Assembly (NCBI GenBank): GCA_937911295.1
Contig: CALDQE010000073.1
Location: 22,352-86,351, forward strand
Direction of reading: 5' to 3'
Origin: an uncultured Verrucomicrobiota bacterium
Lineage (GTDB): Bacteria > Verrucomicrobiota > Kiritimatiellia > RFP12 > UBA3636
Length of the DNA: 64,000 bases
The first letter of the stretch is position 1. The number at the start of each line of letters is the position of its first letter. Of the stretch, positions 1 to 64,000 are shown one piece after another. The notes under the pieces were generated by a model. The model worked only from the letters and a program-made list of their open reading frames with translations. It made no database searches and was not told where the DNA came from. The position numbers and the translations under genes are program-made.

Positions 1-64
1 CCATCTGGCACCCTATTTTGCGAATCCATTAGTGTGCCATCCATATCTGTTACTATTAGTTTAA

Positions 65-1534
65 TCATGCCTTAAAAAACTCCTGCTTTTGCAGCTTTTC
101 GTAACCAAACCATATTGGTGTATCCATATTAATAGAAGGATTTCCCTCACGTGGATCAAGGTTTATCTTTATTGTAAATATACTTGGTGAACGAGGTATT
201 GCTAATACTATAACAGCGGTAGACTGATTTTCCCAGTGGCAACGTCCCACAGTTCGTAGGGCATATCCCTTTGTAACTAAATTGATACTTCCCTCACGTT
301 TTTCCTTAAAGCCAGCCTCATAAACCTCCTCACCTCCATGGTTAAAGTAATATCTTAACGTTAAACCATTGGCATCCTGAATTAACTGTATGCTTCTTAA
401 ATCAATTTCATTGGCTTTCACATCAAATTCTACCATAGAAAAAGACGGATTTGGCTCTCCTTCTGGACCAAAATTAAATTTAAGCGAATGAGCAGCCTGA
501 TTTAATGCTAAATAAGCCGCAGTGTCCTCTGGCAAAGGATTTTCTTTAAATGCAGGAAGCAAAAACGAAAATGCTGCATCAAGCTCACGCTGCATCATCG
601 GCAGTCCTGCTGTCATTACAACAGCTGCATCATGCTCTGGGATAATTAAAGCAAGCTGCCCAGCATAACCATCTCCTCTAAAGCAATTATTTCGGCAACG
701 CCAAAACTGGAAGCCATACCCTTGAACCCAATCACTGACGTCATTTACCTCGCCATTTGAGATTTGCCATTGGGTTGCTTCCTCAACATAATCCGATGGA
801 ATAATTTGCTCTCCATTTATAATTCCTCTATTAAGCCACAAATTTGCAAAAGCAGCCAGCTCACGAATTGATAAATGGAAGCCCCAGCCACCAACATCAA
901 TACCCTCCGGATTTTGTTCCCAATATAAAGCTTCATCAAAACCCAATTTATCAAATAGGCGACCACGCAAATACTCTGAAACCCGCATTCCCGTTACACG
1001 TTGGATTACCGCACTAAGCATAAACGTGGCTCCTGAATTATACACAAAGCGTTCGCCTGGTTCAAATGGGAGCTCATCCTCCAAAAAATTCTTAACCCAT
1101 GCGCGCATATTTTCTGGTAGAGATTGTCCTTCTGAGCGCCAAGAATGCTTTGAGCTGTAGCGGCCAATTGCGCAGGAAGAATGACCAGACGACATAGAAA
1201 GCAAATGGCGGAGCTTTAGTTTCCGCATCCGCTCTGTTACTTTTTCAGACATATATTCTGGGAAAAAATCAACAAGCAATGAATCTGGAGAAAGCAATCC
1301 TTCGCCATATGCAATACCGATGGCGGAGGAGACAAAGCTTTTACTTAGAGAAAAAAGCTGATGTTTATCGGAAGCTGAGCAGCCCTCACGATAACCTTCT
1401 GTTATGATTTTTCCGTGTCTAATCACAGCAAAGCCATGAACGTAGTCTAATTCAGCTAACTTATTAACAAATTTTGTTACATCAATGGAAGAAATTCCCT
1501 GAGCTTCTGGGGTAGATGTAGGTAACGAATACAT
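65..1534 (-). CDS. Serine hydrolase of the beta-lactamase/PBP4-type family. The start is probably the ATG at 1532-1534 (MYSLPT...), preceded by an AAGGAA RBS, not the ORF-track start at 1609.
   Basis: Seen: S-x-x-K motif (FSLSKSF) near the N-terminus and a Y-N-S motif (VYNSGATF), typical of class C beta-lactamase/esterase-fold serine hydrolases. The extra ~180-aa C-terminal region is unassigned. Confidence 0.65.
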   Translation of the reverse strand: MYSLPTSTPEAQGISSIDVTKFVNKLAELDYVHGFAVIRHGKIITEGYREGCSASDKHQLFSLSKSFVSSAIGIAYGEGLLSPDSLLVDFFPEYMSEKVTERMRKLKLRHLLSMSSGHSSCAIGRYSSKHSWRSEGQSLPENMRAWVKNFLEDELPFEPGERFVYNSGATFMLSAVIQRVTGMRVSEYLRGRLFDKLGFDEALYWEQNPEGIDVGGWGFHLSIRELAAFANLWLNRGIINGEQIIPSDYVEEATQWQISNGEVNDVSDWVQGYGFQFWRCRNNCFRGDGYAGQLALIIPEHDAAVVMTAGLPMMQRELDAAFSFLLPAFKENPLPEDTAAYLALNQAAHSLKFNFGPEGEPNPSFSMVEFDVKANEIDLRSIQLIQDANGLTLRYYFNHGGEEVYEAGFKEKREGSINLVTKGYALRTVGRCHWENQSTAVIVLAIPRSPSIFTIKINLDPREGNPSINMDTPIWFGYEKLQKQEFFKA

Positions 1535-1826
1535 AAAATTTATTCCTTTATTTATTTGGTGCAAATTATACACGGATAGGGTGAATTGTTCAATCAAAAA
1601 CCCATACACGGATAGATACTATCCCACTCTACCACTAATTCTACGACGGGAACACGGATATTGGGATAACATGTGAGTACTTAATGCATCCGTGTGTGGG
1701 TAAATATGTCACAAATTTACGCGACATTATGTCTCACAAATTATTGTTTTTATTTTTCTTTTGGGTTGGCACGCTCTTTGCTCAATAAAGAGCATAACAA
1801 TTTTAAACAAAAGAAAGGAACTAATT
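1535..1826. promoter_or_regulatory. Divergent intergenic region with repeated ACACGGATA motifs, a GGATAGATACTATCC palindrome and an ATGTCACAAA/ATGTCTCACAAA direct repeat. It lies between the serine-hydrolase gene and the sHSP pair.
   Basis: Seen: ATACACGGATAG at 1568-1579 and 1604-1615, ACACGGATA at 1652-1660, inverted copy CATCCGTGT at 1687-1695. Function is inferred only. Confidence 0.3.
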
Positions 1827-2192
1827 ATGACAAACTTAATTGAAAATTGTATTCTACCTTTTCCTACATTCCCAGAAATATTTTATTCTATGTTGGAGAA
1901 AAGGTTTGACTCTAATAAATTTAGAGCAAATGTATATAGCGGTGAGAATGGTACAATAATTGATGTTGAGGTTCCTGGTATTGAGAAAGACAATATTGAG
2001 GTAAACATTGATAATAACACCATCACCATTTCTTTAAAGAACAAAGAAGAAAAACCTTATGAAAGAAAATTTAACCTCAATTATAAGGTTGATGTTGATA
2101 ATGTCACATCTATTCTAAAGAATGGTATTCTTCGCATAAATGCACCAAAGGGAACCAATTCTAAGAAAACAATAGATATTCAGATTGGATAA
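1827..2192 (+). CDS. Small heat-shock protein, Hsp20/alpha-crystallin family.
   Basis: Seen: alpha-crystallin-like C-terminal block (ILKNGILRINAPKG). An AAAGGAA RBS lies 7 nt before the ATG at 1827. The longer ORF from 1761 lacks an RBS. Confidence 0.7.
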   Translation: MTNLIENCILPFPTFPEIFYSMLEKRFDSNKFRANVYSGENGTIIDVEVPGIEKDNIEVNIDNNTITISLKNKEEKPYERKFNLNYKVDVDNVTSILKNGILRINAPKGTNSKKTIDIQIG

Positions 2193-2219
2193 AACTATAC
2201 TACATTAAGGAGATTTATT

Positions 2220-2573
2220 ATGATATACAATGACGTACGTTTTGATGAACCAAAACATCTTTATAATACACCAATAAAAAGAGAAACAGAAAATGGCTAT
2301 GAATTTGAGTTTTCATTTCCAGGATGTGCAAAAGAAAATATTGAGCTTTCAATAAAGGAAAATCTGATTTTCGTTAATGCAAAAGTCAATTATGCAGCAC
2401 CTGAAGGGTATTCTCCTATTGTAACAGAATTCAATTTTAAGGAGAAATATATCCCTATTGAAATTCCAGCTAAAGCAGATGATGAAAAAATTTCTGCAAA
2501 ATACAACAATGGTATATTGACAATATCAATACCTAAAAAAGAAGTAGAGAAAAAAATCATCACAATTAGTTAG
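2220..2573 (+). CDS. Second Hsp20-family small heat-shock protein, in tandem with the first.
   Basis: Seen: AKYNNGILTISIPKK C-terminal alpha-crystallin-like motif. An AAGGAG RBS (2207-2212) lies 7 nt before the ATG. Confidence 0.6.
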   Translation: MIYNDVRFDEPKHLYNTPIKRETENGYEFEFSFPGCAKENIELSIKENLIFVNAKVNYAAPEGYSPIVTEFNFKEKYIPIEIPAKADDEKISAKYNNGILTISIPKKEVEKKIITIS

Positions 2574-2574
2574 T

Positions 2575-2619
2575 AAAAAAAACAACCTAAATTCGGTGTT
2601 TTACCGCCGGATTTAGGTT
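2575..2619. terminator. Candidate bidirectional rho-independent terminator between the sHSP operon (+) and the YhaM-like gene (-).
   Basis: Seen: A8 run (2575-2582), then a 13-bp stem AACCTAAATTCGG / CCGGATTTAGGTT (one mismatch), then a T-rich tail. Confidence 0.4.
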
Positions 2620-2731
2620 ATATATTAAGCTGCAACGCATAGAGGTTTACTCTTGTCTTGCACTCATCTAGAAGCAAATGCTTCCACTCCGCTCCAGAGT
2701 CCCGTTTTTTTTACAACCAATCCCAACTACC

Positions 2732-3661
2732 CTAGTGTGCTTTATAAAGCTCACGATTTTCTAGCGCCCATACACGTGCACTAAAACCCCCTACAGGAAT
2801 ATCACGCAAAGCCTCAAACATTTCAAACATTCGAGCATCTAGGCGATCAATTGTACTTAACACCTCAGCCTCAGGAATCAAAGGACGCAAAGCACTGCCA
2901 AACTCTGGTTCACCATGGTGCGAAAGAACCATATGCTGCATAAGCATAATCGTATTTTCTGAAATTCCTAGCTTTTGACCTACACGCTCTATATTTATTG
3001 CACCAGACACAATATGCCCAACAAGCCTTCCTTGAACAGTATAGTCGGTTACAAGCCCAAGCTCATTGCGCTCCATTTCTTGCAGCTTCCCTAAATCATG
3101 AACTATTACACCAGCAATCAATAAATCTCTATTAAGCTCTGGATAATTTGCTGCTATCCCTTTCGCCAAATTTAGCATTGATGTTATGTGATGTAAAAGC
3201 CCACCAATTTCTGCATGATGCATTTGTTTTGCGGCAGGGAAAACCTTAAATTTTTCCCCTGCTTCTCCAATTAATTCTGAAACCAAAAGCCGCAGCTCTT
3301 GATCCTTAATTTCCATAACAGCTGACAAAACCTCATTAAGCATTTCATCTATTGGGCGAGGAGCAAATGGAAGAAATTCACTTTTATCTACATCTTCAGG
3401 AGCAAGCACTAATGCCTCTAATCTGAGCTGAAGCTTCCCATTATACTCTGTTACAGACGCATTAACATCCAAAATATCACCTGATGCTGGTAAAGGTGCT
3501 TCGCCCCAATACTTTGCTGATATAATTCCTGTTTTGTTCATCAAAACAAGATCAATATATGTTTTTCCAGTAGTTGTTTTCTTTTCCTCTGCAGACTTAA
3601 CCATTAAGAAGCCCAAAACAACTCCATCTTTTGTAAGCTTAGGAATTTGGATGTGATTCAT
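2732..3661 (-). CDS. yhaM: YhaM-like 3'-5' exoribonuclease (N-terminal OB-fold plus HD phosphohydrolase domain).
   Basis: Seen: HD-domain signature (GVIVHDLGK, H...HH cluster) after an N-terminal OB-like segment. The ~310-aa length matches the YhaM/COG3481 family. Confidence 0.65.
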   Translation of the reverse strand: MNHIQIPKLTKDGVVLGFLMVKSAEEKKTTTGKTYIDLVLMNKTGIISAKYWGEAPLPASGDILDVNASVTEYNGKLQLRLEALVLAPEDVDKSEFLPFAPRPIDEMLNEVLSAVMEIKDQELRLLVSELIGEAGEKFKVFPAAKQMHHAEIGGLLHHITSMLNLAKGIAANYPELNRDLLIAGVIVHDLGKLQEMERNELGLVTDYTVQGRLVGHIVSGAINIERVGQKLGISENTIMLMQHMVLSHHGEPEFGSALRPLIPEAEVLSTIDRLDARMFEMFEALRDIPVGGFSARVWALENRELYKAH

Positions 3662-3778
3662 AAATTACTCCATTTAAATTTGTTTCTCAATTCTATGTGT
3701 CATAAAACTCATTACGATATTCATTTGTATAAATTATACTACCTTTAAAAATTATACGCAAGCAAATGAAATAATTTA

Positions 3779-5014
3779 TTACAATTTTTCATTTGAGGCA
3801 TCAATCAAACCAGAAATTATATTAAGCATTATTTCAACAGATAATTCCATTTCATTAAGTGATGCAAATTCATAAACGCCATGAGGATTATAGCCTCCTG
3901 TTCCTAGATTTGGACAAGGCAATCCTTTATAAGAGAGATTGGAACCATCAGTTCCGCCGCGTATTGGCCAAGAGATTGGAATATATCCAACATCATAAAT
4001 TGCTTTTTCTGCAAGCTTAATAAGAATAGGATGCTGATCAATAATTTCCTTCATATTTGAATATTGATCTATCATTTCAACAGCAACAGTCCCTGCCCCA
4101 TATTTTTCATTTAATTCTTCAGCAATGCTATAAATTTGGAGTTTACGCTCTTGAAGCATTTCCTTATCAAAATCACGCAACAAATAAATCATATTAGCTT
4201 CAGCCACTTCGCCCTTCATAGAAGCGAGGTGATAAAAGCCTTCCATGCCTTCTGTCTTAGCTGGCACCTCATCCTCTGGCAGCATAGAAACAAATTCACA
4301 AGCAATACATGACGCATTTTTCATTATGCCTTTAGCAAGCCCAGTATGTATAGATTTACCAGTAATTTTTATGCGAGCCATAGCCGCATTAAAATTTTCA
4401 TATTCTATTTCACCAACAGCCCCACCATCTATCGTGTATGCATACTTAGCACCAAAATTTTCAACATCAAAAAAATCTGCACCAAAGCCAATTTCTTCAT
4501 CCGTAGTAAAAGCTACACATAGCTTCCCATGGGGAATACCATTAGAAATAATTGTATCCATTGCATGTACAATTTCGGCAACGCCAGCCTTATCATCTGC
4601 ACCAAGCAATGTTGTTCCATCGGTAACAATTAACCTATGACCAACAAGTCTACGCAAAGCAGAAAATTCATCTGACGAAAGCACTTTCCCTGAATTACCC
4701 AAAGGAATGTCTCCACCTGCATATTCAATAACACTTGGATTTACATAATTTCCAGAAGCATCTGGTGCTGTGTCAAGATGAGCAATAAATCCCAACGCAG
4801 GTACATGCTCTAATCCAGGAGTTGCAGCCAACTCAGCATATAAATATGCCTGATCTGTAGTCCGCACATTCTCCATGCCGATTTGTCTAAGCTCGTCTGC
4901 AATATAATGTGCAAGCATTCTTTGTCCGGGCGAGGTAGGATGAGCACTTGAATTAAGATTAGCTTGAGTATCTACCTTAACATAACGCAAAAATCGATCG
5001 ATAAGCTTTGTCAT
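3779..5014 (-). CDS. pepT: Peptidase T (tripeptide aminopeptidase, M20 family).
   Basis: Seen: N-terminus LIDRFLRYVKVDTQ... and the HLDTAPD metal-binding block, typical of PepT. Length 411 aa. Confidence 0.8.
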   Translation of the reverse strand: MTKLIDRFLRYVKVDTQANLNSSAHPTSPGQRMLAHYIADELRQIGMENVRTTDQAYLYAELAATPGLEHVPALGFIAHLDTAPDASGNYVNPSVIEYAGGDIPLGNSGKVLSSDEFSALRRLVGHRLIVTDGTTLLGADDKAGVAEIVHAMDTIISNGIPHGKLCVAFTTDEEIGFGADFFDVENFGAKYAYTIDGGAVGEIEYENFNAAMARIKITGKSIHTGLAKGIMKNASCIACEFVSMLPEDEVPAKTEGMEGFYHLASMKGEVAEANMIYLLRDFDKEMLQERKLQIYSIAEELNEKYGAGTVAVEMIDQYSNMKEIIDQHPILIKLAEKAIYDVGYIPISWPIRGGTDGSNLSYKGLPCPNLGTGGYNPHGVYEFASLNEMELSVEIMLNIISGLIDASNEKL

Positions 5015-5022
5015 AATAAACC

Positions 5023-5820
5023 CTATTCCTTATTTTCTGGAGCAGAACCTAATTTTCGAGGACTAGCAAATATCCATTGCTTCAATAATAAAAAAATAAA
5101 ATAAGGATTCCCGATAAGATATCTTTTCCAAAGTCGGCGGGGCTCTGCAAATAATCTATACAACCATTCTAATGAATGCATTTGCATCCAATGTGGTGCT
5201 TGCTTTACATTACCAGAATGAAAATTAAAGGCGGCACCCACTGCAACTAATACTCCTCTCGGGAGTCGCTTTGAAAACTCTGCCACAAAGTAATCTTGCT
5301 TAGGGGTTCCAATTCCAACCCAAATAATATCCGCCTTCGTTGAGATAATTAAATCTGTTACCTCTTTTTTTTCATCATCCGTTAAGGGACGAAACGGCGG
5401 GCAATATCTCCCTGCCTCAACAAAGCCTGGAAATTTTTCTGAAAGCTTATCAACTAGAGTTTGAAGCAATTGTTCATTCTCGCCTCCATAAAAGAAATGC
5501 CTTAACCCACAAGCTCGCCCTTTGTCGATAATACTTAACATAACATCTGGTCCGTAGCATCGCGTCATATTTCTATCTGCATAACGCTTTCCTATTTTAA
5601 CCAAAGGCATACCGTCACAGAGCGTGAGGAAAGAATTATTTGCTATATCAGCTAGCTTACTATCTTTATGACATTTTAATACAGAATCAACGGCAAAAAC
5701 ATTAACATAAACCGAGCTATTGCTGAGCTTTGATTTTTCAATAATTCGCTCTGTCGCATTACTTAAAGTTGTTGCTGTAAGGAATACATCAATAAGAGAA
5801 AATCGAGGAGGTGAATTCAT
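5023..5820 (-). CDS. WecB/TagA/CpsF-family glycosyltransferase (N-acetylmannosaminyltransferase-like).
   Basis: Seen: family-typical length and conserved blocks (VYVNVFAV, GIGTPKQDYF, LEWLYRL). The ORF-track start at 5871 is a GTG, so the ATG at 5818-5820 (MNSPPRF) is the likelier start. Confidence 0.65.
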   Translation of the reverse strand: MNSPPRFSLIDVFLTATTLSNATERIIEKSKLSNSSVYVNVFAVDSVLKCHKDSKLADIANNSFLTLCDGMPLVKIGKRYADRNMTRCYGPDVMLSIIDKGRACGLRHFFYGGENEQLLQTLVDKLSEKFPGFVEAGRYCPPFRPLTDDEKKEVTDLIISTKADIIWVGIGTPKQDYFVAEFSKRLPRGVLVAVGAAFNFHSGNVKQAPHWMQMHSLEWLYRLFAEPRRLWKRYLIGNPYFIFLLLKQWIFASPRKLGSAPENKE

Positions 5821-6104
5821 AATTTTACATTCTAACTTTGTTTTTCCATTTATTATATAGCATAAAGCCACAAAATAGCAATATTTATCATAAAATTGAA
5901 CATTTCGTAGCTACTTAATAAATGGCAATTATCACTCAATCATCTATTGTCACATATTCTATAGAAGAGACTGCAGAGACTTATGTGACAACTAAAATTG
6001 GGCATCTTTCTAATGTGAGGGTGATGAACAGCTTAAATAAGCCAGCAACCTCGCTTCTCAAAATTTGTCTAACAATTTAAATTGCATTCAAAATCCATTT
6101 AGTA

Positions 6105-7157
6105 CTATTCAAAATCTGATAAAGACCATTCATCAAACCATTTTATTTTTGGCTTATCTCCATCAAATAAAATTGGCAACCAAACATAATCTGCTTCGGA
6201 TGTATTCCCTTCTTTAGGAAAATTATTCTCCTTGTAAAACTCTTTTGCTTCCTCCCAGCGTCCCTCAAGAAACATCATTTCATAATACCTTTTTATTTCT
6301 TTATAATTCATGTATGTCCCATTTGGAACCCATCTATCAGCAATAGCAATATAAAGGTCCTTCTTCCCCTGCACTTTTAATACAGATGATATTTGACTAT
6401 GAAATGAGGTACTACTATTATCCCCATCATGTGCATTTCCTAAAACTGTAAATGGGCCATGATAAGTATCCGCAACAGCAAATTCAGAAGGATTAGGCAG
6501 GTAACCAGTTGTCCCACTGGTAACTAAATATTTTTTAAAATTTCTCTCAAAAAATGCTGGAGCCTCGCGTACATATGGAGGACACATTCTTGGAAAGTGC
6601 GTTGAATAATATCCCGTTGCACCAGTATAGTCATCTGTTAAATCTGCACATATCAACTCACTATGAACACGCTCAAAATACCAATATGCTTTTTTATCTG
6701 GTGCTACTACCAAATCAAAATCTCCGTCGCTCATACCTAGAGGACGATAATGCTCTTTTATTTTCGTATATGGACCCAAAATATTATCAGCCAGAAGAAT
6801 GGTCATGCTTTGAATTCCATTTTTCTCCATTATCTTTAACCAGCAGACATATTTCTTTGTCTGTTCATTATAAATAATATGCGGACGATCCATGCAAACA
6901 GACGGATGCAATGTAGAATTTTCATCATTTGGCTCTGGCTCAATTATAAGACCTTTATCCTCCCAATTATATAAATCTGTTGAGGCATAGCATCTTACTC
7001 CCCAATGCCAAATTTTTTTTATCCCATCAGTAAATTCTTTATTTTCGCCATACCAATAGTATGTACCATCAATAAACATTATTGAACCACCATGTGCCTG
7101 AATGCGTTTTCCATCTGTATCAAGCCATACCTTACCAGGATAAAATTTTTCGTACAT
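6105..7157 (-). CDS. Glycoside hydrolase family 43-like beta-propeller protein.
   Basis: Seen: N-terminal AHGGSIMFIDGTYYWYGE block as in GH43 subfamilies. A truncated paralogous C-terminal fragment occurs at 14358-14460. Confidence 0.5.
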   Translation of the reverse strand: MYEKFYPGKVWLDTDGKRIQAHGGSIMFIDGTYYWYGENKEFTDGIKKIWHWGVRCYASTDLYNWEDKGLIIEPEPNDENSTLHPSVCMDRPHIIYNEQTKKYVCWLKIMEKNGIQSMTILLADNILGPYTKIKEHYRPLGMSDGDFDLVVAPDKKAYWYFERVHSELICADLTDDYTGATGYYSTHFPRMCPPYVREAPAFFERNFKKYLVTSGTTGYLPNPSEFAVADTYHGPFTVLGNAHDGDNSSTSFHSQISSVLKVQGKKDLYIAIADRWVPNGTYMNYKEIKRYYEMMFLEGRWEEAKEFYKENNFPKEGNTSEADYVWLPILFDGDKPKIKWFDEWSLSDFE

Positions 7158-7208
7158 ATCAATGCTATTTATTTAATTTCAGAATTGATTTTAGATTGAC
7201 TAAGACAA

Positions 7209-8252
7209 TTATTGTTTTGGTGCTGCTTGTCTACGCAACTGACCGCAAGCCCCATTCACACCTTTACCCTTTGAGCGGCGGAGTGTTGTCTGAATTCCAT
7301 GAGCAAGTAAGTAACTTCCAAACTGCTCACAGCTTTGCTCACTAGGTGTTTTACCAGGATATTCTGGCACTGGGCTAAGTGGAATTAAATTCACCTTACA
7401 CTTCAATCCTCTCAGACATGCAATAAGTTCATCTGCATGCTTTCGTGTATTGTTAACACCATCCACTAGGGTATATTCAAAGGTAATTATACGGTTTGTT
7501 TTTTCTTCATATTCACGGCATGTTGCCATCAATTCTTCGAGCTTCCAGCGGCGATTTATTGGCATAATTTTATCTCTCAATAAATTACTTGGAGCGTGTA
7601 ATGAGACAGAAAGCTCAAATTGATATCCCTCATCAGCAAACTTCTTTATGCCAGGCACAATTCCACAGGTGCTTATAGTTATTTTTCTAGCACCAATACC
7701 TAGTCCTACAGGTGGTCCACCATTTAATAATTTTGCTGCTCCTACAGCATTTTCATAATTATTGAAAGGCTCACCTACTCCCATAAAAACAATATTGTCT
7801 GGTTTTTCGCCTAATTCTAGTGCTGCAAGAATAACTTGACCAAAAATTTCTCCGAGCTCAAGATTACGAGTTAAACCATTCATTCCGCTAGCACAAAATA
7901 CGCAGCCACATGCACAACCTGCCTGACTAGAAATGCAGATTGTATTTCTATTCTTCGCTGGAATAATAACTGTTTCTATTAGCTCTCCATCATGAAGTCT
8001 TGAGAGTAATTTGCGGGTTCCAGTAGGCGAATCCTTTGCCACCTCAACAACCTCAAGAGTTTCCTTTAATGACCGATAATTTTTTCTCAGCAATTCTCGA
8101 TAGGATACAGGAATATTATTCATATCATCCCAATCATATGCAAAGCGTTTAAAAAGCCATTCATTTAATTGAGTAAGCCTGAATTTTTTTTCACCAGAGC
8201 TTAGAGTTAATTCCAATAGCTCTTCTTGTGTAGCTGAATAAATTGATTTCAT
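7209..8252 (-). CDS. rlmN: 23S rRNA (adenine2503-C2)/tRNA methyltransferase RlmN (radical SAM).
   Basis: Seen: CACGCVFC radical-SAM cluster within the ISSQAGCACGCVFCASG block, and a C-terminal conserved Cys. Confidence 0.85.
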   Translation of the reverse strand: MKSIYSATQEELLELTLSSGEKKFRLTQLNEWLFKRFAYDWDDMNNIPVSYRELLRKNYRSLKETLEVVEVAKDSPTGTRKLLSRLHDGELIETVIIPAKNRNTICISSQAGCACGCVFCASGMNGLTRNLELGEIFGQVILAALELGEKPDNIVFMGVGEPFNNYENAVGAAKLLNGGPPVGLGIGARKITISTCGIVPGIKKFADEGYQFELSVSLHAPSNLLRDKIMPINRRWKLEELMATCREYEEKTNRIITFEYTLVDGVNNTRKHADELIACLRGLKCKVNLIPLSPVPEYPGKTPSEQSCEQFGSYLLAHGIQTTLRRSKGKGVNGACGQLRRQAAPKQ

Positions 8253-8294
8253 GTTTTATTTCTATATCTAAGAATAATAGTAAATTCTTTTTGC

Positions 8295-9419
8295 TTATTG
8301 AAAATTCAACTTAATAAGATTTTGATCAATAGCATACCCAATAGCATTAACCTCATCAGAGCCTTGAATAAATGTGTTCAACTCTGGAAAATTATAGCCA
8401 ATAAAAGAACTGCAAAAACTTTTATATATTTCATCTGCCAGCTCAACATTATTTAATCGGTACAGTATATTACAAGCTGTCCATGTAAACCCAACAAACA
8501 TATTTTTTATTCCGGGAGAATCAAAGCTTGTCAGGCATTCACGAATAAAATTATGTGTAGCTACGATTAAATTATGATTTGGTGCTGCTTGATATTTCCA
8601 GTCATCTGCTAATGGGTCACCGATTATCCTACCCTGATCCAAAGAAAGCTTTACTGCTGACGAATAAACCATTCGAATGCTACGGAGCTTTGTATTTTTG
8701 TTATTCGATTTATGAGCAATCCAACCCCAATATAGAGCATGAGCATGAGGGCAACGCCAATCAATTTTTCCAAATTGATTTTCTATCTCAGCCATTATAC
8801 TTGGAGATAATTTAAAGCCTTGCTCAAGCTCTACTGCTACTAATGAGTCAGCTTCTGGTATTGATCCATTTTCTCCCAGATACGAGGAAATATCTTTAAC
8901 CCATTCTGTTCTATAAAATTCGCCATATTTATCGGCACCATCAGTACCAATCTTATGCTGAAAAATCCATGCTAGTTCAAGTGCAAGAATAGGATCGCCA
9001 GGATTTATTTCAAGCCCTTTATCTCTAAGAAGCTCAATGCCCTGCTTTACCCAATTCCATTTATCTTCCTTACTGTCTGCTAACAAACTAATATTGTAAG
9101 AGAGATTCCAAGCATGAAATGTCCACACTTCGGCAATATGCGGTTCAAGCTTTGTAACAAGCTCTGAGAGCTCCATCAATTCAAGTAATTTATGATCTGT
9201 TTGTAATGCTGTAATACGAAGCCAAAGAATATCAGCAATCAAGCCCTTAAATCCACCAAGAATTGCAGATGAATAAGCAATTTCGCTTGAAGCGGCTCCT
9301 TGTACAAAAAGCTGCTTTCTAGAGGAAAGTAATCTTGTGCTACTAAAACCAATAAAAACCAATAGCACAAGAAAAATACTAATAGTGGAAAGAACTTTTA
9401 AAATATTGATACGTGTCAT
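8295..9419 (-). CDS. Hypothetical membrane-anchored protein (N-terminal TM helix), family not recognised.
   Basis: Seen: hydrophobic N-terminus. No recognisable catalytic motif. Confidence 0.35.
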   Translation of the reverse strand: MTRINILKVLSTISIFLVLLVFIGFSSTRLLSSRKQLFVQGAASSEIAYSSAILGGFKGLIADILWLRITALQTDHKLLELMELSELVTKLEPHIAEVWTFHAWNLSYNISLLADSKEDKWNWVKQGIELLRDKGLEINPGDPILALELAWIFQHKIGTDGADKYGEFYRTEWVKDISSYLGENGSIPEADSLVAVELEQGFKLSPSIMAEIENQFGKIDWRCPHAHALYWGWIAHKSNNKNTKLRSIRMVYSSAVKLSLDQGRIIGDPLADDWKYQAAPNHNLIVATHNFIRECLTSFDSPGIKNMFVGFTWTACNILYRLNNVELADEIYKSFCSSFIGYNFPELNTFIQGSDEVNAIGYAIDQNLIKLNFQ

Positions 9420-9427
9420 TTGGAAAA

Positions 9428-10546
9428 TTATTTCTTTGGAAGCATTAATGAAAGTAGCGTTAGCTCTAATAAATCTTTAGGATTTGTTCCTACACTTACC
9501 ATTTTAACATGAGCCTCAATAAGTTTCATTCGAGCAAATCTAAGAGTTATTCTATCCCAATATTTAACCTGCGAAGCAATGCGTGAAGCCTGCCATCCAG
9601 AAAGCTTGTACTTACCTAAATCCTCTAATGCGGAAGCTGTTTCTCCTGTAAGAGCATCAGACCAAGTAACATTCATCTCTGCTTTCCCATAAAAAGAGCT
9701 ACCAGAAGATAAGCGTGCATACCCACGCTTGACACAATCCACTAAAATCAACAGCTCATTAGTTCGTTGTTGTATTTGCCCAATTAAAAATACAGGATCC
9801 ACTCGTAGGTCATATAAATTATGCAAAATACGTAGCACCTTATGGCCATTGCGTTCACCATACGCATCTAATAAATCCCATGGCTCCTGCATATTTGACA
9901 TTGTTACTATTGAATCTATATCTTGAATTGTTGGGGCTTTATTGGATGTATAAATATAAAGCTTTTCCAGTTCATTTATAAAGACTCGAGAGGAGGTTGT
10001 TATCATACTGCAAAAATAATCCTGCTCCTTTGCCCCCATCTCAAGCTTATGCTCAGATAAATAATTATTTAAGAGCTTTTTAAAATCAGCTAATGTTAAC
10101 TTACCTTTTTTACCAACAACAATCTCTTCAAATGTTGCTTTACCTTGCTTTTCTAAAGCAACCAACTGCTTACAAAAGCTATATTTTTTACTGAACGCTG
10201 TTGATGTGATTACTAGCTCAATTCCATCAGGTAAATCCCCAGAAAGAAATTCCATCACTTGAGCGAGCAGCTCTTTAATGGATTCAGACCCCATAACTCT
10301 ATCAGCAGCAAGGAAAGAAGCATTTTTAAGCCAAACGAGTTTTTCAGATGCAAACAAATCAATCTGACGTGCTCCATCACAAAACTTACTTATTGCCTCA
10401 ATTGTACTATCTATTGTATCCGTAGCTCCATCAATAACCTCAACAGACATTGCACTATTTTTTGTAAGCTGTGCAATCAATGCATCGGTCTTATTTGCTA
10501 AAATATAATCATCTTCACAAATTAGAACATGGATACGAGGAGTCAT
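9428..10546 (-). CDS. holA: Probable DNA polymerase III delta subunit (HolA-like).
   Basis: Inferred from length, position between housekeeping genes and N-terminal pattern (IHVLICEDDYIL...). Weak sequence recognition. Confidence 0.4.
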   Translation of the reverse strand: MTPRIHVLICEDDYILANKTDALIAQLTKNSAMSVEVIDGATDTIDSTIEAISKFCDGARQIDLFASEKLVWLKNASFLAADRVMGSESIKELLAQVMEFLSGDLPDGIELVITSTAFSKKYSFCKQLVALEKQGKATFEEIVVGKKGKLTLADFKKLLNNYLSEHKLEMGAKEQDYFCSMITTSSRVFINELEKLYIYTSNKAPTIQDIDSIVTMSNMQEPWDLLDAYGERNGHKVLRILHNLYDLRVDPVFLIGQIQQRTNELLILVDCVKRGYARLSSGSSFYGKAEMNVTWSDALTGETASALEDLGKYKLSGWQASRIASQVKYWDRITLRFARMKLIEAHVKMVSVGTNPKDLLELTLLSLMLPKK

Positions 10547-10556
10547 ATAAATCCCT

Positions 10557-11831
10557 TTACTTATTTCTTATCTGTCCATTACCCTTGACTAAAAACTTTG
10601 TAGTAGTCAAATCTGCCAAACAGATTGGGCCTCTTGCACCTAGCTTATCAGTGCTTATTCCAATATCCGAGCCAACTCCAAACTCGGCACCATCTGTAAA
10701 TGCTGTTGAAGCATTGATATAAATAATTGCCGAATCAACATTTCTCACAAATTTCTCTTGAGTTGCCTCATCCTCTGAAATAATTACATCCGCCAAATGA
10801 GAACCATTATCATTTATATGCGAAATTGCATCCTGCAGAGAAGATATAGATCCTATAACTAAATTCTTATCATAGGTTTCATCAACCCAATCAGCTGCTG
10901 AAATTTCTCTAGCACCTGGGATAAACTCTCTAATGCATTCATCTGCTACATAATTCATAGCCCCATAGCTCTCTGCCTGCTTTAGCAGTTCACTGCAAAA
11001 ATCTTTTGCAATAGACTCATGCACCAGCACTGCATCAACTGCAGAACAAACAAAGGAATCAAAACAGCGAGAATTTAAAACCACTGCCACTCCCTTTGAT
11101 ATATCTGCTGATTCATCAATATATGCATAGCACATTCCTCCAGAATGCTTAAGCAATGGAATACCGGCATGCTCAACTAAATCATCGACAAAAGAGCGGC
11201 GTCCTCTAACAATGCCTATATCAACCAACCCCTCCATCGATGTCAATATTCTTGCCTCTGCTAAATTATTTTCTCCACAAGAAAATTGTATTGCATGCTC
11301 TGGCAAACCAGCCGCAATCAGTCCTTCGTTAACAGCTGAAAGAAGAGCAGTAATAGATTCCGCCGAATCCTCATCTGCCACAACCACAAGTGCATTATTT
11401 GTTTTAATACATGCTGCTGCTGCTATCAATGATACTAATGGGCGGGTCTCCACACATAATCCCACAACACCTATTGGTACACGGCGTCGTATTATCTCCA
11501 ACCCATTGGGTCGAACCCAGCTGCTTATCTCCTCGCCTATAGGATCTTCCATCTCCGCAATCACACTGCATGCATCAATTACACGGCGAAGCTTTCGCTC
11601 TGTAATTTCCATCCGCTCAATGAAACCAATAGACCGACCCAATGATTTTGCTCTCTCTACTTCCTTGCGATTTATATCTAAAATTTTCTCTGTTGATTCC
11701 TCAAGATATTCCGCAATAGAATAAAGCACATCACGTTTTTTTCGGCTACTTAAACCGACCAATTCACGCCTGGCAGCCACAGCATTGGCTGTCATGGTTC
11801 TAATTTTCTTTTCTATCATAATTGAAATCAA
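10557..11831 (-). CDS. proA: Gamma-glutamyl phosphate reductase.
   Basis: Seen: aldehyde-dehydrogenase-fold ProA blocks and 424-aa length. Adjacent to proB. Confidence 0.85.
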   Translation of the reverse strand: MISIMIEKKIRTMTANAVAARRELVGLSSRKKRDVLYSIAEYLEESTEKILDINRKEVERAKSLGRSIGFIERMEITERKLRRVIDACSVIAEMEDPIGEEISSWVRPNGLEIIRRRVPIGVVGLCVETRPLVSLIAAAACIKTNNALVVVADEDSAESITALLSAVNEGLIAAGLPEHAIQFSCGENNLAEARILTSMEGLVDIGIVRGRRSFVDDLVEHAGIPLLKHSGGMCYAYIDESADISKGVAVVLNSRCFDSFVCSAVDAVLVHESIAKDFCSELLKQAESYGAMNYVADECIREFIPGAREISAADWVDETYDKNLVIGSISSLQDAISHINDNGSHLADVIISEDEATQEKFVRNVDSAIIYINASTAFTDGAEFGVGSDIGISTDKLGARGPICLADLTTTKFLVKGNGQIRNK

Positions 11832-11837
11832 AAACTA

Positions 11838-12659
11838 TTATACAGGAGAACCGGAGAACAATGTTCCCACATCCTCTCCCTTAATAATTCGTGTGATGAT
11901 ATCCTTACTTGTTCCATCTGCAATCACCACATTGCATCCAGCCTTTGTACACAAAGAGGCTGAGCGAAGCTTTGAATCCATACCTCCCTTTGATAATCCA
12001 CCTGAGGTTGGTTTAACTAGCTTCATTATTGATTTATTGATTGTTTCAACAAATGGTACTCTACGAGAACGTCCACATTCACAGCTCTCACGTAAACCAT
12101 CAACTGTTGACAATAGGATGAGCAAATCTGCCCTTGTCTGACGCACCACAAGTGATGCCAAATAATCATTATCCCCAAGAGATAAATCTGCCTTACACTC
12201 CTCATCTGCCACTGCATCATTTTCATTGATAATAGGTATTACCCCTTTAGCCAATATATGATCCATTGTGCGGCGAAGATTTGCAAGACGAATCTTTCTA
12301 TCAAAATCATCATGAGTTAAAAGCACCTGACCAGTTAGAATTTTTTCTTGTGCAAAAAATTCTGTATATTGTGTCATCAATCTACCTTGACCAATTGCTG
12401 CACACATCTGCAAGTCTGGCACAGCTGTTGGGCGCGTATCTAGCTTTAGTGCTTCCATACCAGCAGCAATTGCACCAGAACTCACAATAACCACCTGATA
12501 ACCACTCTTGTGAAGTTGTGCGATCTGCTTGACTATACTCTTTATACGTGCTACATCTGGACGCCCTGTTTTTCTTACAATTACACGACTTCCTATTTTT
12601 ACAACTACACGGCGTGATTCAGGAATGCTAGCCCTAAACTTATTACCACTTGTAACCAT
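11838..12659 (-). CDS. proB: Glutamate 5-kinase (short form without PUA domain).
   Basis: Seen: amino-acid-kinase-fold N-terminus (VVVKIGSRVI) and conserved blocks. 273 aa. Confidence 0.85.
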   Translation of the reverse strand: MVTSGNKFRASIPESRRVVVKIGSRVIVRKTGRPDVARIKSIVKQIAQLHKSGYQVVIVSSGAIAAGMEALKLDTRPTAVPDLQMCAAIGQGRLMTQYTEFFAQEKILTGQVLLTHDDFDRKIRLANLRRTMDHILAKGVIPIINENDAVADEECKADLSLGDNDYLASLVVRQTRADLLILLSTVDGLRESCECGRSRRVPFVETINKSIMKLVKPTSGGLSKGGMDSKLRSASLCTKAGCNVVIADGTSKDIITRIIKGEDVGTLFSGSPV

Positions 12660-12677
12660 AATCTCTTCCTTTAAATT

Positions 12678-13754
12678 TTATTCTTGATTGCGTTCGCTAT
12701 AATTTTTATTTATCCAATTGCGATATTCGCCTGTGCGAACTGTATCAATCCACTCTATATTTTCTAAATACCATTTTACTGTTTTTTCAAAACCAGAATC
12801 TGCATCAACTGTTTGCTTCCAGCCAAATGTTTGCTCAAGGCGGGTGCAATCGATTGCATAGCGTAAATCGTGACCTGGGCGATCCTTCACATAAGTAATA
12901 AGTGAAGTACGTGGCTCTCCGCTTGGCAATGGAGCAGCTAGCTTATCAACTAATGCACAAATTCTATTTACTACATCAATATTCTTTAGCTCACAGCGAC
13001 CACCAATTGTATAGGTCTCACCAAGCTCTGCCTTTTGCATAATTGTCCAAATTGCAGAACAATGATCCTCAACAAAAAGCCAATCACGCACATTCAAGCC
13101 CTCACCATAAACAGGCAATGGCTTACCCTCTAGTGCATTAAGAATCATTAAAGGTATTAACTTCTCTGGAAATTGATATGGTCCATAATTATTGGAGCAA
13201 TTAGAAATTGTTACTGGCAAGCCATAGGTATCATGGTATGCACGTACAATATGATCAGAGGATGCCTTGGAAGCAGAATATGGGCTATGTGGGCAGTAAG
13301 GTGTTGTTTCTGAGAACATACCCTCTTCACCCAAGCTACCAAAAACCTCATCTGTGCTTACATGATGGAAAAGTACTAACTTGTCCATTCTCTCGCGTGC
13401 TGCCTGAAGCAAATTAAAGGTTCCAACAATATTTGTCTGGATAAACGAATCAGGAGAAACGATTGAACGGTCAACATGTGACTCTGCGGCGAAGTGACAT
13501 ACTGCATCAATGTCATATTTATCAAAAACATCATTCACCATAGCTTTATCACAAATATCTCCGTGAACGAAAATATAGCGCTCTGGAAATTCCTTTTCCA
13601 AATCCTCTAAGCTATGTGGGTTACCAGCATAGGTCAACGCATCAAGATTGATAACACTACCCTGAAAACCTGCATCTTTTAAAATATAACGAATAAAATT
13701 AGAGCCGATAAATCCTGCTCCACCTGTAACTAATAAATTTTTAAATGTTCTCAT
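12678..13754 (-). CDS. rfbB: dTDP-glucose 4,6-dehydratase.
   Basis: Seen: LVTGGAGFIGSNF Rossmann motif and Y-x-x-x-K (YSASKASSD). RmlB-typical length. Confidence 0.85.
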   Translation of the reverse strand: MRTFKNLLVTGGAGFIGSNFIRYILKDAGFQGSVINLDALTYAGNPHSLEDLEKEFPERYIFVHGDICDKAMVNDVFDKYDIDAVCHFAAESHVDRSIVSPDSFIQTNIVGTFNLLQAARERMDKLVLFHHVSTDEVFGSLGEEGMFSETTPYCPHSPYSASKASSDHIVRAYHDTYGLPVTISNCSNNYGPYQFPEKLIPLMILNALEGKPLPVYGEGLNVRDWLFVEDHCSAIWTIMQKAELGETYTIGGRCELKNIDVVNRICALVDKLAAPLPSGEPRTSLITYVKDRPGHDLRYAIDCTRLEQTFGWKQTVDADSGFEKTVKWYLENIEWIDTVRTGEYRNWINKNYSERNQE

Positions 13755-13874
13755 TTTTTACCTCGCCCTATATAATACTAAAAAAAAAAATTGTTAGCAA
13801 CTGCCGAATGCATCATTACAGCAATTCAATAAAATGCTTTCTATAATCAAATTTCATCAAAATTTGATATTATT

Positions 13875-14324
13875 TTAATACATTTTCTTATTACTTAGCC
13901 TTTGATACTTATCAAATAGCTTTTTACACTCTTCTCTGTCTAAAACAAAGCTAGATACTCTCTTTTCTGGTGACTCAAAAAATTCTTTATCTCTAAACCC
14001 TATTGTTTCTGCATCCTCTATAGAGCAACCATAATATATCTTTGAAATATTACTCCACAAGATAGCACCTAAACACATTGGACATGGCTGCCCTGTTGTG
14101 TACAATTCACACCCGGATAAATCATTGGTCTTTAATTTAGCACAAGCATTTCTTATTGCTGTTATTTCTCCATGACATGTTGGGTCTTTCTTTTTTATAA
14201 CCTCATTATGCCCTTTGCCAACGACTTCTCCATTTTTTACAATAACACATCCAAATGGTCCACCATCTCCATTTGTAATACCAAAGGTAGCCTCTTCAAT
14301 AGCCATTTCCATAAACTTATTCAT
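13875..14324 (-). CDS. Zinc-dependent nucleoside/nucleotide deaminase (CMP/dCMP or tRNA-adenosine deaminase family).
   Basis: Seen: HGEITAI and PCPMC zinc-binding motifs. Confidence 0.7.
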   Translation of the reverse strand: MNKFMEMAIEEATFGITNGDGGPFGCVIVKNGEVVGKGHNEVIKKKDPTCHGEITAIRNACAKLKTNDLSGCELYTTGQPCPMCLGAILWSNISKIYYGCSIEDAETIGFRDKEFFESPEKRVSSFVLDREECKKLFDKYQRLSNKKMY

Positions 14325-14357
14325 GACAGCTCCTTAAATATTTCGTTCCAAATAAAT

Positions 14358-14630
14358 TTAGTCAAAATCTGAGAACTTCCACTCATCAACCCATTTAATT
14401 ATTGGCTTATCACCTTCAAACAATATTGGCACCCACCTATCTGCAACAGCAATATACAAATCCTTTTTCTCTGCACCTTGAATCGGTCCAATGAAAACAT
14501 TATCCCCAAAGCTGACCCCACCTCCGTCTTGTATTACCATATTGTGATTGGCATAAAAGTTTTCACCAACTGTAATATGATAACCATAATCGCACCAAAA
14601 TGGAGGAACAATCATAGAATTCTTCCCCAT
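14358..14630 (-). pseudogene. Chimeric gene remnant. A maltose/galactoside O-acetyltransferase hexapeptide-repeat fragment is fused to the C-terminal ~35 aa of a paralogue of the GH43-like gene.
   Basis: Seen: N-part PFWCDYGYHITVGENFYANHNMVIQDGGGVSFGDNVFIGP (LbH acetyltransferase core). The C-part KKDLYIAVADRWVPILFEGDKPIIKWVDEWKFSDFD aligns with the C-terminus of the 6105..7157 product (KKDLYIAIADRWVP...WLPILFDGDKPKIKWFDEWSLSDFE). A further acetyltransferase-like tail remnant (GCYNPAYEKEIRK...) is readable upstream at ~14640-14745. Confidence 0.5.
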
Positions 14631-14806
14631 ATTTCCTAAAAATTTTTTTAGAATTTTTTGCTGTGCTTTATTATTGTTAAGAGATAACTTGTTGTATCGA
14701 TGACATATTCTTTTTCTTTTCTAATTTCTTTTTCATAAGCAGGATTATAGCATCCCTGAAAAAACAATTGAGAGGTATATTGGGTTTTTCACTTATAGTA
14801 AATTTC

Positions 14807-16216
14807 CTATTCCTCTGGTTTATCTAAATTTTTACCTAGAGGTTCTGCTACTAAACGAAGCCCCATAGTGTCATTGCTGAAGGATGGTGGATCACTATGA
14901 ATTCTTGTCGCTGAACATTCATAATCCCTATCATACCAGCTACCGCCACAACGTTTCTTTTTGTATTCATCATTTGTTGAAGTCCATTCCCAAACATTTC
15001 CATGCATATCATACAAACCCCACATATTTGGCTTCTTTTGACCGACAGGTTGGGCTCTCAATATGTTAGAATCTTTACTCCAACACATTTCATTTGGCGT
15101 TCCTTCTAGATTTTCTTCTATAAGACCATATTCTCCAACACTACCAGCTCTACATGCATGCTCCCATTCTTCTGCTGTAGGCAAACGAAAAACTAGTCCA
15201 CTATTTTCTACTTCAGGCAGAGAATTAAGCTTTCCAATGAAATCCATACATTGCGTAAATGAAACACGTTCAACAGGCTGATTATCTCCAACAAACCGTG
15301 ATGGATTAAAATTCATAACCGCAGCCCAAATATCCTGCGTAACTTCATATTTCCCCATCATATAGTCACGATCAGGAATTTTCACAAAATTTGACATCAT
15401 TTTTGAAATCGCAATTTTTCTTTTTTCACTTCGCTCATTATATACAATTTTTGTTTTCTCATAATTTGCTTTGCGAATTTCTTTTGAATATTCATCAGCT
15501 TCTTCAATGGTCATTATCCTGCAACGTATATCTACTACTGTCTCCATCCATTGTATTGTAGAATTTGCCCTATGAATCGTATAAAACGATGCTTCATCAT
15601 CTCCATATTCCATACTCTTTGGTAAGTCTGTTAATCTATTTAAATGATACAAAGGTAATGGATACATTACATGACTCATTCTTTTGAAACCAGTTAGAGG
15701 AACATTTTGCTTGTCTACAACTTCTCCCAATTTATTTATATACTCTACCTGTACGATATAACTCCCAGCACGAACCAAAAAACTATTTTGATCGTTTATG
15801 CGCAGAATTACATTCGCCTCATGTTCACCTATATTGAACACCTCGCCTGCAACATAAAATAACATAGGTTGCTCATCTTTAGAAAATTCACGCTCTAAAT
15901 CCATTTCTTTAAATTTCTTCAGAGCAGATTTTTTCCATCGGTTGTATTCTTTATCATTAACAGTTAGCTTTAAACGAAAAGTTATAACATTGTTATCCGT
16001 ATCAACTATAAAATTTGGTGTTCCGTCCTTTCTAGTAACAAAATCAACATTTAATAATTTATTAAATGAAGAATAATAGTCGTGAACAATCTCCTTATAA
16101 GTATCAAAAATAGAATTTTCCTTAACAATAAATTGTGAGAATATACTCTCACTTGAAAAAGCATTAACTACTAGAATTTGAACAACCAACAAAATCATTA
16201 AAAATTTATTTTTCAT
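14807..16216 (-). CDS. Secreted protein with a C-terminal FGE-sulfatase (SUMF1/DUF323) domain.
   Basis: Seen: signal peptide, and the hallmark C-terminal blocks RLPTAEEWEHACRAG...YDMHGNVWEWT...GLRLV. Confidence 0.6.
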   Translation of the reverse strand: MKNKFLMILLVVQILVVNAFSSESIFSQFIVKENSIFDTYKEIVHDYYSSFNKLLNVDFVTRKDGTPNFIVDTDNNVITFRLKLTVNDKEYNRWKKSALKKFKEMDLEREFSKDEQPMLFYVAGEVFNIGEHEANVILRINDQNSFLVRAGSYIVQVEYINKLGEVVDKQNVPLTGFKRMSHVMYPLPLYHLNRLTDLPKSMEYGDDEASFYTIHRANSTIQWMETVVDIRCRIMTIEEADEYSKEIRKANYEKTKIVYNERSEKRKIAISKMMSNFVKIPDRDYMMGKYEVTQDIWAAVMNFNPSRFVGDNQPVERVSFTQCMDFIGKLNSLPEVENSGLVFRLPTAEEWEHACRAGSVGEYGLIEENLEGTPNEMCWSKDSNILRAQPVGQKKPNMWGLYDMHGNVWEWTSTNDEYKKKRCGGSWYDRDYECSATRIHSDPPSFSNDTMGLRLVAEPLGKNLDKPEE

Positions 16217-16246
16217 ACCGCACCCATAAATATTTATTAAAACAAA

Positions 16247-16696
16247 TTATTGCTCTCCCAATTGCTCGGAAAGCTTGTATTTATTAACCTTGGCCTTTGT
16301 CGTATCTATTTTATACACACAAGCACTTGTGGTAATAATTTTACGCCAGAGTATCCATGCAGAGAATGAGCCAGAGGTTTCCACCTCTGTTTTCAATTCT
16401 CCAAGTGTACTTTCTGCACCATAAGATAAAGCTTCTCTTTCAATAAGCTTTACATTATTATCAACCGTTACTGTATCTGTAAACCAATCACAACCAGCAG
16501 AATTAGGATTCTCTATATCGCCACACCATATTGGCCATATTCCAAATAAATAATATCCATAATTTTCCACAACGATCGATGCAACCGGTTGAATAGGACT
16601 CAACTCATTTATTTTAGGAAAAGACTCTGACTTTTGCACTGTTGCACAACCAGATACAAATAAGAATAAGCTAAAAATAAAAATATATGCTTTCAT
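16247..16696 (-). CDS. Small lipoprotein of an uncharacterised family (paralogue A).
   Basis: Seen: lipobox (FVSGC) and shared ENYGYYLFG motif with the neighbouring gene. Confidence 0.5.
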   Translation of the reverse strand: MKAYIFIFSLFLFVSGCATVQKSESFPKINELSPIQPVASIVVENYGYYLFGIWPIWCGDIENPNSAGCDWFTDTVTVDNNVKLIEREALSYGAESTLGELKTEVETSGSFSAWILWRKIITTSACVYKIDTTKAKVNKYKLSEQLGEQ

Positions 16697-16697
16697 A

Positions 16698-17156
16698 TTA
16701 TTTGCCCTCCTCTATCTGGTCTTTCTTTAATTCAATATGATAAATTTCATTCGTCTCAGAAAGCTTAACTAAGGTTGCAGAGAGCTGCACCTCCTTATAC
16801 CAAAACAAACCAAAGGTTGTGCCAACTATTGGAATTGCAGAAAAGCTACAGGTAGAATGAACCATTGGCTGCACATGCACAACTGCAGCACCTTCTTTAT
16901 CTGCCAACTCTGATAAATATTTTTGCGTCTTATCTAATGTGGCTCCATCAGAAAAAAACGTTGTGCCTGTACCAGTTTCATTACCTGTAAACAAAGGAAT
17001 ACTTCCAAATAAATAATAACCGTAATTACTGATAAAAACCTGCTCACCTGGAACCACAATTCCGCCCTCTGTAACATATTCTGTTGATGAGCGCTCTATA
17101 GACATACAGCCGCTACACAACAATACACTACAAAAAACAAAAATAAATCTTTTCAT
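16698..17156 (-). CDS. Small lipoprotein of an uncharacterised family (paralogue B), 1 bp upstream of paralogue A.
   Basis: Seen: lipobox (LCSGC) and SNYGYYLFG motif. Confidence 0.5.
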   Translation of the reverse strand: MKRFIFVFCSVLLCSGCMSIERSSTEYVTEGGIVVPGEQVFISNYGYYLFGSIPLFTGNETGTGTTFFSDGATLDKTQKYLSELADKEGAAVVHVQPMVHSTCSFSAIPIVGTTFGLFWYKEVQLSATLVKLSETNEIYHIELKKDQIEEGK

Positions 17157-17208
17157 AGGTCCTCCCCTTCAAATAGATTATTTCACGTTTACATATATTG
17201 TAGTACTT

Positions 17209-18222
17209 TTAATGCTTAAAATAAAAGCGTAAACTTGGCTTTACCATAATTTTTTTAAATAATTCCCTATCGGAAATTACACGTGTGCTTTGAATTTGTT
17301 TGCGAACTTTTTTTCTCAATGCAGCGGTTTTTTTATACTTTGGAAAAACCTTAAAATACGCTACAACCATTTTCCATTTAAAGCATATTACGCACCTGAA
17401 GAAATTAGCACAATTTATTAGATAAAACCTTGGCAAAATATACCATCTCCCGTAATTATCCAGTAACGTGTTAAATGAAAAAAGAATATTAGCAAAATAT
17501 TGTGACCAAATTTCAGATTGAGAGAACTTATTTGAAGTTTGCCCCATTAAATGTTGGATGGGCTTTGTTCCCACAAAATGTACTTCATATCCAGCAAGCC
17601 ATACTCGATGACAAAAATCAGATTCTTCGTAATAGCTTTTAAATTCATCATAAAAAAGCACACCATTTAATTTTAAAAGCACTTCCTTACAAAAAAGCAT
17701 AAGAGCACCCTTCACACTAAAAACAGGAAGTGATTGCAACTGCTCTTCTAGATTTTCGAGTGGCTCAAGAAAATATCTATGTTTTTGAATACCAAATGGA
17801 GTTAGAAAAGTTCCACAGGAATCTAATGTGTTTTCACAATTAGGCAAAAGCATTGTGCCTTGCACAACACCGACATTAGGGTGCTGATGCAAATATTTAA
17901 TTAAATCTGAAAATGGTTCTTCTTCGATAATTGTGTCATCATTTAAAAGAAGAATATAATCTCTTGTGCAATAAGGTAACCCTAAATTATTGCCTCCTGC
18001 AAAGCCGAGATTTTCTTTCGCGGCAACATATTTTGTATTTGTATACTCTGCCACAAGCTGCTTTGTGGCAGGGTCATTAGCATTATCTACAATAATCAGT
18101 TCAATGACACTTCCGCATGAACTAGAGAGCGACGAAAGGCATTGCTTCAAGATTGGATTATTTTTATATGTAACAATTATTGCTGAAAGTTGCGAAAGCA
18201 TATAACCCTTAGAATCCACCAA
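17209..18222 (-). CDS. Family-2 glycosyltransferase.
   Basis: Seen: IIVTYKN...VDNAND...DDT GT-A fold motifs (DxD-like LLLNDDTII). Overlaps the mlaD stop. Confidence 0.65.
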   Translation of the reverse strand: MVDSKGYMLSQLSAIIVTYKNNPILKQCLSSLSSSCGSVIELIIVDNANDPATKQLVAEYTNTKYVAAKENLGFAGGNNLGLPYCTRDYILLLNDDTIIEEEPFSDLIKYLHQHPNVGVVQGTMLLPNCENTLDSCGTFLTPFGIQKHRYFLEPLENLEEQLQSLPVFSVKGALMLFCKEVLLKLNGVLFYDEFKSYYEESDFCHRVWLAGYEVHFVGTKPIQHLMGQTSNKFSQSEIWSQYFANILFSFNTLLDNYGRWYILPRFYLINCANFFRCVICFKWKMVVAYFKVFPKYKKTAALRKKVRKQIQSTRVISDRELFKKIMVKPSLRFYFKH

Positions 18223-19207
18223 ACAATAATCCTGAGAATGTGCTTAATGTATTTGCTTCTCGCATATCATCAAGCATCTCACGAACATCACTAACAGCAC
18301 CATTAACATTTCCATATAGCTCATCATCCTCAGACAAAAGCTTACCCAATGTGCCCTGACCAGTAACAAGCCTATCAGAAACAATGCGCAGGTTTTCAAC
18401 TGTCGCATTTAGATTTGTATACATTTCATCATCAGATGAAAGCAAGCGACCCAAGGAGCCCTCTCCTCGCTCCAGTCTATCCGCTATTAAGCTTATATCT
18501 TCTACTGCAGAATTTAAATTTGTATACAAAGAATCATCAGATGAAAGCAAACGCCCCAAGGTGCCCTCGCCACGCTCCAATCTATCTGCTATCAAGCTAA
18601 TATCTGCTACAGCTGAATTTAAATTTGTATATAGCTCATCATCAGAAGAAAGAAGTCTTCCTAGTGTACCCTCTCCCCGATTTAATCGTCCGGAAATATC
18701 TGCTATATCTTTAGAAAAAGCTTCCAAATTTTTTAATGCATCTGAATCTAAAAATTCACGAACCTTGGCAACCGACTCAGCTGCATCTTCCATTAGGTCA
18801 GATGGCTTCTGACCAATAAGTGCTTGAACATCCTTAACCTCCGGCTTGGTGTTCGTGCCTTCTGTAATTACAAGCTGGCGTCCACCAAGGATTGATGTAG
18901 CGACAACTGTAATTTCATAATCCTCATAGAAAACAACTGGTGCTTCAAGCTCAGCACGAATATGAACTCCATCACGTGCATAAAAAACCTCAGTAACAGC
19001 ACCAACTGTCGTTCCCTTTGCTATCACTGGGTCATTTCTTCTCAAGCCCATTGCATCAGGCATTACGACCTCAATATTTGTCAATGCCTCTCTAAATAAT
19101 GAAGCACCGGAAATTACTATTGTAAAAATTGCCAGAGCAACAAACATTAGTACGACAAATAAGCCTACAATAAACTCCATTTTCAATTCTGAATTTTTAT
19201 TAGCCAT
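18209..19207 (-). CDS. mlaD: MlaD (MCE-domain periplasmic substrate-binding protein) with a C-terminal extension of tandem 28-aa repeats.
   Basis: Seen: N-terminal TM plus MCE domain. The ATG at 19205-19207 (MANKNSE...) overlaps the mlaF stop by 4 nt. Repeats RL(N/E)RGEGTLGRLLSSDDxLYTNLNSAV.DIS x3 plus a partial fourth. Confidence 0.75.
   Translation of the reverse strand: MANKNSELKMEFIVGLFVVLMFVALAIFTIVISGASLFREALTNIEVVMPDAMGLRRNDPVIAKGTTVGAVTEVFYARDGVHIRAELEAPVVFYEDYEITVVATSILGGRQLVITEGTNTKPEVKDVQALIGQKPSDLMEDAAESVAKVREFLDSDALKNLEAFSKDIADISGRLNRGEGTLGRLLSSDDELYTNLNSAVADISLIADRLERGEGTLGRLLSSDDSLYTNLNSAVEDISLIADRLERGEGSLGRLLSSDDEMYTNLNATVENLRIVSDRLVTGQGTLGKLLSEDDELYGNVNGAVSDVREMLDDMREANTLSTFSGLLFGGF
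18330..18680. repeat. Intragenic tandem DNA repeats of ~84-105 bp, about 3.5 copies, encoding the MlaD C-terminal peptide repeats.
   Basis: Seen directly: near-identical nucleotide blocks at ~18417-18520 and ~18521-18625, with a diverged third copy. Confidence 0.7.
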
Positions 19208-19211
19208 AATA

Positions 19212-19970
19212 TTATAACTCCTTTTCCCAGCTTCCACGTGTTGTAATATATTGAGCATCAAGGAAGGCTTTTATTTCGGGAATATCTGATTTAATAAATT
19301 CATTAGGTGTTGCGGTTGCCAAAAGGTGAGAGGAATGCAGCATTCCTATTCGATCAGCAATTGACAAAGCACTATGCATATCATGAGTAACGACCACGCT
19401 TGTCACACCGAGCTTTTGAGACAAGCCAGCAATAAGCTCATCAATTTTTCTTGATGTTACTGGATCGAGACCGGAGGTTGGCTCATCATATAGCAAAATT
19501 TCCGGCTCTGTCACAATAGCACGAGCAAGACCAGCACGCTTCTGCATTCCACCAGACAAATCTGCTGGATACGCATCAATCGCATGAAGAAGACCGACCT
19601 TATCAAGAGCATCTCGTACACGATCTTCAATTTCTTTTTCTGAAAGCTTTGTCTTCTCTCTTAGAGGAAGTGCGACATTATCAAAAACAGTCATCCAAGC
19701 AAGCAAAGCAGCACTTTGGAACAAATATCCAAACTTTGAACGAAGAGTAGATAGCTCTGAATTATTTGCCTCATTTATACAAGCACCATCTATCCAGACT
19801 CTGCCACTTGTTGGAGCCAGCAAGCGAATCATAAGCTTTAGTGATACACTTTTACCTGTGCCAGAAGGACCTACAATACAAAAAATTTCACCTTTTTTTA
19901 TCTCGTAGGAAACATCATCCAAAATCGTCCTTGAGCCAAAGCTTTTAGTTACATTTTCAAATTTTATCAT
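19212..19970 (-). CDS. mlaF: MlaF ABC-transporter ATP-binding protein.
   Basis: Seen: Walker A (GPSGTGKS), ABC signature (LSGGMQKR) and Walker B (LLYDEPTSGLD). Confidence 0.8.
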   Translation of the reverse strand: MIKFENVTKSFGSRTILDDVSYEIKKGEIFCIVGPSGTGKSVSLKLMIRLLAPTSGRVWIDGACINEANNSELSTLRSKFGYLFQSAALLAWMTVFDNVALPLREKTKLSEKEIEDRVRDALDKVGLLHAIDAYPADLSGGMQKRAGLARAIVTEPEILLYDEPTSGLDPVTSRKIDELIAGLSQKLGVTSVVVTHDMHSALSIADRIGMLHSSHLLATATPNEFIKSDIPEIKAFLDAQYITTRGSWEKEL

Positions 19971-20806
19971 CAGTAGAATAACCTTGTAACAAAATAGCCA
20001 ACAACCAAAATTAAAAGAAAGCAGCTAATCACACAACGGCGAGTAGCCTTACCAACACCAACGGCACCATGGCTTGTTGAAAAGCCTTCATAGCAAGCAA
20101 CTGTCACAATTATGATACCAAATAAAAATGCTTTAAACATGCCCACGAGGAATGGACGCAATGAAGCAAAATCAAATGCATTCATCCAATAAACCGTAAA
20201 TGGGACCGATAGCTGAGTATAGCCAACGACAGCACCACCAACCAATGCAAGCAAACAGGTATAAAAAGAAAGCATAGGAACAGTAAACATCATCGCAACC
20301 ATACGGGGCATTACAAGAAAGCGCAATGGGTCGATTGACATAATTTCTAGAGCTGCTATTTCTTCATTTACCATCATTGTACCAAGCTGTGCTGCCATGG
20401 CTGCACCAACACAGGCCGCCAAAACAAGCCCACTCATAAATGGTCCCATTTCTCGAAGCACAGATGCCATCACTGCTGAACCAATTAAATTCTCTTGGTT
20501 AAAACGCCTTAGCTCTAATCCAAGCTGAAGGGCAAGAATCATACCAATGAAAAATGCAACAAGTGAAACCACTGGCAAGCTCTTTATAGCACAGCTATAA
20601 ATTTGTGAAACCACCTCTTTGCGTTCTCTCTTATTAATCAACCCACGCATCCCAGCAAATGCACCAATACAAATTGCTGATGCCTTACCTACCTCAGCAA
20701 TTACATCGAGTAGATAACGCCCACATCGTCCAATTAAAGTTTTTGGCTCTGGCTTGAATATAGGTTCTCTAACAATCATAAAATAACTTAATCTCCAAAA
20801 AACCAC
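19970..20806 (-). CDS. mlaE: MlaE ABC-transporter permease.
   Basis: Seen: MlaE-typical conserved block (MVNEEIAALEIM...DPLRFLVMPR). Polytopic membrane protein. Confidence 0.8.
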   Translation of the reverse strand: MVFWRLSYFMIVREPIFKPEPKTLIGRCGRYLLDVIAEVGKASAICIGAFAGMRGLINKRERKEVVSQIYSCAIKSLPVVSLVAFFIGMILALQLGLELRRFNQENLIGSAVMASVLREMGPFMSGLVLAACVGAAMAAQLGTMMVNEEIAALEIMSIDPLRFLVMPRMVAMMFTVPMLSFYTCLLALVGGAVVGYTQLSVPFTVYWMNAFDFASLRPFLVGMFKAFLFGIIIVTVACYEGFSTSHGAVGVGKATRRCVISCFLLILVVGYFVTRLFY

Positions 20807-22245
20807 AAAAATTTTGTGCTTGATTTTTCTCCATCATAGCTTTTCCCAAAGAGACCATAAAGAATAGACCATTCTGTCTTATCGCCTTCACGCCTTCTAC
20901 TATAGAAAGGGAAAATATGAGTGCGGCTATACTCTTTACCATAGCCACGTGAATACAAGCCCCAAAGCAGCTCATGATCTGTTCGTTCTTGTTCTTTATC
21001 ATTACCATAAGTATAAAGAGTAAAAATATCAAGCAAGTTTCTTGAAAGTAGCCCACTTCGTTTACTTAATGACAAATCAGGGATTCTTACATATTTATCA
21101 TTTAAATCTTTTCGAGAAGAATATAACGGCCAAATCCTCATATAATCTTCTACCAATGTTTCATAAGTGCCATCATTATTTGTATCCTTATAAATTTCTG
21201 AAGATAAATATACTGGATTAAAGGAGAAAAATTCTTCCTTTTGGTTTCCTCGCTTTGCTTCTCTAGTACGAACAAATGGCCACATATACCAAGTTGAATT
21301 CAGGCGACCATTATCATCCCATTGATGAATATAGAATGGAATAAAATTACGTTTATGATATTCTCTATCGTCCCAAATTTTAACTAACGGCCAAGGGAAA
21401 TTTAAATTACGATATGTTGGAGTTTCACCTCTTCCGTATGCAAAGCTAAAGAACGGAGGGAAAATCAAAAAACGTTCTTCGTTTTCAGTATCAACATGTC
21501 CAGCTATCGGGAAAAGCATCCAAGAGGAGCCAGGATTGTGTCCATAGTATTTTGCTTGATTCCATATTGGCCATAATACAAAATAGGAATCTAATTTATT
21601 CTCACGATGTGCTTCACCATAAAATGGGAATACTCGAACAGCAGAAACACCATCACCTTGTGTTCGACTATAAATTGGCCAAAGAATACTGGTTGTTGTT
21701 TGTGAGCCATGTTTATATTTCATCCAAACTGGCCAAAGAGTAAAAGAAATGTAATCAAAATACATTTCTTTAATAGTACCATGTATTGGGAAAAAGGCGG
21801 CATATTCTTCATTAGCTTTTGTTGTACCCCAAAAAAAGAATGGGAAAAGCCAATGGCGATCGCGAGAAGCATTATCGGTTGTATTAAAATCAGTCCAAAA
21901 CCAGAATAAGAATCTAGATGCTTTATAATTACCCCGTGTATTTTCAGAATAAATTGGCCAAAGAATTTCTTTAGCGGAAGCATTTTCTTTTGGAGAATAC
22001 ACAGAAGAATAAAGAAGAGGACGGTATGAAGTGCGGACGGCACCATTAGTTGTTTGCACTTTCTCATAAAACGGACCAAATTTTTCCACTTGAGTTATTT
22101 TACGTCCGGCATTTCCTGAATCAAATAGGAGATGAGCATCACGAACCCTACCAGTTGGTGCAGATGCACAACCGAGAGAGTTGAATGCTAATATAGGTAA
22201 TGCTAGAGCTAGTGAAAACAAATATTTATTCAAAGAATTCTCCAA
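20788..22245 (-). CDS. Lipoprotein rich in aromatic/proline short repeats (LWPIYS, FPFYG, LWPIWN), co-transcribed with mlaEFD.
   Basis: Seen: signal peptide plus lipobox (SLGCAS), and repeated W/F-P-aromatic motifs. Overlaps the mlaE start by 19 nt. Family unknown. Confidence 0.45.
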   Translation of the reverse strand: MENSLNKYLFSLALALPILAFNSLGCASAPTGRVRDAHLLFDSGNAGRKITQVEKFGPFYEKVQTTNGAVRTSYRPLLYSSVYSPKENASAKEILWPIYSENTRGNYKASRFLFWFWTDFNTTDNASRDRHWLFPFFFWGTTKANEEYAAFFPIHGTIKEMYFDYISFTLWPVWMKYKHGSQTTTSILWPIYSRTQGDGVSAVRVFPFYGEAHRENKLDSYFVLWPIWNQAKYYGHNPGSSWMLFPIAGHVDTENEERFLIFPPFFSFAYGRGETPTYRNLNFPWPLVKIWDDREYHKRNFIPFYIHQWDDNGRLNSTWYMWPFVRTREAKRGNQKEEFFSFNPVYLSSEIYKDTNNDGTYETLVEDYMRIWPLYSSRKDLNDKYVRIPDLSLSKRSGLLSRNLLDIFTLYTYGNDKEQERTDHELLWGLYSRGYGKEYSRTHIFPFYSRRREGDKTEWSILYGLFGKSYDGEKSSTKFLWFFGD

Positions 22246-23124
22246 AAATTACTTTAGGTTACTAAAATATTTTTTAATTTTATCATTGTTGGATATAAAA
22301 ATGCAATAATTTATTTATTTGTGGAAAAAGATAAACTAAATGCATTTTCGTGTTAAGCAAAGTGTCGCATTTACTTTGTTCTGTTGCAGATTACTGGTTG
22401 CCTGCGTTGCTAACTGGGAGATTCGGAGGGTAAATACATACACAATGCTTTTCGTCAAGCAGTAGGTCAACATGGTATATTCATACTCCGTGCCTCCGAA
22501 CCTACGAATCTCCAAGCAACGAAAGTAACTCTTAATATTGCTTCCGCTTTCTGGGAGATTCGGAGTTTAGGAGATTGGGAGATAACAATTCAGTCACATT
22601 ATTTTACCCTCGCATTTTTATAAATGCGGATGTAACTCATTGTGCTAAATAAATAGTGCAGGTGATGTCAGCTTGCACAATGAACCTACGGAAAAACTAT
22701 GGAAAATAGGCTCTAGACACAGGTATCTCAATTTCGTTTTCCTAGGTTCGCATTTTTATAAATGCGGACCTAACTCATTCAGACAAATGAAGAGCATATA
22801 TGATATCAAATTGCATGACGAATCCAAGAGGAAGCAAAGGGGAACAGATGCTTGATAACAACAACTCTAGATGTTGCATTTACTTTGTCCTGCGACTGGT
22901 TGCCTGCTGTGTTAACTGGGAGATAGGGAGATTGGGAGGATGCTTGGGGATTTTTTGTGGAATTGGGTGATAATGCTAAGTAGATGCAATGCCCTTATGT
23001 GTTAGGTGGTGCTTTTTCTTTGTCTTGTGACACCATGCACCTCATTTACTGAGTCAAGGCACTGAATTATGTAGCTTATTTTGCTGTTGATTTATTCAGA
23101 TGTATACATTTATCAGGGGCTTTT
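22246..23124. repeat. 880-bp non-coding, repeat-rich intergenic region. It contains a ~70-bp direct repeat, a 33-bp hairpin-containing direct repeat, and GGGAGAT 7-mer clusters with an inverted copy.
   Basis: Seen: ~70-bp copies at 22363-22435 and 22871-22942. CGCATTTTTATAAATGCGGA(T/C)(G/C)TAACTCATT at 22611-22641 and 22749-22780. GGGAGATTCGGAG at 22416 and 22554, with CCTCCGAAcctacGAATCTCC at 22493-22513. Confidence 0.55.
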
Positions 23125-23487
23125 TCACTTAAGTACAAGTGTATCACCGACACAAATTCCATCAAAAACAGATGCTTCAGAAGCTTCTCCTGATATTGAT
23201 ATTGCTTCAAGCGTGGTTACAGCACCACTTCCACCAAATATCATTCTCCAAGGTGGCACATTATTTTTTATCTTTAAAACTTTGCCTCGCTTATCCAAAA
23301 ATACTATATCCAAATTAAATTGCATAAACCATGTGTGCACACTGCCACATTTTGGAATAACAAAAATTTTCCCATTTGGATAAGCCTTGCGCCCAAGCAA
23401 GCCCATTCCTCGCTCAAAAAAAGTGGCAGCATAATCACACTGCCACTCTTTATCTCCAAACTGAAGAATACACGCCTTCAAAGACAA
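23125..23487 (-). CDS. DUF192-domain protein (COG1430).
   Basis: Seen: GLLGR...VHTWFM...LDIVFLD blocks characteristic of DUF192. Confidence 0.55.
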   Translation of the reverse strand: MSLKACILQFGDKEWQCDYAATFFERGMGLLGRKAYPNGKIFVIPKCGSVHTWFMQFNLDIVFLDKRGKVLKIKNNVPPWRMIFGGSGAVTTLEAISISGEASEASVFDGICVGDTLVLK

Positions 23488-23490
23488 TAC

Positions 23491-25314
23491 CTATTCTAAG
23501 CCGTGATACTTACAAAAAGCATCATCTGCTTCATCACCCATATAGCGCCTACGGGTTCGCTTATCTGTTTTCCGAAGATCAATGAGTATCAAACCATCAA
23601 CAACATCAGAAAATTCCTTGTCTAAATTAAATGCAAGTATCTTGCCACCCAGCTTTAAGTATTGCTTAATCAAAACAGGAATACTCTTTCTATCATCCTC
23701 TATATCTTGTATTAAAGTGGAAACATCATCAACAGACGCTATAATTTCTTCGAAATCTGGGTTCACCCATTCCTCACGCTTCTTCATACGGGCAGGCTTT
23801 TTACGTGGCTTGACTAAATGTGCTAAATCATTTGCAAAATTAGATAGCTCAAGAGAACGCAAAAGCATATTTCTAGAAGAATCCTTATAGTCCGCAGTAA
23901 TACTTACTGGGCCAAATAAATTTACATACTGTGGATTGCGAGAAATAAAGGTTCCAATACCTTTCCATAAATATAATAATGGCTGAAATGCTTTTTGATA
24001 TTCTGGGCGAACAAATGAACGCCCAAGCTCTATTCCTGGCAATATCTTATCTGTAAGATTTTCGTTAAACTTAAATAATGTATGTGTGTAAAGTCCACGT
24101 ACTCCAAACTTCTCACAAATTTTATCAGCTAAGCCTAAGCGATATGCACCAACAATCTCCTTTGCCTTCGCATTCCAAATAAATAAATGCAAATATTCTG
24201 AATCATACACATCTGTGTCCTTTGAGAGCCCTGTGCCCTCCCCTACAGAACGGAAGGTTATCTCACGCAAACGTGATAGCTCACGCATAATGGCTGACTC
24301 TGGAGATAGTTTTGTAATATATACCTCTAAATCACCTCCAGTAAATAGATGTGCCTCTGGTGCAAAAGCCTTAATTTCTGCCTCTATCAATGATGATGGG
24401 GTTTCATCAATAATTGGCTGATGATTAACCTTCTTTGGCTTTGCTTTCTTAAATAAGCAAAATCTCTTTTTATTCCCAGTAAAGCGTCCCTCTAATGCAT
24501 AAGAACGAAGACGCAAATATTTCATCAGCTCCTCATCTGATTCATATTTTTTTATTTCAGAAGGTAAAACCGGTGCTCCAATTGCAGCCTCTAAAGTTCT
24601 CTTACGCTTATTTGCTACCATAGATGGAAGCATAACCGTGCGAAGGCGGGGATGTATTAAACCCGCCATTTGGAAATGAACTGGATTTGCTCCCGCAAAA
24701 TACATAGGTATTACTGTTGCTCCAGTTTTTCGAATAATTCCACCAATAGTATCCTGCCACTTTGGATCACGTACTCGACGACTCTTTAAATCAATACTAG
24801 AAACCTCCCCAGAAGGAAATACTCCTAATATGTGACCTTCCTTTACCCATTTCATAGTTTCCATCAATGGACGAATATTTTTCTTTGCTGCAGCAGCTGA
24901 TCCAAACACATCTACACCTATAAAATTCTCACGTAACTCTGGAACCATTTCTAGAATGTAATTCACGAGAACCTTATAGTCTGGACGAACCTTATTGAGA
25001 AGACTCATCAACACAACACCTTCAATACCTCCAAATGGATGATTTGCAACCACCACAACTGGACCAGTCTTCGGTATACGTGCCAAATCCTCTTCAGATA
25101 TGTTTACTTTAACATTCATTCCCTCAAGAATTCTATCTGAAAAGCATTCTCCATTTCGTTGCTCAACTGCTCTTCCCTCAAAAACAATTCGATTTAATTT
25201 ATCTAATCGAGTTAAATGCTCTACCAACCCTCTAACAAAACCATTATGAATTCCCAAAGGAGAGGACGATGGATTTAAATGGAAGACCTTATCATATTTA
25301 TTTTTTCTACGCAT
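23491..25314 (-). CDS. Fused acyltransferase. The N-terminus is a PlsC-like O-acyltransferase domain and the C-terminus an OlsB-like (Acetyltransf_5) N-acyltransferase domain, i.e. an OlsF-like ornithine/aminolipid synthase.
   Basis: Seen: N-terminal VVVANHPFGGIEG...VFPSGE (acyltransferase motifs I/III-like). C-terminal DVYDSEYLHLFIWN...VGAYRLGL (OlsB/hemolysin-type GNAT signature). Confidence 0.55.
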   Translation of the reverse strand: MRRKNKYDKVFHLNPSSSPLGIHNGFVRGLVEHLTRLDKLNRIVFEGRAVEQRNGECFSDRILEGMNVKVNISEEDLARIPKTGPVVVVANHPFGGIEGVVLMSLLNKVRPDYKVLVNYILEMVPELRENFIGVDVFGSAAAAKKNIRPLMETMKWVKEGHILGVFPSGEVSSIDLKSRRVRDPKWQDTIGGIIRKTGATVIPMYFAGANPVHFQMAGLIHPRLRTVMLPSMVANKRKRTLEAAIGAPVLPSEIKKYESDEELMKYLRLRSYALEGRFTGNKKRFCLFKKAKPKKVNHQPIIDETPSSLIEAEIKAFAPEAHLFTGGDLEVYITKLSPESAIMRELSRLREITFRSVGEGTGLSKDTDVYDSEYLHLFIWNAKAKEIVGAYRLGLADKICEKFGVRGLYTHTLFKFNENLTDKILPGIELGRSFVRPEYQKAFQPLLYLWKGIGTFISRNPQYVNLFGPVSITADYKDSSRNMLLRSLELSNFANDLAHLVKPRKKPARMKKREEWVNPDFEEIIASVDDVSTLIQDIEDDRKSIPVLIKQYLKLGGKILAFNLDKEFSDVVDGLILIDLRKTDKRTRRRYMGDEADDAFCKYHGLE

Positions 25315-25764
25315 AAATTAACACTTTTTTAAATCGTCATGTACAATTGTCTAAGTTAATAGACGCAAATTCAAAATATACTTTAATTTTACACTAAAAC
25401 ACTTACAAAAAACAAGATAAATTACTAGAATATCGATGCAAACGCAGAATAAAAGCAAAGTCTATTCTCACATCATATTTTTTATTTTTCAACTTAAACG
25501 TCCTAAAACAGACTGATGCTACGGGGGCAAAAGCTAATAATGAGTACGATAAGTGCTATTACACCTATTACCGCTTGATTATATATTAGAAAAGAGCGTA
25601 ATGCTTCCTCTTTAAATTCATACCTTAGGTCAAACATCTCCTTGCAGCTCTTCCCCATACAAAAAAACATTCACCTCAGCTCAGCTTCAAATAATTTTTC
25701 TCTACTAAACTATTTATGTAGTGTGCAAGCAATAGCTTCTAGCACACACACTTACCACCACACA

Positions 25765-27855
25765 CTACCACCAGCTGCTCTTTTTACCATTACGCCACGT
25801 AGAATATCTCCCTTGCTGATACCTACTTGAAGAATATCCTCCTGATGACCCATAATAACCTCTTGAGTTTTGCTTCAGTTTTGTGTCCTGCGATATTCCC
25901 GTCCATTTATACAGCTTTTTATCTAACTCTGATATAAAGCAGGATACATTCAGCATTTCTAATGCCCCATTGTAGTTCTGCTTATAGGATGGCGAACACA
26001 AATATAAACGCTCCTTAGCCCGCGTCACTACTACATAAAATAATCGACGCTCCTCAGGAATATTTGTCTCCTCAATCTTCACAGAAGGAAACATTGTTTC
26101 ACTCAACCACGGAACTATAACTACTGGCCACTCTAACCCCTTAGCTTGATGAATGGTACTTAATAATACTGAATTAGTTTCTCCATTCATCTCAGCATCT
26201 TCAGATAATTCAGAATTAGTCAATATTGCAACATCAGCAAGAAAATCAGATAATGTATCCTTCTTCTCTATTGCCTTTGCCAATTCAAATATATCCTGTC
26301 GACGCTCATCCGCATTATTAAAATTCTTTTTTAATAATTCAAAATAAAAGGCATCCAATAAATCACTAACAAAACCACTCTCTCTTGCTGGGCCTTTTTC
26401 CTGCTGAAAATAATTTGTATAGGCTTTCAATATGCCATCAGTGGCTGCCTTTGCTTTTGCTGGTATTATAGACAAAAGCTTTTCCCTCTGTGCTGGTGCT
26501 GATGGATTAAATTGATCCCCCAACTTATTCCATAGCTTACTTATCGTTGTTTCACCGACTCCTGGCAATAATCCAAAGCCGCGAGTAAATGCCAAATAAT
26601 CAGTTGGGGACACTATCATTCTATAAAATGCAATTATATCCTTAGCATGAGCGGAATCAAAAAAACCTGTACCTGAGGTTATATTATACGGAATTCTTGA
26701 ACGTGCAAGATTTAGCTGAATATCAATTGAATGAAAATGTGATCGATACAAAATTGCTATATCCTTATAAGAATAGCCCTCCAGTAAACAAGAATTTATT
26801 GTGTCAACAATGTACGAAGATTGATCTGTATCTCTATACACTCTGTGTAGTATTGGCTTGGCAAAATTGCCTTTTTTTGTTGGGCGAAGCTCTTTCTGAA
26901 ATTGATCAATATTGTGCCTAATACAATCATTTGCTAGCTGTAATATTTCTGGCGAGCTTCGATAATTCTGCTCAAGCTTCACAATTTTTGCATCAGGATA
27001 TTTTTTAGGAAAATCCATTATATTTCTAAAATCTGAGCCACGCCAAGAATAAATACACTGAAAATCATCACCAACCACAGTTATATTTCTATGCTTCTCT
27101 GCAAGTATATTTACAAATTCAGATTGCAACATATTTGTGTCTTGATACTCGTCCACCAAAATATGCTTAAACCGATTCTGATAATAGGTACGAACATCCT
27201 CATTTTCACGCAATAGCTTTAATGCATTAACAAGAATATCATCAAAATCCATTGCACCTAACTCGCGTTTTCTTTCAATATATTTATTTGCCACACGAAT
27301 AATATTAGGTGTGTCCGCTACAGATATATCTGTATGATTTGCATCTAAATATGAAGAAAAATTTATACCTTTATTAACAGATGTGCTTAAATGGCTTAAA
27401 ATTACTTCACGCTTTGTAAATTCCTTTTTTTGAAATCCCAAGTCAGTAATACAATTTCCCATCAGCGTTTTTTGATCATCAGAATCTAGAATAGTAAAAT
27501 CTCTATTATAGCCAATCTGCTGAGCATTAATTCTTAGCATTCTATTAGCTATACTATGAAATGTGCCTCCCCACATTCTATAAGTTGAACCTGGAAGCAC
27601 TTCCTCCACTCGCTCTAGCATTTCTCTTGCTGCCTTATTTGTAAAGGTCAACAAAAGAAGGTCCTCTTGCCTAAACCCACGCTCTAACAGATTCACTACC
27701 CTATATACCAGAGTACGTGTTTTTCCGGTACCCGCAGCTGCCAGTACAAGCAATGGTCCATCAGGAGCTGTTGCTGCTTCATATTGTTCATTATTAAGTA
27801 GTGTTGATAAATCTGTCATAATATAGTAAAAAGGATATTTGAAATCTAAAACCAC
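25765..27855 (-). CDS. UvrD/PcrA/Rep-family ATP-dependent DNA helicase with a Gly/Ser/Tyr-rich C-terminal tail.
   Basis: Seen: Walker A AAAGTGKT, helicase motifs (VDEYQDTN, QNYRS), C-terminal GYYGSSGGYSSSRYQQGRY. The start may be the ATG at ~27819. Confidence 0.8.
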   Translation of the reverse strand: MVLDFKYPFYYIMTDLSTLLNNEQYEAATAPDGPLLVLAAAGTGKTRTLVYRVVNLLERGFRQEDLLLLTFTNKAAREMLERVEEVLPGSTYRMWGGTFHSIANRMLRINAQQIGYNRDFTILDSDDQKTLMGNCITDLGFQKKEFTKREVILSHLSTSVNKGINFSSYLDANHTDISVADTPNIIRVANKYIERKRELGAMDFDDILVNALKLLRENEDVRTYYQNRFKHILVDEYQDTNMLQSEFVNILAEKHRNITVVGDDFQCIYSWRGSDFRNIMDFPKKYPDAKIVKLEQNYRSSPEILQLANDCIRHNIDQFQKELRPTKKGNFAKPILHRVYRDTDQSSYIVDTINSCLLEGYSYKDIAILYRSHFHSIDIQLNLARSRIPYNITSGTGFFDSAHAKDIIAFYRMIVSPTDYLAFTRGFGLLPGVGETTISKLWNKLGDQFNPSAPAQREKLLSIIPAKAKAATDGILKAYTNYFQQEKGPARESGFVSDLLDAFYFELLKKNFNNADERRQDIFELAKAIEKKDTLSDFLADVAILTNSELSEDAEMNGETNSVLLSTIHQAKGLEWPVVIVPWLSETMFPSVKIEETNIPEERRLFYVVVTRAKERLYLCSPSYKQNYNGALEMLNVSCFISELDKKLYKWTGISQDTKLKQNSRGYYGSSGGYSSSRYQQGRYSTWRNGKKSSWW

Positions 27856-27918
27856 GCAATAGTTAAACCTATTTAAATATTGCGTGGTATATTTAACAAA
27901 TTTTGTGCTAGCAACAAA

Positions 27919-29313
27919 TTATTTTTTCAACCAAATATCAGTTGTTGTATCTAGCTCTTTATTTGCATTCTTTAAACGCTCAGAAAGCATTGATGGTGAA
28001 TTTGCAAAGCAAGGATCAATTTCAATCTTAATAGTTGGATAACCATTCTCATCAAATGGAACCTTAACACCAGCCTTCTCTAGCCACCAAGCCCACTTGC
28101 GGGATAAATCTGCCTTGCAGGTAGCAGGTGAATCAGCTCCCTCAGCATTCTTTACTGGAGAAAACTCTAGTGTTCTATCAAAAGCTAGATTTACACTAAC
28201 CTTTGCATCCATCAATGCATCAAAAATAAATTTTTCAAACTTAAATGCATTTGGTGCAGCTGGCTTTACTGTCTCACCTGCCTCATTGACAAATGGGACC
28301 TTCTTATGAGCTACATGGATTGGTAAGCCTGCACGTGCTTCACGTACAAGAAAATCTACTGAGAACATATGAATTGCGACACTACCAAATTTATAGCGAA
28401 GCTCACCATCCTCAGTGCGCTCATTTTTCTGCTCTGGTGTAAATTCTGTATATTCAACAATTTGAGATTTACCATCGCGAACCACTACAACACCCAAGCC
28501 CTCATTTGGGTCACGCTTTGCACATACCTTAATAGAAATTTCAGACATATTACGTGTATGATAACCAATAAATGCTGGATCACAAATCTCTACCATTGGA
28601 TTATCTACCTGGAAATAGAAAATAGAAGTTAGACCACGCTTCTGAATGTCAGCTAATGCACCACTCTTTTCAAGTGCAAGCAATGTGCCGCCATGTCCAT
28701 CAGGACTCATAAAAATATGGTCCTTAGCATCCATCACAATTTTACCTTCAGGTGTTAGGGCAGGCCACATTGATTGAACAAAGAAAAATACATTTTCTTT
28801 CTTTAAGCCAAAATAATTATTTGCTGCAAAGAATTCGCGAGTGGCAGCATCATTTCCTTGGCTTGTCATAATATAAAAAGGTACCGTTGTATTCCATTCC
28901 TGCTCTAGTGCAAGAATTTTTCTTGAATGAAAATAAAATAAAGATTCATCACTCATTGGGCCGACAGGATAGCAACCCTTTGGTCCATCATAGCCAAGTC
29001 GAGTACCTTGACCTCCTGCAACCATAAGCACACCCACCTTGCCACTACGTAGCTCAAGAGTGCCGGTGCGATATGCTGCATCATAATGCTCTCCCTTCAG
29101 CTCAGCAACAGGTGCAGGAATCATTTCACCTGTTGAGCCACCCTCTAATTTTGCTGAAAGCAAATTTCTTGTCATATTTATAGAATTAAAATCTAATGTA
29201 TTTATTTGAGCGAGAAGAGCTTCTTGTTGTGAGCTCTCCAGCTGGTCCCAAAAATTTAAAACATGAGCCTGATCATTTGCTTCTAATAGAGCCTTTGCTT
29301 CTTCAAAATTCAT
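27919..29313 (-). CDS. UDP-sugar pyrophosphorylase of the eukaryotic-type UDPGP/UAP1 family.
   Basis: Seen: LMVAGGQGTRLGYDGPKG nucleotide-binding loop characteristic of the UDPGP (PF01704) family. Confidence 0.6.
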   Translation of the reverse strand: MNFEEAKALLEANDQAHVLNFWDQLESSQQEALLAQINTLDFNSINMTRNLLSAKLEGGSTGEMIPAPVAELKGEHYDAAYRTGTLELRSGKVGVLMVAGGQGTRLGYDGPKGCYPVGPMSDESLFYFHSRKILALEQEWNTTVPFYIMTSQGNDAATREFFAANNYFGLKKENVFFFVQSMWPALTPEGKIVMDAKDHIFMSPDGHGGTLLALEKSGALADIQKRGLTSIFYFQVDNPMVEICDPAFIGYHTRNMSEISIKVCAKRDPNEGLGVVVVRDGKSQIVEYTEFTPEQKNERTEDGELRYKFGSVAIHMFSVDFLVREARAGLPIHVAHKKVPFVNEAGETVKPAAPNAFKFEKFIFDALMDAKVSVNLAFDRTLEFSPVKNAEGADSPATCKADLSRKWAWWLEKAGVKVPFDENGYPTIKIEIDPCFANSPSMLSERLKNANKELDTTTDIWLKK

Positions 29314-29619
29314 AATATTTCCTCCATTTAAAGTAAAACAACAACATATTTACGCCATTTTCCAAAAATTATATCAAAAACAAAATTATGGTGCAACACC
29401 TATCAGGTGCATCTGAAATTTTGGTGAAAAGACAAACTAAATGTAAGGCCCTTTTGCGTTTGGTGTTACAAGGGCAATTAGACGGCGAGATGCTTGACGT
29501 TAGACGGTTTGACGATAAAATCTCTAAAAGTGAAAAGATTAACGACCTTAATCTTTCAACGTCTGATTGTCTAGCGTCTATGTCATACTAAAATGCTTTC
29601 GCAAATAGAGTGCCCCGTG

Positions 29620-30441
29620 TTAAGCTCCAAAGACAACATCAAGTAGCATCATTACAAGGAAGCCAACAAGAATGCTTAGTGTTGCATCATGGTCATGATG
29701 TTGTGCATTCGCATGTGCTTCTGGAATCAACTCTTCAACAACTACATACATCATTGCACCCGCTGCAAATGCAAGCAACCATGGCATAATCGGAAGTATC
29801 CAAGCAGAAATAAGCACAACACCAATACCAAATATTGGTTCAACTATTCCAGAAAGTGCTCCCCATGCAAATGCCTTACGTTTGCTCAAACCCTCCTTGT
29901 AGAGAGGCAAGGAAACTGCTGCTCCCTCCGGAAAGTTCTGTAAACCCATTCCTATAGCCAGTGCAAATGCCCCTGCATAATTACCTGCGACTTCCCCTCC
30001 AATTTGTTGTGCTGCTACTGCATAAGATAAACCAACAGCCATCCCCTCTGGAATATTGTGAAGTGTTACCGCAAACATTAAAAGTGTTGAACGCTTAAAG
30101 CTTGATGGCAAGCCCTCTAACTCATTCTCCTCTGGGTGAAGATGTGGAAGAAGCTTGTCCAACAATAACATAAATGCAATACCTATCGCAAAACCTCCAA
30201 CTGCTGGAAGCCAACCCAATGCCTTACCAAAGCTCTCTTCCCCTGCCTCCAATGCAGGAATAAGCAATGACCAAACCGATGCCGCTATCATCACGCCTGC
30301 TGCAAAACCTAAAAATATTGTCTGACTTCTTGAGCTACGCTTCGGAAAAAGAAAAACCATTGCTGCCCCTGCAGCAGTCATCAAAAATACAAAGCCAGTG
30401 CCAATACAAGTTTTTATTAATGCATCTATCATAAAATTCAC
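29620..30441 (-). CDS. zupT: ZIP-family divalent metal transporter.
   Basis: Seen: HNIPEGMAVG and QNFPEGAAV ZIP signature helices. Confidence 0.8.
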   Translation of the reverse strand: MNFMIDALIKTCIGTGFVFLMTAAGAAMVFLFPKRSSRSQTIFLGFAAGVMIAASVWSLLIPALEAGEESFGKALGWLPAVGGFAIGIAFMLLLDKLLPHLHPEENELEGLPSSFKRSTLLMFAVTLHNIPEGMAVGLSYAVAAQQIGGEVAGNYAGAFALAIGMGLQNFPEGAAVSLPLYKEGLSKRKAFAWGALSGIVEPIFGIGVVLISAWILPIMPWLLAFAAGAMMYVVVEELIPEAHANAQHHDHDATLSILVGFLVMMLLDVVFGA

Positions 30442-30449
30442 TTTTTAGA

Positions 30450-31574
30450 TTAGTTACCCTTCTTAATTAAATATACACCTAAACCTAAACAAATAAATAT
30501 TGGGAATAAAACAATAATATGTGCAAATTGGCTTAAATGTTCAACAAGAGAATTTGCTAAAATAATGAATAAATAAAAACTTAATCCAACTCCTAAACTT
30601 AATACAAGGCCAAACCACGTCTCTTTTCTATGCTGCTGAATTCCTAGCGGCGTACCTATCAATACAAAGCACACACAAGCAAGTGCTAAAGTAATACGGC
30701 TATATATTTCAACACGAGACCGGCAAATATTTTTTAGCTTTCCCTTGTCTGTACTAGGGAATAATTCAAAAAGCTCAATATCTGCGGCTAGCTGCCATGA
30801 TGGCTTATCCTTTGGTCGGCGTGTAGGTGCCTTATTCCTTCTTTTTTCATCCTTAAAAAATAATTTAAAAGGCATACTCTTTGCGGTAACACTTGTCATA
30901 TCCTTTGTGTCTTCAGCAGAGAAGGTTTTTATCACTACATCATTCAAATCAATATGTAGAACACTATTGTTTTCCTCAGAGGTCATAATAGCAGTGCTTG
31001 CTGTTAGCTCTCGATATGAATTGCTATCATTATCCATTGGCTCAACAATGCGCACATCTGTTAAATGATTCTTATTACGCTTCTTTACAAAAATAGAAAT
31101 ACCTGTACCAAATTTTTCATTTGTTATGGTTTTACCTGGCTCAATTAGTGCAGCGACCTCATTTACACCTATAGCATTTCTACTAAGCTTTCGTGAATAT
31201 GAGCTCTCTGGAGAAATTGTATTGTTTATATATAAACAGCAAACCGAAAGAAATAGTGCTATCAATAGTGGCATACGCATAATATCAAATAGACTGACAC
31301 CACATGCACGCATTGCCATAATTTCACTATCTGAAGAAAGCTTACCAAATACAAGCAACGAGCTAACAAGCAATGCAAAAGGAATTGTCCAAGATAGTGT
31401 ATAAGGAAATCCTCCTAAAATAAATTTCAACACAATCTCAGCAGAAGCACCACGTGAAATTAAATTTACAGCTTTAAAAATCAATCCTATTGACAAAATA
31501 AAGCTTAAAACAACTAGTGCCATAAAGAAGGTGACTAAAAATTGTTTAGAAATATATTTATGGAGGGTATTCAT
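30450..31574 (-). CDS. LptF/LptG-family (YjgP/YjgQ) LPS-export permease.
   Basis: Seen: N-terminal block YI.KQFL.TFF..L.VL plus 6-TM architecture with a periplasmic beta-jellyroll insert. Confidence 0.65.
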   Translation of the reverse strand: MNTLHKYISKQFLVTFFMALVVLSFILSIGLIFKAVNLISRGASAEIVLKFILGGFPYTLSWTIPFALLVSSLLVFGKLSSDSEIMAMRACGVSLFDIMRMPLLIALFLSVCCLYINNTISPESSYSRKLSRNAIGVNEVAALIEPGKTITNEKFGTGISIFVKKRNKNHLTDVRIVEPMDNDSNSYRELTASTAIMTSEENNSVLHIDLNDVVIKTFSAEDTKDMTSVTAKSMPFKLFFKDEKRRNKAPTRRPKDKPSWQLAADIELFELFPSTDKGKLKNICRSRVEIYSRITLALACVCFVLIGTPLGIQQHRKETWFGLVLSLGVGLSFYLFIILANSLVEHLSQFAHIIVLFPIFICLGLGVYLIKKGN

Positions 31575-31680
31575 TTGTTATTATTATGAATAAAAAAGGC
31601 GGTGGCACATATTTCAGCACCCCGCCAATCAAGTTTTAAAGTTTATTCAGTTTTAATAATTGCTGAATAATGCAGGTAGA

Positions 31681-33285
31681 CTATTTAGTAGGGTTTGTAT
31701 ATTTCTCTTTACCATTGATACCAGTAATATAAACCTCAACGCGACGATTCTCTAGGTTGCCATTCACCGGATCATTTTCTACCTTTGGATGTCTAAAGCC
31801 ATAGCCAACATATTTTAGACTTTGAGCAGGAACACCCCTAGCAATTAGGTAATCATATACAGCCTTAGCACGGCTAGTAGAAAGCTTTTCATTATGGCTG
31901 CGGCTAGACTTTGCACGCTTATCTGCATGACCTTCAATAATAGCTGTTGAACCTGGATTATCAAGCATAGCCTTTGCTACCTTATCGATTTGGGCAAAGA
32001 ATTCTGGCTTGATAATAGAAGCATCTGTATCAAAGTTAATCTTTAGCTCAAACATAAGAACATCATCGCTCTTTACTAGAGGCTCTGTCTGGTCATAAAT
32101 GACCTCATGACCATCGCGAACACCACCCTTATCAGTATCTGGGTCACGTGGATTTGTCTTATAATCAATTACCTCAGCACCGTCAGAAAGGAAATCCCAA
32201 TCTGAGTCTGGATTTAAAGGGTCTGTATTATGCTTTTTAACTTCCTCACCATCTGTTAGACCATCATTATCTGAATCCTTAACTAGAGGGTATGTTTGGT
32301 GAGTGAAAACCTCTTCACCATCCTTTAGACCATCGCCATCAGTATCTGGGTTATTAGGATCTGTCTCAGTTTTAATAACCTCTTCACCATCTGTTAAGCC
32401 ATCGCCATCAGTATCTTTGTTTAGAGGATTTGTTCTATACTTTTTAACTTCATCACCATCGATTAAGCCATCGCCATCTGTATCAGCAACAAGAGGATTT
32501 GTTTTATACTTTAGCACTTCCTCGCCATCTGTTAGGCCATCATTATCTGAATCTGGGTCATTAGGATCTGTTTTGTAGATATCCATTTCATCGATATCTG
32601 ATAGACCATCGCCATCGGAATCTGTCAAAAGTGAGAATGTTGGGTCTTGAGCAATCTTATCTGCACCCCAGCGCCATACAACGCCGACATCAGCTGTCAT
32701 ATTAAATTCTGTATTATAACCAGCTAGGTTAATACGAGCATCAGCACGTAGGCTCCATGTGTCGCTTAGGTGATACATGATACCGCCACCGCCACGAATA
32801 GTCATGCTTGTAGCACCATCGCCAGTGATATCTTCGCCATAGAGGGTAACACCTGCACCAAAGGTTAGATATGGGTCAAGGCGCTCTAGACGAGTAAAGT
32901 GGAACAATGCATCTACATAGAATTGAGCCATATAAGTGCTATCAAAGTATTTATCTCCCTTAGAGTATGAATTACCTTGAGGCATATCAATCCAGTTGCC
33001 ATTTTCGTCTTTACCAACATTACCACCAATATTTTCATCTAGAGACGGAGCGAAGATAACACTGCCTTCAATGGTCCACCACTCATTATATTCATATCCT
33101 AGACGACCAGTAATGAACATACCATCCTTAAGACCTTCATCTCCTTCAAAGTTGGCAAAACCGATACCAGGGCTAAAATACCATTTACCAAACTCTTTTT
33201 CTTCTTGAACATCTGCATTATCAGCAAATGCTGGCATAGCTAGCATAGCTGTGAGAGCTATGAATGATAAAGCTAACTTTTTCAC
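31681..33285 (-). CDS. OmpA-family outer-membrane protein with ~10 thrombospondin type-3 calcium-binding repeats between the N-terminal barrel and the C-terminal OmpA domain.
   Basis: Seen: signal peptide, repeated D.D.DGL.DG.E(V) units (aa ~200-390, nt ~32100-32690), and C-terminal OmpA motifs (GHAD...NRRVEV). Confidence 0.75.
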
Positions 33286-33629
33286 TAATTATTCCTCCGA
33301 AATGATTCGAATTGTTTGTGTTAATATATGTTTCAATTTAATTTCAACTTAGATGTAATTTATTTTAACATATTATTATAAAAACATTCAAGAAAAAGTT
33401 TAAATTTGGGCAATATTCAGGGGTGTAGCTGTGTTTTTTTCATATTCAGTCTCAAATATAGCATTTGAATACTAATCCAGATTGTGTAATGGCTAAAAGT
33501 ACGAGATTGAACTCGTAAATAACAAATGTAATCCAAACTTCATTGTTGAACCAAATTATGTTGACTCAAAAAATTTGGTTTGATATTCTTAAAATAGTTT
33601 TTTACTTAATCAAAAAAAGGCTATATTCT

Positions 33630-34289
33630 ATGAAAATTCAACCTAATCAAAAATTCTTGCTTATTGGTGACTCTGTAACTGATATGGGACGAGCCCAACC
33701 CATTGGACAAGGTCTATTTAACCCACATGGAACAGGTTATCCAAATGTTGTACATGGTCTATTAACTAGTGTTTACCCAGATTATTTTATAAATGTAGTC
33801 AATATGGGCATAAGTGGAAATAATGTCACAAATCTTGAGGAGCGTTGGGAGCGTGATGTTATTGCACAAAAACCTGATTGGGTTTCTATTATGATTGGTA
33901 TAAATGATGTATGGCGCCAATTTGATGTTCCTCAGCTACCTAATAATGCCGTACCTCCTGAGCTATTTCGTTCAACACTTACAAAATTAGTTCAGCAGAC
34001 AAAACCTTTGGTAAAAGGTTTGATCCTAATGACACCTGTATATTGGGAAAGTAACAAGCAAGATGCTATGGCAGCTCGTGTAGCAGAGTACCAGCAAATC
34101 ATTAAGGAAATTGCTGAAGCAGAGGATGTCATTTTCTGTGATGCACAAGCCTATGCTGATAGAGTATTACAGCATTGTCATTCCTGTTACATAACATGGG
34201 ATAGAGTCCATCCAAATATTCCTGGTGCTAATATTCTTGCACATGCATTATTGGATACAATAGAATTTGATTGGAACCGCAAGTGTTAA
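33630..34289 (+). CDS. SGNH/GDSL hydrolase-family esterase.
   Basis: Seen: FLLIGDSVTD (catalytic Ser block), GISGN, C-terminal DRVHP. The ATG at 33630 carries an AAAAAGG RBS. One of only three plus-strand genes. Confidence 0.65.
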   Translation: MKIQPNQKFLLIGDSVTDMGRAQPIGQGLFNPHGTGYPNVVHGLLTSVYPDYFINVVNMGISGNNVTNLEERWERDVIAQKPDWVSIMIGINDVWRQFDVPQLPNNAVPPELFRSTLTKLVQQTKPLVKGLILMTPVYWESNKQDAMAARVAEYQQIIKEIAEAEDVIFCDAQAYADRVLQHCHSCYITWDRVHPNIPGANILAHALLDTIEFDWNRKC

Positions 34290-34580
34290 TCACTAACGCT
34301 CCAGCCCTTAGTGAAATGAGGAGCACACGGAGTGTGATTTCCTGGTGAAAGTTTCTTTGTGAGGTTGGGGACAGAGCCCCAACCCTACGATATAATATTT
34401 CTTTACCACTGAGGGTGGGGAAGCCGCCCGGTGTTTTTGGGGCGAGCGGTGCACTAGCCTGCAATAGCAAAGCAGTGCGCCGTCTAGCTTACGACTTTGG
34501 TGCGACAGCACTCGCCTGCCGTACGCGGAAATTATAATAGCATAAGTGTATTTAAATCATCCGTGTAGGGCATCCGTGTT
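34290..34580. other. GC-rich structured intergenic island, a candidate small RNA of unknown class, with ACACGGAG and two CATCCGTGT copies.
   Basis: Seen: perfect hairpin GGTTGGGG-acagag-CCCCAACC (34363-34384). Further stems (CGCCC...GGGCG, CTGC...GCAG). Composition clearly GC-richer than the flanks. Lies in a convergent 3'/3' gap. Confidence 0.25.
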
Positions 34581-35557
34581 CAGGCGGCAGTACAAATTAG
34601 TGTCAACCCAGCAATACATACACTTATTGCAACTAATTGAATTAGCCTTAATCTTTCTTTTAATAACAATACACTCATTATTGTAAAAAAGACAATGCAT
34701 GAGCCAACCATAAGAGGATAACACATTCCTCCTCTGCCCTGCTCTGCCATTACATCCATTCCAGGATAAAAAAGTGTGTAAGCAAAAATTAAGCTGAAAA
34801 ATTGCAACGCAAACACATATTTCCAAAGCATTATATTTTTCATATTAGAAAAAATCTTCTGCTTAAACTCAGGAGTCATTTTAAGTGTGTTGTATATAAT
34901 TGAACCAAGCAATGTGCCACCAGCTACACATAATGCTCGAACTATACTTGATACTGCTTTTGTTTCTTCATAATAAGAAGGCCATACCATTAAATTTTGT
35001 TGCACTGAAACAATCGCAAAGCAAATGAATGCGTAAAGCTTCCAAAGATTGCCACCCTTGCTTTCATTATTTTTTGTAAACACAAATAATACAAGTGCAA
35101 CTAATAAACAAACTATTCCAATACCACGAAGCCAAGTATATTCTACTACTTTAAAAAGAACAATGCTACAAATAAATGGAGATACACAGCCAGATTGAAT
35201 AATCGACCAAATTACTCCATTAGGTCCAGTCTGCATAGCCTTTGACATAAATTGGAGCATATAAAAATTCATAAATCCTGCAAGCATAAAAGAACTGCAT
35301 GCAAGCAATGCCATTTTATTACCAACTCCTGTTTCCCAGGAATCTGTAACACCAGCGATAATTAAGCTAACTATCACACTTACAAATCCACCAAAAAATT
35401 GAACAAGACTTGTATCTACTCCACGCTTTGGTGCATCGCCCATCACTAGTCCAACCAAGCACCAAGAGCCACCAACTAATACCAATGCAATAATACCAAA
35501 TGCAAGGCTATTAAAAAATGATATTGTACTTGCTAAAACAAAAATTTCTTGAACCAT
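34580..35557 (-). CDS. Polytopic membrane protein (~10 TM), putative transporter.
   Basis: Seen: hydrophobic helices throughout. No confident family assignment. Confidence 0.4.
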   Translation of the reverse strand: MVQEIFVLASTISFFNSLAFGIIALVLVGGSWCLVGLVMGDAPKRGVDTSLVQFFGGFVSVIVSLIIAGVTDSWETGVGNKMALLACSSFMLAGFMNFYMLQFMSKAMQTGPNGVIWSIIQSGCVSPFICSIVLFKVVEYTWLRGIGIVCLLVALVLFVFTKNNESKGGNLWKLYAFICFAIVSVQQNLMVWPSYYEETKAVSSIVRALCVAGGTLLGSIIYNTLKMTPEFKQKIFSNMKNIMLWKYVFALQFFSLIFAYTLFYPGMDVMAEQGRGGMCYPLMVGSCIVFFTIMSVLLLKERLRLIQLVAISVCIAGLTLICTAA

Positions 35558-35680
35558 AAAATTATCTTTCGTATGTTAAAATACAAGCAGAATGCTAACA
35601 TCCATAATAAGCTCACGCCAATACTTGTGTTATTCGTTATTCCTTATAACTCATTTAACCCAACAAAAATTCTATTATTA

Positions 35681-36982
35681 TTAATTTGTTAATACGGTCT
35701 CATCAAGTAAAAATTTTTCAATCCCAATATACAAAATTCCATATTCATCGTACCATGGAATAATATCATCCTTTATTACAACAATTTTCTTAAATGAATC
35801 TGGTATTCTTTTTAACGAATTTATCTCTTGTTGTCTTTTTTCTTCATTTGCTACTGATAATGCAGATTGTATATAATATCTTTGATTACCTGAATTAGCT
35901 ATAAAATCTATTTCAAATTGAGTACGTTGACTTCTGTTCAGATGGTCTTTATAATTATATTCTACAATTCCAACATCAACATCGAATCCCCTAACGATTA
36001 ATTCATTATAAATAATATTTTCCATTATATGGTTTTCTTCTGTTTGCCTGAAATTTATTAAAGCATTTCTAAGTCCTATATCTGAAAAATAATACTTAAT
36101 TGGAGTATGAATATATTTTTTTCCTTTCACATCATATCGATTTGCTTTATTTAAAATAAATGCATCAATAAAATAATCTATGTATAAAGAAATTGTGGAA
36201 GGTGATATCTCTAATTTTTTCTCACTTTTGAAGGTGTTAGATAGTTTGTTAGGATTTGTAAGTGAGCCTATATTTGATGCTAAAATATTAAGAATATCTT
36301 CTAAGACTTCTTTATTACCTCTTAATTTGCATCTTTCTATTACATCACTAATGTAAGTCTGTGAAAATAAGTTTTTTAAATATTTACTTTTTTCTTGATG
36401 AGTTGTTAACGATAAAAGGAATGGCATTCCACCATAGACGAAATACTGATTCCAACAATCCTTTTTATCTCCTTGATACGCATCACAAAATTCTTTATAT
36501 GTTAACGGATTTACTTTTATTTCATCACTTCTCCCCTTAAATTCTGTTAAAATATCGGTAGAAAGCATTTTAGAATTGCTTCCTGTGACATAAATATCTA
36601 CATTCTGCAATTTCATAAGCCCTAAAAGAACGGGAACAAAACCAATTTTATCTTCAGCATTTAGAATATACGGATTCTGTGTTTCAACGACGAGCTGGAC
36701 TTCATCAATAAACACATACAATTTTTCTCCGTTTTTTGAGACCTTTTCTCTTATGAATTTATCTAATTCAAATGGATTTCTATATTTTATATTAGAAACA
36801 TCATCTAATGAAATTTTTACAATATTTTCATCTAAAATTCCAATAGAATTTAGGTATTCATTATATAATTCAAACAATAGAATTGATTTTCCACATCTAC
36901 GTATACCAGTTATAACTTTAATAAGACCATTATCTTTTTTAGAAATCAGTTTATCTAGATACAAATTTCTTTTAAACAGCAT
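35681..36982 (-). CDS. AAA+ ATPase of the COG1373 family (AAA_14 plus DUF4143 domain). The gene is markedly AT-rich.
   Basis: Seen: Walker A GIRRCGKS, Walker B VFIDEVQ, and a C-terminal DUF4143-like region. GC content is visibly lower than in neighbouring genes. Confidence 0.65.
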   Translation of the reverse strand: MLFKRNLYLDKLISKKDNGLIKVITGIRRCGKSILLFELYNEYLNSIGILDENIVKISLDDVSNIKYRNPFELDKFIREKVSKNGEKLYVFIDEVQLVVETQNPYILNAEDKIGFVPVLLGLMKLQNVDIYVTGSNSKMLSTDILTEFKGRSDEIKVNPLTYKEFCDAYQGDKKDCWNQYFVYGGMPFLLSLTTHQEKSKYLKNLFSQTYISDVIERCKLRGNKEVLEDILNILASNIGSLTNPNKLSNTFKSEKKLEISPSTISLYIDYFIDAFILNKANRYDVKGKKYIHTPIKYYFSDIGLRNALINFRQTEENHIMENIIYNELIVRGFDVDVGIVEYNYKDHLNRSQRTQFEIDFIANSGNQRYYIQSALSVANEEKRQQEINSLKRIPDSFKKIVVIKDDIIPWYDEYGILYIGIEKFLLDETVLTN

Positions 36983-36996
36983 AATAAATCTCCTTA

Positions 36997-37104
36997 TATT
37001 TTTGCGTATATACGCATTTTTTCACTTATTACCTAAATTTATATCATTATTTTCTTTTTGTGTCAACCTTCTATTTAAAATTTTTGCGTATATACGCAAT
37101 TTTA
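36997..37104. promoter_or_regulatory. Two copies of a 22-bp element, TTTTTGCGTATATACGCA(T/A)TTT, each containing the perfect palindrome GCGTATATACGC. They lie upstream of the AAA+ ATPase gene.
   Basis: Seen directly at 37004-37015 and 37086-37097. Confidence 0.35.
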
Positions 37105-37307
37105 TAAGATAATATATTTTGGGTGATTGTTTCTTAAGTATCAAAGAGACACATCTACCATTTTCGCTGCGAAATCCTGCAACCATTCAATAGAAATGAA
37201 CTTCTCTAGCTTTCCTTCTGACGCAAACAAAAATGTAGCCGCATTTTTTGACTTGGAATAATTAGTGCTCTCCTTGCTGTTTATAAAACTAATGCAATAT
37301 TTAGGAC

Positions 37308-37341
37308 AAAAAAACGTCCACTATTTGTTGGACGCTTTTTT
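37308..37341. terminator. Rho-independent (bidirectional) terminator downstream of the aspC stop.
   Basis: Seen: A7 run, CGTCCA-ctatttgt-TGGACG stem, T6 run. Confidence 0.6.
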
Positions 37342-37345
37342 ATTG

Positions 37346-38509
37346 TTATCGCTTAATTGAATCGCAGAATTCCTTGAAGCGACGCATGCCCTCTTCAATT
37401 TCTTCTAAGCTACAAGCATAGCTAAAGCGAAGATTATCCCGTGAACCAAAGGAAACACCTGGCACTGCAGCAACATGCTTCTCTTCTATGAGCTTTGCTG
37501 CAAAGTCACGTGACTTCATTCCAAAGGCAGAAATGTTAGGGAACATATAGAATGCACCCATTGGACGCTGACATACAATTCCATCAATCTGAGAGAGTAG
37601 CTCATACATACGTAGGTTGCGCTCCTCAAATGCCTTTAGCATAGGCTGAATTGCCTCTTCGCCATTTTCTAATGCTTCAATAGCTGCACATTGAGCAAAG
37701 GTTGTTGGAGCAGATGCTAGATGGCTCTGAACTGTTGACATTGCCTTAATAATCTCGAGCGGACCAGCTGCATAGCCAAGGCGCCAACCTGTCATTGCGT
37801 AGGCCTTTGATAAACCATTGATGGTAATGGTGCGATCGTAGAAATCTGAAGAGAGAGAAGCGATGCTTATGTGCTTTGTGCCACCATAAACCATGCGTTC
37901 ATACATTTCATCGGAAACAATCCATACATTATGCTTTACACAAACCTCACCAAATGCACGTAACTCATCCTCTGAATATACAAGCCCTGTTGGGTTAGAT
38001 GGACTATTAAGAACAAATGCTTTTGTCTTTGGTGTAATTGCTGCTTCCAGCATTTCCGGTGTTAATTTAAAGCCCTTTGAATCTTCTCCCTTAACAAATA
38101 CAGGCACACCACCAGCAAGGCGAACCATCTCTGGATAGCTTAACCAATAAGGCGAAGGTATTATTACTTCATCACCTGGATTTAACAATGCAATAAAAGC
38201 CATTGTTAAGGATTGCTTACCACCGGAGCTTATTATTACTTGATTTGCGGTATACTCAAGAGAATTTGCTCTCTTAAGCTTTCGGGCTACAGCCTCACAC
38301 AAATCTGGTAAGCCTTTTGCAGCAGTATATTTTGTTTTACCAGCATGTAATGCATCAATACATGCATTTGTGATGCATTCCGGTGTCGCAAAATCTGGCT
38401 CACCAGCAGCAAAATTGCAGACATGATAGCCTTCTGCGGCTAGTTGCTTTGCCTTTGCGGAAATCGCAAGGGTAGCAGATGGTTGAATTTCTTCTAAGGT
38501 CTTATTCAT
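37346..38509 (-). CDS. aspC: Aspartate/aromatic aminotransferase, class I.
   Basis: Seen: class-I aminotransferase blocks (GEPDF, SGGKQ, NPSNPTG, SKAYAMTGWRLGY). The ATG at 38507-38509 overlaps the ndk stop. Confidence 0.8.
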   Translation of the reverse strand: MNKTLEEIQPSATLAISAKAKQLAAEGYHVCNFAAGEPDFATPECITNACIDALHAGKTKYTAAKGLPDLCEAVARKLKRANSLEYTANQVIISSGGKQSLTMAFIALLNPGDEVIIPSPYWLSYPEMVRLAGGVPVFVKGEDSKGFKLTPEMLEAAITPKTKAFVLNSPSNPTGLVYSEDELRAFGEVCVKHNVWIVSDEMYERMVYGGTKHISIASLSSDFYDRTITINGLSKAYAMTGWRLGYAAGPLEIIKAMSTVQSHLASAPTTFAQCAAIEALENGEEAIQPMLKAFEERNLRMYELLSQIDGIVCQRPMGAFYMFPNISAFGMKSRDFAAKLIEEKHVAAVPGVSFGSRDNLRFSYACSLEEIEEGMRRFKEFCDSIKR

Positions 38510-39650
38510 AGCAATATTTTCTAATGAAAGGAGACATATTGTCGCCCAAAATATCAATAATCTTCATTTCACGCTTTGCGTTTTCTGGAGAGTCCGAAGC
38601 GTGAGCTGCATTTACCATAATATTTGTACCAAACTCGCGGCGAACAGAGCCTGGGCGAGCCTTGTTAGGATCTGTTGCACCTAGAATATCACGAATCTTT
38701 GATACTGCATTCTCACCCTCATAAATCAAGCCTAGGCACTCAGCACCAGCACGTAAGTGCTTCTCCTTCTCTGGAACTACAGAAGGACGATAAGCAGTCA
38801 TAAACTCTACAATATCCTCAAATTGTGTTTGTGCAAAGGTTGGAGCAATCTGCTCGCAGAGAGATTTTGCAGCTTCTTCTGGAACAGGGAAGCCAAGCTC
38901 TGCACTAACTGCTTTTGCCACTCTGCCAGCACCAAATAGAGGGAATTTTTCGGTTAGTGAATCAACTACTGGTCCATAAAATTCTTCTGCTTGAGCAACT
39001 GTCATAGAGAACTTCTTAATTGCAACAATGCGCAAGCCAGAGGATGAAAGCAAGTCAATGATATTACCAGCACGTAGAGATGGGCGCTGGAAGTTATCTG
39101 GCTTAAGCATAACAAGTGTACGCTCTTGATTGTGTGTATTGATTAGACCAGAGTCTGTAGCAATATGATCTGCAATCAAGCGAAGTGTCCTATGAACAAA
39201 TTCCTTTGTTGGACCAACCAAAACTGCTGGCTCAAAATATGTTACATTCCCATTTTCATCGGTAATGTAGTCACCAAAGGTTTCACGAACAGTTTGACCG
39301 CAACCCCAGCGAAGTGTCACAGAGCCAGTACACTCCCAAATCTTTTTAATTGCATCCTCTCCCTCAAATAGTAGTAGCATACAGCGGTGAGGACGACCAG
39401 TTGGCTTATTAGGAGCATACTCCTTCATCACATAATCAGCGATAAGCTGATTGATTTTCTCTTCGCCTTCAGGTGCCTCGCGATCTAAAACACATTCTGC
39501 ATAGCCCTTTGCTAACTCCATGCTTGGACCAAACATGCGAGCAGAGACTAGACGCAAATCTGTTCTACTCAAATAACGAGCTATAACGCCGCCCAGACGT
39601 GATTTTCTAATTGTATAAGGATTAATTAGTACGTATGCTATTTCTTTCAT
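38502..39650 (-). CDS. ndk: Nucleoside diphosphate kinase with a duplicated domain: an N-terminal degenerate NDK-like domain plus a C-terminal catalytic NDK domain.
   Basis: Seen: ERTLVMLKPDNFQ and the active-site block NAAHASDS in the C-terminal half. The N-terminal half has an NDK-like start (IAYVLINPYTIRKSRLGG) but lacks the His motif. Confidence 0.6.
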   Translation of the reverse strand: MKEIAYVLINPYTIRKSRLGGVIARYLSRTDLRLVSARMFGPSMELAKGYAECVLDREAPEGEEKINQLIADYVMKEYAPNKPTGRPHRCMLLLFEGEDAIKKIWECTGSVTLRWGCGQTVRETFGDYITDENGNVTYFEPAVLVGPTKEFVHRTLRLIADHIATDSGLINTHNQERTLVMLKPDNFQRPSLRAGNIIDLLSSSGLRIVAIKKFSMTVAQAEEFYGPVVDSLTEKFPLFGAGRVAKAVSAELGFPVPEEAAKSLCEQIAPTFAQTQFEDIVEFMTAYRPSVVPEKEKHLRAGAECLGLIYEGENAVSKIRDILGATDPNKARPGSVRREFGTNIMVNAAHASDSPENAKREMKIIDILGDNMSPFIRKYCYE

Positions 39651-39679
39651 AAGGCTGCTTTCACTATATTAATTTAAAA

Positions 39680-41335
39680 TTAGCGTTTTTTATATTCCTT
39701 GATTATAGATAAGATTGACAATAATATCAACACTAATGATAACAAAAGAATGATAATTGCCAATACACCTAACAAAGCTCCGCTCTTTGTCATTACCTTT
39801 GCAGCAAATGAGCATAATCCACTTCCGCTTACTGCAAACATAAAAATCAAAGGAATAATAGCAATAATTGGGGTTGTTCTACGGCGAATTAGCCACAATG
39901 AAATCACTAGTAGAGTTATTGCTGCTAAAAGCTGATTTACAGAACCAAATAGTGGCCAAATATCATCTGCTGCACTTAAAGCCAATAAAAGACTGCAAAT
40001 AACTACAATTGCTGTGGCAACGTACATATTTTGAAATATAGAAGCAACAAAAGATGTCTTTGGCTTTGCTTCTACATCAGCAGTAGTTGAATTTTTTGCT
40101 ATAAAGAGCTCTTGGAACATGAATCGAGCCAATCGTGTGGCAGTGTCCAATGATGTCAAAAGGAAGGCTGAAACAGACATTGCCACAAAGATATTGCCAT
40201 AAGCATGTGGGATGCCGAGTTTTTCTCCAAAGGTTGCCAAGCCAGCAGCAAAACGCACCGGTGCACTGCCTTCTCCTGAAGCAATGTAAGCAACAGATAT
40301 TAAAGCGACTACTCCCAAAACGCCCTCAACAAGCATTGCTCCATAGCCAACTGGTTGAATATCCTTTTCGTTTGCAAGCTGCTTTGCACTTGTTCCTGAT
40401 GCCACAAGTGAATGGAAACCAGAGCAAGCACCACATGCTACTGTAATAAATAAAATTGGGAATAAACCTTGACCCTTTGCATTTGTGAAGCTTGTGTAGG
40501 CTGCTGTTTGAAGCTCTGGGTTGTAGAAGCAAATCCCTATCAAACCAAAGAAAAGCATTACATAGAGAAGATAAGAACTTAGATAATCGCGAGGCTGCAA
40601 AAGTAACCATACAGGAAGTGTAGATGCCGCTGCTGCATAAAGCATCAAAATTATCATCCAAACAAAATATTCTGTAGATTCACCTAATTTAAGTAATTGA
40701 CCAATATCTAATGGAATTATTTGCCCAACATAAATGAAAGAAAATGCTATTGGAACAAATATTAGAGAAGCCAACAAAAGAGAAACGCCTTTTTTGTAAA
40801 CAAGTGTTCCAAAAATTGGGGAAATTGCAATAAAAAGTATTGAGGCTGTTGCAACTGCGGGATTTGCTATAAAGCCCTTTGCCACCATATCGGCAAAAAC
40901 AGCTACAACAAGAATAAGCGTTGCTAAGCAAAAAACGATAAAGAGTTGTCTGCCCCAGAAGCCGATATACTCTTCAATAATCGAAGCAATGCTCTTTCCT
41001 TGATGGCGAACGCTTAGCACCATTGCCGCCATATCATGCATTGCTCCTACAAAAATGCAGCCAATAAGAAGCCACAATAAAACAGGAACCCAGCCAAACT
41101 CAACCGCAAGAATAGGACCCACAATTGGCCCCGCTCCAGCAATACTTGCGAAATGATGTCCAAAAAGAACAAAAGGCTTTGCAGGAACATAATCTACACC
41201 ATCATACATAGTATGGGCAGGAGTCTTTCTTTTCTCATCAAGCTTAAAAAGCCTACGTAAAAAGCCACCATACAACCAATAACCAAGCCCGTAAATTACT
41301 AATGAGCCTAATAGCACTAATAGTCCGCTTCGCAT
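39680..41335 (-). CDS. cstA: Carbon starvation protein A (peptide/pyruvate transporter family).
   Basis: Seen: CstA N-terminal conserved region (GPIVGPILA...GW.P.LLW...G...GA.HD). ~16 TM. 551 aa. Confidence 0.85.
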   Translation of the reverse strand: MRSGLLVLLGSLVIYGLGYWLYGGFLRRLFKLDEKRKTPAHTMYDGVDYVPAKPFVLFGHHFASIAGAGPIVGPILAVEFGWVPVLLWLLIGCIFVGAMHDMAAMVLSVRHQGKSIASIIEEYIGFWGRQLFIVFCLATLILVVAVFADMVAKGFIANPAVATASILFIAISPIFGTLVYKKGVSLLLASLIFVPIAFSFIYVGQIIPLDIGQLLKLGESTEYFVWMIILMLYAAAASTLPVWLLLQPRDYLSSYLLYVMLFFGLIGICFYNPELQTAAYTSFTNAKGQGLFPILFITVACGACSGFHSLVASGTSAKQLANEKDIQPVGYGAMLVEGVLGVVALISVAYIASGEGSAPVRFAAGLATFGEKLGIPHAYGNIFVAMSVSAFLLTSLDTATRLARFMFQELFIAKNSTTADVEAKPKTSFVASIFQNMYVATAIVVICSLLLALSAADDIWPLFGSVNQLLAAITLLVISLWLIRRRTTPIIAIIPLIFMFAVSGSGLCSFAAKVMTKSGALLGVLAIIILLLSLVLILLSILSIIKEYKKR

Positions 41336-41476
41336 ATTCCTTACTCCAAAAGCGCCAGAGCCATTTTTGCCCTATTTTAGGCAAAAATTTCACATAGCGC
41401 TTTAGTTTTGATAAATATAGCGGTCATTCTTTTTAAGAAAAACCGCTATATTTTATTTAAGCCATTATTTTTAAGC

Positions 41477-42226
41477 TTATTCCTCAGCTTGAGCCATTAG
41501 CTCATCTGAAATATCTGCATCGTGATAAACGTTCTGAACGTCATCATTATCCTCTAATGCATCGATAAACTTTAGAAGCTGCTTAACCTTCTGAAGCTCT
41601 GTAACCTCCTTAGTTACCATAGGTAGATATACAACCTCTGAGCTTACTGTTGCAATACCAGCTGCTTCGATTGCAGAAGCAACATCCTGGTAAGCAGAAG
41701 GTGAAGTTAGAACTTCATAACCATCATCATCAGATGTCATATCATCTGCACCAGCCTCAAGAACGATCTCCATAAGAGCATCCTCTTCTGCTGCTGCTTT
41801 CTCAATAATGATCTGACCACGACGCTCGAAGTTACGAGAAACTGAACCACGTGTTGCGAACTCAGAACCATTGCGCTTAAAGATGTGACCAACCTCAGCT
41901 GCAGCACGATTCTTATTATCTGTTAGAACATTAACAACTAGACCGATACCGCCAGCTGCATAGCCCTCATAAGTAATCTCCTCGTATGCCTCAGAAGCAA
42001 GCTCACCTGTACCCTTCTTGATAGCCTTCTCGATATTATCGTTAGGCATATTGATGCTCTTCGCCTTCTGAATAATTGTGCGAAGTGATGGGTTCATTGA
42101 AGGATCGCCACCAGACTTAGCAGCAATCATAATTTCCTTAGCAAGCTTACTGAACATCTTGCCGCGCTTTGCGTCAGCTGCGCCCTTCTTATGCTTAATT
42201 GTAGCCCATTTACTATGACCACTCAT
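41477..42226 (-). CDS. yebC: YebC/PmpR-family transcriptional regulator.
   Basis: Seen: MSGHSKWATIKHKKG N-terminus, diagnostic of the family. Confidence 0.85.
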   Translation of the reverse strand: MSGHSKWATIKHKKGAADAKRGKMFSKLAKEIMIAAKSGGDPSMNPSLRTIIQKAKSINMPNDNIEKAIKKGTGELASEAYEEITYEGYAAGGIGLVVNVLTDNKNRAAAEVGHIFKRNGSEFATRGSVSRNFERRGQIIIEKAAAEEDALMEIVLEAGADDMTSDDDGYEVLTSPSAYQDVASAIEAAGIATVSSEVVYLPMVTKEVTELQKVKQLLKFIDALEDNDDVQNVYHDADISDELMAQAEE

Positions 42227-42343
42227 CTCTATCTCTCCGTTTTTATCATAGACGAAAAAGTTTTATCGCCTAATTACTATTCTTACCTAATGTTAAAAAT
42301 CCTTAAAGCAAAAGCTTTTCGAATTTACCTTCTAAAATTCATT

Positions 42344-43264
42344 TTACCCTATGGCTTGATTGGCACCACCAGGCTGCATATTGCAGCCCAATAGCTCCTC
42401 TGGAGCAGGAGTATCAAACTCTTGAATCCAGCCATTTTCAAAGCCTAGGCTTTCTGCACAATCAACCACTCTCGCATACTCGTCCTTCTTAAGCTTTCGA
42501 TCCCAACCAGGGGTCTCAAGTGCCTTATATACAGGAGTGTATTGTGACATTACACTTATATAAGTATCAGTACCACAGGTGTTTGCCAGCCACTTTAAGC
42601 TTTCAATTGCTTCAGACTCCTTACCAGGAAGCACGAGTATGCGCACAATCATCCCTCGTGTGGCAATTCCATCATCATCAAAATCTAGCGGACCCACCTC
42701 ATTTCTGCACCACTCAATAAAGCTACGTGCCGCTTCTGGATAATTAGGTGCGTAAGAACCTAATTGAGCAACCTCACTTGTTGAGTAGCGCAAATCTGTA
42801 AGTACTATATTAAGCAAATCCCGGTAGTGTTTTACCACCTCAACTCGCTCATAACCACTTGTGTTGTAAACAAATGGGATACTTACTCCTTTTGCTCGCA
42901 CGCGTGCTGCAGCCTCTGCTATAAATGGAAGCCAGGGACCTGGTGTCACAAGATTCAAATTATGACATTTTCGCTCTTGTGCTAGCTCAAGAAATATCTT
43001 TTCAAGACCATCTGTTCCAAAAAGCTCACCCTCGCCACCCTTACTCCAAGGATAATTTTGACAATAGAGGCAACCAAGTGTGCAATGAGAGAAAAATACA
43101 GTTCCGGAGCCATTTTCGCCAGAAATTGGTGGCTCCTCACCCATATGTGGCCCCCAACGAAATATCTTTACTGTATCTCCAGCCCCACAAAAACCTAACT
43201 TACCATCAGTTCTTGCTGCATGACAAAGCCTAGGGCAAAGCTCACAATTAAATATTTCCTGCAT
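42344..43264 (-). CDS. Radical SAM protein of the PflX type (COG1313, pyruvate-formate-lyase-activase homologue).
   Basis: Seen: CTLGCLYCQN (C-x3-C-x2-C) plus N-terminal Cys-rich C..C.RLC...R.DG..G.CG. Confidence 0.6.
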   Translation of the reverse strand: MQEIFNCELCPRLCHAARTDGKLGFCGAGDTVKIFRWGPHMGEEPPISGENGSGTVFFSHCTLGCLYCQNYPWSKGGEGELFGTDGLEKIFLELAQERKCHNLNLVTPGPWLPFIAEAAARVRAKGVSIPFVYNTSGYERVEVVKHYRDLLNIVLTDLRYSTSEVAQLGSYAPNYPEAARSFIEWCRNEVGPLDFDDDGIATRGMIVRILVLPGKESEAIESLKWLANTCGTDTYISVMSQYTPVYKALETPGWDRKLKKDEYARVVDCAESLGFENGWIQEFDTPAPEELLGCNMQPGGANQAIG

Positions 43265-43570
43265 TCATCCGCCTTTTTGAACAAACTTCTATTAAAGAAT
43301 TTATGTATTATCCCATATTATCGCTCTTTAAGTCAACTATTTTAATAATAAAAATGGATTTATTAAACTAAATAAAGTAGTTGAATACGCAATTTAGGTT
43401 AAATCTTCAGCAAGAAATCTTTTTTATCGACTATAATCGATAGTAAATAAAAAAATTACTTTTTATCGACTATAATCGAAAAATTTAAGCGATTGTGACG
43501 GTTAAAAATTGTGCGATTTATTACTGTATTTTAAGATATTTCGGGGTAGACTGCTGCTTCACGATTTATT

Positions 43571-43616
43571 AAAAAACAAAAAAGGGTAAGCTTTTTAGAC
43601 TTACCCTCTTTTTTAT
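43571..43616. terminator. Bidirectional rho-independent terminator downstream of the lipoprotein/giant-protein transcript.
   Basis: Seen: A-rich run, AGGGTAAG-ctttttagac-CTTACCCT 8-bp stem, T6 run. Confidence 0.6.
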
Positions 43617-43636
43617 AATATAAGTTTTAATTAAAC

Positions 43637-44467
43637 TTATTCTGCAGAAACACTACCAGCTGTTGTACCACAGAAGCCATTTACATCATAAATTGATGCA
43701 CCAGCCGTCCATGTTGCATCTAGGCGATTCTGACCTGTGCGATCATCAAGTGTACCAACCATTGTATTGCCTGAACCAGATGCATTAAACTGTGCAGAAT
43801 ATGTTACTGAGCTTGCATTTGAATAAACACTAACTATTGTAATAGCACCGGTCATTGTTACACCATTAGATGTTGTAAACCTTAGGTTAGAACCAGCCTG
43901 GCTAACAGTAATTGCTAATACTGCACCACTACCAGAAATTACTGGTGCTGATGATGTATCTTGTGGAATATAAGTAACTGTTACCTTATCACCCTCTTTA
44001 CCCATACCTTTCTTGTAGCCACGAAGTGTAACTGTGTTGCCATCAACCTTTCCTGAACCAGCAATACCACTGCTACCAACCAAATTACCGCTACCGTCAT
44101 TTGTCCATGCTAACTGATTTCCGCCAACTGTTGCAGAAACAGCTACTGAACCAGGTGTTGGTGTAGATGGCAATGTAATAACTGTTGAAGAATTTGGCTG
44201 CCATACATCCTGTGAAATTGTTGTAGATGAACCAGTAGAAACAATAGGTGTTGATGAAGAAGAACTACCGTCCTTTGTTAATACAGCGCAACCGCCTCGT
44301 GCATCATTACGATAAGTACCTGAAAAATTCATTCCTGCAACTGTTTCGCCACCCTCACCATAGCTACCAGACCATGTTGGGTTACCATCAGAAGATGTCC
44401 ACTCACATCCTGCGAATAATGCTGCCACTGCTACTGCTACTGTAAAAGAAATTGCTTTAATTTTCAT
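43637..44467 (-). CDS. Ser/Thr/Gly-rich secreted lipoprotein, unknown function.
   Basis: Seen: signal peptide plus lipobox (LFAGC) and low-complexity S/T/G composition. Confidence 0.5.
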   Translation of the reverse strand: MKIKAISFTVAVAVAALFAGCEWTSSDGNPTWSGSYGEGGETVAGMNFSGTYRNDARGGCAVLTKDGSSSSSTPIVSTGSSTTISQDVWQPNSSTVITLPSTPTPGSVAVSATVGGNQLAWTNDGSGNLVGSSGIAGSGKVDGNTVTLRGYKKGMGKEGDKVTVTYIPQDTSSAPVISGSGAVLAITVSQAGSNLRFTTSNGVTMTGAITIVSVYSNASSVTYSAQFNASGSGNTMVGTLDDRTGQNRLDATWTAGASIYDVNGFCGTTAGSVSAE

Positions 44468-44587
44468 TTTTTCTCCAATTTGATTTTAAAATTATATCTT
44501 CTAGTATACTGAAATATGTGTTTTTTTTCAATCAGATTTTAATGTGGTCTTACCGAATTCTTTTCTGGTAAGACCACTAGCGTTAAT

Positions 44588-47500
44588 TTACTTACCAATT
44601 ACCTCTGAGGTTGAATTTGAGTGAATTACCTCAAACTCTTGGCAATCAACAGTTACATCAATCTTGAAGAAGCCTGTTGACCAATCATCAATTAGTGCCT
44701 CGTCTGGACGCATAATTGCTGTACCAGCCTCTAGCTTGCCATTGATTACCATTGGTGGAGCAACCTTCAATGTATCTACTACCTGCCAATCCTTTGCACC
44801 GAGCTCTGCTTTGTACTTTAGATAGTAGGTAATCTCATTACCAGCAACTACTGCTGGATATGGACACTGAACAAATGGCTTGCCATTCTCGTCAAACTCA
44901 ACTGCAAGTGTTGCATATGGAGTTGACTCATCAGCTGCCTTTGGATTGCTGCCTGATAGGAATTCCTCTAGGTCACTTACACCATCGCCGTCAGTATCCC
45001 AGCTATGTGTATTTGTGAAGGTTAGGTTAATCTCTGCTGCATCTGACAATCCATCACTATCGGTATCAACCATTGTTGGATCTGAGTCAAGAGCACCATC
45101 AGCATACTCCTGCCAAATATAGATACCATTACGGTAATCACGACCAGAGTACTTATTGATATCACCAAACATCTGGTATTCCCATGAATCTGGTAGAATA
45201 TCATTATCTGTATCCTTATCAAAGATTACGATATTTGCATTTAGAGCATCTGCACTACCATTTACTGTATTTGGTAGTACGATTGGCTCAATTGCTTCGT
45301 AAACAATTGGACCAGATAGAGGAGCACCTAATGTAGCAAAGCCCTCTGACTCCCATGTATCACAGAAACCATTATTGTTGCTATCAATGAATGCACGAAC
45401 TACATATTTGCCTCTAGACATACCAACTAATGAATATGTACCCTTAGTTGTTGCCTTCATACGTGCAGCCAATGTTCCACCAATACCATTTGCATGGTTA
45501 GATGATTCTGGAACAACATATGACTCTACAATAATTGGAGCCTTAGTAAAGCTCTTCTTATACATATTTAGTTTTGCACCAGCTGCAAGTGGCTGCTGCC
45601 AACGAATTTCAAACTTACCTGTGTCATAGTAAATCTTACCAAAACCAGGATTTTCATTTGAATCGCCCTTTAGCACTCCATCAGAGAAAGTATCGCGGAT
45701 TGTATCAATTACATCACCTGCTGCATTTACAACAGAGAATGAAATTGTTCCAGGATTGATAGCTCCGATTTCTCCACTAGCTACAAGTGAAGTACCATCA
45801 GCTGTCATAATATTGCTTGATGTACCTTCATTATGAACCTTACCAAAGTAAGTAATTGTGCCATTTACTGAGTAATTCATACGAGGTGTACCCTCATTAT
45901 TAACAGTAAATTCACCAGAAACTGACTGTGGCTTAATACCTGTACCATTAATATACTCTGTAATAGTATATGTATAGGTATCATCTGGAAGTAGGAAGAA
46001 CTTACCTTGTCCGCCCTCTAGCTGAGGGAAGGTTGAATAGTACATATCAACATCTTCTAAATCACCATGACGTACTGGTAATAGAATAACATCATTATAT
46101 ACTGTTGCTCCAGCACTATTCTTGATAACAATCTTAGCACCCTGATTGCGATGATCCATCTGCCACTTGAATTCAACAAGTGCACCATTCATCTCTTCAA
46201 CTGGAGCAATGATTGCCATCTTACGGCGATTATTTACACCTAGGTTCCACTCAAGCATACCTTCGTGTATCATTTCATCACCAGCCCATACTTCGTATTC
46301 AATAAATGGAGAAGTGCTTGTTCCAAATGGAATACCCTTTAGACCTGCATTAATAATATCACCCTCATGCAACCATGTACGTGGAGCACGAATCTTGATT
46401 GTATCACTATCACCTGTTGGGTTAATAATTACTACCTCATACTCATCAGCTGTTACTGTTGGAGCATTTGTAGAATCAACATTACCCCATGAAATACGAG
46501 GATAACCCCACAAATCATCAGTCATAGCAATCTCAACATTTGCACCATTTACACTGATTAGTGTTGGGCGCTGTGTTGATAGACCACATGGCTCACCTGC
46601 ATCATACTTATAGTCTGAATTCAAGTCCAAGAAACCAAAGAAACGGTTATTTCCAGAACGTAGGTGTCTACCCTCTGTCAATGCTGGCATTACATCAGAC
46701 TTAGTGAATGGGAAGGAATATGTATATGAGTAGTCAAGTGAAACAGTCTGACCTACCAAAATTCCTCCGATAGAACCATCAATAATTACACCAGAAACAT
46801 AATCAATATAGAAGTTTGTTCCTTCAAATTGACCCTGGTTTTCATTGATTGGAGATTCACCAACTGTTGTTAATACACCAGGAACTGGTATTCCTTCCTC
46901 ATTAACTGTTGGAGGTGTCATATATGTCAAACGTGCTGTACCAGCCTTAATCATTGTATTTGGAAGTACACCCTGACGATCCTCACCAACCTGAACAAGT
47001 ACGCTCAATAGGTTAGGTAAATCTGTCCATAGACCATCTAGTTTACCACCCATATCCTTACCAGCATGCTTTTCGCTGAAGGAATGAACTGTAATGCATG
47101 GTACATCCACAATATCTCCATTGTAATGGAATGTGAATGTAATATTTGGCATTGGGAAGGATAGAGTATCATTTGCTCTAGTACCAGCAATGTACTCCTC
47201 GATATTTGTCCAACCATCTGCATCCTTATCTTCATGAGCATCGAACTTATCTGCATCGAGACCATTATCCAATTCCCATGCTGATGGCATACCATCACCA
47301 TCATCATACATATCACCATAGGTTAGGCTCTGCTCTGTATCACGCTCAAAGTAATCAGAAATGCCATCACCATCTGTGTCTGCACTATTTGCAGAAGTAC
47401 CAGCTAGATATTCAGCATAGTTGTCTAGGCCATCACCATCCAAATCACCAAATGCACCGTCATCGCCATCTGCTGAATATGGATCCATACCCATTAGAAT

Positions 47501-50500
47501 TTCATAGTAATCTGGGATACCATCACCATCTGAATCAAGTGATGATACATCATAACCAACACCATTACCATCCCATAGCTCTGTATCAAAATCAGCTACT
47601 GCTCCACCTAGTGGAACCAAATCTGAGAAGAATGGAATTAATTCATAATTTCTAGATCCGTATAGAGAACCACTAAAGAAATCCAATGAAATTTCATATT
47701 GTGGCTCCAAGCCTGTACGATATACCTGAGCATATGGATTTGCTGAATTGTTAATCAATCTTGGATCAATTAGCTCATCAAGATTAATTTCTGATGGATC
47801 CACGATCTCTAGTTCATAAACAGCACCCATTGTTGCGTAAAGAACATAATCCTCTTCTTTACGAACTCTATAACCAAGCAATTTATATTCCTGATCAAAT
47901 ACTGCTAAGAAGCGGCGAGATGACAATGGTGGATATTGCGGAACATGAGCCGCTAGGTTTTCTGCAAGTGGTATATAGCCAAGATCTCCATCGTATACTG
48001 ATGACTTGACTAATGAACTTGCCCACCAAGGAATTTGATAGCCAGTAGGTACGCCCATACGCTCACCAATTCCTAGTGGAACCTGCTGGATATCTGTTGG
48101 ATATACAATAGAATCATCTTTACGTGTAGAATCAATAATTACATCAGGTAGATTATTGAAATTGTAGTAGTAAAGAAGCTTTTGTGGGAAATCTGCTATA
48201 GCTGTAGCATATGGGAATTTATTTTCCTCCTCCCATGCAAATCGAGCATGATTAATTGCATATACCTCATCAAGTGTAAAGCTCTTCTGATATGCTGCCT
48301 GAATTTCTGCTGCTGAACGAACACGGTCCCAAACGCGAACCTCGTCAATCCAACCATGGAAGAAATCTGATAGCACTGGCTCTGCCCAATTTGGTGCTAA
48401 TGCTCCTGCCATATAGTAAATTGGTGAAGTACCAATCTTACCATCTGGATTCTCTTCAGATGCACCAAGTACAATTGGTGCAGGATAGTAATCAAAACTA
48501 TCAAGATATGAGATAGAAGGTTGTGCAGAACCTACTGCATTTGTAACAACCAAATCCTGAGTTCCAGGGAAGTAACCGGTGCATGGCTTTAAGTCACAAG
48601 CAACTGTCTTGATTAGTGCACCATTTAGATATAGGTTAAACTTATTGTTAACTGAATCTAATGATACTGCTACATGATACCATGTATCCTTAGCAATTAA
48701 GCCATTCTCTATAGAAGTTTCAGTAGAGAATGTTGCCATTGCATCATTCTGGAATTCAGCACGTATTGTTCCTTCTGGTGTTAGCTGAATGCGGAAGGTA
48801 CGGCGAATTGCTGTCTCAATTGTACCAGTCTGGTCATCAATTGGCATACGAACTGGGCGCTCGATAAGTGTCTGATCCTTACCAGAAGCTGGATTTTCAG
48901 ACTTAAACCATAGCTCTACAGTGTATGCTGCCATAGCCCATTTATCATGGAAGAATGGAATACGTGTGCGCATTGCAGAATCAATACCATCAAGGTAAAT
49001 TGCCTTACGGGAGTGAGGATCTGTTGGATCCTTATTATCTGACAATCCACGTAGGTCTGTTGTTAAGCATTCCTCACGATCATTGATATTATCATTATCT
49101 GTATCAAGACCCTCATTTATTTCAAAATCCCATATATATTGTGGTGCTACAAATGATGGCTGTGGTGCTTCTTCTGCATTTGCCGCATACTTTGCTAACC
49201 ATGGCCAAAATGATAGCTCTGGCAACAAATTATTAGGGAATGCTGGATGCTCTTTGTCTGGTAGAATAGTTGTATATTCACCATAAGCATAGTAAAGATT
49301 TACATGGCTTTGATTGTAAGAAGTATCCGTAATCCAATATGGTGTTGGATCTGTATCAGGATAGATATCCTGACCATATACCTCAATTGATTCCTCACGG
49401 TTATTCAATCCATCTTGATCAACATCAGCATATGGAGAGCCAATGCTCCATGGCTTTGTTTCTGATAGGTATGGATATGAATAACTAGCTATTGGAATCA
49501 TTGTTCCATAGAAGAAACGACCAAATGGATCACTCTTACCCCAAATTGGATTCAAACCATGGAATATCTCCCAGTAATCATCCATACCATCACCATCAGA
49601 ATCTGGTGACATAGGATCTGTTGTTGTCAATACTGTATGGAAATATAATGGTTTTGGAGCAATCTCCTTATCAATCAAAAATGCAGGATCCCAATTATAT
49701 GGATTCTGACCATAACAACGCTGTAGCTCGTTAATTGAATGAGTTAATCCCTCACCAAAATCTGGATTTGAGCTACCATAATGCTTTGAATATACATAAT
49801 AATAAACCAAACCAAAATCTGGAATTGGGAAAATTTCTAGAAGAGCTGATATTACAACTAACTCATCATTGAATGTCTTAATTGTGATATCTGGATTTGC
49901 AGCTACAAATTCAGTATAGAATTGCTCATAAATATCTCCATAAGCTGCTGCTGCTGACATAGCCAATACCGGATCAACTCTTGGGCGAATAATATCAAAT
50001 GCATAACGATCGCCATATCCAAACCATTCTAGATTATCTGGATTAAAGAATGGGTCTGTTAGCATATCAAGATGATTCTTAGCAATCATAAGCTGTGGCT
50101 GCCAAGCATAGTTAGCACCAGTTAGATATTCCTGGTAGTTTGCAAGACCATCACAATCAGGGTCACCATATGGCCCACCCTGACCCATTGGATCATATCC
50201 AAATTTGTTTAGACCATAGATAACCTCCCAGCCATCTGGTAGATTATCAAGATCTGTATCAACACTGTTTGGATCATAGTTTGTTATTTCTGTTGCACCC
50301 TCTTCACCAAACTCTAAACCATCCATCAATCCATCATAATCACTATCTGGATTCCATGGATTTGTTGAACTTGTACGCTCAGTCCAGCCCTTAGAAACGT
50401 CTGGAGTATAGATAACTACTGTATTGGCTGCTGTGCCGATTAGATTATTACGTGCATCGTAAACATCTGTTACTTCAACAACTGCCGTTGGTGAATTACC

Positions 50501-53425
50501 AAATTCATCCTTATTTAGAAGACCATCATTGTCCCAATCGTCCTCTACCTGTGGTAAGCTTAGAGGATATTGGATTGCATTAACACCAAAACCAGAATCT
50601 AGAGGATTAATACCATGGATAAGCTCCCAACCATCAAATGAACCATCATTATCACTGTCTGTATGGCGTGGGTTTGTTGTCCATGCCATCCATGTTTCAG
50701 GTGAGAAATTAAAATCTGTATTACCTAATGATAATACCTGCATATATTCATGGTAATAACCAACCATAAATTCGTCATAGTTTGAAAATGCTGTTCCTGA
50801 AATTCCAGCAATATTTGGATTATATGGAGCATATGCCACACCATTCCACTGACCTAGACCACTTGAATTTAATAGATATGCCATCAAGTGTGATGATGTT
50901 CCATCTGGGCATTGTTCTGTTGGATTTAACTTGAAAATACCATCCTCAAGAATTGCAAATTTTGCATCTACCATTTTTGGTTCAACTGCATAGGTTGCCT
51001 CAATAATTAGCATAGAATCTCTATCAGGGTTACCACCTGCACCATGCTCACCAGCAGCACTTAATGGATCAAGATAATTCAATACTTCCCAGCCATCTGG
51101 TAGACCATCTTTATCTGTATCCCAATGTAATGGATCTGTACCTAATGTATATTCCTCAACCAAGGTTAATCCATCATTATCAAAATCCTCCATTGAATAG
51201 TTATTTGGTAGTAATGGATCAAAAGCATCAAGCAATAATTGCTTAATTGTTGCCTTGTTTTCATCAGATGTATAATCATCTAACTTAAGAATTGAAGCTA
51301 TATGCTTAACAATTGAGCTATCTGTAAATTCTCTTTCTTTAAAATCGTATGAGTAGAAGTTATTGCCAAAAGCAATCCACTTATCAAATCCTACCTCATA
51401 CATAATGGTTGTCCAGAAATAATATTCCCAGCCATCACTCATACCATCACCATCTGAATCATATCCAGATAAATCTGTTTGTGGATCTTCAGCAGAAGGG
51501 ATAGTACCAGGTGAATTTCCGCGTAGAGCAGGATCTGTTTCTGGTGTTACAATCTGAACATCTGCATAACGTCTCCAAACACCATCTCCACGATCCTCTT
51601 CTAGACCACGTGCCTCAATCAAATTGTTAAATGGATTATTTTCTGATGGGAAATAACCTATCGCTGTTGGTGTTACCTTAATAGGATATTCATAAACACG
51701 AACACTTCCTACGCCTGTAACAACATTTGGTACCTCAATTAATGAAGCATTTGGTAAATAATCACCATCTGAATTACCATTTGATCCATAAATTTTTGTT
51801 GGCTGAATTGCTGCTACTGTGCTTAAATCCTCATTCTCATCATCCATTGTAATAACGGTTCCAGAATTGAAATAACGCATTTCCCACTGGTCACCCAATT
51901 GGTCAGCATCAATATCACCAAAGCCTTCACCAGGATAATATTCCTTAGAGAAGAAATATATTACTGTTCTATCTGAAATATCATCAACTGTTTCACCCAT
52001 GTGGATAAGTGTAGATTTTCCACTATGAATAATTGACTTACTTGTTGAATCAAGAACCACCTCATCATCACCAGCAGACCAACCAAATGGGAAACTACCT
52101 TCATCTGGAATTGGCTGAACTGTTACTGCTGACACAGCACTGTTACCTGTTGATGAAAAACGATTTCCTTCTACCTTCCAAGTAATACCAGCAGGCTCTG
52201 TAAATTTAAATGTACCAGAACCAATACCATTTAAACCACGCAAGCCTTTTTCTGCCTCGTTTACAAGTAAAAGTGCTCCGTTCTCTACTTCCATTTCAAA
52301 TACACGAACTGCAACACCACCATCACCATCGTCTACTGTAAGTGTAATCTGATATGTTCCAGCTTGATTATATGTGTATGTAACATTCTGTCCAGCTACA
52401 TTGCCTTTTCCATCACCAAAGTTCCAATTGTATGACAAAGGATCATATTGTGATGGAACAACATCACGAGCAGAAGCTGAGAAGGAAACTGGCTGCCCGA
52501 TTGCTGTCTTAAATGTTGTACCCTCTGCAGGTGTATCAATTGCTGGATTTTCATTATCAGCAGAAATAGGTAATATACCTATTAGTCCATTATCTCCCTC
52601 AAGAATAAGATCTGATGTATAGAAATTGTCCAATGCCTTTAGCTTTGATAATGTAACTGTATCCTTATTTGCTGGCCATGTCAAGGTTGCTGGACCAGAA
52701 ACCAATGGAAGCCCATCTGCATTTGTAGGATATGTTATTGTGTAAATAACCTTTGTTTCTGGAGCTCTATTTACTGAAATTATAACATCCTGATACATTG
52801 AGCCTTCTTCAACAGAAAGTGATGAAGGTACAAAGACTAATGAACTCTCTACCTTAATCTGAATGTAATTTGGTGCTGTAGCATCTGTTCCGTACCAATT
52901 ATTAAATTCTGTTACAGGATTTGATGGGAAGTTTGTAATTTGAGGCTTGTCATTTGTAGGAACCTTGTAAACTGAATCAGTACCTGTATCGCCATTTTCG
53001 TAAACAAGATTTGCTGTAATATTATCTTCTCCAACAAAATTTAACAATGCCTTTCCTGAAAATTGAACAAAACCTAAATCATCAGGTTGAATTGTATAGT
53101 TAAATACCATAAGAGAAGCATCACTTGTAACATATGCTGCCTTTCTAGTTACAGTACCTATTTTAAAATTCAAGGTAGGCGTACCTGTTACTGTAAAGCT
53201 TTCAATCATTGGTGTTTCACCATCAGCATTTTCTTTATCGGAAATAAATTCAAGATAGAATTTAATTTCCCCGCTAGCGAAAACAAACTGACCCTCAGGC
53301 TGTGTTTCACCATCCTCATTAACATACTGAATGCTGCTAATTAAAACGCTTGCATTTGCGAATGAAAATGCAAACATAACAAACAATAATAATGTTGATT
53401 TTATTAGTTTTTCTATATTTTTCAT
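44588..53425 (-). CDS. Giant (2945-aa) secreted cell-surface adhesin-like protein with a PKD domain, a LamG/ConA-like lectin domain and ≥13 dispersed thrombospondin-type-3-like calcium-binding motifs.
   Basis: Seen: signal peptide. PKD block YNWNFGDGKGN...YTYNQAGTYQITLTVDDGDGG (aa ~330-380, nt ~52285-52530). LamG block TVELWFK...WYHVAVSLD...FNLYLNGALI (nt ~48550-49050). Many D.D.DG(L/I/M).D..E motifs (DTDKDGLPDGWEV, DSDGDGMDDYWEI, SLDSDGDGIPDYYEI, DTDGDGVSDLEEF and others). Confidence 0.7.
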   Translation of the reverse strand: MKNIEKLIKSTLLLFVMFAFSFANASVLISSIQYVNEDGETQPEGQFVFASGEIKFYLEFISDKENADGETPMIESFTVTGTPTLNFKIGTVTRKAAYVTSDASLMVFNYTIQPDDLGFVQFSGKALLNFVGEDNITANLVYENGDTGTDSVYKVPTNDKPQITNFPSNPVTEFNNWYGTDATAPNYIQIKVESSLVFVPSSLSVEEGSMYQDVIISVNRAPETKVIYTITYPTNADGLPLVSGPATLTWPANKDTVTLSKLKALDNFYTSDLILEGDNGLIGILPISADNENPAIDTPAEGTTFKTAIGQPVSFSASARDVVPSQYDPLSYNWNFGDGKGNVAGQNVTYTYNQAGTYQITLTVDDGDGGVAVRVFEMEVENGALLLVNEAEKGLRGLNGIGSGTFKFTEPAGITWKVEGNRFSSTGNSAVSAVTVQPIPDEGSFPFGWSAGDDEVVLDSTSKSIIHSGKSTLIHMGETVDDISDRTVIYFFSKEYYPGEGFGDIDADQLGDQWEMRYFNSGTVITMDDENEDLSTVAAIQPTKIYGSNGNSDGDYLPNASLIEVPNVVTGVGSVRVYEYPIKVTPTAIGYFPSENNPFNNLIEARGLEEDRGDGVWRRYADVQIVTPETDPALRGNSPGTIPSAEDPQTDLSGYDSDGDGMSDGWEYYFWTTIMYEVGFDKWIAFGNNFYSYDFKEREFTDSSIVKHIASILKLDDYTSDENKATIKQLLLDAFDPLLPNNYSMEDFDNDGLTLVEEYTLGTDPLHWDTDKDGLPDGWEVLNYLDPLSAAGEHGAGGNPDRDSMLIIEATYAVEPKMVDAKFAILEDGIFKLNPTEQCPDGTSSHLMAYLLNSSGLGQWNGVAYAPYNPNIAGISGTAFSNYDEFMVGYYHEYMQVLSLGNTDFNFSPETWMAWTTNPRHTDSDNDGSFDGWELIHGINPLDSGFGVNAIQYPLSLPQVEDDWDNDGLLNKDEFGNSPTAVVEVTDVYDARNNLIGTAANTVVIYTPDVSKGWTERTSSTNPWNPDSDYDGLMDGLEFGEEGATEITNYDPNSVDTDLDNLPDGWEVIYGLNKFGYDPMGQGGPYGDPDCDGLANYQEYLTGANYAWQPQLMIAKNHLDMLTDPFFNPDNLEWFGYGDRYAFDIIRPRVDPVLAMSAAAAYGDIYEQFYTEFVAANPDITIKTFNDELVVISALLEIFPIPDFGLVYYYVYSKHYGSSNPDFGEGLTHSINELQRCYGQNPYNWDPAFLIDKEIAPKPLYFHTVLTTTDPMSPDSDGDGMDDYWEIFHGLNPIWGKSDPFGRFFYGTMIPIASYSYPYLSETKPWSIGSPYADVDQDGLNNREESIEVYGQDIYPDTDPTPYWITDTSYNQSHVNLYYAYGEYTTILPDKEHPAFPNNLLPELSFWPWLAKYAANAEEAPQPSFVAPQYIWDFEINEGLDTDNDNINDREECLTTDLRGLSDNKDPTDPHSRKAIYLDGIDSAMRTRIPFFHDKWAMAAYTVELWFKSENPASGKDQTLIERPVRMPIDDQTGTIETAIRRTFRIQLTPEGTIRAEFQNDAMATFSTETSIENGLIAKDTWYHVAVSLDSVNNKFNLYLNGALIKTVACDLKPCTGYFPGTQDLVVTNAVGSAQPSISYLDSFDYYPAPIVLGASEENPDGKIGTSPIYYMAGALAPNWAEPVLSDFFHGWIDEVRVWDRVRSAAEIQAAYQKSFTLDEVYAINHARFAWEEENKFPYATAIADFPQKLLYYYNFNNLPDVIIDSTRKDDSIVYPTDIQQVPLGIGERMGVPTGYQIPWWASSLVKSSVYDGDLGYIPLAENLAAHVPQYPPLSSRRFLAVFDQEYKLLGYRVRKEEDYVLYATMGAVYELEIVDPSEINLDELIDPRLINNSANPYAQVYRTGLEPQYEISLDFFSGSLYGSRNYELIPFFSDLVPLGGAVADFDTELWDGNGVGYDVSSLDSDGDGIPDYYEILMGMDPYSADGDDGAFGDLDGDGLDNYAEYLAGTSANSADTDGDGISDYFERDTEQSLTYGDMYDDGDGMPSAWELDNGLDADKFDAHEDKDADGWTNIEEYIAGTRANDTLSFPMPNITFTFHYNGDIVDVPCITVHSFSEKHAGKDMGGKLDGLWTDLPNLLSVLVQVGEDRQGVLPNTMIKAGTARLTYMTPPTVNEEGIPVPGVLTTVGESPINENQGQFEGTNFYIDYVSGVIIDGSIGGILVGQTVSLDYSYTYSFPFTKSDVMPALTEGRHLRSGNNRFFGFLDLNSDYKYDAGEPCGLSTQRPTLISVNGANVEIAMTDDLWGYPRISWGNVDSTNAPTVTADEYEVVIINPTGDSDTIKIRAPRTWLHEGDIINAGLKGIPFGTSTSPFIEYEVWAGDEMIHEGMLEWNLGVNNRRKMAIIAPVEEMNGALVEFKWQMDHRNQGAKIVIKNSAGATVYNDVILLPVRHGDLEDVDMYYSTFPQLEGGQGKFFLLPDDTYTYTITEYINGTGIKPQSVSGEFTVNNEGTPRMNYSVNGTITYFGKVHNEGTSSNIMTADGTSLVASGEIGAINPGTISFSVVNAAGDVIDTIRDTFSDGVLKGDSNENPGFGKIYYDTGKFEIRWQQPLAAGAKLNMYKKSFTKAPIIVESYVVPESSNHANGIGGTLAARMKATTKGTYSLVGMSRGKYVVRAFIDSNNNGFCDTWESEGFATLGAPLSGPIVYEAIEPIVLPNTVNGSADALNANIVIFDKDTDNDILPDSWEYQMFGDINKYSGRDYRNGIYIWQEYADGALDSDPTMVDTDSDGLSDAAEINLTFTNTHSWDTDGDGVSDLEEFLSGSNPKAADESTPYATLAVEFDENGKPFVQCPYPAVVAGNEITYYLKYKAELGAKDWQVVDTLKVAPPMVINGKLEAGTAIMRPDEALIDDWSTGFFKIDVTVDCQEFEVIHSNSTSEVIGK

Positions 53426-53468
53426 ACCTTATACCTTCTCTTATAGGTTATGTTTATTTAAAATTAAC

Positions 53469-54059
53469 TTATTCAGCTTTTTCCTCAGATGACTCTTCTG
53501 TAGCCTCTGTTTTAATAGCACGTGATTTCATATTTAAACGAACTAATTCTGAAGATTTTTTAGTTTCTTCAGATAACTGCTTTTGAATTGATTCCTTAGC
53601 TGCTACTAGCTTCACATACTCTGCATCTTCATCTATTATTTTCTGAATAGCAGCCTTTTTTTCTGTAAGCTGCTTCTCTAAATCAGCAATTTCTGTTGAC
53701 AAAACTTTTGCTTCTTCATTTGTCTTGATAATTGTATCCTTATGAGCAGCTATTTCTTTCTCTGCCTTCTCTAGATTAATTCGTATAGCTTCTGTTTTTT
53801 CCTTCTGAAGCTTCATCATTGCAATGCGCTTTGTGGTCTCTTTATCATTTTGCTTATAAAATGCATTCTTATTGTTTGCCTCTAAACGCTCTTTAATTTT
53901 TGCACGACGCTCAGCAACCTTTGGATCAACTGTGCTTTCTTCTGCAGTAGCCTCTGCAACTGCATTAGTATTGGTTGTGGTCTCTGTGGCTTTTGGCTCT
54001 TCTTTAGCAAATACAGAGAAACCAATAATAACAAATAATAAAATTAAATTTTTCTTCAT
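53469..54059 (-). CDS. Secreted Lys/Glu-rich coiled-coil protein, unknown function.
   Basis: Seen: signal peptide, then heptad-like K/E-rich sequence throughout. Confidence 0.45.
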   Translation of the reverse strand: MKKNLILLFVIIGFSVFAKEEPKATETTTNTNAVAEATAEESTVDPKVAERRAKIKERLEANNKNAFYKQNDKETTKRIAMMKLQKEKTEAIRINLEKAEKEIAAHKDTIIKTNEEAKVLSTEIADLEKQLTEKKAAIQKIIDEDAEYVKLVAAKESIQKQLSEETKKSSELVRLNMKSRAIKTEATEESSEEKAE

Positions 54060-54079
54060 ATCTGATTTTCCTAAATAAT

Positions 54080-55501
54080 TTATTGAGCTATTCGTCTAAA
54101 TCTAAAGAAACTTGAATTGATGCTTGAAGCATCATTCTGATCTACTAATATTTTTATTGGTATATTCAAGAAACATTCCTTTGTGGATGATGCTTCTGTA
54201 ACTTCTCCTGAAATATCAAAAACCTCATCACTTCCAACAAAATTATTTCCTGTAATAGTAAATTCACCTGCTGCCTCTGGTACATTTATATTGGCTTGCA
54301 ATGCTGGAGCCCATGCAGCCTCTGTTAGCTCTTTCTTATAATCTAACATATAATTACCAACTGGATTCTCCCCAGATAATGAAACAACTAAATTTGTCAT
54401 GGTTATTGCTGTAAATTTGATTTTTACATCATATTCTTCATCTGGCAAAACTTCCTCTTCTTCAGTAAAAACACGATCATCAATATTATATGCTGCTACT
54501 CGCCTATTATTACTATCCGCTACTAATATTACTGATTTGCCATCTACGCCTGTTGAACAATATGGAAAACTTAACTTTGATTTAGCTGTTCCTGAATTTC
54601 CTAGCTTCAACAAAAATTTTCCAGAATCAAAATCATATAGATTTATACTACTTGTGGCTCTATCTGTAACAACCAATGATAATTTTCCTGATTCTGTTTT
54701 CCAAATATCAACATCTGTTGGTTGAACTAAATTACTTTCTGTTGAATCATTTACTAATGGTAATGTTTTATCAAGTGCTACAGTATCAGACAAAATACTA
54801 TATACATATACTTTCTTAGCCAACACATCTGCTATTGCTAAATATTCTGATGCTCCATCTGAATAGTAATCTATTCCAGCAAATGAATTTTGGGATAATG
54901 GTGTGCCAAAATAAAAAACTTTTCCAGTAATATTATCGGTAGCCATATCCAAAAACAAAATATGTGAACCATCAGCAGCTATTGCATATACTTTATCACC
55001 TGCATTATTTATGGAAATGCCAGCATATTTATCCTCTACGGTTGCACTAAAATCAAAATCTAAAGCAACTGTCCCGTTGGTATTTTTAACTAATTTATAT
55101 ACTACAAATCTTGTATAAGTGGAAAATTGATCCATCAATACTACTAAATTCTTTTCGTTATTGTATGCTATATCATAAGGATACGAAATAACCCCATCTA
55201 TTGTTGATTGACCCTTGTGTAAAAGTAAAAGCTTGCCAGCTACATCATTACTATAAATTGCTATTGCATTTCTTCCGGCGTCTGCAACAAATATATAATC
55301 CTCTGAAGCTGCTATTCCTCGTGGGCGAGCACCGCTAACAGTTTGAGAATATTCAGCCGTTGGATTTATATATGTAAATTGAGTATATGTATCCGCATAT
55401 ATTGCAGGTACTTGATATATAACTGCAATTATATTCGCTAGTATAAGATTATGGCAAATTTTCTTTATATTACTGCCAATTATACTCATTTTATACTCCA
55501 T
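54080..55501 (-). CDS. Secreted beta-propeller protein with NHL-like repeats.
   Basis: Seen: recurring blades with motifs P.GIA / YDIAY / AGISIN / FAGIDYY / PTDVDIW. Confidence 0.4.
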   Translation of the reverse strand: MEYKMSIIGSNIKKICHNLILANIIAVIYQVPAIYADTYTQFTYINPTAEYSQTVSGARPRGIAASEDYIFVADAGRNAIAIYSNDVAGKLLLLHKGQSTIDGVISYPYDIAYNNEKNLVVLMDQFSTYTRFVVYKLVKNTNGTVALDFDFSATVEDKYAGISINNAGDKVYAIAADGSHILFLDMATDNITGKVFYFGTPLSQNSFAGIDYYSDGASEYLAIADVLAKKVYVYSILSDTVALDKTLPLVNDSTESNLVQPTDVDIWKTESGKLSLVVTDRATSSINLYDFDSGKFLLKLGNSGTAKSKLSFPYCSTGVDGKSVILVADSNNRRVAAYNIDDRVFTEEEEVLPDEEYDVKIKFTAITMTNLVVSLSGENPVGNYMLDYKKELTEAAWAPALQANINVPEAAGEFTITGNNFVGSDEVFDISGEVTEASSTKECFLNIPIKILVDQNDASSINSSFFRFRRIAQ

Positions 55502-55721
55502 TACTGTTAGTTATTTTAAAAAAATATATCACAATGAGGGTATAGTACCCCTACAAAAGATAATGCTACCATAAGATTAAATGTAAAACAATAGAAAACT
55601 AGCTTTTTTAGGGAAAAATGAGTTAATTTTTTTTTGAGGTTTATATTTATAAAATAAAAAAAACACCCCTTTTATGGAATGTTTTTTTCTTTAATAAATC
55701 ATAATTGCTTGATTTTGAATA

Positions 55722-56261
55722 CTATATTTCTTCAGAATTACGCTTTGCCTGCTCTACCCAACCTAGAACATCCTCAGTATAACCTTCTGGAAGTTCTAAA
55801 AGCTGCTTTCCACAATTACCACAGCATCCTCCTGGTGTCTGAAGCTTAACTCCACAATGAGGACATACTTTAATCAAAATTTCACCACATATCGCACAAC
55901 GATTGGAAAAGCCTGCTTTTCCTGTAGGCTTGAAATATACATTCATTCCTACTATATATGGCTTATTACTTGGACATTCAAAATTAGCACACATTGCCAC
56001 CTCTGGCTGTAATGGTGCTAAAGCTGCAGCTGTCAATACTGGTCCCATGCTCGGAATCAGTGCCGATAAATTAATTTCTAATAATTCTGCTAGCTTCTCA
56101 TAAGTAGACTCTGAAATGGCATCTACTCTGCCACCCTCCATCATACTAATTGCTGATTGCTTGCAGCCTACCTTATTTGCTATTTCTATTTGGGTAATAC
56201 CACGCTCCAATCGAGCCGCCCTTATTAGCTTTGGTAGTTGTTTTAATATTTCCTGTTTCAT
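55722..56261 (-). CDS. XRE-family helix-turn-helix transcriptional regulator fused to a C-terminal Cys-rich zinc-ribbon domain.
   Basis: Seen: HTH block LERGITQIEIANKVGCKQSAISMMEGG. C-terminal Cys pairs spaced CAIC...CPHC...CCGNC. Confidence 0.6.
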   Translation of the reverse strand: MKQEILKQLPKLIRAARLERGITQIEIANKVGCKQSAISMMEGGRVDAISESTYEKLAELLEINLSALIPSMGPVLTAAALAPLQPEVAMCANFECPSNKPYIVGMNVYFKPTGKAGFSNRCAICGEILIKVCPHCGVKLQTPGGCCGNCGKQLLELPEGYTEDVLGWVEQAKRNSEEI

Positions 56262-56517
56262 GCGTATTAGTATGCAATAAATAATATCAACAAATCAAGC
56301 ATAACTTATCAACAGCTTGTTGATATTCTGTTGATAATTATTGTTGATTACTAAATAAATATCTTAAAAACAATAACTTATATGTTATCAACAATCTTGA
56401 TAATAACCTGTTAATAAACCTATTTTAATAAATATTATTTATAAATGATTGAAGCTATTGCCTCAAAGCATAGCCTCTCTTGACACATATGGTCTATTAA
56501 ATATTAGTTATTAACAA
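56262..56517. promoter_or_regulatory. AT-rich region with a cluster of TTATCAACA/TGTTGATAA and TGTTAATAA 9-mers, including an 8-bp inverted pair. These are DnaA-box-like sites and/or operators for the adjacent regulator.
   Basis: Seen: TTATCAACA at 56306-56314 and 56385-56393. Inverse copies at 56317-56325 and 56329-56337, TGTTGATTA at 56342, TGTTAATAA at 56409-56417. Confidence 0.35.
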
Positions 56518-57951
56518 TTAATGATGCTTGCTCTCTCTGGCATCAGTTTCTAAAGCTATCTTTAACTCTGATAACCTTGATGGTAATATAAGCTCCTGCA
56601 TGGCTGCTGCTATGCTTTTTGGAGATAATGCATGTAATCTACCATATTTATTATATAAATGGTCTGCTACACGCATTATTTGCTCAAATGGCGTATTTTC
56701 ACTGAAAATATATAACCTGGAGGATAGGTTAAATCTACCACGATTGTACATTATATCAAAGCATTTAGCAAAACGCTCCATTCTTCTTAACTCAGCAAAA
56801 CTAATATCTCTAGTTGAAAGTACCTCAAATGGAGGATCTGGAGAGAATTTTAATTCGTATTTTTCTATATGCCTATACATAGCCGTACCAGGAAGAAGCT
56901 TTAATATGCCAACCTGAAGCTCAGCTGGATTTAATCCAATCAAAAAGTTAAATCCAGAGGCAATAGTTTCTATTCCTTCTCCTGGCAAACCTATAATTAA
57001 ATCAGCATGAACGTCAGCTCTAGCCTCTTCTATTAAAAATTTAAGCGTTTGTGTCGTTTTTTCACGATTTAAAGGTCGTTTTATTCGTGCAGCTATCTCT
57101 GGCTCCCAAGTTTGTATTCCAACCTCTAAATGAAGCGTTTTAGGCGGAAATGCACAAAGCCTCTGTCTCCATGCCTCATTAGGCTCCTCTGGAGTAAATT
57201 CAAAATGAAGAGTCATTCCTTCTCTATAATTTTCTCTAAAGAAATCTAATAAAGCTAATGAATGTTCCCCACCATGATTAAAGGACCTATCCAAAAATTT
57301 AAAATGAATTACCCCTCGGTTAATTAATTTTAAAAATTCACGCTTTAATGCCTCTAATGGAAAATATCTTATTCCCCCACTTCCTGCAGAAGTACAATAT
57401 TCACAAGAAAAAGGACAGCCTCGTGTTGCTTCTACATAAACAACCCTATTTGCTATATCCTTATCCTCATATAAATAATATGGTAGCTTTACTTTTGATA
57501 AATCTACTGGTTGTGCAAAAATCTCATAAGAACAAGAAGGAATATTTTTTTTACCAGACAATGCTAATTTTACAGCATCGTATATAACCTCTTCGCCTTC
57601 ACCATAAATTATTATGTCGACAAATTTTTTTAATGGCTCTGTTTCATCATAAGGTACAAGCTGTGGTCCACCAGCAATAATAGGAACATCAGGAATAATC
57701 TCACGACATAATTTGCACACTGCCACAAAAAAATCCCTGTTCCACAAATATGTTGAAAGTAGAATAACAGAAGGAGACAATGCCACAAGCCTCTCAAAAA
57801 ATTGAAGCGGTGTTGTCTCCCTTACCTCTGTCTCTATAATTAAAGCATTCTCCTCTAAATCACGAAGAGAGGCTTTAAGACACATTGAAGCAAAGGCACA
57901 ATGTATGTAGCTAGCATTACCACCTACAAATACAATATTTGTCTTTGCCAT
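56518..57951 (-). CDS. B12-binding-domain radical SAM protein (class B).
   Basis: Seen: N-terminal Rossmann-like B12-binding region (VFVGG...LLSTYLWN). CPFSCEYC radical SAM cluster. The ATG at 57949-57951 (MAKTNIV...) is the likely start. Confidence 0.7.
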   Translation of the reverse strand: MAKTNIVFVGGNASYIHCAFASMCLKASLRDLEENALIIETEVRETTPLQFFERLVALSPSVILLSTYLWNRDFFVAVCKLCREIIPDVPIIAGGPQLVPYDETEPLKKFVDIIIYGEGEEVIYDAVKLALSGKKNIPSCSYEIFAQPVDLSKVKLPYYLYEDKDIANRVVYVEATRGCPFSCEYCTSAGSGGIRYFPLEALKREFLKLINRGVIHFKFLDRSFNHGGEHSLALLDFFRENYREGMTLHFEFTPEEPNEAWRQRLCAFPPKTLHLEVGIQTWEPEIAARIKRPLNREKTTQTLKFLIEEARADVHADLIIGLPGEGIETIASGFNFLIGLNPAELQVGILKLLPGTAMYRHIEKYELKFSPDPPFEVLSTRDISFAELRRMERFAKCFDIMYNRGRFNLSSRLYIFSENTPFEQIMRVADHLYNKYGRLHALSPKSIAAAMQELILPSRLSELKIALETDARESKHH

Positions 57952-57961
57952 AGCTTTTATT

Positions 57962-58588
57962 TTAAAGCTGAGCAAATGCCTTTAACCAAGCATCAGCAAT
58001 TAATTGATGACCAGCACCACTTGGATGAACTCCATCTGGTGTCCAATGCTCCATCGCTGCCCTTGCATTTGCAGACTCAAAACTTTCATGAAGCTTTACA
58101 CATGGAAGTGAAAATTCTTTTGCTATTTTTTCCACCACTGCCTGTCGCTCATTAAGCTCAGGGAAAAAGCTTGCTATGTGATCATTAATTGGATTTGCAA
58201 ATGGAGTCATTAAAATAATTTTTATGTTAGGCAACTCCGTTTGAGTCCATTCTATTAACTCACGATAAAATCTCTCATAACGTGGAACCTCAACCCCATT
58301 TTGTCCACCACGCTCATGCCATGTATCATTAACTCCAATTAATATTGTTAAAATATCTGGAGCTATATTTATACAATCTGCCTTCCATCGAGCATATAAA
58401 TCAACAATTCTATTTCCACTTATTCCACGATTTATAATCTCATAATTTTTTTCTGGAAAATCACAAAGTAAACGATTTGCAATAAGCTTTACATAGCCTG
58501 CTCCTAAAGCACAATCACGTACACCTGTCCCTACATCTGTAAAACGACCAGCATCTGTAACTGAATCGCCTTGAAATAAAATTTTCAT
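57962..58588 (-). CDS. SGNH/GDSL hydrolase-family esterase, a paralogue of the 33630..34289 gene.
   Basis: Seen: ILFQGDSVTDAGR, GISGN, GVNDTWHE, DGVHP catalytic blocks. Confidence 0.65.
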   Translation of the reverse strand: MKILFQGDSVTDAGRFTDVGTGVRDCALGAGYVKLIANRLLCDFPEKNYEIINRGISGNRIVDLYARWKADCINIAPDILTILIGVNDTWHERGGQNGVEVPRYERFYRELIEWTQTELPNIKIILMTPFANPINDHIASFFPELNERQAVVEKIAKEFSLPCVKLHESFESANARAAMEHWTPDGVHPSGAGHQLIADAWLKAFAQL

Positions 58589-58594
58589 TTTAAA

Positions 58595-59110
58595 TTATTC
58601 CTTTTCTTTGTTTATCTGCTTTAAGCCTTCTAAAGCAAGGCGAGCATGTCTTACATTTAAATTATTACGTAAATTTTTTTCTGCTAATTCTTTTATCTCA
58701 GGTGACTTTAATATTTCATTTCTAATTTCCTGACGAACCTTAGCTAATTCTGCTGCCAGCTTTTTTTCTTTGTCGCGCAATGCATTAACTTTTTCTGAAT
58801 CATTCTGTGGAACAAATCCAATACACTTCCTTTCATATTCCATCCGTGATTTTCTAGCCTCAGCTCCTTCATCTATTATATACTTTTGAAGTGCTTCAAT
58901 TTCATTTTGTATTGCTTCGTTTGATTGCTTTGACCAATACTCTCTATATTTCAAAAAATCAGCATCTGTTCGAGGTAAATTTTTCTCTACTGTATTTTCA
59001 ATTAAAGTTGGTGTTTCAACAGGAACTGCTTCATTTAATTTTACATCTTCTGAAAATACAATTATTGAATTTAAAATAACTATGCTTACTAATAATATCT
59101 TATTTTTCAT
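58595..59110 (-). CDS. Secreted coiled-coil protein, unknown function.
   Basis: Seen: signal peptide, then E/K/R-rich helical sequence. Confidence 0.4.
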   Translation of the reverse strand: MKNKILLVSIVILNSIIVFSEDVKLNEAVPVETPTLIENTVEKNLPRTDADFLKYREYWSKQSNEAIQNEIEALQKYIIDEGAEARKSRMEYERKCIGFVPQNDSEKVNALRDKEKKLAAELAKVRQEIRNEILKSPEIKELAEKNLRNNLNVRHARLALEGLKQINKEKE

Positions 59111-59113
59111 AAA

Positions 59114-60214
59114 TTAAATTCCTGGACAAATTTCATTTGCTCGTGGATACAAAGCATCCATTTCTGCTTTAAATTGATTTAATTCAGGTGTAGGAGTAAT
59201 TTTAATATCTTCGCCACTTCCTAAATTCTTTGTGCGCCATGAATCATATTTTCGCTGTGCATCATTTAAAGTTTTTCTTGCGGTTACCTCTTCAAGCTTA
59301 AGCTTATGTATTTTATTCTCAAGATTTGCTCTTGCTGCTCCACTTGTTGTTTTACGCTTTTCCTCTAACTCATCAGATTCTTTTTTTAAATTTTTATAAA
59401 CTTTTACTGCATCATGATACTCCGTGTAATGTGGATTTTTTTTAATCTCTTCTTTGCGTAATTCAGTTAATAAGCTTTGATACTTTCCACGTGCAGTACA
59501 AAAATCAATTATTGTTGTTTTATCTGGATGTACTTTATTATTGTAAGGTCCACGGAACATTACTAAATCAGATTCCTTTATAAAAAATTCAACATCTGGA
59601 TTTATAATTCCATCCTTTATTTGATGACATTGTATCAATGCAACATTCTTCATAAATATATGATCTCGCGTCTCTACTACAATACCACCTAAAATAGAAC
59701 CAATTTTATTTTTTTCTTTATTATAAATATCAGTATTAACTGCAACTACAGCCCAATTTGGTCCATCATAATCTTCTGGAATTTCTGGCTCTTCAAATAC
59801 CTCTTCCTCTACTACCTCAACTGTCTGCTGAACAGCTGAATCTGGTTCAACTACCTCTGTGCTATCACTTGTCTCTTTTGGCTTATTTGAATCACCATCT
59901 ATAAGTTCTACTACCTTACGTTTTGTTGATGTAAATACAGATTCTACTGCTACCTTTTCTATTTTTGTTTCTTTAACTTCAGATGATTCTTCAAAATCAT
60001 TTAAATCTTCTTCTATGTTTACTTCAACATTATTCATAGAACTATCTAACAAAACTATTTCTTTTCCAGTAACTCTTGAATAAATTTCTTTATTATAAAA
60101 ATCTGGCGAAAATGATTTCAAAAAATAAAGTACAGCACCAAATATTACAATAAAAATTATTGTCCTGATTATCGAAGAAATAATAAATGATAAATTTACT
60201 TTAAACATAATCAA
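59114..60214 (-). CDS. Membrane-anchored protein with an acidic linker and an uncharacterised C-terminal domain.
   Basis: Seen: N-terminal TM helix (IIRTIIFIVIFGAVLYFL), a Glu/Val-rich linker, and a C-terminal coiled-coil. No family recognised. Confidence 0.4.
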   Translation of the reverse strand: MIMFKVNLSFIISSIIRTIIFIVIFGAVLYFLKSFSPDFYNKEIYSRVTGKEIVLLDSSMNNVEVNIEEDLNDFEESSEVKETKIEKVAVESVFTSTKRKVVELIDGDSNKPKETSDSTEVVEPDSAVQQTVEVVEEEVFEEPEIPEDYDGPNWAVVAVNTDIYNKEKNKIGSILGGIVVETRDHIFMKNVALIQCHQIKDGIINPDVEFFIKESDLVMFRGPYNNKVHPDKTTIIDFCTARGKYQSLLTELRKEEIKKNPHYTEYHDAVKVYKNLKKESDELEEKRKTTSGAARANLENKIHKLKLEEVTARKTLNDAQRKYDSWRTKNLGSGEDIKITPTPELNQFKAEMDALYPRANEICPGI

Positions 60215-60236
60215 TTAGCCTTAAAAATTTTTAAAA

Positions 60237-61466
60237 TTAGTTATTATCTATTTTTGAAAAAGCATCTGCAAATGAACCGAATGATGAACTCTGCTTACGA
60301 GATTTTTCTATATACTCACGAGCCTCTAACTCTTGCTTTTCTTGCTGCTCATCACTTTCGCTTGTTTTTGCTGCTTCATCTAAAACTTCAACTACATGCA
60401 ATGAAATTTTTCTTTCATCATAATCTATATTGTCAATTTGTAAATCCAACTGCTGATCAATTTTAAAATATAATCTTGGATCGCTAATACGATGCTTTAA
60501 ACCAAGCTTTGATATATGGACAAATCCCTCTACTCCACAATCAAGCTCAACAATTACTCCAATTTGTAATAGCTTAATTATTTTTCCTGTTAAATAACTA
60601 CCAACATCATATTCAGCCTCAAATAAATTCCATGGATCCTCTTTAGCATCTAATAAACTAAATGAAAAACGATTATTTTCCCAATCAAGAGAAATAATTG
60701 TAACACTTACATTCTGTCCCTCAGATACTACATCCTCTGGCTTCGTATTTTTGTTCCATGAAAGCTGACGTAATGGAATCAATCCTTCAACTCCACCTAT
60801 ATCTACAAATACTCCAAAAGGCATTATTTTTGTTACCTTACCAGTAACTTGATCACCCTCTGAAAGCGTCTCCTTTAATGCATTACGCTTTTCAATTGCA
60901 TCTCGCTCCTGTAATGCACGATGACTTACCACCAATGTACGATCCTCTGGCTCATATTCAGTAACAAGAAAATTCATTACTTTGCCAATATATAAATCAT
61001 TTGGTTCATCTCGACGCTTATTCTTATCGATTTGTGAATATGGACAAAATCCTCGCTGACCACAAACTATTACCTCATACCCACCATTTATTTCTTTTTC
61101 TACCTTGCCCTCTACTGGAAGCTTTGTTGTATACGCTTGTAGTATTGATTGATTTGCTACTGAACTATTGCTTCCAGCACTAGCAGTAAATCTAGCAGAA
61201 CCATCTCTTACCTCTACAAAATATACTTCAATTACATCGTTTGGTTCAGGTAATGGAATATTTGTATCCCATTGATTAGTATCAATTACACCTTGAAGCT
61301 TTGAGTTTACATCAAGTACAATATAATCATCTGTCACTGAAATTACTGTACCTCTTACCTTTTCTCCAGGATTAAACCCTCTACGTAAACCCTTCATCTG
61401 CTCATCAATCTCATCCATTAATGCTGCCATAGCTTGAGATTTTAATCCTCTTTTAGGTGTAATCAT
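60237..61466 (-). CDS. S1 RNA-binding-domain protein (about four S1 repeats, short ribosomal-protein-S1-like) with an acidic C-terminal tail.
   Basis: Seen: repeated S1-type blocks (G.V..V...GV.V.L..GV.G..H.S.L). 409 aa. Confidence 0.6.
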   Translation of the reverse strand: MITPKRGLKSQAMAALMDEIDEQMKGLRRGFNPGEKVRGTVISVTDDYIVLDVNSKLQGVIDTNQWDTNIPLPEPNDVIEVYFVEVRDGSARFTASAGSNSSVANQSILQAYTTKLPVEGKVEKEINGGYEVIVCGQRGFCPYSQIDKNKRRDEPNDLYIGKVMNFLVTEYEPEDRTLVVSHRALQERDAIEKRNALKETLSEGDQVTGKVTKIMPFGVFVDIGGVEGLIPLRQLSWNKNTKPEDVVSEGQNVSVTIISLDWENNRFSFSLLDAKEDPWNLFEAEYDVGSYLTGKIIKLLQIGVIVELDCGVEGFVHISKLGLKHRISDPRLYFKIDQQLDLQIDNIDYDERKISLHVVEVLDEAAKTSESDEQQEKQELEAREYIEKSRKQSSSFGSFADAFSKIDNN

Positions 61467-61520
61467 TTATACCCTCTCAAAATATTTTTTGGTTATATGA
61501 GTATCTGTTTTTATAACTTA

Positions 61521-62609
61521 TTATCCACGCAATGGCATAATAACATACAAGAATGGAATGTCACTCTTGATTAGTCCAGGACTGGATTCTTTATTTAATT
61601 CAATATAAATTACATCGCTAGTTAAATTACGCAATGGATCCATCATAAATTCTGGATTAAATATTGTTATAATCTCTGGACCCTCATATTTAATAGCAAT
61701 TGTATCCAATGCTTCACCAACTTCAACTGCAGTTACTGAAATTGTAAGCAAATTATCAGCAAAGCATAAACGCATTGAATTTGATGTCGGTGTTGTAGAT
61801 ACTGACATACGCTTCAATACAGCTAATAGCTCTTCTCTATTGATTTCAATTCTATAATCACATTTTGCTGAAACAAATTTCTTAAAGTCTGGATATGAAC
61901 CACTCAATACTTTACTTGAAAGTGTTAAATCTCCAAATGTAAATATTGCCTGATTTTCCTTAATAATAATCTCAATGTCTCCCTCAGTACCCAAAACTCT
62001 TATTAGTTCTTGAACTGCTTTAGTAGGAAGAATTGAATCACGATTATTTTCCACAGGGAATTCTACCTCTGTCTCATATAATGCTAATCGACGGCAATCT
62101 GTAGCAGCACAAATTAATTTGCTATTCTCAAAATTCATCATAACTCCATTTAGAATAGCTCTTGAATCATCTGTTGATGCTGCATATACTGTCTTTTTAA
62201 GCATATCTAATAATCTACCTTGTTGAAGTGTATATGAAACTCCTCCATCAAGTGTTTGTTTTGCAGGAAATTTATTTGCTGGTATACCAAGTATCTTTGA
62301 ACGATATGATCCACAACTCATACTAGCTGTCTCATCTGAAGCATCAATCGTTACAACTCCACTAGATAGCTCGTGAACAATACCAGTTAATTTACGAACT
62401 GGAAGTGTTATTTCACCTTGCTCAACAATTTCAGCCTCACAACTATATTCCATAGTCATATCTTGAGTTGTTGTTCTAAAGAATATCTTATCCTCAGAGG
62501 TATAAATTAATACATTTGAAAGAATTGGTTCTGTTACCTTTGTTGGTACTATATTTTGAACCTTAGCTAGTGCGTTATACAATGTTGGTTGAGGTATTCT
62601 TATTTTCAT
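61521..62609 (-). CDS. dnaN: DNA polymerase III beta sliding clamp.
   Basis: Seen: three-domain clamp length (362 aa), N-terminal MKIRI...L, C-terminal ...YVIMPLR typical of DnaN. Confidence 0.85.
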   Translation of the reverse strand: MKIRIPQPTLYNALAKVQNIVPTKVTEPILSNVLIYTSEDKIFFRTTTQDMTMEYSCEAEIVEQGEITLPVRKLTGIVHELSSGVVTIDASDETASMSCGSYRSKILGIPANKFPAKQTLDGGVSYTLQQGRLLDMLKKTVYAASTDDSRAILNGVMMNFENSKLICAATDCRRLALYETEVEFPVENNRDSILPTKAVQELIRVLGTEGDIEIIIKENQAIFTFGDLTLSSKVLSGSYPDFKKFVSAKCDYRIEINREELLAVLKRMSVSTTPTSNSMRLCFADNLLTISVTAVEVGEALDTIAIKYEGPEIITIFNPEFMMDPLRNLTSDVIYIELNKESSPGLIKSDIPFLYVIMPLRG

Positions 62610-63190
62610 AACTTGTCCCAGATTTTTTATTCACAGTCGATTTATAAACAATTGCTAATATTATACTATATTAAAAAATTATTACAATAGTAGTATTAGA
62701 ATATTTAATAACTTTCGCAAATTAATATTAACTACATGAAAAACAATGCTTTAATTATTTTTATAAGATGTTGATAACCTTTTGATTATTTTTTAATAAC
62801 TGATGACTTATAAACAATGTTGTAATTAACTTCAAGTTATTAACAGGGTTAATATCAATTTATTAACATGTTATTAACAAGTAATTAAAATTTCAACCAT
62901 TGCAATAAACCACCATTTATATATGTAATTTTACACTTTTTTTAAAATAAAATCAATAGAGTAATATGTTTAGAATACTAAAATTATTTAATAAAATTTT
63001 ATAAATGAGTTATATTACCTTTGTTTTATGAAAATTATGCCAGTTTTAGGTATGTGAATTAGATTTTTTTCTAAATATCATACTTATAATTTTATTAACA
63101 AATATTTGGTATTTATTAACAAGTTATTAACAGGTTTATTATGATAATGCAGTAAAAATCAAAATATTGTAATATATACTCAAAATTATA
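62610..63190. other. Candidate chromosomal replication origin (oriC): an extremely AT-rich non-coding region upstream of dnaN with multiple DnaA-box-like 9-mers.
   Basis: Seen: TTATTCACA (62628-62636, consensus-perfect) and TGTTGATAA (62769-62777). TTATTAACA at 62837, 62860, 62871, 63092, 63113 and 63125. A near-pure AT stretch at 62640-62760. Inferred: consistent with the ~35:3 minus-strand gene bias to the left. Confidence 0.4.
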
Positions 63191-63194
63191 TATT

Positions 63195-63440
63195 TTTCAT
63201 TTTATTATGATATAGACGCGAGACGATTGTGCGACGATAGACGCTAGACAACCGAAGACTCGAGACGCTAGACGTTGAACGGACATGAGACGCTTAGACG
63301 ATAAGACTCCTCATCGCGTTGACACGCGACCCATCCTGCGTTGACACGCACCCTTGAGACATTAGACTAGAGACTAGAGACATGAGACACTGACAATAGA
63401 TAAAAAGCCAATTAGACAGCGAACGGACACGAGACAATCA
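63195..63440. repeat. T-poor, GC-richer block with ~12-13-bp periodic AGAC(G)/GAGAC/TAGAC motifs, including a direct repeat GCGTTGACACGC x2. Cryptic tandem repeat of unknown function.
   Basis: Seen directly: about 15 AGAC-anchored units. GCGTTGACACGC at 63316 and 63338. Composition is sharply different from the adjacent AT-rich DNA. Confidence 0.45.
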
Positions 63441-63686
63441 GACTGCGAGTGCTAACGATTGCTAGTCGCGTTGCTTGTTGCTTTCGCTAACACGGAGTAC
63501 GGAGGACAAAGGAGAATTGTGCCAACAATCATTCCAGTACCCCACATCACCTCTCCGTGTCTCCGTTCTCAGGAAAATCACACTACGTGTGCTCCGTGTT
63601 TCGCCGAAGGCTATAGCGTCAGCTTGAAATCTGTCTTATCGTCTAATTGATGGAGTCGCCCAGTGTTTTAGAGCAAAAGGCGGCAA

Positions 63687-64000
63687 TCACTTGGGATTAC
63701 ACATTGCAAGTAACTCTTCAACTGAGGTTGTGGCAAGACAAACGACAGTATCTGCGGCTCCATAGTAAATTTTCACAGATCCATCATCCTCAGCAATCAT
63801 CCCTCCAGGGAAAATTACATCATTACGGAAGCCATTCCGCTCATACTCCTCAGTAGGTGCTATTATTGGTTCGTCACACTTCCCTATTACTCGCCATGGC
63901 TCATTCAAATCAAGTAGCATCACGCCAGCTTGATAACGCTTCTGCCACTTATCCTCCCAACCATTCTTCCCTCTTGTTGTATCTAAATCAACAGCATGAA
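63687..64000 (-). CDS. C-terminal part of a GH130-family glycoside phosphorylase/hydrolase. The gene continues beyond the window end.
   Basis: Seen: ...VIFPGGMIAEDDGSVKIYYGAADTVVCLATTSVEELL, typical of the GH130 C-terminus. Partial. Confidence 0.5.
   Translation of the reverse strand, partial: HAVDLDTTRGKNGWEDKWQKRYQAGVMLLDLNEPWRVIGKCDEPIIAPTEEYERNGFRNDVIFPGGMIAEDDGSVKIYYGAADTVVCLATTSVEELLAMCNPK

Follow-up and report, generated by a model that had tools for sequence, protein, structure and literature searches.

Organization of the Locus

The locus lies in a 64-kb window (the whole stretch of DNA analyzed) of a gut Kiritimatiellae genome and consists of a single gene for a 433-aa ATPase, preceded by two copies of a palindromic repeat with a promoter between them (Table 1). 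The predicted protein carries the two Pfam domains of the COG1373 pair in the expected order, AAA_14 (residues 21-166; 93.2 bits against a cut-off of 27) and then DUF4143 (residues 221-372; 66.1 bits against 28.1), both above the gathering score, together with a weak match to Pfam ATPase_2. Walker A (G26-IRRC-G31-K32-S33, consensus GxxxxGK[ST]) and Walker B (LYVFID93-E94, consensus hhhhDE) are both intact, with G26, G31, K32 and D93 invariant or nearly so in column counts across 103 sequences. Nothing was matched in the PDB by sequence, in NCBIfam or in PHROGs. PADLOC model PDLC04787, by contrast with five other PDC-S01 models that match more weakly, aligns over residues 2-428 (profile positions 10-409 of 412; E 2.1e-105). 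A reading made earlier from the sequence only had described a poorly characterized stand-alone COG1373 ATPase of suspected defense function, and the gene is indeed a full-length member of the PADLOC candidate family PDC-S01; it also stands alone as members of that family do, with no partner gene in the inserted segment (ORFs, blastn).

Table 1. Coordinates of features at the ATPase locus (window positions).
Feature	Position	Strand	Basis or remark
CDS, 433 aa, AAA_14 + DUF4143 ATPase	35681..36982	minus	ORF list, Pfam, PADLOC PDC-S01 match
Nucleotide-binding domain (NBD), residues 21-166	36485..36922	minus	Pfam AAA_14
Winged-helix domain, residues 224-300, three helices and beta wing	36083..36313	minus	Model secondary structure
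PD-(D/E)XK-fold domain, residues 316-426	35705..36037	minus	Model topology, column counts, paralogue alignment
Shine-Dalgarno (SD) AAGGAG, 7 nt before ATG	36990..36995	minus	Read from sequence
Proximal 14-bp dyad TGCGTATATACGCA, between -10 and SD	37003..37016		Unit with A-tracts 36998-37022
Sigma-70-type promoter, between dyads	37038..37066	minus	Read from sequence; 11/12 match
Distal 14-bp dyad TGCGTATATACGCA, upstream of -35, 82 nt from proximal	37085..37098		Repeat search
Degenerate third copy, left flank and half-site only, gene strand AAGTCAAAAAATGCGG...	37231..37254	minus	Repeat family D4
Segment missing from sister genome L085: cassette and non-conserved flanks	35550..37307	minus	blastn
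Terminator hairpin of upstream aspC, outside cassette	37315..37334		Terminator scan; kept in L085

The 12-bp palindrome GCGTATATACGC occurs exactly twice in the 64 kb, at 37004-37015 and 37086-37097, where 0.01 copies are expected by shuffling (0 of 100 shuffles gave two). It forms the core of a 24-nt repeat unit (36998-37021 and 37080-37103) whose copies are 96% identical and 82 nt apart, as first noticed in the sequence-only reading; the distal dyad extends to a 16-bp palindrome (37084-37099). In its title the same reading had an ATPase island flanked by the palindromes, which does not hold: both lie upstream of the ATG, centered ~27 and ~109 nt before it. The degenerate third copy, 227 nt upstream of the proximal site, is probably a vestige.

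The promoter comprises TTGACA (37061-37066), a 17-nt spacer and TGn-TATAAA (-10 hexamer 37038-37043, TG 37045-37046); it was missed by an automated scan because the scan demands T at the last -10 position. In the predicted transcript the proximal copy occupies roughly +15 to +28 and precedes the Shine-Dalgarno sequence by 10-15 nt. A 54-aa ORF called here by gene finders in same-species contigs (37022-37186, minus) was set aside: it runs across the promoter and the distal dyad, its sequence is low-complexity and AT-driven, and the region is conserved in no other locus.

Acquisition and Base Composition

In the sister genome L085 (Kiritimatiellae MAG RGIG4692), 58 nt stand in place of 1,758 nt of the window. 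Nucleotide identity between the two is 93.2% over 6,066 bp ending at 37308 and resumes at 35549 at 82% (blastn), the conserved host sequence ending at the aspC terminator. Homologues of 97-100% identity are confined to the same species; the best ones outside it are at most 72% identical, and those with a named source come from Clostridia, Clostridiales and Spirochaetes. The DNA common to close relatives spans the distal dyad to the stop codon only, and in one homologous locus (L013) the terminator of the upstream gene abuts the distal dyad. The empty site and the nearest homologues in other phyla support the earlier proposal that the gene was horizontally acquired; the direction of the indel (gain here versus loss in L085) is suggested by two genomes together with the phyletic pattern. 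The cassette is chromosomal here, single-copy and without other mobile-element genes. Its surroundings in the window are housekeeping genes, not a defense island, and the insertion of one gene into a housekeeping locus is cleanly exemplified here.

Base composition bears out one part of the earlier argument for foreign origin. At 0.266, the GC content of the ATPase gene is below that of the neighboring transporter (0.348) and aspC (0.422) genes, as had been claimed, and is the lowest among the 43 window ORFs with 150 aa or more (mean 0.378, sd 0.035, z = -3.2); its GC3 of 0.173 is third lowest of the 43 (z = -1.9). The codon check did not go the same way: synonymous codon choice is not atypical (rank 31/43), so the low GC comes mostly from the amino acids encoded (rich in I, L, K and N). 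Since codon usage is host-like at synonymous sites, low GC alone is weak evidence of acquisition.

Conservation of the Twin Dyads

A duplicated unit of A-tract, 14-bp dyad and A-tract brackets the promoter in 40 of 75 homologous loci, counting as duplicated those in which 20-mers are repeated upstream with at least 16/20 identities (shuffle mean 12.8); upstream repeats reach p <= 0.01 in 42/75 by shuffling. Several loci are near-duplicates, so that the independent lineages number ~30, not 40. Spacing between the copies is 73-78 nt in 33 of the 40. A recognizable distal copy is missing in ~35 of the 75 loci, and two sites are therefore not obligatory. The proximal dyad is at the homologous position in 43 loci; between the copies, 24 of these have a promoter with at least 10/12 matches, its -10 end 11-26 nt (mode 14-16) from the proximal dyad, and six loci show instead TAnnTTTG, the -7 promoter element of Bacteroidota, with its end 11-18 nt short of the dyad. 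Named genomes with this architecture belong to Clostridia, Prevotella nigrescens and Spirochaetes, and at least four phyla are represented.

Among the 166 loci fetched (1.5 Mb), the exact 14-mer is confined to the two upstream positions. Wide occurrence as a generic repeat had been named beforehand as a refuting result; the palindrome is widespread in form, but solely at the operator position before homologues, which strengthens the operator reading. That the palindromes are a chance or generic repeat with no function has practically no probability left, and was already refuted: short palindromes abound between genes, and this region is AT-rich, but two copies were found against 0.01 expected, the arrangement recurs in dozens of independent loci, and the 14-mer is restricted to operator positions. 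Viral contigs yielded no more than two relatives of the gene; two 19-mer matches there have no homologue nearby, and chance could account for them.

The cores vary among loci (TGCGTA.., TGCGGA.., TGCCGT.., TGTGCA.., GGTGT.., TGGCAC.., TGGTAC..), remaining palindromic and with the two copies in agreement within each locus. A single contig, L039, carries two paralogous cassettes whose dyads differ. Among 36 distinct sites, chosen by a dyad finder favoring long arms, Watson-Crick symmetry was seen in 27, 28, 34, 34, 33 and 24 at distances of 2 to 7 from the center, against shuffled expectations of 14.5, 10.6, 18.6, 13.9, 21.2 and 17.0. This per-distance shuffle test replaced an argument from fully symmetric centers, which was dropped because such centers are expected often by chance where they are AT-rich.

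Another possibility is that the palindromes act as RNA hairpins, either as a 5'-UTR stem-loop affecting stability or translation, or as weak antisense intrinsic terminators. The proximal copy is indeed inside the predicted transcript and near the Shine-Dalgarno sequence, the stem is kept by compensatory changes, and each unit reads T-run, hairpin, T-run on the plus strand, where a terminator scan flags both. The symmetry at distance 2, however, is unusable by a hairpin; because symmetry reaches two bases from the center, the dyad appears to be read on DNA. Furthermore, G:T mismatches are not in excess over A:C, folding is weak (-5.1 and -6.0 kcal/mol), a U-run exists only for the plus strand, on which no gene ends there or needs termination, an Rfam search gave nothing, and the distal copy, being upstream of the -35 element, is outside the predicted transcript. 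A role as RNA is therefore considered unlikely. The repeats do have what an operator pair should have (dyad symmetry at the level of DNA, a bracketed promoter, and conservation with the gene), and the suggestion that they are candidate dimeric operators gains from the conservation of the architecture before homologues and the covariation of the dyads.

Domain Structure of the ATPase

A first AF2 model, built from 21 close homologues (pLDDT 62, Foldseek TM ~0.2), was replaced by one built from a 104-sequence alignment (pLDDT 94.8); Can2 and Card1 were Foldseek matches of the low-confidence first model. The replacement contains an NBD-helical-winged-helix module matching NB-ARC, CED-4 and Orc1/Cdc6, with further matches to MalT, Apaf-1, Avs5 and VC1899. 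The C-terminal topology, alpha-beta-beta-beta-alpha-beta (H316-330, E334-345, E351-364, E367-374, H380-391, E398-403), is that of the PD-(D/E)XK core fold. As modeled, then, the protein is an Orc/STAND-like NBD-helical-winged-helix module fused to a PD-(D/E)XK-fold domain. There is no TPR, WD40 or LRR repeat domain of the kind expected of a STAND sensor; the nuclease-fold domain ends the protein at residue 433. The sequence-only reading had remarked on the lack of a partner nuclease, but DUF4143 is itself listed in the PD-(D/E)XK superfamily (PMC3424549).

Column counts show E321, E357, D359 and Q372 to be conserved in this domain, and D359, which lies in the E-x-D strand, does not vary in the alignment with canonical paralogues. 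The catalytic (D/E)xK signature is nonetheless incomplete: D359 is kept, but the ExK position reads Q372-S-A374. Q is present at position 372 in 99/103 representatives, and among the window-clade members of alignment A4 none has Lys at +2 of it, the six commonest residues in that column being A, T, V, C, S and L. Because of this replacement, the window-clade protein may not cut DNA at all.

Possible Regulatory Mechanism

The best-favored explanation, and one that is fairly probable, is that this is a horizontally acquired, self-contained, autorepressed single-gene cassette whose product putatively binds its own promoter. Its parts, in order, are the distal dyad, the sigma-70 promoter, the proximal dyad, the ribosome-binding site and the ATPase gene. 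The A-tract-flanked 14-bp palindromes would be operators bound on double-stranded DNA by a symmetric dimer, the distal one ~60 bp before the point at which transcription is predicted to begin and the proximal one among the transcript's first 30 nt. Economy favors the cassette's own product as the binder, repressing its own promoter; autorepression could keep the protein scarce until its nucleotide state changes or it is titrated off. The acquisition, the layout of the cassette, the conserved and covarying dyads with their symmetry on DNA, the fold and the altered motif are shown, and from there we infer the identity of the binder, the sign of regulation and the cellular function; the argument for autobinding draws on the lack of any other gene in the cassette, the hosts in four phyla, and the differing dyads of the L039 paralogues.

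Could the binder be a regulator of the host instead, for instance a CRP/FNR-type dimer or a global repressor? The 5-4-5 layout of the dyad is a general one for helix-turn-helix dimers, and the dyad of one locus (L026) is TTGATTCAGATCAA, which equals the FNR consensus TTGAT-N4-ATCAA. In addition, no covariation between the putative recognition helix of the winged helix and operator class is visible by eye. A host regulator is nevertheless improbable: the element accompanies the gene through at least four phyla, its core changes between loci while the copies within a locus stay matched, the two L039 cassettes on one contig differ in their dyads, and the exact 14-mer is found nowhere else in the 64 kb of host sequence or the 1.5 Mb of fetched loci.

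If the cassette protein is the binder, which part of it reads the DNA? The winged helix in STAND proteins is usually regulatory rather than a DNA reader. In a mutual-information scan, the column covarying best with operator class is residue 343 (z 8.6), in a hairpin of the nuclease-fold domain; this is a hint, shared ancestry being a confounder of such scans. Type II restriction enzymes read palindromes as dimers, and one speculative and rather doubtful idea is that the nuclease-like domain, its catalysis lost with the change from ExK to Q-S-A, has become a dimeric palindrome reader, with the ATPase module switching binding. If so, the protein would be a minimal Orc/STAND-like, ATP-gated, sequence-specific DNA-binding protein whose sole conserved target is its own promoter, a self-reporting sensor or initiator-like protein rather than a nuclease, and many PDC-S01 matches in genome surveys would need rereading.

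A further alternative is that the repeats are an initiator-binding (Orc1/Cdc6- or Rep-like) or mobility element and not a transcriptional operator. The DNA between them, immediately upstream of the gene, is AT-rich. Relatives are found on 220 plasmid records, and all that a 2,630-bp circular Prevotella nigrescens record contains is this gene and part of a restriction-modification gene. The AT-rich stretch, however, holds a well-placed promoter in most loci, and spacing tracks promoter geometry. The repeats are not element ends, since both are on one side of the gene, and the cassette's chromosomal, single-copy state, with no further mobile-element genes, also counts against mobility. The plasmid relatives are mostly less than 35% identical. 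The circular record lacks any known replication gene and could have arisen in assembly; the replication role it suggested was rejected for want of supporting features. This alternative is accordingly rated very improbable.

Whatever the binder, the conserved 14-bp dyad pair is a defined candidate DNA ligand and the family's first concrete molecular handle, and the varying cores form a natural specificity series. In the literature searched, no description was found of a twin-operator promoter for the PDC-S01 family: the gene belongs to a known candidate family, and what we did not find described is its regulatory architecture.

Comparison with Known Systems

PDC-S01 is a phage-defense candidate defined by HMMs and guilt-by-embedding (bioRxiv 10.1101/2024.01.29.577857), with an ATPase and a PD-(D/E)XK-fold domain as its domain pair. 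As COG1373 it is the fourth commonest "defense system" overall in bacteria and archaea (PMC12988326 for both points), and among single loci in rumen genomes it ranks first in frequency (PMC13356809). No report of phage protection by PDC-S01 was found in the literature searched, and a defense role, for which the basis is PADLOC guilt-by-embedding only, is a candidate one; if real, it would be performed by a single autoregulated protein. Members of defense, toxin-antitoxin or recombinase families are present among 144 flanking ORFs surveyed (6 other PDC-S01, 3 PDC-S02, 3 PDC-S04, 3 Fic, 3-4 resolvase/recombinase and 2 HipA), counts that come without a background rate and are not claimed as enrichment. 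The ATPase described here resembles PDC-S01 in its full-length match, domain pair and single-gene organization, and differs in the window clade's Q-S-A for ExK and in the conserved twin-operator promoter.

Canonical AAA_14/DUF4143 proteins share the Pfam pair and D359 with the window clade, but two of them that turned up by chance, in L035 (EVDFV...IPIEAK) and L032 (EADAV...ALIEFK), have Glu and Lys where the clade has Q372 and A374; the A-tract-dyad pair is absent upstream of these canonical genes (two cases only). A large clade with no catalytic lysine advises caution against counting every match as a nuclease-based immune gene.

More distantly, the archaeal proteins PABY2304 (PDB 2qen) and SSO1545 (PDB 2fna), of Pfam ATPase_2, have the NBD-helical-winged-helix module in common with the ATPase. 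The matches, at only 19% sequence identity, span its N-terminal 263 residues out of 433 and leave out the nuclease-fold domain at the C-terminus; no function is given in their depositors' titles, and none was found described. The module is likewise that of the STAND NTPases (NB-ARC plant NLRs, CED-4/Apaf-1, MalT, Avs), among which MalT is a transcription factor and Avs proteins couple a STAND-type module to a nuclease effector. The 433-aa protein differs from these in having no repeat-type sensor and in its C-terminal nuclease-fold domain without the catalytic lysine.

In architecture, the locus resembles promoters bracketed by two operators and repressed there by a dimer, as in gal/lac, plasmid Rep autoregulation and the controller proteins of restriction-modification systems. 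There as here, a dyad-symmetric site upstream of the -35 element is paired, at constant spacing, with a second one in the initially transcribed region, both before the (presumed) regulator's own gene. Two differences stand out: the A-tracts on either side of the dyad share one strand, which gives the repeat unit here a direction, and an AAA+/STAND-like ATPase with a nuclease fold takes the place of a small helix-turn-helix protein as presumed regulator.

The putative twin-operator promoter

The 64-kb window contains exactly two copies of the 12-bp palindrome GCGTATATACGC, where 0.01 copies would be expected from shuffled sequences, within a repeated unit of 24 nt whose copies are 82 nt apart (coordinates in the table). 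The sequence-only reading described the ATPase gene as flanked by these palindromes, which is wrong, since both are upstream of it; its proposal that they are candidate operator sites is supported by comparative evidence, in both their conserved position and their covarying dyads. Upstream regions of 80 homologous loci from metagenomes (47-69% identity) were aligned at the start codon, and in many of them the same or a variant palindrome is found ~30-37 nt and ~105-112 nt before the ATG. The operator unit consists of an A-tract, a 14-bp dyad (ends usually TG....CA) and an A-tract, often with ~10 extra matching bases, including a pseudo-Shine-Dalgarno sequence in the distal copy. In 40 of 75 loci, two upstream 20-mers 50-110 nt apart agree at 16 or more of their 20 positions (dinucleotide-shuffle mean 12.8), and the repeat reaches p <= 0.01 in 42 of the 75; some loci are near-duplicates, so that these represent ~30 independent cases. 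Of the 40 loci, 33 have their copies 73-78 nt apart, which leaves the window's spacing at the long end.

The exact 14-mer TGCGTATATACGCA does not behave as a generic repeat: across 166 fetched loci (~1.5 Mb) it is found only at these two positions before homologues. Counting the window and three named genomes, the architecture extends to four phyla, with TGCGTATATCCGCA twice upstream of the homologue in a Clostridia MAG, CGCGTATTTACGCA and TGCGTTTTTACGCA 76 nt apart in Prevotella nigrescens DSM 13386, and twin dyads 75 nt apart in a Spirochaetes MAG. Among close relatives, DNA similarity is confined to the stretch from distal dyad to stop codon, which is therefore the conserved unit.

Features of the window and of paralogue-bearing comparison contigs
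Feature	Position	Strand	Remark
ATPase ORF, 433 aa	35681-36982	minus	sole ORF of the region
Nucleotide-binding domain	residues 1-170		structure model
Helical domain	residues 173-217		structure model
Winged helix	residues 224-300		structure model
Alpha-beta-beta-beta-alpha-beta domain	residues 316-426		structure model
Proximal palindrome	37004-37015
Distal palindrome	37086-37097
Promoter TTGACA-17 nt-TATAAA + TGn extension	37038-37066	minus	between the two dyads
Third, degenerate operator unit	37231-37254		227 nt upstream of proximal site, within inserted segment
54-aa ORF	37022-37186	minus	probably no gene
382-aa protein	38502-39650	minus	two separate matches to nucleoside diphosphate kinase model
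2,945-aa ORF	44588-53425	minus	PKD, Laminin_G_3, faint TSP3 repeats; presumably a giant surface protein
ORFs of 171 and 366 aa	58595-60214	minus	GC 0.30
L039/L040, paralogous AAA_14/DUF4143 pair	1528-2829; 4756-6018	plus; minus
L046, paralogous AAA_14/DUF4143 pair	3989-5302; 5565-6740

Three further observations concern upstream repeats. The third operator unit retains only the left flank and left half-site (gene strand AAGTCAAAAAATGCGG...), and may be what remains of an earlier duplication or of the donor context. At two comparison loci (L005 and L050), in the stretch ~30-120 nt before the ATPase, the dyad itself lacks symmetry, and the distal core is instead the mirror image of the proximal one (for example TGCAGCAATACGCA vs TGCGTATTGCTGCA). 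The direction of the A-tract flanks does not change, which gives the promoter region as a whole symmetry on a larger scale. In L032, a canonical (ExK) paralogue is preceded by a different direct repeat (5500-5695): ATTGCAAAT-N-GTCAA occurs twice, ~45 nt apart, each copy followed by a TATAAT-like hexamer; other AAA_14/DUF4143 subfamilies may have repeat-based control of their own.

In the window, the promoter is followed by AAGGAG 7 nt before the ATG. Of the 43 loci whose proximal dyad is clear, 24 show a sigma-70 match of 10/12 or better between the copies, its -10 ending 11-26 nt (mode 14-16) before the proximal dyad; in six others a TAnnTTTG element, which we take to be the Bacteroidota-type (-7) promoter element, ends 11-18 nt before it. 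The -10 distance thus puts the proximal site within the first ~30 nt of the predicted transcript, while the centre of the distal site falls ~60 bp upstream of that transcript's start, and the constant copy spacing follows from promoter geometry rather than helical phasing. Even loci with another promoter type have the operator in its usual place, which we regard as strong evidence for a role in transcriptional control. A 54-aa ORF called by gene finders in same-species contigs overlaps both promoter and distal dyad; its sequence is AT-driven and is not conserved in the other loci.

DNA site or RNA hairpin, and the predicted binder

The cores vary by locus while remaining palindromic (TGCGTA.., TGCGGA.., TGCCGT.., TGTGCA.., TGCATC.., GGTGT.., TGTGAC.., TGGCAC.., TGGTAC.., TGGAC..), and both copies within a locus agree. 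In 36 distinct 14-mers, with the caveat that sites were picked by a dyad finder, the numbers of sites with Watson-Crick symmetry are 27, 28, 34, 34, 33 and 24 at distances 2 to 7 from the centre, against 14.5, 10.6, 18.6, 13.9, 21.2 and 17.0 in column shuffles (P <= 0.0012 at every distance). A transcribed hairpin would be one way of reading such dyads, but symmetry extends to two bases from the centre, where hairpin pairing is impossible, G:T mismatches are not favoured over A:C, the hairpins are weak (-5.1 and -6.0 kcal/mol), and the distal copy is outside the predicted transcript. These points argue for dyads that would be read by a symmetric protein dimer on double-stranded DNA. An Rfam search gave no match.

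Which protein might this be? A host factor is unlikely, since the cassette's hosts span four phyla, the core changes by locus while paired copies stay matched, and two paralogous cassettes on one contig have different dyads (TGCGTAAATACGCA vs TACTG-N8-CAGTA type). The ATPase is the cassette's sole gene, and we infer that its product is the economical candidate for dyad binder. No covariation with operator class is visible in the winged-helix recognition helix; in a mutual-information scan, confounded by shared ancestry, residue 343, in the beta1-beta2 hairpin of the nuclease-fold domain, ranks top (z 8.6). Several contigs carry two close paralogous AAA_14/DUF4143 genes with differing upstream dyads.

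Evidence for acquisition of the cassette

The ATPase gene was also described as conspicuously GC-poor, and at 0.266 its GC is indeed the lowest among the window's 43 long ORFs (mean 0.378, z = -3.2). Its synonymous codon choice is ordinary for the genome (rank 31/43), so the low GC comes mainly from a protein rich in I, L, K and N, and composition would not by itself be proof of transfer. The window's second-lowest GC patch, near dnaN, consists of two adjacent ORFs without Pfam match, with an S1-domain protein on one side and a GDSL lipase on the other.

Locus comparison bears on the foreign origin proposed from sequence. Exact copies of the protein are found on metagenome contigs matching the window at 99.99-100%, and a partial protein 98% identical is labelled Kiritimatiellae. 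Scanning species-representative genomes with the neighbouring aspC located an empty site (L085) in a Kiritimatiellae MAG from roe-deer rectum, with protein identities of 99% (CstA), 98% (NDK) and 97% (aspC) and 93.2% DNA identity across 6,066 bp. Similarity stops at window position 37308, directly past the aspC terminator, and restarts at 82% within the transporter gene; 58 nt take the place of the window's 1,758 nt, with neither ATPase nor palindromes. The gene is likewise absent beside aspC in more distant Kiritimatiellae and relatives (aspC 53-58% identical), and its best relatives outside its own species are at most 72% identical, those named being Clostridia, Clostridiales and Spirochaetes MAGs. 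Together these support gain by horizontal transfer, two genomes being strictly insufficient to polarise the indel.

Downstream of the transporter, L085 (7312-13089) has an ABC transporter ATPase, HAD hydrolase, solute-binding protein and O-methyltransferase where the window (25681-34579) has GDSL lipase, OmpA and LptF/G; nucleotide identity is also only 82% in the transporter, compared with 93% upstream of it, and so the junction as a whole is variable. A same-species contig (L002) is 100% identical to the window up to the aspC 5' end, past which (L002 1-1054, against the window beyond 38587) DUF218 and KduI-like genes replace NDK and CstA, by either strain rearrangement or assembly chimera. 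The 382-aa protein, whose matches cover ~2x the nucleoside diphosphate kinase model length (135 positions), is conserved at 57-75% in related Kiritimatiellae, Verrucomicrobia and Lentisphaerota MAGs.

A defence-island context is not found here: the surrounding genes (CstA, NDK, aspC, transporter, GDSL lipase, OmpA) are housekeeping. Among 144 ORFs flanking homologues the majority are also ordinary, recurring neighbours being other PDC-S01 (6), HTH_3 (6), resolvase/recombinase (3-4), PDC-S02 (3), PDC-S04 (3), Fic (3), type I methylase (2-3) and HipA (2); these counts have no background rate, so no enrichment is claimed, and they would fit a "solo" gene with a loose defence or mobile association. 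Relatives number 11,638 at E <= 1e-3 and 1,008 at E <= 1e-30 among 1.84 billion cluster representatives, two among 2.9 million viral contigs, and occur in 17 phage records and 220 plasmid records, the latter mostly < 35% identical. The sole genes on one 2,630-bp circular record labelled plasmid (L173, NZ_CP133466.1, P. nigrescens DSM 13386) are that of a 44%-identical ATPase, preceded by twin operators, and one for a 'TaqI-like C-terminal specificity domain'. The record lacks an annotated replication gene and may represent either an excised circle or a product of assembly.

The ATPase and its catalogued family

The protein exceeds Pfam cut-offs for AAA_14 (93.2 bits) and DUF4143 (66.1 bits), and its structure model (104-sequence alignment; pLDDT 94.8, pTM 0.93) has Foldseek matches that include MalT, Apaf-1 and the nuclease-fold protein VC1899. 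Walker A and B are intact, and E321, E357, D359, Y370 and Q372 of the C-terminal domain are conserved in 88-100 of 103 representatives. The remark that no partner nuclease is present needs correcting: DUF4143 is listed as a PD-(D/E)XK family (PMC3424549), so the "missing nuclease" is nominally within the ATPase itself, but the canonical (D/E)xK position is occupied by Q372-S-A374. Canonical AAA_14/DUF4143 paralogues, present by chance in the fetched loci, keep Glu and Lys there (EVDFV...IPIEAK, EADAV...ALIEFK); the window's large clade has therefore lost both catalytic residues, and may not be a nuclease.

The original observation is real, its foreign-origin and operator ideas both being backed by independent comparative evidence. 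The ATPase gene belongs to a catalogued, uncharacterised family, matching the PADLOC models for the phage-defence candidate PDC-S01 over its full length (E 2.1e-105). Such candidates were proposed through "guilt-by-embedding" in known systems, most being untested (bioRxiv 10.1101/2024.01.29.577857; PMC12988326); PDC-S01 is reported to rank fourth in frequency among prokaryotic defence systems (PMC12988326) and first among single loci in rumen genomes (PMC13356809). Membership makes phage defence a candidate role only. Two results add to the catalogue entry: a family-wide twin-operator promoter with covarying predicted specificity, and the replacement of the nuclease motif.

Follow-up and report, generated by a model that had tools for sequence, protein, structure and literature searches.

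In guts, rumen and sediments, Kiritimatiellia and Lentisphaeria degrade glycans and are abundant, yet they have barely been cultured, and to our knowledge almost nothing is known of their cell surface. The DNA analysed here, a stretch of 64 kb from a gut or rumen Kiritimatiellia MAG (the window), carries a gene for an exported protein of 2945 residues, and it raises the question of what this giant is, which of the adjacent genes belong with it and where in the envelope the products would act. The original prediction placed a surface-protein cluster at 44588-56261. Its five ORFs were all found where it had put them, on the minus strand; the interval itself omits the lipoprotein gene (43637-44467) that its text counted in. 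That the genes are co-oriented is true and has no evidential value, because the whole window is co-oriented: the minus strand carries 42 of the 44 ORFs of at least 150 aa, beside dnaN. The genes and hairpins are as follows.

55722-56261, minus strand: XRE-family HTH protein with a Cys-rich C-terminus, 179 aa (HTH_3 match)
55656-55689, minus strand: terminator-like hairpin, 14-bp stem plus T-run, between the XRE and NHL genes; upstream module boundary
54080-55501, minus strand: NHL beta-propeller protein, 473 aa (signal-peptide-like N-terminus; NHL Pfam match)
53469-54059, minus strand: small helical protein, secreted and probably coiled-coil, 196 aa (43-bp gap to the giant gene, which lies downstream)
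44588-53425, minus strand: giant exported protein, 2945 aa (ORF; identical protein P0001 on contigs of up to 173 kb)
43637-44467, minus strand: partner lipoprotein, 276 aa (lipobox LFAG/C; invariant CEW...W...NFSGTYR)
43578-43612, minus strand: intrinsic-terminator-like hairpin, 14-bp stem plus T-run, closing the NHL-helical-giant-lipoprotein unit

The genes for the NHL propeller, the small helical protein, the giant and the lipoprotein follow one another in this order with intergenic gaps of 20, 43 and 120 bp, and terminator-like hairpins occur only at the two ends of the series; the terminator scan found no such site in the 120 bp that separate the giant gene from the lipoprotein gene. The terminator that had been foreseen past the lipoprotein gene is the one at 43578-43612. 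No tandem DNA repeats and no Rfam families were found. The ORFs scanned from 10.5 to 62.6 kb, which include all neighbours at 38.5-62.6 kb, encode housekeeping or unknown small proteins.

The XRE gene, which had been counted as a member of the cluster, is probably a neighbour in a separate unit outside the conserved module, because only L001 and L002, both close relatives, have it beside the module, it is followed by a terminator-like hairpin, and it has a repeated upstream motif of its own. A further locus, L005, keeps the series GDSL-NHL-helical-giant-lipoprotein without the XRE gene. The window has three exact copies of TTGTTGATA, all within 56285-56394 and upstream of the XRE gene; none lies upstream of the NHL gene. 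We therefore rejected the XRE protein as regulator of the operon, no common operator having been found; the XRE unit is probably autoregulated. Its description as an XRE protein with a zinc ribbon holds for the HTH_3 domain (E 3.4e-10, 40.2 bits against a cutoff of 23) and for four Cys pairs (C91/C96, C122/C125, C133/C136 and C147/C150), while the double zinc ribbon stays below threshold (DZR_2 18.3 bits against 27, DZR 16.1 against 27.3).

We mapped the giant by profile searches, structure comparison and alignment with its relatives, and located the following features.

53351-53425, minus strand: Sec-type signal peptide, aa 1-25, ...FSFANA/S (read from the sequence; kept in relatives)
52292-52519, minus strand: PKD domain, aa 303-378 (PKD_4 E 3e-17; ColG/ColH PKD structures at about 1e-8)
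47126-52528, minus strand: conserved family core of about 1800 aa, aa ~300-2100 (alignment with distant loci)
44963-51916, minus strand: span holding 20 TSP3-type calcium loops, aa 504-2821 (regex counts against shuffles; TSP3_bac in slices)
48146-49015, minus strand: LamG/pentraxin-like jelly-roll, aa ~1471-1760 (Laminin_G_3, Foldseek and an AF2 model)
45563-45844, minus strand: beta-sandwich, aa 2528-2621, homologue of the lipoprotein's middle domain (lipoprotein-family HMM positions 72-159, i-E 0.0018)
44636-44986, minus strand: C-terminal FN3-like beta-sandwich, aa 2814-2930, 'Y.L.Y..eL....W ... GFFK[IV]' (HMM)

The PKD and LamG folds that had been read from the sequence both exceed their Pfam cutoffs and match known structures. 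The PKD domain (PF18911/PF00801) scores 62.9 bits against 27 and also matches collagenase PKD structures; the LamG domain (PF13385) scores 62-66 bits against 27.6, with Laminin_G_3 at E 9e-17, and at 6e-18 on a slice, which places it among the LamG or concanavalin-like lectin folds. An AF2 model of aa 1250-2100 has an overall pLDDT of 50.6 and is usable only for the LamG part, which Foldseek matches to SAP, CRP, the PAPP-A LamG and CBM40 at about 1e-9, and for one TSP3 stretch; the LamG part alone is modelled with confidence, and aa 1250-1470 and 1760-1940 are left without an assignable fold. TSP3_bac (PF18884) was found in 5 of 10 slices of 300 aa, and the score of 39.1 bits against a cutoff of 25 makes the giant a bacterial TSP3-repeat protein. 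The PKD, LamG and TSP3 matches expected of domain mapping by HMM and structure prediction are thus all present.

The number of calcium loops depends on the pattern: 9 match the strict D.D.DG..D..E, 13 match D.D.D...D, 15 match [DN].[DN].[DN]G..[DN] and 20 match a relaxed 12-mer, compared with 0-0.3 in shuffled sequences. The earlier figure of at least 13 loops over about 2.5 kb lies within these counts (9 strict to 20 relaxed) and is too short in its span, which is about 7 kb (aa 504-2821). The giant has only 11 Cys in its 2945 aa, and its loops are therefore not stapled by disulfides.

Judged by alignment, the giant belongs to a family without a name, of which we fetched 78 loci from Kiritimatiellia, Lentisphaerae and Verrucomicrobiota; its core, of about 1800 aa, is 25-46% identical across these three groups. 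Between 39 and 72 of 76 distant loci align across aa ~300-2100, with 60-69 over most of aa 500-1100 and 1250-2100 and 16-31 at aa 1100-1250; the segment at aa 1250-2100 is collinear with P0008-P0022 at 25-38% identity. Besides the LamG domain, the core contains TSP3 loops with non-repeat segments between them and conserved stretches without annotation, and no Pfam or NCBIfam model covers it beyond the LamG domain and the loops. Among close relatives the N-terminal 300 aa and aa 2100-2400 are 57-74% identical, compared with 85-94% for the core. The signal peptide of this giant is of the SPI type and not a lipobox; a Sec-type signal peptide begins all family members P0001-P0022 except P0011, whose called start looks truncated.

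The C-terminal domain is covered by no Pfam model. An HMM built from 59 distant giants matches this giant at 1.3e-17, and the profile gave 502 matches among 1.84 billion proteins, mostly at the extreme C-termini of proteins of 2-6.5 k-aa; a word-index homology search with the same alignment gave one match only. Since smaller proteins also carry this domain, in 3-8 tandem copies, and it looks FN3-like, it is not necessarily a sorting signal. We also considered a sorting domain common to the giant and the NHL protein, both of which end in '...L....W...FF[RK]x', and rejected it, homology not being shown at E 0.13 (HMM, NHL C-terminus) and a profile-profile probability of 3.4%.

The lipoprotein begins with the lipobox ...ALFAG/C, in which G20 and C21 are invariant in 40 aligned homologues and identify a bacterial lipoprotein; the motif after the cysteine, CEW...NFSGTYR, is equally invariant in these 40 and specific to the family. 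Next come a beta-sandwich (aa 82-166) and an up-and-down barrel of eight strands. By profile comparison the sandwich has a homologue within the giants: the lipoprotein-family HMM matches the equivalent domain of distant giants at E values down to 1.5e-12. In fold comparison the barrel resembles the Neisseria surface lipoproteins NHBA, TbpB and HpuA, but it is a generic fold, for which OmpW, avidin and designed barrels score as well. No Slam (DUF560) gene was found near the lipoprotein gene.

The small helical protein has the signal peptide MKKNLILLFVIIGFSVFA and a composition of 52% E/K/Q/A/R and 2% P+G. It is probably a coiled coil, a call that follows mainly from composition, because the heptad test was weak (7 windows; shuffled sequences averaged 1.5 and reached at most 21). 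Its family, F3, was found in 9 other loci and an analogous family, F1, in 16; profile-profile comparison of the two gave a probability of 80% and E 1.5e-5. The F1 members are lipoproteins with a helical body. Another secreted helical protein, at 58595-59110, was considered as a paralogue of the 196-aa protein and rejected (BLASTP E 6, HMM E 0.13).

The NHL protein scores 22.6 bits against a cutoff of 20 for NHL (PF01436), which makes it an NHL-repeat propeller; the Thin/TRIM71 NHL propellers of the PDB match it at 6e-13 to 1e-7 in three stretches, and C-terminal alignment delimits a family-specific beta domain of about 120 aa ending in FFRFRR. The exact 473-aa sequence is absent from the protein collection searched, as would be expected if its start had been called elsewhere; the true start is probably the ATG at 55489. 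When an HMM was built from the long family members, its 98 matches were contaminated by domains common to the giants, and synteny counts for this family therefore come from BLAST clusters only.

These families recur around distant giants. A small helical protein of F3 or F1, with a signal peptide or lipobox, lies directly upstream of 30 of the 78 giants, the lipoprotein with its invariant 'GCEW...NFSGTYR' start lies downstream in 22 of 84, and NHL homologues lie upstream in 10 other loci; closely related genomes keep all four genes. The partner genes are thus detected beside a minority of the fetched giants, though truncation of many contigs has to be allowed for. It could be argued from these 22-30 of about 80 giants that the genes adjoin by chance or shared ancestry only, the giant acting alone and the flanking small proteins being unrelated to it in function, as synteny in related MAGs can be inherited without a functional link. 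We consider this very unlikely: the partners are still present at loci whose giant has only 25-46% identity and whose remaining neighbours all differ (unrelated housekeeping genes, for instance ackA, pta, kpsF, pepP and an M16 peptidase), the gaps are tight and free of an internal terminator, and the lipoprotein and the giants have a domain in common. Synteny at this identity together with the common domain argues for the lipoprotein, the helical protein and the propeller as partners of the giant, in agreement with the suggestion that the flanking coiled-coil and propeller proteins could be partners. We found no description of the family or the module in the literature.

The reading that we favour, with moderate confidence in the whole, is that the four genes form one unit bounded by the two terminator-like hairpins and encode an exported envelope complex around a giant, calcium-stabilised, lectin-bearing protein. 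All four products would cross the inner membrane through Sec, as their predicted signal peptides or lipobox indicate. The roughly 20 TSP3 loops would take up Ca2+ and give stiffness to a chain of 2945 residues that is otherwise non-repetitive, the role that DxDxDGxxDxxE loops play in thrombospondin/COMP and CglD. From their folds, the LamG/pentraxin-like jelly-roll and the N-terminal PKD domain would bind a ligand, most likely a glycan. The lipid would anchor the lipoprotein in the outer membrane, where it may tether or dock the giant, given the conserved adjacency and the beta-sandwich common to both; the helical protein and the propeller, from their adjacency, may be stoichiometric partners or assembly factors. 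Most likely the complex serves a gut glycan degrader at its cell surface, either to adhere to polysaccharide of the host or the diet or to capture it.

Surface exposure of the giant is what we infer from its sequence; what is demonstrable is Sec export. For translocation across the outer membrane, no T1SS, T5SS or T9SS signature and no T2SS gene was found in the 64 kb. With Sec export alone demonstrable and no outer-membrane secretion system or signal found, the giant might instead stay between the membranes as a periplasmic or envelope-spanning scaffold, a core structural element of the Kiritimatiellia/Lentisphaeria envelope and not an adhesin, docked by an inward-facing outer-membrane lipoprotein and accompanied by an Lpp-like helical spacer and a TolB-like beta-propeller. 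Outer-membrane lipoproteins face the periplasm by default, in 16 loci the small partner is itself a helical lipoprotein, and an OmpA-like protein in the same window (31681-33285) has TSP3 repeats in its periplasmic linker. The core, moreover, is conserved across classes, non-repetitive and set in a housekeeping context near dnaN, unlike typical adhesins, which are repetitive and evolve fast, and this counts against the adhesin role. Yet PKD, LamG/pentraxin and FN3-like domains typically belong to extracellular proteins, close relatives differ in the N-terminal 300 aa and in aa 2100-2400 as expected of exposed parts, and a calcium-dependent protein of 2945 aa would be unusual in the periplasm, where free Ca2+ is low. 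Taken with all its parts, the scaffold arrangement is possible but, in our estimate, unlikely.

The giant itself has no membrane anchor, and it might be released as an extracellular matrix or scaffold of the cellulosome or 'planctosome' kind, organising exopolymer or enzymes through Ca2+-dependent, dockerin-like TSP3 contacts. TSP3 loops resemble the Ca2+ sites of dockerins and EF-hands, and TSP3-rich giant proteins of other PVC bacteria have been read as attachment scaffolds (10.1101/2023.11.21.568195; PMC6461901); one report describes abundant exopolymers from cultured Kiritimatiellae (PMC7356697). We nevertheless regard release as improbable, as no cohesin, dockerin or enzyme domain was detected in the giant and the dedicated lipoprotein partner argues for membrane attachment.

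A broader proposal, which we hold to be distinctly unlikely as it stands, is that the giant, the Lpp-like helical partner, the 'GCEW' lipoprotein and the propeller make up a previously unrecognised core element of the envelope, confined to Kiritimatiellia, Lentisphaeria and related Verrucomicrobiota: a periplasmic calcium-dependent skeleton or a surface coat, vertically inherited and needed for envelope architecture, and not an accessory adhesin.

Newly defined here are a giant exported protein family with a conserved core of about 1800 residues, a lipoprotein family with an invariant motif right after the lipidated Cys and a domain in common with the giant, a recurrent small helical partner, and a C-terminal FN3-like module in about 500 protein clusters. 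If the exported complex were the main contact with mucin or sulfated polysaccharides, it would be a target for colonisation studies; if it were an envelope scaffold, it would be a new element in PVC cell-envelope architecture. At present it is a clearly delimited form of a familiar theme, with a predicted function.

How it stands to known systems can be stated case by case, and the original prediction that no named secretion or adhesin system would apply was borne out for RTX/T1SS, T9SS, CglD and Amuc_1099. The RTX/T1SS adhesins (LapA, SiiE, MpIBP and FrhA) are likewise of several thousand residues, Ca2+-stiffened and equipped with lectin-type ligand-binding modules, and their way of working would be similar. 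They differ in carrying the C-terminal signal of T1SS substrates, whereas the giant has an N-terminal Sec signal peptide, and in their tandem Ig repeats, which the giant lacks; no HemolysinCabind or RTX match was found in the giant at E up to 1, and no ABC/MFP/TolC or LapG/LapD-type genes among the scanned ORFs at 10.5-62.6 kb. As T9SS cargo the giant gave no match to Por_Secre_tail (TIGR04183) or CHU_C, and the NHL protein gave only an internal match of 13.8 bits to the T9SS tail model (cutoff 23). The Pfam and NCBIfam searches returned no SLH or other known anchoring domain of S-layer proteins. Amuc_1099 (NF042425) reached 29.9 bits (cutoff 50) in a 49-residue stretch of TSP3 loops, and no secretin or PilM-like gene of an Amuc_1098-1102-type neighbourhood lies near the giant. 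The partner lipoprotein is 5-12% identical to the Neisseria NHBA, TbpB, LbpB, HpuA and hemophilin-type barrels.

Thrombospondin/COMP shares with the giant a Ca2+-dependent architecture of many DxDxDGxxDxxE loops beside a concanavalin-like jelly-roll; there, as Kvansakul et al. reportedly found in 2004 (a study cited in 10.1101/2023.11.21.568195), a lectin-like beta-sandwich at the C-terminus packs against the type 3 calcium 'wire'. In the giant, by contrast, the jelly-roll is central, the loops are of the bacterial PF18884 type with long non-repeat inserts between them, and the same chain contains no EGF or coiled-coil oligomerisation domain.

The best NCBIfam match of the giant is CglD (NF033765), a surface-exposed and Ca2+-dependent protein of Myxococcus xanthus (10.1101/2023.10.19.562135), at 44.4 bits against a cutoff of 400 and only over the TSP3 loops at aa 961-1105. 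Both are exported envelope proteins with repeated DxDxDG loops of the TSP3/COMP type, and both would work with other outer-membrane proteins, a partnership that for the giant is predicted. CglD, however, has 1130 aa, is itself a COMP-like outer-membrane lipoprotein and serves as an adhesin of the gliding apparatus, with a VWA/beta-I domain and its MIDAS site; the giant has no VWA match or lipobox, has LamG and PKD domains and a separate lipoprotein partner, and no Glt genes lie near it. The dockerin-type, TSP3-rich giants of Omnitrophota and the 'planctosome' scaffolds of Planctomycetes are also large, secreted, calcium-loop-rich and from the PVC group; they differ in having at least 30,000 aa, or dockerin, cohesin or discoidin domains, in sharing no core with the giant family and in having secretion loci as neighbours. 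We read the cluster as a lineage-specific form of a known theme, that of giant adhesins or envelope proteins that depend on calcium.

We read the genes for the NHL propeller, the small helical protein, the giant and the lipoprotein as a single unit, with the XRE gene separate. All five open reading frames lie exactly where the original prediction had placed them, on the minus strand throughout; dnaN is listed with them as part of the upstream flank.

43637-44467, minus strand, lipoprotein gene (276 aa)
44588-53425, minus strand, giant gene (2945 aa)
53469-54059, minus strand, small helical protein gene (196 aa)
54080-55501, minus strand, NHL protein gene (473 aa)
55722-56261, minus strand, XRE protein gene (179 aa)
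61521-62609, dnaN

This reading, made from sequence, follows from the gaps within the NHL-helical-giant-lipoprotein series, which are short (20, 43 and 120 bp) and devoid of any terminator-like site, and from a second terminator-like hairpin (55656-55689) that separates the XRE gene from the NHL gene. The terminator proposed 3' of the lipoprotein gene is genuine, with a 14-bp stem and a T-run (43578-43612). Co-orientation, which had been offered as evidence for the cluster, is uninformative, as the minus strand carries 42 of the window's 44 open reading frames of at least 150 aa. Both flanks are of housekeeping character, with a B12-radical-SAM enzyme, a GDSL esterase, ribosomal protein S1 and dnaN upstream and a radical-SAM protein, YebC, CstA and NDK downstream. 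Two minus-strand genes encode proteins without a family match: a 171-aa protein with a signal peptide and a charged helical body (58595-59110), and one of 366 aa (59114-60214), in which a membrane helix at the N-terminus is combined with an acidic stretch and a helical C-terminus. In L011, one of the loci with giant homologues in other genomes, the NHL gene is immediately preceded by a homologue of the latter. Elsewhere, a 469-aa protein (14807-16216, minus strand) has a formylglycine-generating-enzyme/GldK-like domain, with weak PvdO and GldK matches.

Profile searches found each of the predicted domains again. In the giant, PKD_4 was matched at aa 303-378 (3e-17; solved collagenase PKD domains at ~1e-8), Laminin_G_3 at 9e-17, and TSP3_bac in the full-length protein and in 5 of 10 slices of 300 residues. 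Calcium-loop patterns were counted in the giant and in shuffled sequence. The giant holds 9 strict D.D.DG..D..E loops, 13 of the form D.D.D...D, 15 of the form [DN].[DN].[DN]G..[DN] and 20 relaxed 12-mers, each compared with 0-0.3 in the shuffles. The loops span aa 504-2821, or ~7 kb of DNA, rather than the ~2.5 kb originally estimated; there are no tandem DNA repeats.

NCBI and ENA contigs, the longest of 173 kb, encode a protein 100% identical to the giant, and six close cluster representatives have 74-87% identity. A scan with one genome per species gave homologues at 78 loci, the closest (84% and 81%) in gut and rectum MAGs of Kiritimatiellia and the remainder (24-50%) in MAGs of Kiritimatiellia, Lentisphaerae, Victivallales and 'Verrucomicrobiota'; no family member bears an informative name. 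Per-residue coverage showed that aa ~300-2100 are covered by 39-72 of 76 distant loci. For the greater part of aa 500-1100 and 1250-2100 the figure is 60-69, and it falls at aa 1100-1250; the first 300 residues and aa 2100-2650 are shared less. Residues 1250-2100 are collinear with proteins of 3600-5100 aa (25-38% identity). What defines the family is thus a large conserved core, and libraries describe only its LamG domain and its TSP3 loops. Identity among close relatives is 85-94% in the core and 57-63% at aa 1-200 and 2100-2400. A classical Sec signal peptide begins every inspected member except P0011, a family protein whose called start looks truncated. The members on contigs binned to unrelated phyla, in L035 (Limosilactobacillus gorillae) and L036 (Armatimonadota), are probably binning contamination and not horizontal transfer.

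Open reading frames were called in all 78 loci and then clustered. BLAST clustering places the lipoprotein family at 23 other loci and an HMM finds it at 26 loci; it lies no more than three genes downstream in 22 of the 84 giants that are followed by 1 kb or more of sequence. The window's helical-protein family occurs at 9 other loci and a second, analogous family, of helical proteins with a lipoprotein anchor, at 16; the two align in profile-to-profile comparison (probability 80%, E 1.5e-5), with one open reading frame matched by both HMMs, and one or the other is directly upstream in 30 of the 78 giants with upstream sequence. The NHL family, whose 473-aa member exceeds the NHL cutoff and matches solved NHL propellers at 6e-13, is upstream of the giant at 10 other loci. 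In L005 (giant 46% identical) the order GDSL-NHL-helical-giant-lipoprotein is retained and the XRE gene is absent. Otherwise, distant giants are flanked by unrelated housekeeping genes. The recurrence of the lipoprotein, helical protein and NHL propeller beside distant giants supports their proposed partner status, and we regard it as very improbable that these genes are unrelated neighbours. Other arrangements were also seen. Eleven loci (L018, L024, L025, L030, L032, L039, L044, L046, L050, L056 and L067; L044 is labelled as an uncultured Akkermansia sp. MAG) have a sister order of helical lipoprotein, ~3450-aa giant, ~1500-aa protein ending in '...W...RF[ML]RLKV' and Xaa-Pro aminopeptidase. 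In six (L038, L042, L051, L052, L065 and L078) the giant is followed, in conserved order, by ackA, pta, a kpsF-like gene, a 240-aa secreted protein and a 575-aa PilM-like protein.

In an alignment of 40 lipoprotein homologues the lipobox is followed by an invariant G-C-(E)-W, with W32 and M/NFSGTYR at 46-53 as further common positions. The protein has no match in Pfam, NCBIfam or PDB sequences. An AlphaFold2 model built on this alignment (pLDDT 78.5) predicts a beta-sandwich at aa 82-166 and an 8-stranded up-and-down barrel. The middle domain of the family HMM matches a domain within many giants (L014, 1.5e-12; L059, 1.7e-11) and aa 2528-2621 of the window giant (i-E 0.0018); this shared module is the strongest sequence-level link between giant and lipoprotein.

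A domain of ~100 residues, recognisable by the signature 'Y.[IVL].Y..SL....W ... GFF[RK]V', forms the C-terminus of most giants and of second large proteins adjoining some of them; an HMM from 59 distant examples matched aa 2814-2930 of the window giant at 1.3e-17. Against 1.84 billion representative proteins the profile gave 502 matches at E <=1e-3, most at the extreme C-terminus of 2000-6500-aa proteins, together with some 300-900-aa proteins that have 3-8 tandem copies and weak fn3 and Tissue_fac matches. The domain is thus an FN3-like beta-sandwich without a Pfam model, and a role as sorting signal is not demonstrable. The NHL C-terminus has the motif order of this domain but no significant similarity to it (E 0.13; profile-profile probability 3.4%). 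The giants of ten loci (L017, L020-L023, L033, L034, L040, L043 and L071) are without the FN3-like end and finish in repeated 'GDYDGDGRTD...W' (FG-GAP/VCBS-like) units; the downstream 'GCEW' lipoprotein is retained.

The XRE protein has a clear HTH_3 domain by profile search; its double zinc ribbon is sub-threshold, with four cysteine pairs readable in the sequence. Its gene is beside the giant at only the two closest of the 78 loci. This, its absence from L005 and the intervening hairpin remove it from the proposed cluster. The 64 kb contain three exact copies of TTGTTGATA, all in a 110-bp stretch upstream of the XRE gene (56285-56394); they alternate in orientation, and none is upstream of the NHL gene. 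Near-copies lie beside them at 56301-56314 and 56340-56351. This distribution suggests autoregulation instead of operon control, and makes the array a candidate for the operator of the XRE protein.

All four module proteins carry predicted export signals. We give about even chances to a membrane-tethered surface adhesin or glycan-capture complex, in which Ca2+ binding by the TSP3 loops would stiffen the giant's chain, as in thrombospondin/COMP and CglD (surface exposed and Ca2+ dependent; 10.1101/2023.10.19.562135), the LamG jelly-roll would bind glycan, the lipoprotein would tether the giant to the outer membrane, and the helical protein and propeller may be subunits or assembly factors. Location is the weakest step of this mechanism. 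No outer-membrane translocation route is visible, and the open reading frames scanned at 10.5-38.6 kb include Mla, LptF/G, sugar-nucleotide and proline genes and no secretion system. A 534-aa OmpA-like protein (31681-33285, minus strand) has an OMP beta-barrel, six TSP3_bac repeats (2.4e-45) and an OmpA C-terminal domain; its repeats should lie in the periplasmic linker between barrel and OmpA domain, so that TSP3 alone is no proof of extracellular location in this organism. The missing route and these linker repeats keep a periplasmic scaffold, comprising an Lpp-like spacer and an inward-facing lipoprotein besides the giant, as a serious if rather unlikely rival; a shed matrix scaffold is quite unlikely. 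In the original overall reading, the three structural partners stand, the regulator does not, and the surface location is unproven.

As a tethered surface complex, the giant would have a working principle similar to that of giant Ca2+-dependent adhesins and CglD, and its combination of TSP3 loops with a jelly-roll is reminiscent of the thrombospondin signature domain, yet it belongs to none of the known systems compared. Unlike RTX/T1SS adhesins, it has a Sec signal peptide and neither RTX repeats nor nearby T1SS genes. It scores 44 bits against a cutoff of 400 for CglD, whose VWA domain it lacks, and 29.9 bits against a cutoff of 50 for Amuc_1099. It is without the C-terminal domain of T9SS cargo, a search for the anchor of S-layer proteins found none, and with the TSP3-rich giant proteins of Omnitrophota and Planctomycetes it has the repeat type alone in common. 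Literature searches returned no description of the family or gene set. The four-gene module is an uncharacterised, lineage-specific form of a familiar kind of system, now delimited with family signatures, and would be of greater interest if it were a core envelope structure of these little-known bacteria.

Follow-up and report, generated by a model that had tools for sequence, protein, structure and literature searches.

Box cluster upstream of the XRE/zinc-ribbon gene

In the window (the whole 64,000-nucleotide stretch of DNA that was analysed), a 256-bp intergenic spacer at positions 56262-56517 is bounded by the stop codon of a radical-SAM gene (56518) and by the ATG of a gene encoding an XRE/zinc-ribbon regulator (56261-56259, minus strand). 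The G+C content of the spacer is 23%, and nine 9-mers with at most one mismatch from TTATCAACA are located inside it (Table 1). An earlier note on this DNA had recognized the cluster, which is real, but counted only five to six copies of the 9-mer; the inverted pair TATCAACA-gct-TGTTGATA that it described is indeed present at 56307-56325. Position 6 is A in all nine boxes, where the canonical DnaA box has C, and the canonical box TTATNCACA / TTWTNCACA is matched by none of the nine. With up to one mismatch allowed, TTATCCACA matched within the spacer the three TTATCAACA boxes only. A scan of the whole window against Rfam gave no match, so no known RNA element accounts for the spacer.

Table 1. 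Features of the regulator promoter and of the dnaN region, with box counterparts in related loci (nt from the regulator ATG)
Feature	Position	Strand	Remark	Counterpart
XRE/zinc-ribbon regulator gene, 179 aa	55722..56261	-	N-terminal HTH_3, flexible linker, eight invariant Cys, C-terminal helix	
Putative -10 element CATACT	56269..56274	-	7 nt before ATG	
Box 1, ATATCAACA (TGTTGATAT in gene direction)	56284..56292	+	first 9 nt of 18-nt -35/-10 spacer	-31 in L003, L004, L013, L014
Putative -35 element TTGATT	56293..56298	-	corresponds to CTTG element conserved in regulator family	
Box 2, perfect TTATCAACA	56306..56314	+	7 nt upstream of -35; tight inverted pair with box 3	-53 in L003 and L004, -52 in L005
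Box 3, ATATCAACA	56318..56326	-	inverted-pair partner of box 2	
Box 4, perfect TTATCAACA	56329..56337	-	head-to-tail run; 11 bp to box 3, 13 bp to box 5	-76 in L003 and L004, -73 in L005
Box 5, TAATCAACA	56342..56350	-		
Box 6, perfect TTATCAACA	56385..56393	+	distal module	-131/-132 in L003 and L004, -128 in L005
Box 7, TTATCAAGA	56395..56403	-	G-type variant	
Box 8, TTATTAACA	56409..56417	-		-154/-156 in L003 and L004
Terminator-like hairpin	56449..56466	-	ends radical-SAM transcription unit, setting it apart from XRE promoter	
Box 9, TTATTAACA	56508..56516	+	2 nt from radical-SAM stop codon, beyond the hairpin; probably outside the promoter array	
dnaN	61521..62609	-		
AT-rich spacer upstream of dnaN	62610..63220	.	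nine TTATHAACA boxes, some in head-to-tail runs with 11-bp period	

Exact copies of TTATCAACA were found six times in the window (1.44 expected), three of them in the spacer. For TTATHAACA, 20 copies were detected against 5.9 expected, with five in the spacer and nine at 62642-63132. The latter cluster belongs to the same 9-mer family, as the earlier note had claimed, but the two differ at position 5, which is C in seven of nine boxes here and T or A in eight of nine upstream of dnaN (Fisher p = 0.015). The low G+C content of the spacer might favour a chance build-up of an AT-rich word, but this reading is refuted by shuffling and by the enrichment upstream of orthologous genes (see below), and its probability is negligible. 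Dinucleotide-preserving shuffles of the 256 bp yielded 0.24 boxes on average and three at most, with nine reached in 0 of 2000. Furthermore, the spacer has the highest box density of any 256-bp stretch in the window; other equally AT-rich stretches hold at most one box each, with the exception of the region upstream of dnaN, and boxes are retained in genomes of 50-68% G+C.

Promoter architecture and its conservation

A sigma-70-like promoter (TTGATT-18 nt-CATACT-7 nt-ATG) is predicted in front of the regulator gene, surrounded and overlapped by boxes. One box is placed within the -35/-10 spacer and one beside the -35 element, and others follow upstream at about one helical turn from each other. 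Because CATACT precedes the ATG by only 7 nt, the regulator mRNA may be leaderless or nearly so, as is the lambda cI mRNA transcribed from PRM.

We then compared 80 orthologous loci from Kiritimatiellia, Lentisphaerae/Victivallales and Verrucomicrobia. On average, 4.15 boxes were present per 300 bp upstream of the gene versus 0.081 elsewhere in the loci (a 51-fold enrichment), and at least two upstream boxes were detected in 70 of the 80. The core TTATCAA occurred in 69/80 upstream regions (3.0 expected) and CATACTA in 32/80 (0.3 expected). The more relaxed pattern [CG]ATA[CA]T was present in 63 of 81 upstream regions, beginning 13 nt upstream of the ATG in eight of them, including the clade of the window. 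When the 63 loci were aligned on this -10 element, a conserved CTTG appeared 17-22 nt upstream of CATACT, tandem boxes abutted the CTTG, and one more box was located in the -35/-10 spacer or just 3' of CATACT. The box consensus at the regulator promoter is gTTAT[C/a/t]AAC[A].

Orthologues with 81%, 61%, 38% and 36% identity, residing in differing gene contexts and in genomes of up to about 66% G+C, all hold boxes at near-constant distances from the ATG (-76, -53, -31, -132 and -156). The array thus accompanies the XRE/zinc-ribbon gene across non-syntenic contexts, including non-origin sites. From this, we infer that the cluster is a conserved operator array of the XRE/zinc-ribbon gene promoter, widespread in the PVC superphylum.

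The regulator family

The regulator consists of an N-terminal XRE helix-turn-helix and a C-terminal double zinc ribbon. In Pfam, only HTH_3, HTH_31 and HTH_19 scored above cut-off, DZR_2 remained below it, and no NCBIfam model reached its own cut-off. When the AlphaFold model was compared with PDB by Foldseek, only the helix-turn-helix was matched convincingly (C.BclI, HipB, SinR); for the double zinc ribbon, no solved structure was matched. An unbiased HMMER search provided 138 representatives of as many 50%-identity clusters, and the family as a whole comprises about 150 such clusters and corresponds to no named family. The recognition helix is strongly conserved, with its residues retained by 79-98% of sequences (Q 125/127, S 109/127, A 106/127, S 121/127, M 100/127), and such a near-invariant helix implies an invariant target.

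Relation to the replication origin

As one of the possible explanations, the earlier note proposed that the two clusters of the window form a bipartite origin, the present one being its second half and the pair bracketing dnaN together with five further genes. Two clusters of the same family, 6 kb apart and one of them adjoining dnaN, would fit such an arrangement, but the proposal was contradicted by skew. In this strain (L008), both GC skew and gene orientation flip in the gidA-dnaN spacer, about 7 kb from the array; the skew-defined origin lies within this spacer, which includes 62610..63220, and the six genes between the two clusters carry the skew sign of the right-hand replichore. A run resembling the DnaA-trio, the unwinding element defined in PMC8287927, adjoins dnaN at 62688-62699, but no TAG/GAT-type trinucleotide run was seen on reading 56262-56517. 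Moreover, the boxes of the array are placed relative to a promoter, and the array accompanies the XRE gene at loci of uniform skew that contain no replication genes; no skew flip was detected at arrays far from dnaN in other genomes. In three GC-rich relatives (L079, L087 and L089), a local minimum of cumulative skew does occur 0.1-0.9 kb upstream of the XRE start, but only that of L089 falls inside the array or close to it. Cumulative skew over loci of 10-20 kb is too noisy to locate origins in GC-rich relatives, in which the minima fell variously at gidA, in the dnaA-dnaN spacer, or close to the XRE gene and past it. The origin of the host genome does not include the array, and a bipartite origin is very improbable.

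Still, the regulator gene is often found close to replication genes. It is located within 10 kb of gidA, dnaA or dnaN in 21 of 80 cases (about a third of lineages), and the string dnaA-dnaN-rlmL-XRE was observed at 16 of the 80 genes, with gidA also inside the locus in 12 of these 16. The earlier note had left it to be checked whether the motif is specific to the origin or occurs at background frequency. In the window, its clusters are confined to the two described; 1.18 Mb of related DNA contained clusters at XRE promoters and 36 clusters outside them, most of the latter in dnaA, dnaN or gidA spacers. In related genomes, the same 9-mer marks the skew-defined origin as well as dnaA promoters, dnaA-dnaN spacers and the region preceding gidA. 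The dnaA-dnaN spacers contain abutting boxes, and canonical boxes are nearly absent from them.

In related loci, the palindrome TTATCAACA-N5-TGTTGATAA is present within 260 bp 5' of the first in-frame ATG of dnaA; in metagenome loci, it lies about 80-110 bp from the inferred start. As a marker of dnaA promoters the palindrome was rejected: only 12 of 120 matches in a metagenome scan adjoined dnaA, so it is not diagnostic alone. The remaining matches fell at ku genes in high-GC contigs, at a transposase and among AT-rich chance matches.

The dnaA gene of the host was found neither in the 64-kb window nor in the further stretch covered upstream of the origin in L008. In DnaA proteins of related lineages (16 from neighbouring loci and 6 from metagenomes), the motif R432-D433-H434-T435-T436-V437 of E. 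coli reads K-[T/S/N]-H-A-T-[V/I] in 22 of 22 cases. Two of six base-contact residues are therefore replaced, namely D433 by T, S or N and T435 by A. The six residues are those listed in PMC7561715 and PMC2533591, and PMC8235120 assigns D433 to box position 7; all three papers cite the study of the DnaA domain IV-DNA complex. Because both residues are replaced, an altered DnaA box is plausible in these lineages.

Candidate readers of the boxes

Since the same 9-mer occurs at the dnaA promoters, the dnaA-dnaN spacers and the skew-defined origin of relatives, DnaA-dependent regulation or titration via the array, which the earlier note had listed among its alternatives, is plausible. In its strict form, this would mean that DnaA alone reads the array: lineage-variant DnaA boxes would control the regulator gene and incidentally soak up DnaA, and the regulator itself would act on another operator. 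The alternative is that the array is bound by the regulator, with or without DnaA. The evidence bearing on this choice comes from box geometry, box variants and the recognition helix.

As for geometry, head-to-tail pairs are spaced by 10-12 bp, convergent pairs by 23, 11 or 9 bp and divergent ones by 14 bp. No single dimer geometry dominates these spacings. Tight inverted pairs occur as the pair noted above in the window and as CTTGATATTATCAAG in L036 and L057; otherwise, orientation and spacing are variable. Such mixed orientations and several spacings fit DnaA-like monomeric recognition better than a rigid XRE dimer. The 11-bp head-to-tail arrays point in the same direction, as head-to-tail pairs with a 2-bp gap were called the optimal arrangement for a DnaA filament (PMC8235120). 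Furthermore, the promoter boxes are weakly constrained at positions 1, 5 and 9, which are also the weak positions of canonical TTATNCACA, and strong DnaA boxes would vary in this way. Palindromes of TTATCAACA also flank dnaA in other phyla where DnaA is canonical or near-canonical (L104, L153, L194 and L200). All this argues for DnaA and, except for the last point, against the regulator as reader.

Box variants argue otherwise. In eight lineages, the array is made up of TTATCAAG boxes (46 8-mers of this kind versus 1.3 expected), which to our knowledge resemble no known DnaA box. These TTATCAAG-only arrays and the compact TATCAAG palindromes, present as two copies of CTTGATATTATCAAG each in L036 and L057, occupy the same promoter positions, whereas 52 of the 53 origin-type boxes have C at position 8. 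Positions 3 or 6 were varied in 23 of 53 origin-type boxes but only in 3 of 99 XRE-promoter boxes from the same 16 genomes (p = 7e-10). In the AT-rich clade of the window, position 5 has remained C at the XRE promoter but shifted to T or A in the origin boxes. Promoter and origin boxes of the same genomes thus differ in their variant spectrum, which disfavours DnaA as the sole reader, although DnaA of changed specificity could be present in the G-type lineages.

The regulator as reader is also suggested by its recognition helix, whose near-invariance would be expected of a protein with an invariant target. The array is absent in 5/5 relatives with an altered helix (Q[S/P]Q[I/V]S) and present in 70/80 loci with the canonical one (Fisher 9e-5), a comparison confounded by phylogenetic distance and comprising five variant cases only. 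One of the variants, L217, contains a different palindrome instead. Finally, no other conserved motif fit to be an operator of its own was seen at the regulator promoter among the orthologous loci, which speaks against DnaA as the sole reader.

Weighing these observations, we lean towards the reading in which the regulator binds the array itself and represses its own gene, DnaA probably sharing the sites; binding by DnaA alone, the main rival, is less likely. A third DNA-binding protein, such as an origin- or nucleoid-associated factor reading the boxes at the regulator promoter, dnaA and the origin, is improbable. The sequence fixes the sites and not their reader, and the motif is common to several promoter and origin regions, yet two obvious candidates already have links to these sites and DNA-binding domains suited to them, and no further conserved gene accompanies the array in the 80 loci, where only gidA, dnaA, dnaN and rlmL recur, in a minority of cases. 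The earlier note had also suggested autoregulatory operators of the XRE protein which merely happen to resemble DnaA boxes. Autoregulation is the part of that suggestion best supported by conservation, helix and variants; an accidental resemblance is improbable, because the gene is linked to gidA, dnaA or dnaN in about a third of lineages.

According to the favoured reading, with the regulator bound to its own array, the protein would bind the boxes cooperatively on one face of the DNA, occluding and thereby shutting its own promoter. DnaA would be expected at most of the array's sites too, since the box is the 9-mer of dnaA promoters, dnaA-dnaN spacers and the origin; such sharing would couple regulator expression to replication and to how much free DnaA is present. 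Conversely, the regulator might be able to occupy DnaA boxes at dnaA and oriC. More tentatively still, the XRE/zinc-ribbon protein could be a PVC-specific regulator of replication initiation which uses the DnaA box as its operator, acts at the dnaA promoter, the origin and its own promoter, and competes with or gates a diverged DnaA; we regard this as a conjecture with less than even prospects.

Comparison with known systems

In B. subtilis, the sda promoter is controlled by DnaA. The DnaA-box clusters of this bacterium, including that of sda, share several properties with the array: dense initiator-type 9-mers, an intergenic promoter at a distance from the unwinding site, a position in front of a small regulator gene and frequent proximity to the origin. 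Stable DnaA-binding regions with many boxes exist there outside oriC (PMC2533591), a precedent for reading by DnaA alone. The present system differs in its box (TTATCAACA here, TTATCCACA there), in the use of TTATCAAG boxes by some lineages, in the altered contact residues of the lineage's DnaA and in its downstream gene, which encodes a DNA-binding protein whose family carries the array (70/80 loci). The E. coli datA locus serves for DnaA titration and inactivation; it has about five boxes over about 1 kb, requires IHF and does not serve as a promoter operator. It too is a non-origin cluster of DnaA-type boxes, and like it the array, with nine boxes in 256 bp at a non-origin locus, could sequester the initiator. 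Unlike in datA, the nine boxes span only 235 bp, with phasing around the predicted -35/-10.

On the side of the regulator, phage 434/lambda cI and Cro, C proteins of restriction-modification systems, HipB and SinR share with it the HTH_3 fold and several sites overlapping their own promoter. These repressors bind palindromes of fixed spacing as dimers, whereas here asymmetric 9-mers occur in either orientation and at varied spacings, and the protein carries a C-terminal double zinc ribbon in addition. The MqsA antitoxin combines an N-terminal zinc module with an XRE helix-turn-helix. It thus resembles the regulator as a small autoregulator (presumptively so here) uniting a zinc-binding module and this fold, but the domain order is reversed, no toxin partner gene adjoins the regulator gene at this locus, and there is no sequence or fold match. 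Origin-occupying factors that compete with DnaA are represented by Spo0A (whose boxes overlap DnaA boxes in B. subtilis oriC), CtrA (at the Caulobacter origin), MtrA and HP1021. If the regulator reads the boxes, it would likewise have sites in common with DnaA, both at the dnaA promoter and at the origin, near which its gene is encoded. We know of no such factor that has the DnaA box as its own consensus, or that is of the XRE/zinc-ribbon type.

Significance

The literature searched yielded no work that deals with how replication is controlled in Kiritimatiellia, Lentisphaerae or Verrucomicrobia. No work was found joining the DnaA box with Akkermansia, Kiritimatiellae, Lentisphaerae or Opitutus, and searches pairing DnaA box and oriC with Verrucomicrobia returned only genome reports and surveys of other organisms. 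Literature matches to the 9-mers themselves were mostly unrelated; among those mentioning DnaA is origin work on Thermoanaerobacter and Cyanothece, in which TTATCAACA also occurs.

The recurrence of the array across the superphylum, often near replication genes, points to a previously undescribed link between a regulator and the start of replication. Several handles on this link are offered by the present data: i) the variant initiator box TTATCAACA, paired with DnaA replaced at the otherwise highly conserved D433 and T435, ii) an unnamed regulator family whose promoter carries the densest array of the box, and iii) the recurrent string gidA-dnaA-dnaN-rlmL-regulator. Should the regulator prove to read DnaA boxes, we would know of no earlier transcription factor with the site of the initiator as its consensus. 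If DnaA alone reads them, the family would represent a deeply conserved group of DnaA-controlled regulators, similar to sda of Bacillus but spanning several phyla. The lineages concerned include Akkermansia and many polysaccharide degraders of gut and rumen, and orthologues present in contigs labelled Akkermansia (L074 and L077) provide a possible experimental route.

Box array upstream of the regulator gene

The 256-bp spacer between a radical-SAM gene and the gene of the XRE/zinc-ribbon regulator contains nine 9-mers with at most one mismatch from TTATCAACA (boxes), starting, in gene direction, 255, 156, 142, 132, 89, 76, 65, 53 and 31 nt upstream of the regulator ATG. This is far beyond chance: dinucleotide-preserving shuffles of the 256 bp gave 0.24 boxes, with nine or more in none of 2000, and no other stretch of the window equals this density. 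Exact TTATCAACA occurred six times in the window (1.44 expected), three times inside the spacer; TTATHAACA occurred 20 times (5.9 expected), 14 of them either here or in the dnaN-upstream spacer. The 9-mer cluster described in the earlier note is thus confirmed, and is stronger than had been claimed.

Features of the array spacer and its flanking genes
Feature	Position	Strand	Remarks
Array spacer	56262-56517		between radical-SAM stop and regulator ATG
B12-binding radical-SAM gene	56518-57975	minus
Regulator gene, 179 aa	55722-56261	minus	N-terminal HTH_3/XRE domain and weak double-zinc-ribbon match
Terminator-like hairpin	56466-56449	minus	closes radical-SAM unit
Putative -35, TTGATT	56298-56293	minus	direct reading of sequence
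Putative -10, CATACT	56274-56269	minus	direct reading of sequence

As the hairpin closes the radical-SAM unit, the boxes at 56284-56417 lie in a separate promoter region. The order of the predicted promoter is TTGATT, an 18-nt spacer, CATACT, 7 nt and ATG, and an mRNA starting from it would be leaderless or nearly so. One box (56292-56284) occupies the start of the predicted -35/-10 spacer, and another (56314-56306) stops 7 nt upstream of the putative -35.

Conservation of the array among relatives

Homologues of the regulator were traced into their contigs, and TTATCAAC/GTTGATAA boxes were present upstream of the gene in all four: a syntenic 81% homologue (L003), a 61% homologue adjoining a glycosyltransferase and a copper-ATPase operon (L004), a 38% homologue downstream of a GDSL lipase (L005) and a 36% homologue adjoining an ABC transporter in a genome of ~66% G+C (L006). 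Box-to-ATG distances in L003, L004 and L005 nearly match those of the window. Scanning one genome per species, we found the gene in 94 species and used the best 80 loci, which belonged to Kiritimatiellia, Lentisphaerae/Victivallales and Verrucomicrobia, including Akkermansia-labelled contigs; the closest relatives among these 80 were Kiritimatiellia MAGs (81-82% identity), which places the window in that class.

De novo 7-mer counts in the 300 bp upstream of the gene revealed TTATCAA in 69 of the 80 regions (3.0 expected), TATCAAC in 67 (2.4 expected) and CATACTA in 32 (0.3 expected). On average, 4.15 boxes were present per upstream region, versus a background of 0.081 per 300 bp in the rest of the loci. 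In an alignment anchored on CATACT, two boxes in head-to-tail order directly adjoin a conserved CTTG (-35), which is followed by CATACT 17-22 nt downstream, and an extra box lies within the -35/-10 spacer (clade of the window) or just 3' of the -10. Distances between neighbouring boxes favour about one or two helical turns, in any orientation. The array is a cis-regulatory array of the regulator gene and, as judged from sequence comparison, a deeply conserved promoter operator of this uncharacterised regulator.

Regulator orthologues with a full box array were also found on contigs labelled Akkermansia muciniphila and Akkermansia sp. (L074, L077). If these labels hold, Akkermansia could serve as a study system for the regulator and its array.

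The same 9-mer at dnaA, dnaN and gidA

By tblastn, dnaN was located inside 20 of the 80 loci, and gidA, dnaA or dnaN inside 21 (19 of the 54 whose upstream flank is 6 kb or longer). The string dnaA-dnaN-rlmL-regulator was common to 16 loci, 12 of which also included gidA. In the dnaA-linked genomes examined (48-65% G+C), the palindrome TTATCAACA-N5-TGTTGATAA lies no more than 260 bp before the first in-frame dnaA ATG (in metagenome loci of the same type, ~80-110 bp from where dnaA is inferred to start), dnaA-dnaN spacers harbour abutting boxes, e.g. TTGTCAACA+TTATCGACA, and gidA is preceded by single boxes; hardly any canonical TTWTNCACA occurs there. Outside XRE promoters, 36 box clusters were detected in 1.18 Mb, mostly dnaA/dnaN/gidA sites. 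Genomic position and motif both link the regulator with dnaA, dnaN and the origin.

We compared 22 DnaA proteins, 16 of them regulator-linked (L020, L030, L031, L035, L047, L049, L070, L072, L076, L078, L079, L086, L087, L089, L090, L091) and six from metagenome loci (L139, L154, L166, L193, L212, L216); one exceeds the NCBIfam DnaA equivalog cut-off. All 22 carry K-[T/S/N]-H-A-T-[V/I] in place of E. coli R432-D433-H434-T435-T436-V437. Base-specific contacts are made by R399, P423, D433, H434, T435 and H439 (PMC7561715, PMC2533591), and D433 reads box position 7 and is described as highly conserved across all bacterial classes (PMC8235120). Two of these six residues, D433 and T435, are replaced in every one of the 22 proteins, and P423 varies in some; a literature search found nothing on D433/T435 replacement in these DnaA. 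Given the replaced contact residues, box specificity may plausibly have shifted in these phyla. The TTATCAACA-type 9-mers would most simply be the DnaA boxes of these phyla, DnaA having been read in relatives.

The palindrome TTATCAACA-N5-TGTTGATAA was also observed directly upstream of the NHEJ gene ku (Pfam Ku, 6e-53), at 3657-3679 of L121, where the canonical-type box TGTGGATA follows, and in 14 other metagenome loci (60-71% G+C); this is an unrelated use. At least 12 further contigs of 44-46% G+C, several labelled human gut metagenome, carry it beside one conserved stretch (L099, L118, L126, L133, L158, L159, L167, L174, L178, L197, L205, L206). The sole open reading frame of this stretch looks spurious, and the stretch could be a non-coding element conserved in a single gut species.

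Location of the origin

Over positions 45722-63570 the window matches metagenome contig NODE_37 (loci L001, L008) at 100% identity, and L008 runs past dnaN into gidA, recA and ftsH, all on the opposite strand. GC skew is negative on the left side of the gidA-dnaN spacer and positive on its right side, the cumulative minimum falls inside it, and genes diverge from it. The spacer contains nine TTATHAACA boxes, with 11-bp-period runs at 62833-62888 and 63112-63141. On the minus-strand side of dnaN, TAG TAG TAT TAG (62688-62699) represents 3'-GAT-5' repeats, the DnaA-trio consensus (PMC8287927). This trio-like run is 3 nt away from the weak box ATTTAATAA; the stretch (62688-62711) shows 100% conservation in L003, a 78%-identical relative, and makes a candidate unwinding element of the origin. 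Because of the skew flip, diverging genes, boxes and trio-like run, we place the origin region in this spacer.

At 56.3 kb, the array is already ~7 kb into the right-hand replichore, and the six genes between the two box clusters have the skew sign of that replichore. With the skew minimum in the gidA-dnaN spacer, the bipartite origin proposed in the earlier note is rejected. The array as an origin module was likewise dismissed: in loci without dnaN and with at least 4 kb on both sides, origin-like skew (negative left, positive right) was not seen at the array; in most of these loci the skew kept one sign, and in two it was opposite, terminus-like.

Between the origin boxes and gidA, a GC-richer stretch (63220-63650; 8740-9400 in L008) contains degenerate GAGAC/AGAC heptads, including five TGAGACA at 63355-63389; Rfam gives no match to it. 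Similar low-complexity runs ('cacggagacac', 'ctctgtg') are found upstream of gidA in L031 (560-760), a relative at ~40% protein identity. The NODE_37 identity ends at 63570; the remaining positions (63571-64000) hold a GH130 mannoside-phosphorylase gene (3' end), whereas gidA takes this place in L001/L008. The switch reflects either an assembly junction or a strain rearrangement within the repeat-rich stretch.

Candidate readers of the array

Both DnaA and the regulator itself fit as readers. That DnaA binds the array seems quite probable: its boxes are identical to those at the origin and dnaA, they form head-to-tail pairs with 2-bp gaps and mixed orientations, and most variation among promoter boxes falls on positions 1, 5 and 9, which are also the weak ones in the canonical box. 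Binding by the regulator is also rather likely, an own-promoter array being what autoregulated XRE proteins usually show. Neither the 7-mer counts nor the anchored alignment revealed another conserved motif in the regulator promoter.

A HMMER search without word index (E <= 1e-30) gave 148 representatives, one per 50%-identity cluster, 138 of them full-length. The recognition helix is near-invariant (Q 125/127, S 109/127, A 106/127, S 121/127, M 100/127), which implies an invariant DNA target. The array was kept in none of five relatives with a changed helix, versus 70 of 80 (Fisher 9e-5), although these variants are phylogenetically distant. One of the five (L217, ~1120-1160), with helix QPQIS, lacks TTATCAACA boxes and has instead a perfect palindrome, ATCATAAAAT-N5-ATTTTATGAT, upstream of the gene.

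In eight lineages the array is built of TTATCAAG boxes (46 such 8-mers versus 1.3 expected), whereas 52 of 53 origin-type boxes have C at position 8. This favours the regulator, but DnaA of these lineages could differ in specificity. In two AT-rich ones, the compact 15-bp palindrome CTTGATATTATCAAG replaces the usual boxes, twice in L036 (9047-9061 and 9133-9147) and once in L057 (4878-4892, as an overlapping pair, with more TTATCAAG-type boxes nearby). The variant spectra also differ within the same 16 genomes: positions 3 or 6 vary in 23 of 53 origin-type boxes versus 3 of 99 promoter boxes (p = 7e-10). In the AT-rich window clade, position 5 is C in 7 of 9 promoter boxes and T or A in 8 of 9 origin boxes. 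Both observations point to the regulator; however, origins may need deliberately weak sites, with strong DnaA sites kept at the promoter.

Binding by both proteins is the most likely single scenario; that the consensus site of the regulator is the DnaA box itself is less likely than not. DnaA-dependent regulation and XRE autoregulation, both raised in the earlier note, stand as candidates, the former on the shared 9-mer and the latter on helix and variant spectrum. As read from its boxes, which lack C at position 6, the array does not qualify as a canonical DnaA-box cluster; nor does it qualify as a classical fixed-spacing XRE operator. It may work like an autoregulated XRE operator, a DnaA-box cluster, or both at once; the DnaA-box cluster of the B. 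subtilis sda promoter is one possible parallel.

Regulator protein and its neighbours

The AlphaFold model of the regulator (mean pLDDT 82.7) predicts a four-helix helix-turn-helix domain (residues 3-60), a disordered linker (72-83), a beta-rich zinc-ribbon module and a C-terminal helix. Eight invariant Cys form the basis of the zinc-ribbon module. Flexible linkage of the helix-turn-helix to a possibly dimerising module could make variable box spacing tolerable. Foldseek against PDB matched only the helix-turn-helix convincingly (C.BclI, HipB, SinR), no NCBIfam model reaches its cut-off, and the family is unnamed, appearing in public records as 'helix-turn-helix domain-containing protein'. A 2945-aa secreted protein with PKD, bacterial thrombospondin type 3 and laminin-G domains (44588-53425, minus strand) is encoded 2.3 kb downstream of the regulator gene, with NHL-repeat and coiled-coil proteins between them.

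Follow-up and report, generated by a model that had tools for sequence, protein, structure and literature searches.

The dnaN locus

Near the right-hand end of the 64,000-nt stretch of DNA analysed here (hereafter the window) lies dnaN (61521..62609, minus strand), an ORF of 362 aa encoding the DNA polymerase III beta clamp. Pfam recognizes all three beta-clamp domains (DNA_pol3_beta; PF00712, PF02767 and PF02768) in its product, which is encoded in identical form on metagenome contigs and matches proteins of uncultured Kiritimatiellae/Lentisphaerae metagenome-assembled genomes (MAGs). dnaN is the first gene of a leftward block of co-oriented genes, and the genes of the window are those of a chromosome with housekeeping functions (holA, proA/B, uvrD, lptFG, ndk, yebC).

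Upstream of dnaN, no ORF reaches 120 aa for 1077 bp, which makes this gap the longest non-coding one in the window. Its first 591 bp (62610-63200) are 81.9% AT, compared with a window mean of 63%, and represent the AT maximum among all 591-bp stretches of the 64 kb. A tract of about 120 bp of almost pure A/T had been described here, which was overstated: the richest 120 bp (62915-63034) are 87.5% AT, and no run of pure A/T exceeds 28 bp (62979-63006). The two 40-mers of the region that tie for lowest predicted stability, 62659-62698 and 62978-63017, each coincide with a block conserved between species. Beyond the AT-rich region, a GC-richer dispersed repeat composed of (G/T)AGAC motifs and their complements (63200..63680) bounds the putative origin without being part of the origin proper.

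The features usually sought in a DnaA-dependent oriC, as in Ori-Finder-type searches, are a cluster of DnaA boxes, an AT-rich element, an indicator gene, a switch in strand asymmetry and DnaA-trios (PMC10225481). An AT-rich unwinding element beside the boxes is indicated here both by composition and by predicted stability. Searches for other kinds of elements were negative. In the window no Rfam family scored at or above its gathering cut-off, the part of contig L001 that carries the origin region, the repeats and mnmG (5800-10000) gave no credible match at E <= 1, and no tRNA or tmRNA is present in the 64-kb window. Matches to parS TGTTNCACGTGAAACA with up to three mismatches occurred at chance level only, none of them near the origin region.

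Genomic context, gene orientation and GC skew

The exact DnaN sequence is found on several metagenome contigs, including L001 and L003, which represent two further assemblies of the strain; the organism is present in ERZ1767568, ERZ1767467, SRR6425822, DRR848718 and SRR24653728. L001 is 100% identical to the window over 51600-63571, and L003 is identical to L001 across the aligned spacer. Both part from the window at 63571, inside the dispersed repeat, further copies of which are located downstream of mnmG in L001 and at 29480-29581 of the window; two shorter contigs also end in this repeat. Beyond it, L001 and L003 carry mnmG/gidA, recA, ftsH and a gene for a giant surface protein, with transcription of all of them directed away from dnaN. 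In both sister species, mnmG and dnaN likewise diverge from a common spacer, and the right-hand genes, again mnmG/gidA, recA, ftsH and a gene for a giant protein, point away from it. The indicator genes of an origin are represented by the adjacent dnaN and, on the opposite side in L001, L003, L086 and L087-L090, by mnmG/gidA.

The window itself ends differently, in the 3' part of a GH130 gene (63687-64000, minus strand) that is open to the window end. The junction represented by 63572-64000 is absent from L001 and L003. Protein matches to the GH130 fragment (103 aa) were all themselves fragments, 74-76% identical and none of them exact, and the junction had no exact match in a scan of JGI metagenomes. 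The junction reflects either a genuine rearrangement or a joining of sequences across the repeat during assembly, and the arrangement with mnmG is the one backed by several assemblies and species.

The strand bias to the left of the spacer is stronger than the 35 of 38 genes first claimed. When nested ORFs and those shorter than 120 aa are disregarded, about 45 of 47 ORFs lie on the minus strand. Right-hand genes that were also predominantly on the minus strand would have spoken against an origin; this orientation is seen in the lone GH130 fragment of the window and is not seen in L001, L003 or the sister species. Divergent and almost fully co-oriented gene blocks are indicative of an origin and not of a terminus.

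Cumulative GC skew drops monotonically to the right end of the window. In a composite of the window and L001, which extends about 10 kb rightwards, the skew is -0.165 to the left of the dnaN start and +0.114 to the right of the mnmG start. Analysis by coding strand gave +0.07 for a plus-strand gene (33543-34289) and only -0.06 for intergenic DNA. As the skew follows the coding strand, skew and gene orientation constitute one line of evidence and not two, and the use of GC skew as independent evidence was rejected in view of the opposite sign shown by the plus-strand gene. The asymmetry switch is a local flip, seen in the composite over about 10 kb rightwards only, and the window's own end differs.

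The absence of an adjacent dnaA gene, already remarked on from the sequence, was borne out by tblastn: three Pfam-verified DnaA queries had no match in the window or in the 10 kb rightwards covered by L001, nor did this approach reveal dnaA in L003, in the loci of the sister species or in those of the nearest relatives.

An array of 9-mers conserved between species

The eight 9-mers resembling DnaA boxes that were initially listed (one TTATTCACA, one TGTTGATAA and six TTATTAACA) are all present, and two TTATAAACA sites, at 62642 and 62808, had been overlooked. In total, the 591 bp contain nine TTATNAACA sites and one TTATTCACA. The latter (62627..62635, plus strand) is the sole match in the region to the classical consensus TTATNCACA; it is located 17 nt from the start codon of dnaN, and not 19 bp as first given. 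The two TTATAAACA boxes (62642..62650 and 62808..62816, both on the plus strand) lie on either side of a TTATCAACA box (62769..62777, minus strand; initially listed as TGTTGATAA), which is the only strong box oriented towards dnaN. The other six TTATNAACA sites, all TTATTAACA on the plus strand, form two triplets: triplet A (62837..62879), with sites starting at 62837, 62860 and 62871 and start-to-start distances of 23 and 11 bp, and triplet B (63092..63132), with sites starting at 63092, 63113 and 63124 and distances of 21 and 11 bp. The triplets flank a central AT-rich spacer of 210 bp (62880..63091; 82.5% AT). Eight of the nine TTATNAACA sites share the plus strand with TTATTCACA.

The strict consensus TTATNCACA is not enriched, with four occurrences in the window against 4.8 expected and one in the region. 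TTATTAACA occurs 11 times in the window against 1.8 expected, six of these in the region, and none of 100 shuffles reached 11. For TTATNAACA, 20 sites are present in the window against 7.0 expected, nine of them in the region. The enrichment signal resides entirely in the variant of the box with A at position 6 (A6), and it is only with this lineage variant, TTATNAACA, that an intergenic DnaA-box cluster is recognized.

We aligned the spacers of three species, namely that of the window and those of two sister species whose DnaN proteins are 83% and 80% identical to its own. The 600 bp adjoining dnaN are conserved in blocks, and the mnmG-proximal half is unalignable. With the exception of the third site of triplet B, the strong boxes are conserved in position in the sister species, with only T/A changes at N. 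The box at 62642..62650 reads TTATWAACA in these species and aligns with TTATGAACA in the more distant loci L007 and L047; that at 62769..62777 is conserved as TTATAAACA, and that at 62808..62816 is also retained. The equivalent of TTATTCACA in the sister species is TTGTAAACA. The positions of triplet A and its spacing of 23 and 11 bp are kept in both sister species. In triplet B the 11-bp pair is kept, and in place of the third site the sister species carry an inverted box, located on the opposite side of the pair.

Two AT-rich blocks, 62652-62712 and 62985-63006, are almost invariant in the three species. The second of these, a block of 21-22 bp with the sequence TATTTAATAAAATTTTATAAAT, is situated in the central spacer within the least stable 40-mer 62978-63017 and may act as a second unwinding site or be bound by an architectural protein. 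Scanning with the invariant 21-mer TGCTAATATTATACTATATTA gave three unrelated chance matches, none of them with dnaN or mnmG.

Box positions are partly conserved even in distant relatives, whose DnaN proteins are 52-57% identical and whose genomes contain 47-53% GC. L007 and L047, with 56% DnaN identity and about 50% GC, carry TTATNAACA sites 268, 217 and 51 bp from dnaN, with 11-bp pairs farther upstream. In the distant relatives as a group, mnmG precedes dnaN on the same strand, or there is another neighbour; dnaA is not found. Among the at least 80 GTDB loci listed, the species of the window is not represented and the best DnaN identity was 57%.

An unusually AT-rich spacer could in principle contain such sites by chance and without specific function, given that AT-rich 9-mers recur in DNA of 82% AT. 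However, 2000 dinucleotide-preserving shuffles of 62610-63200 itself contained 0.33 +/- 0.57 TTATNAACA sites, with a maximum of 3, against the nine observed, and the positions of the sites are conserved across species whose synonymous sites are saturated. Together, the shuffles and the cross-species conservation effectively refute an origin of the array by chance, to which we attach next to no credence.

A putative unwinding module and the dnaN promoter

The 'basal unwinding system' (BUS) of Bacillus subtilis, reportedly associated with the names of Richardson, Pelliciari and Murray, offers a template for the DNA closest to dnaN. Eight aligned loci have in common, in the sense of dnaN, a module consisting of a box, 3 nt, CTA-led trinucleotides and AT-rich DNA. 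In the window, a weak box, TTATTAAAT (62703..62711, minus strand), recognized both in the alignment and by a scan with the BUS rules, aligns with TTATTCCCA, TTGTTCCCA or TTATTCAGC in the relatives. It lies directly 5' of a DnaA-trio-like run, ATT CTA ATA CTA CTA TTG in dnaN sense (62685..62702, minus strand), the complement of which is 3'-TAA GAT TAT GAT GAT AAC-5' and which was the top candidate of the same scan. Next to it is an AT-rich block nearly invariant in the three species (62652..62684), the predicted DNA-unwinding element. The pattern CTA.T.CT is invariant across the eight loci, and L006 reads CTA TTA CTA TTA CTC.

The published rules require a box with at most two mismatches, a spacer of 0-16 bp and, on the strand bound by DnaA, a run of three or more NAN trios whose consensus is 3'-GAT-5' (PMC8287927). 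A coded version of these rules, run on the eight loci, ranked the module first in six of them, always 103-118 bp from the dnaN ATG. With two mismatches to TTATNAACA and a spacer of 0-3, the weak box of the window is at the permitted limit; the corresponding box of relatives, TTATTCCCA, has one mismatch and a spacer of 3. Six trios are present, three of them exact GAT, and relatives show four to six trios at the aligned position. No second box occurs within 3 bp of the weak box, and the nearest strong box in the same orientation (62769-62777) is 58 bp away. The tandem box pair is the commonest arrangement of this system and is not obligatory, being found in 57% of origins (PMC8287927).

Runs of NTN triplets are common in DNA of 82% AT, and the trio run is not significant from this species alone; its weight comes from its conservation in aligned, GC-richer relatives. 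DnaA-dependent strand opening is predicted at this module. A part of the conservation of the block could be accounted for by the dnaN promoter located within it. A promoter scan identified a good sigma-70-like promoter on the dnaN strand (62687..62660), with a -35 element TTGTAA at 62687..62682, a 16-nt spacer and a -10 element TATAAT at 62665..62660.

This promoter, together with the two boxes between it and the dnaN start codon, raises the possibility that the sites constitute a DnaA-regulated dnaN promoter only, serving autoregulation or cell-cycle control, with the true origin elsewhere, for example beside the unlinked dnaA; dnaA is indeed not nearby, and in many bacteria the origin is beside this gene. 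The array, however, reaches about 520 bp upstream of the promoter and includes triplets and a conserved spacer, which far exceeds the needs of a repressor and its operator. In the composite with L001, gene orientation and GC skew switch locally at this spacer, and a conserved module of box and trios is present. Furthermore, promoter and origin functions co-occur upstream of dnaN in B. subtilis, so that regulation of dnaN does not exclude an origin. We regard a function restricted to the promoter as very unlikely. The two alternatives first proposed, an origin or a DnaA-regulated promoter, are not exclusive, as the sigma-70-like promoter lies inside the predicted unwinding region: regulation of dnaN by DnaA is probably also true, as at other origins.

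The box variant and its probable reader

The base preceding TTAT varies among the origin sites (G, T or C), but all of them end in the same A. Like a DnaA box, and unlike the palindrome GTTANTAAC, the site is therefore asymmetric; a palindromic-operator reading of these sites was rejected on the same grounds.

Relatives whose DnaN is 41-47% identical keep a dnaA-dnaN pair in this order, and Pfam confirmed the identity of three of their DnaA proteins. Around dnaA in Kiritimatiellia/Lentisphaerota-type loci, 65 sites fit the form TTATNNACA; position 6 is A in 42 of them and C in 16, in genomes of 45-64% GC. The start of the DnaA recognition helix in these loci is mainly of two types, ..F(G/S)KTH(A/G)TV.. 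and the canonical ..FGGRDHGTV..; relative to Escherichia coli, the former carries R432K, D433T and T435A and is one residue shorter. Four loci (L038, L057, L065 and L084), which have a third variant, RNHAT(V/I), were excluded from the counts; these use a slightly wider site definition than the count of 65 sites. Loci of the KTH(A/G)TV type (n=21) have A6 and C6 sites in a ratio of 63:11, with an A majority in 17 of 21 and a C majority in none. Those of the GGRDHGTV type (n=15) show the reverse, 10:25, with a C majority in 10 of 15 and an A majority in none. Fisher's test on this co-variation of helix and box gives 9e-9, a value that ignores kinship and comes essentially from two clades. In E. 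coli, it is the helix 434-451 that reads the TnCACA half-site, and the substitution T435M abolishes binding (PMC5742627). TTATTAACA already figures as a putative DnaA box in annotations of Mycoplasma hominis and its relatives (PMC2751442). Given the helix/box co-variation, the E. coli helix data and the Mycoplasma annotation, DnaA is the likeliest protein to read the sites in the window, and TTATNAACA appears to be the DnaA box of the lineage, in which A replaces C at position 6 of TTATNCACA. Through the similarity of its DnaN only, the DnaA of this organism is provisionally assigned to the KTHATV group.

A different protein could be considered as the reader, such as an XRE-family HTH protein encoded 6 kb away, which would bind the TTATNAACA repeats and thereby regulate or initiate replication. 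Directly upstream of this HTH_3 gene (55722..56261), TTATCAACA/TTATTAACA sites form another cluster (56286-56516), which is conserved and partly palindromic (TTATCAACA-GC-TTGTTGATA); GTTANTAAC is itself nearly palindromic, and the dnaA gene of the organism was not seen in the window, L001 or L003. Against such a reader it can be said that DnaA-box clusters outside oriC are known in other bacteria. Against it also stand the asymmetry of the origin sites, with eight of nine TTATNAACA in one orientation, and the A6 variant flanking dnaA in 17 of 21 related genomes and co-varying with the DnaA helix; the putative Mycoplasma hominis box TTATTAACA (PMC2751442) also speaks for DnaA. We judge recognition by a protein other than DnaA to be very improbable.

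With DnaA as the reader, we lean, on balance and only slightly, towards the view that a branch of the PVC bacteria has re-specified the recognition of the origin by its initiator, the helix changing from GG-RDH(T/G)TV to G-KTHATV and the box from TTATNCACA to TTATNAACA, and that the origin became unlinked from dnaA in the sub-branch of the window. The branch in question comprises Kiritimatiellia/Lentisphaerota-type genomes, and the change in the helix corresponds to E. coli D433T and T435A and the loss of one residue. In the sub-branch, the origin so understood sits between mnmG/gidA and dnaN. A more extreme version, with an organism devoid of dnaA in which another protein reads the sites, is much less likely and has only a very slight chance of being correct.

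Comparison with known origins

The incC part of B. subtilis oriC, with DnaA-boxes 6/7, DnaA-trios and an AT-rich region upstream of dnaN, is one of the closest known systems and has its counterpart in the unwinding module of the window. The order of box, short spacer, CTA-type trinucleotides, AT-rich DNA and dnaN is the same in both, and both origins abut dnaN. Opposite the B. subtilis trios, the complementary strand reads 5'-CTACTATTACTTCTACTA-3', and the boxes lie 5' to this sequence (PMC10201434); the module of the window (5'-CTA CTA TTA...-3', boxes 5') has the same strand and polarity. Unlike in B. subtilis, the trio-adjacent box is weak, single and not tandem, the consensus is TTATNAACA, the strong boxes are 60-500 bp off and mostly point away from the trios, and no elements for DnaD or a DnaB loader are implied. 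As dnaA is not located on the other side of the origin, there is also no bipartite incA/B-dnaA-incC layout.

In common with E. coli and Vibrio-type origins, the region lies apart from dnaA and has box arrays flanking AT-rich DNA. The gidA (mnmG) neighbour of the E. coli oriC has its equivalent in L001, L003 and the sister species, where it is transcribed away from the spacer, but not in the window as given. In contrast to E. coli, the other neighbour is dnaN and not mioC, no GATC/SeqA system is evident, and the box consensus and the architecture differ.

Cyanobacterial origins of the Synechococcus elongatus type lie upstream of dnaN without an adjacent dnaA. The putative origin of the window resembles them in this and in its lineage-specific box. 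The species-specific box of the cyanobacterial type is TTTTCCACA (PMC10225481). It differs in phylum, in the box variant and in its strong strand bias and skew, many cyanobacteria having no clear skew. Box consensus and the layout of the strong boxes are thus what set it apart from all three systems. The 9-mer TTATTAACA is identical to the putative DnaA boxes of M. hominis, M. mobile and M. arthritidis, which also have low-GC genomes (PMC2751442). There, however, one or two copies lie upstream of dnaA, whereas here an array of about ten boxes lies beside dnaN in an unrelated phylum.

An iteron-type origin of a plasmid or secondary chromosome, defined by direct repeats of about 17-22 bp beside a rep initiator gene, was considered and rejected: the repeats are 9-mers of the DnaA-box type, there is no rep gene and the neighbours are chromosomal housekeeping genes.

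Proposed function of the region and its significance

Taken together, the conserved array, the module of box and trios, the local switch in orientation and skew and the co-variation of TTATNAACA with the DnaA helix support the original prediction of an origin. Region 62610-63200 very probably serves as chromosomal oriC in an uncultured PVC bacterium of low GC content that belongs to the Kiritimatiellia/Lentisphaerota branch.

From its sequence, we propose that DnaA, encoded elsewhere in the genome, would bind the roughly ten 9-mers of consensus TTATNAACA, which mostly point in the same direction and of which the two triplets, each with its 11-bp-spaced pair, would frame the 210-bp spacer. Nearest to dnaN, the functional order would be the weak box (62703-62711), the five or six CTA-type trinucleotides (62685-62702) and the AT-rich block (62652-62684). 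As in the basal unwinding system of B. subtilis, a DnaA oligomer anchored on the box may extend onto the trio strand and open the AT-rich DNA. Replication forks would then leave in both directions, co-directionally with nearly all genes on each side. The dnaN promoter being inside the predicted unwinding region, DnaA bound there would probably regulate dnaN as well.

Placing oriC in an uncultured lineage is useful for the orientation of genomes, for quality control of MAGs, for coverage-based estimates of growth rate and for the reading of strand bias. Since TTATNAACA seems to be the box that functions in this clade, its origins would score too low in scans with the E. coli consensus. Current understanding is not overturned by these observations, as origins unlinked from dnaA and species-specific boxes are already well known; the only mildly novel aspect would be that A6 box and KTHATV helix go together throughout the lineage. 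The co-variation of box position 6 with DnaA residues 433/435 provides a small but concrete lead on how the TnCACA half-site is read. If the re-specification is true, this branch would represent a natural case of co-evolution of an essential initiator with its binding site, and DnaA proteins of the KTHATV and RDHTTV types would show reciprocal preference for TTATTAACA and TTATCCACA.

Repeats and non-coding regions

From position 63572 to 64000 the window differs from the other two assemblies available for this strain, carrying the 3' end of a GH130 gene (PF04041, mannoside phosphorylase-like; minus strand) in place of mnmG/gidA. This departure reflects either a strain-level rearrangement at a repeat or a chimeric join. 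The intergenic repeat at 63200–63680 belongs to a dispersed family with further copies at 29480–29581 in the window, at 8710–9414 and 6167–6486 of L001 (a contig from one of the same-strain assemblies) and at 3831–3902 of L087, a locus of a sister species. The family is GC-richer, at ~50% GC, and is built of two arms, one containing short (G/T)AGAC units and the other GTCT(C/A); the direct repeat GCGTTGACACGC, present twice, also lies within it. Its RNA fold z-score is -3.1, and no Rfam family was matched. Contigs end or part ways within this repeat, which is consequently both multi-copy and an assembly hazard.

An 879-bp non-coding gap (22246–23124) holds another short-unit repeat, CTGGGAGATTCGGAG / TAGGAGATTGGGAG, as well as a 36-bp direct repeat with copies 502 bp apart and an inverted repeat of 26 nt. 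The GC skew of the gap is positive, opposite to that of its surroundings; a search against Rfam gave nothing at the gathering score.

Gene content and orientation

About 45 of 47 genes over 62 kb (1–62609) are co-oriented with the presumed replication fork, a strand bias that is extreme for a bacterium of the PVC group. The sole clear plus-strand genes in this interval encode Hsp20 (1761–2192) and a GDSL lipase (33543–34289). On the minus strand, a giant ORF of 2945 aa (44588–53425) contains PKD, bacterial TSP3 and Laminin_G_3 domains, as judged from Pfam matches on the identical product in L001, and is kept in both sister species.

DnaA recognition and a second cluster of the box motif

Among related loci with dnaA upstream of dnaN (L012–L085), the start of the DnaA domain IV recognition helix occurs in three variants: GGRDHGTV (Verrucomicrobiota-type), G-KTHATV (Kiritimatiellia/Lentisphaerota-type) and S-RNHATI (e.g. 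Pontiellaceae L084, L057 and L065). In a comparison confined to the first two, position 6 of the box correlates with the helix, C occurring with GGRDHGTV and A with G-KTHATV.

The box motif of the candidate origin forms a second dense cluster in the intergenic region 56286–56516, upstream of an HTH_3/XRE-family gene (55722–56261, minus strand). Five exact TTATNAACA sites (56306+, 56329-, 56385+, 56409- and 56508+) are accompanied by several one-mismatch copies, and part of the cluster is palindromic (TTATCAACA-GC-TTGTTGATA). The cluster is conserved across the two sister species and may represent a group of DnaA boxes separate from the origin, serving in titration or as a DnaA-regulated promoter, or else the operator of the HTH protein.
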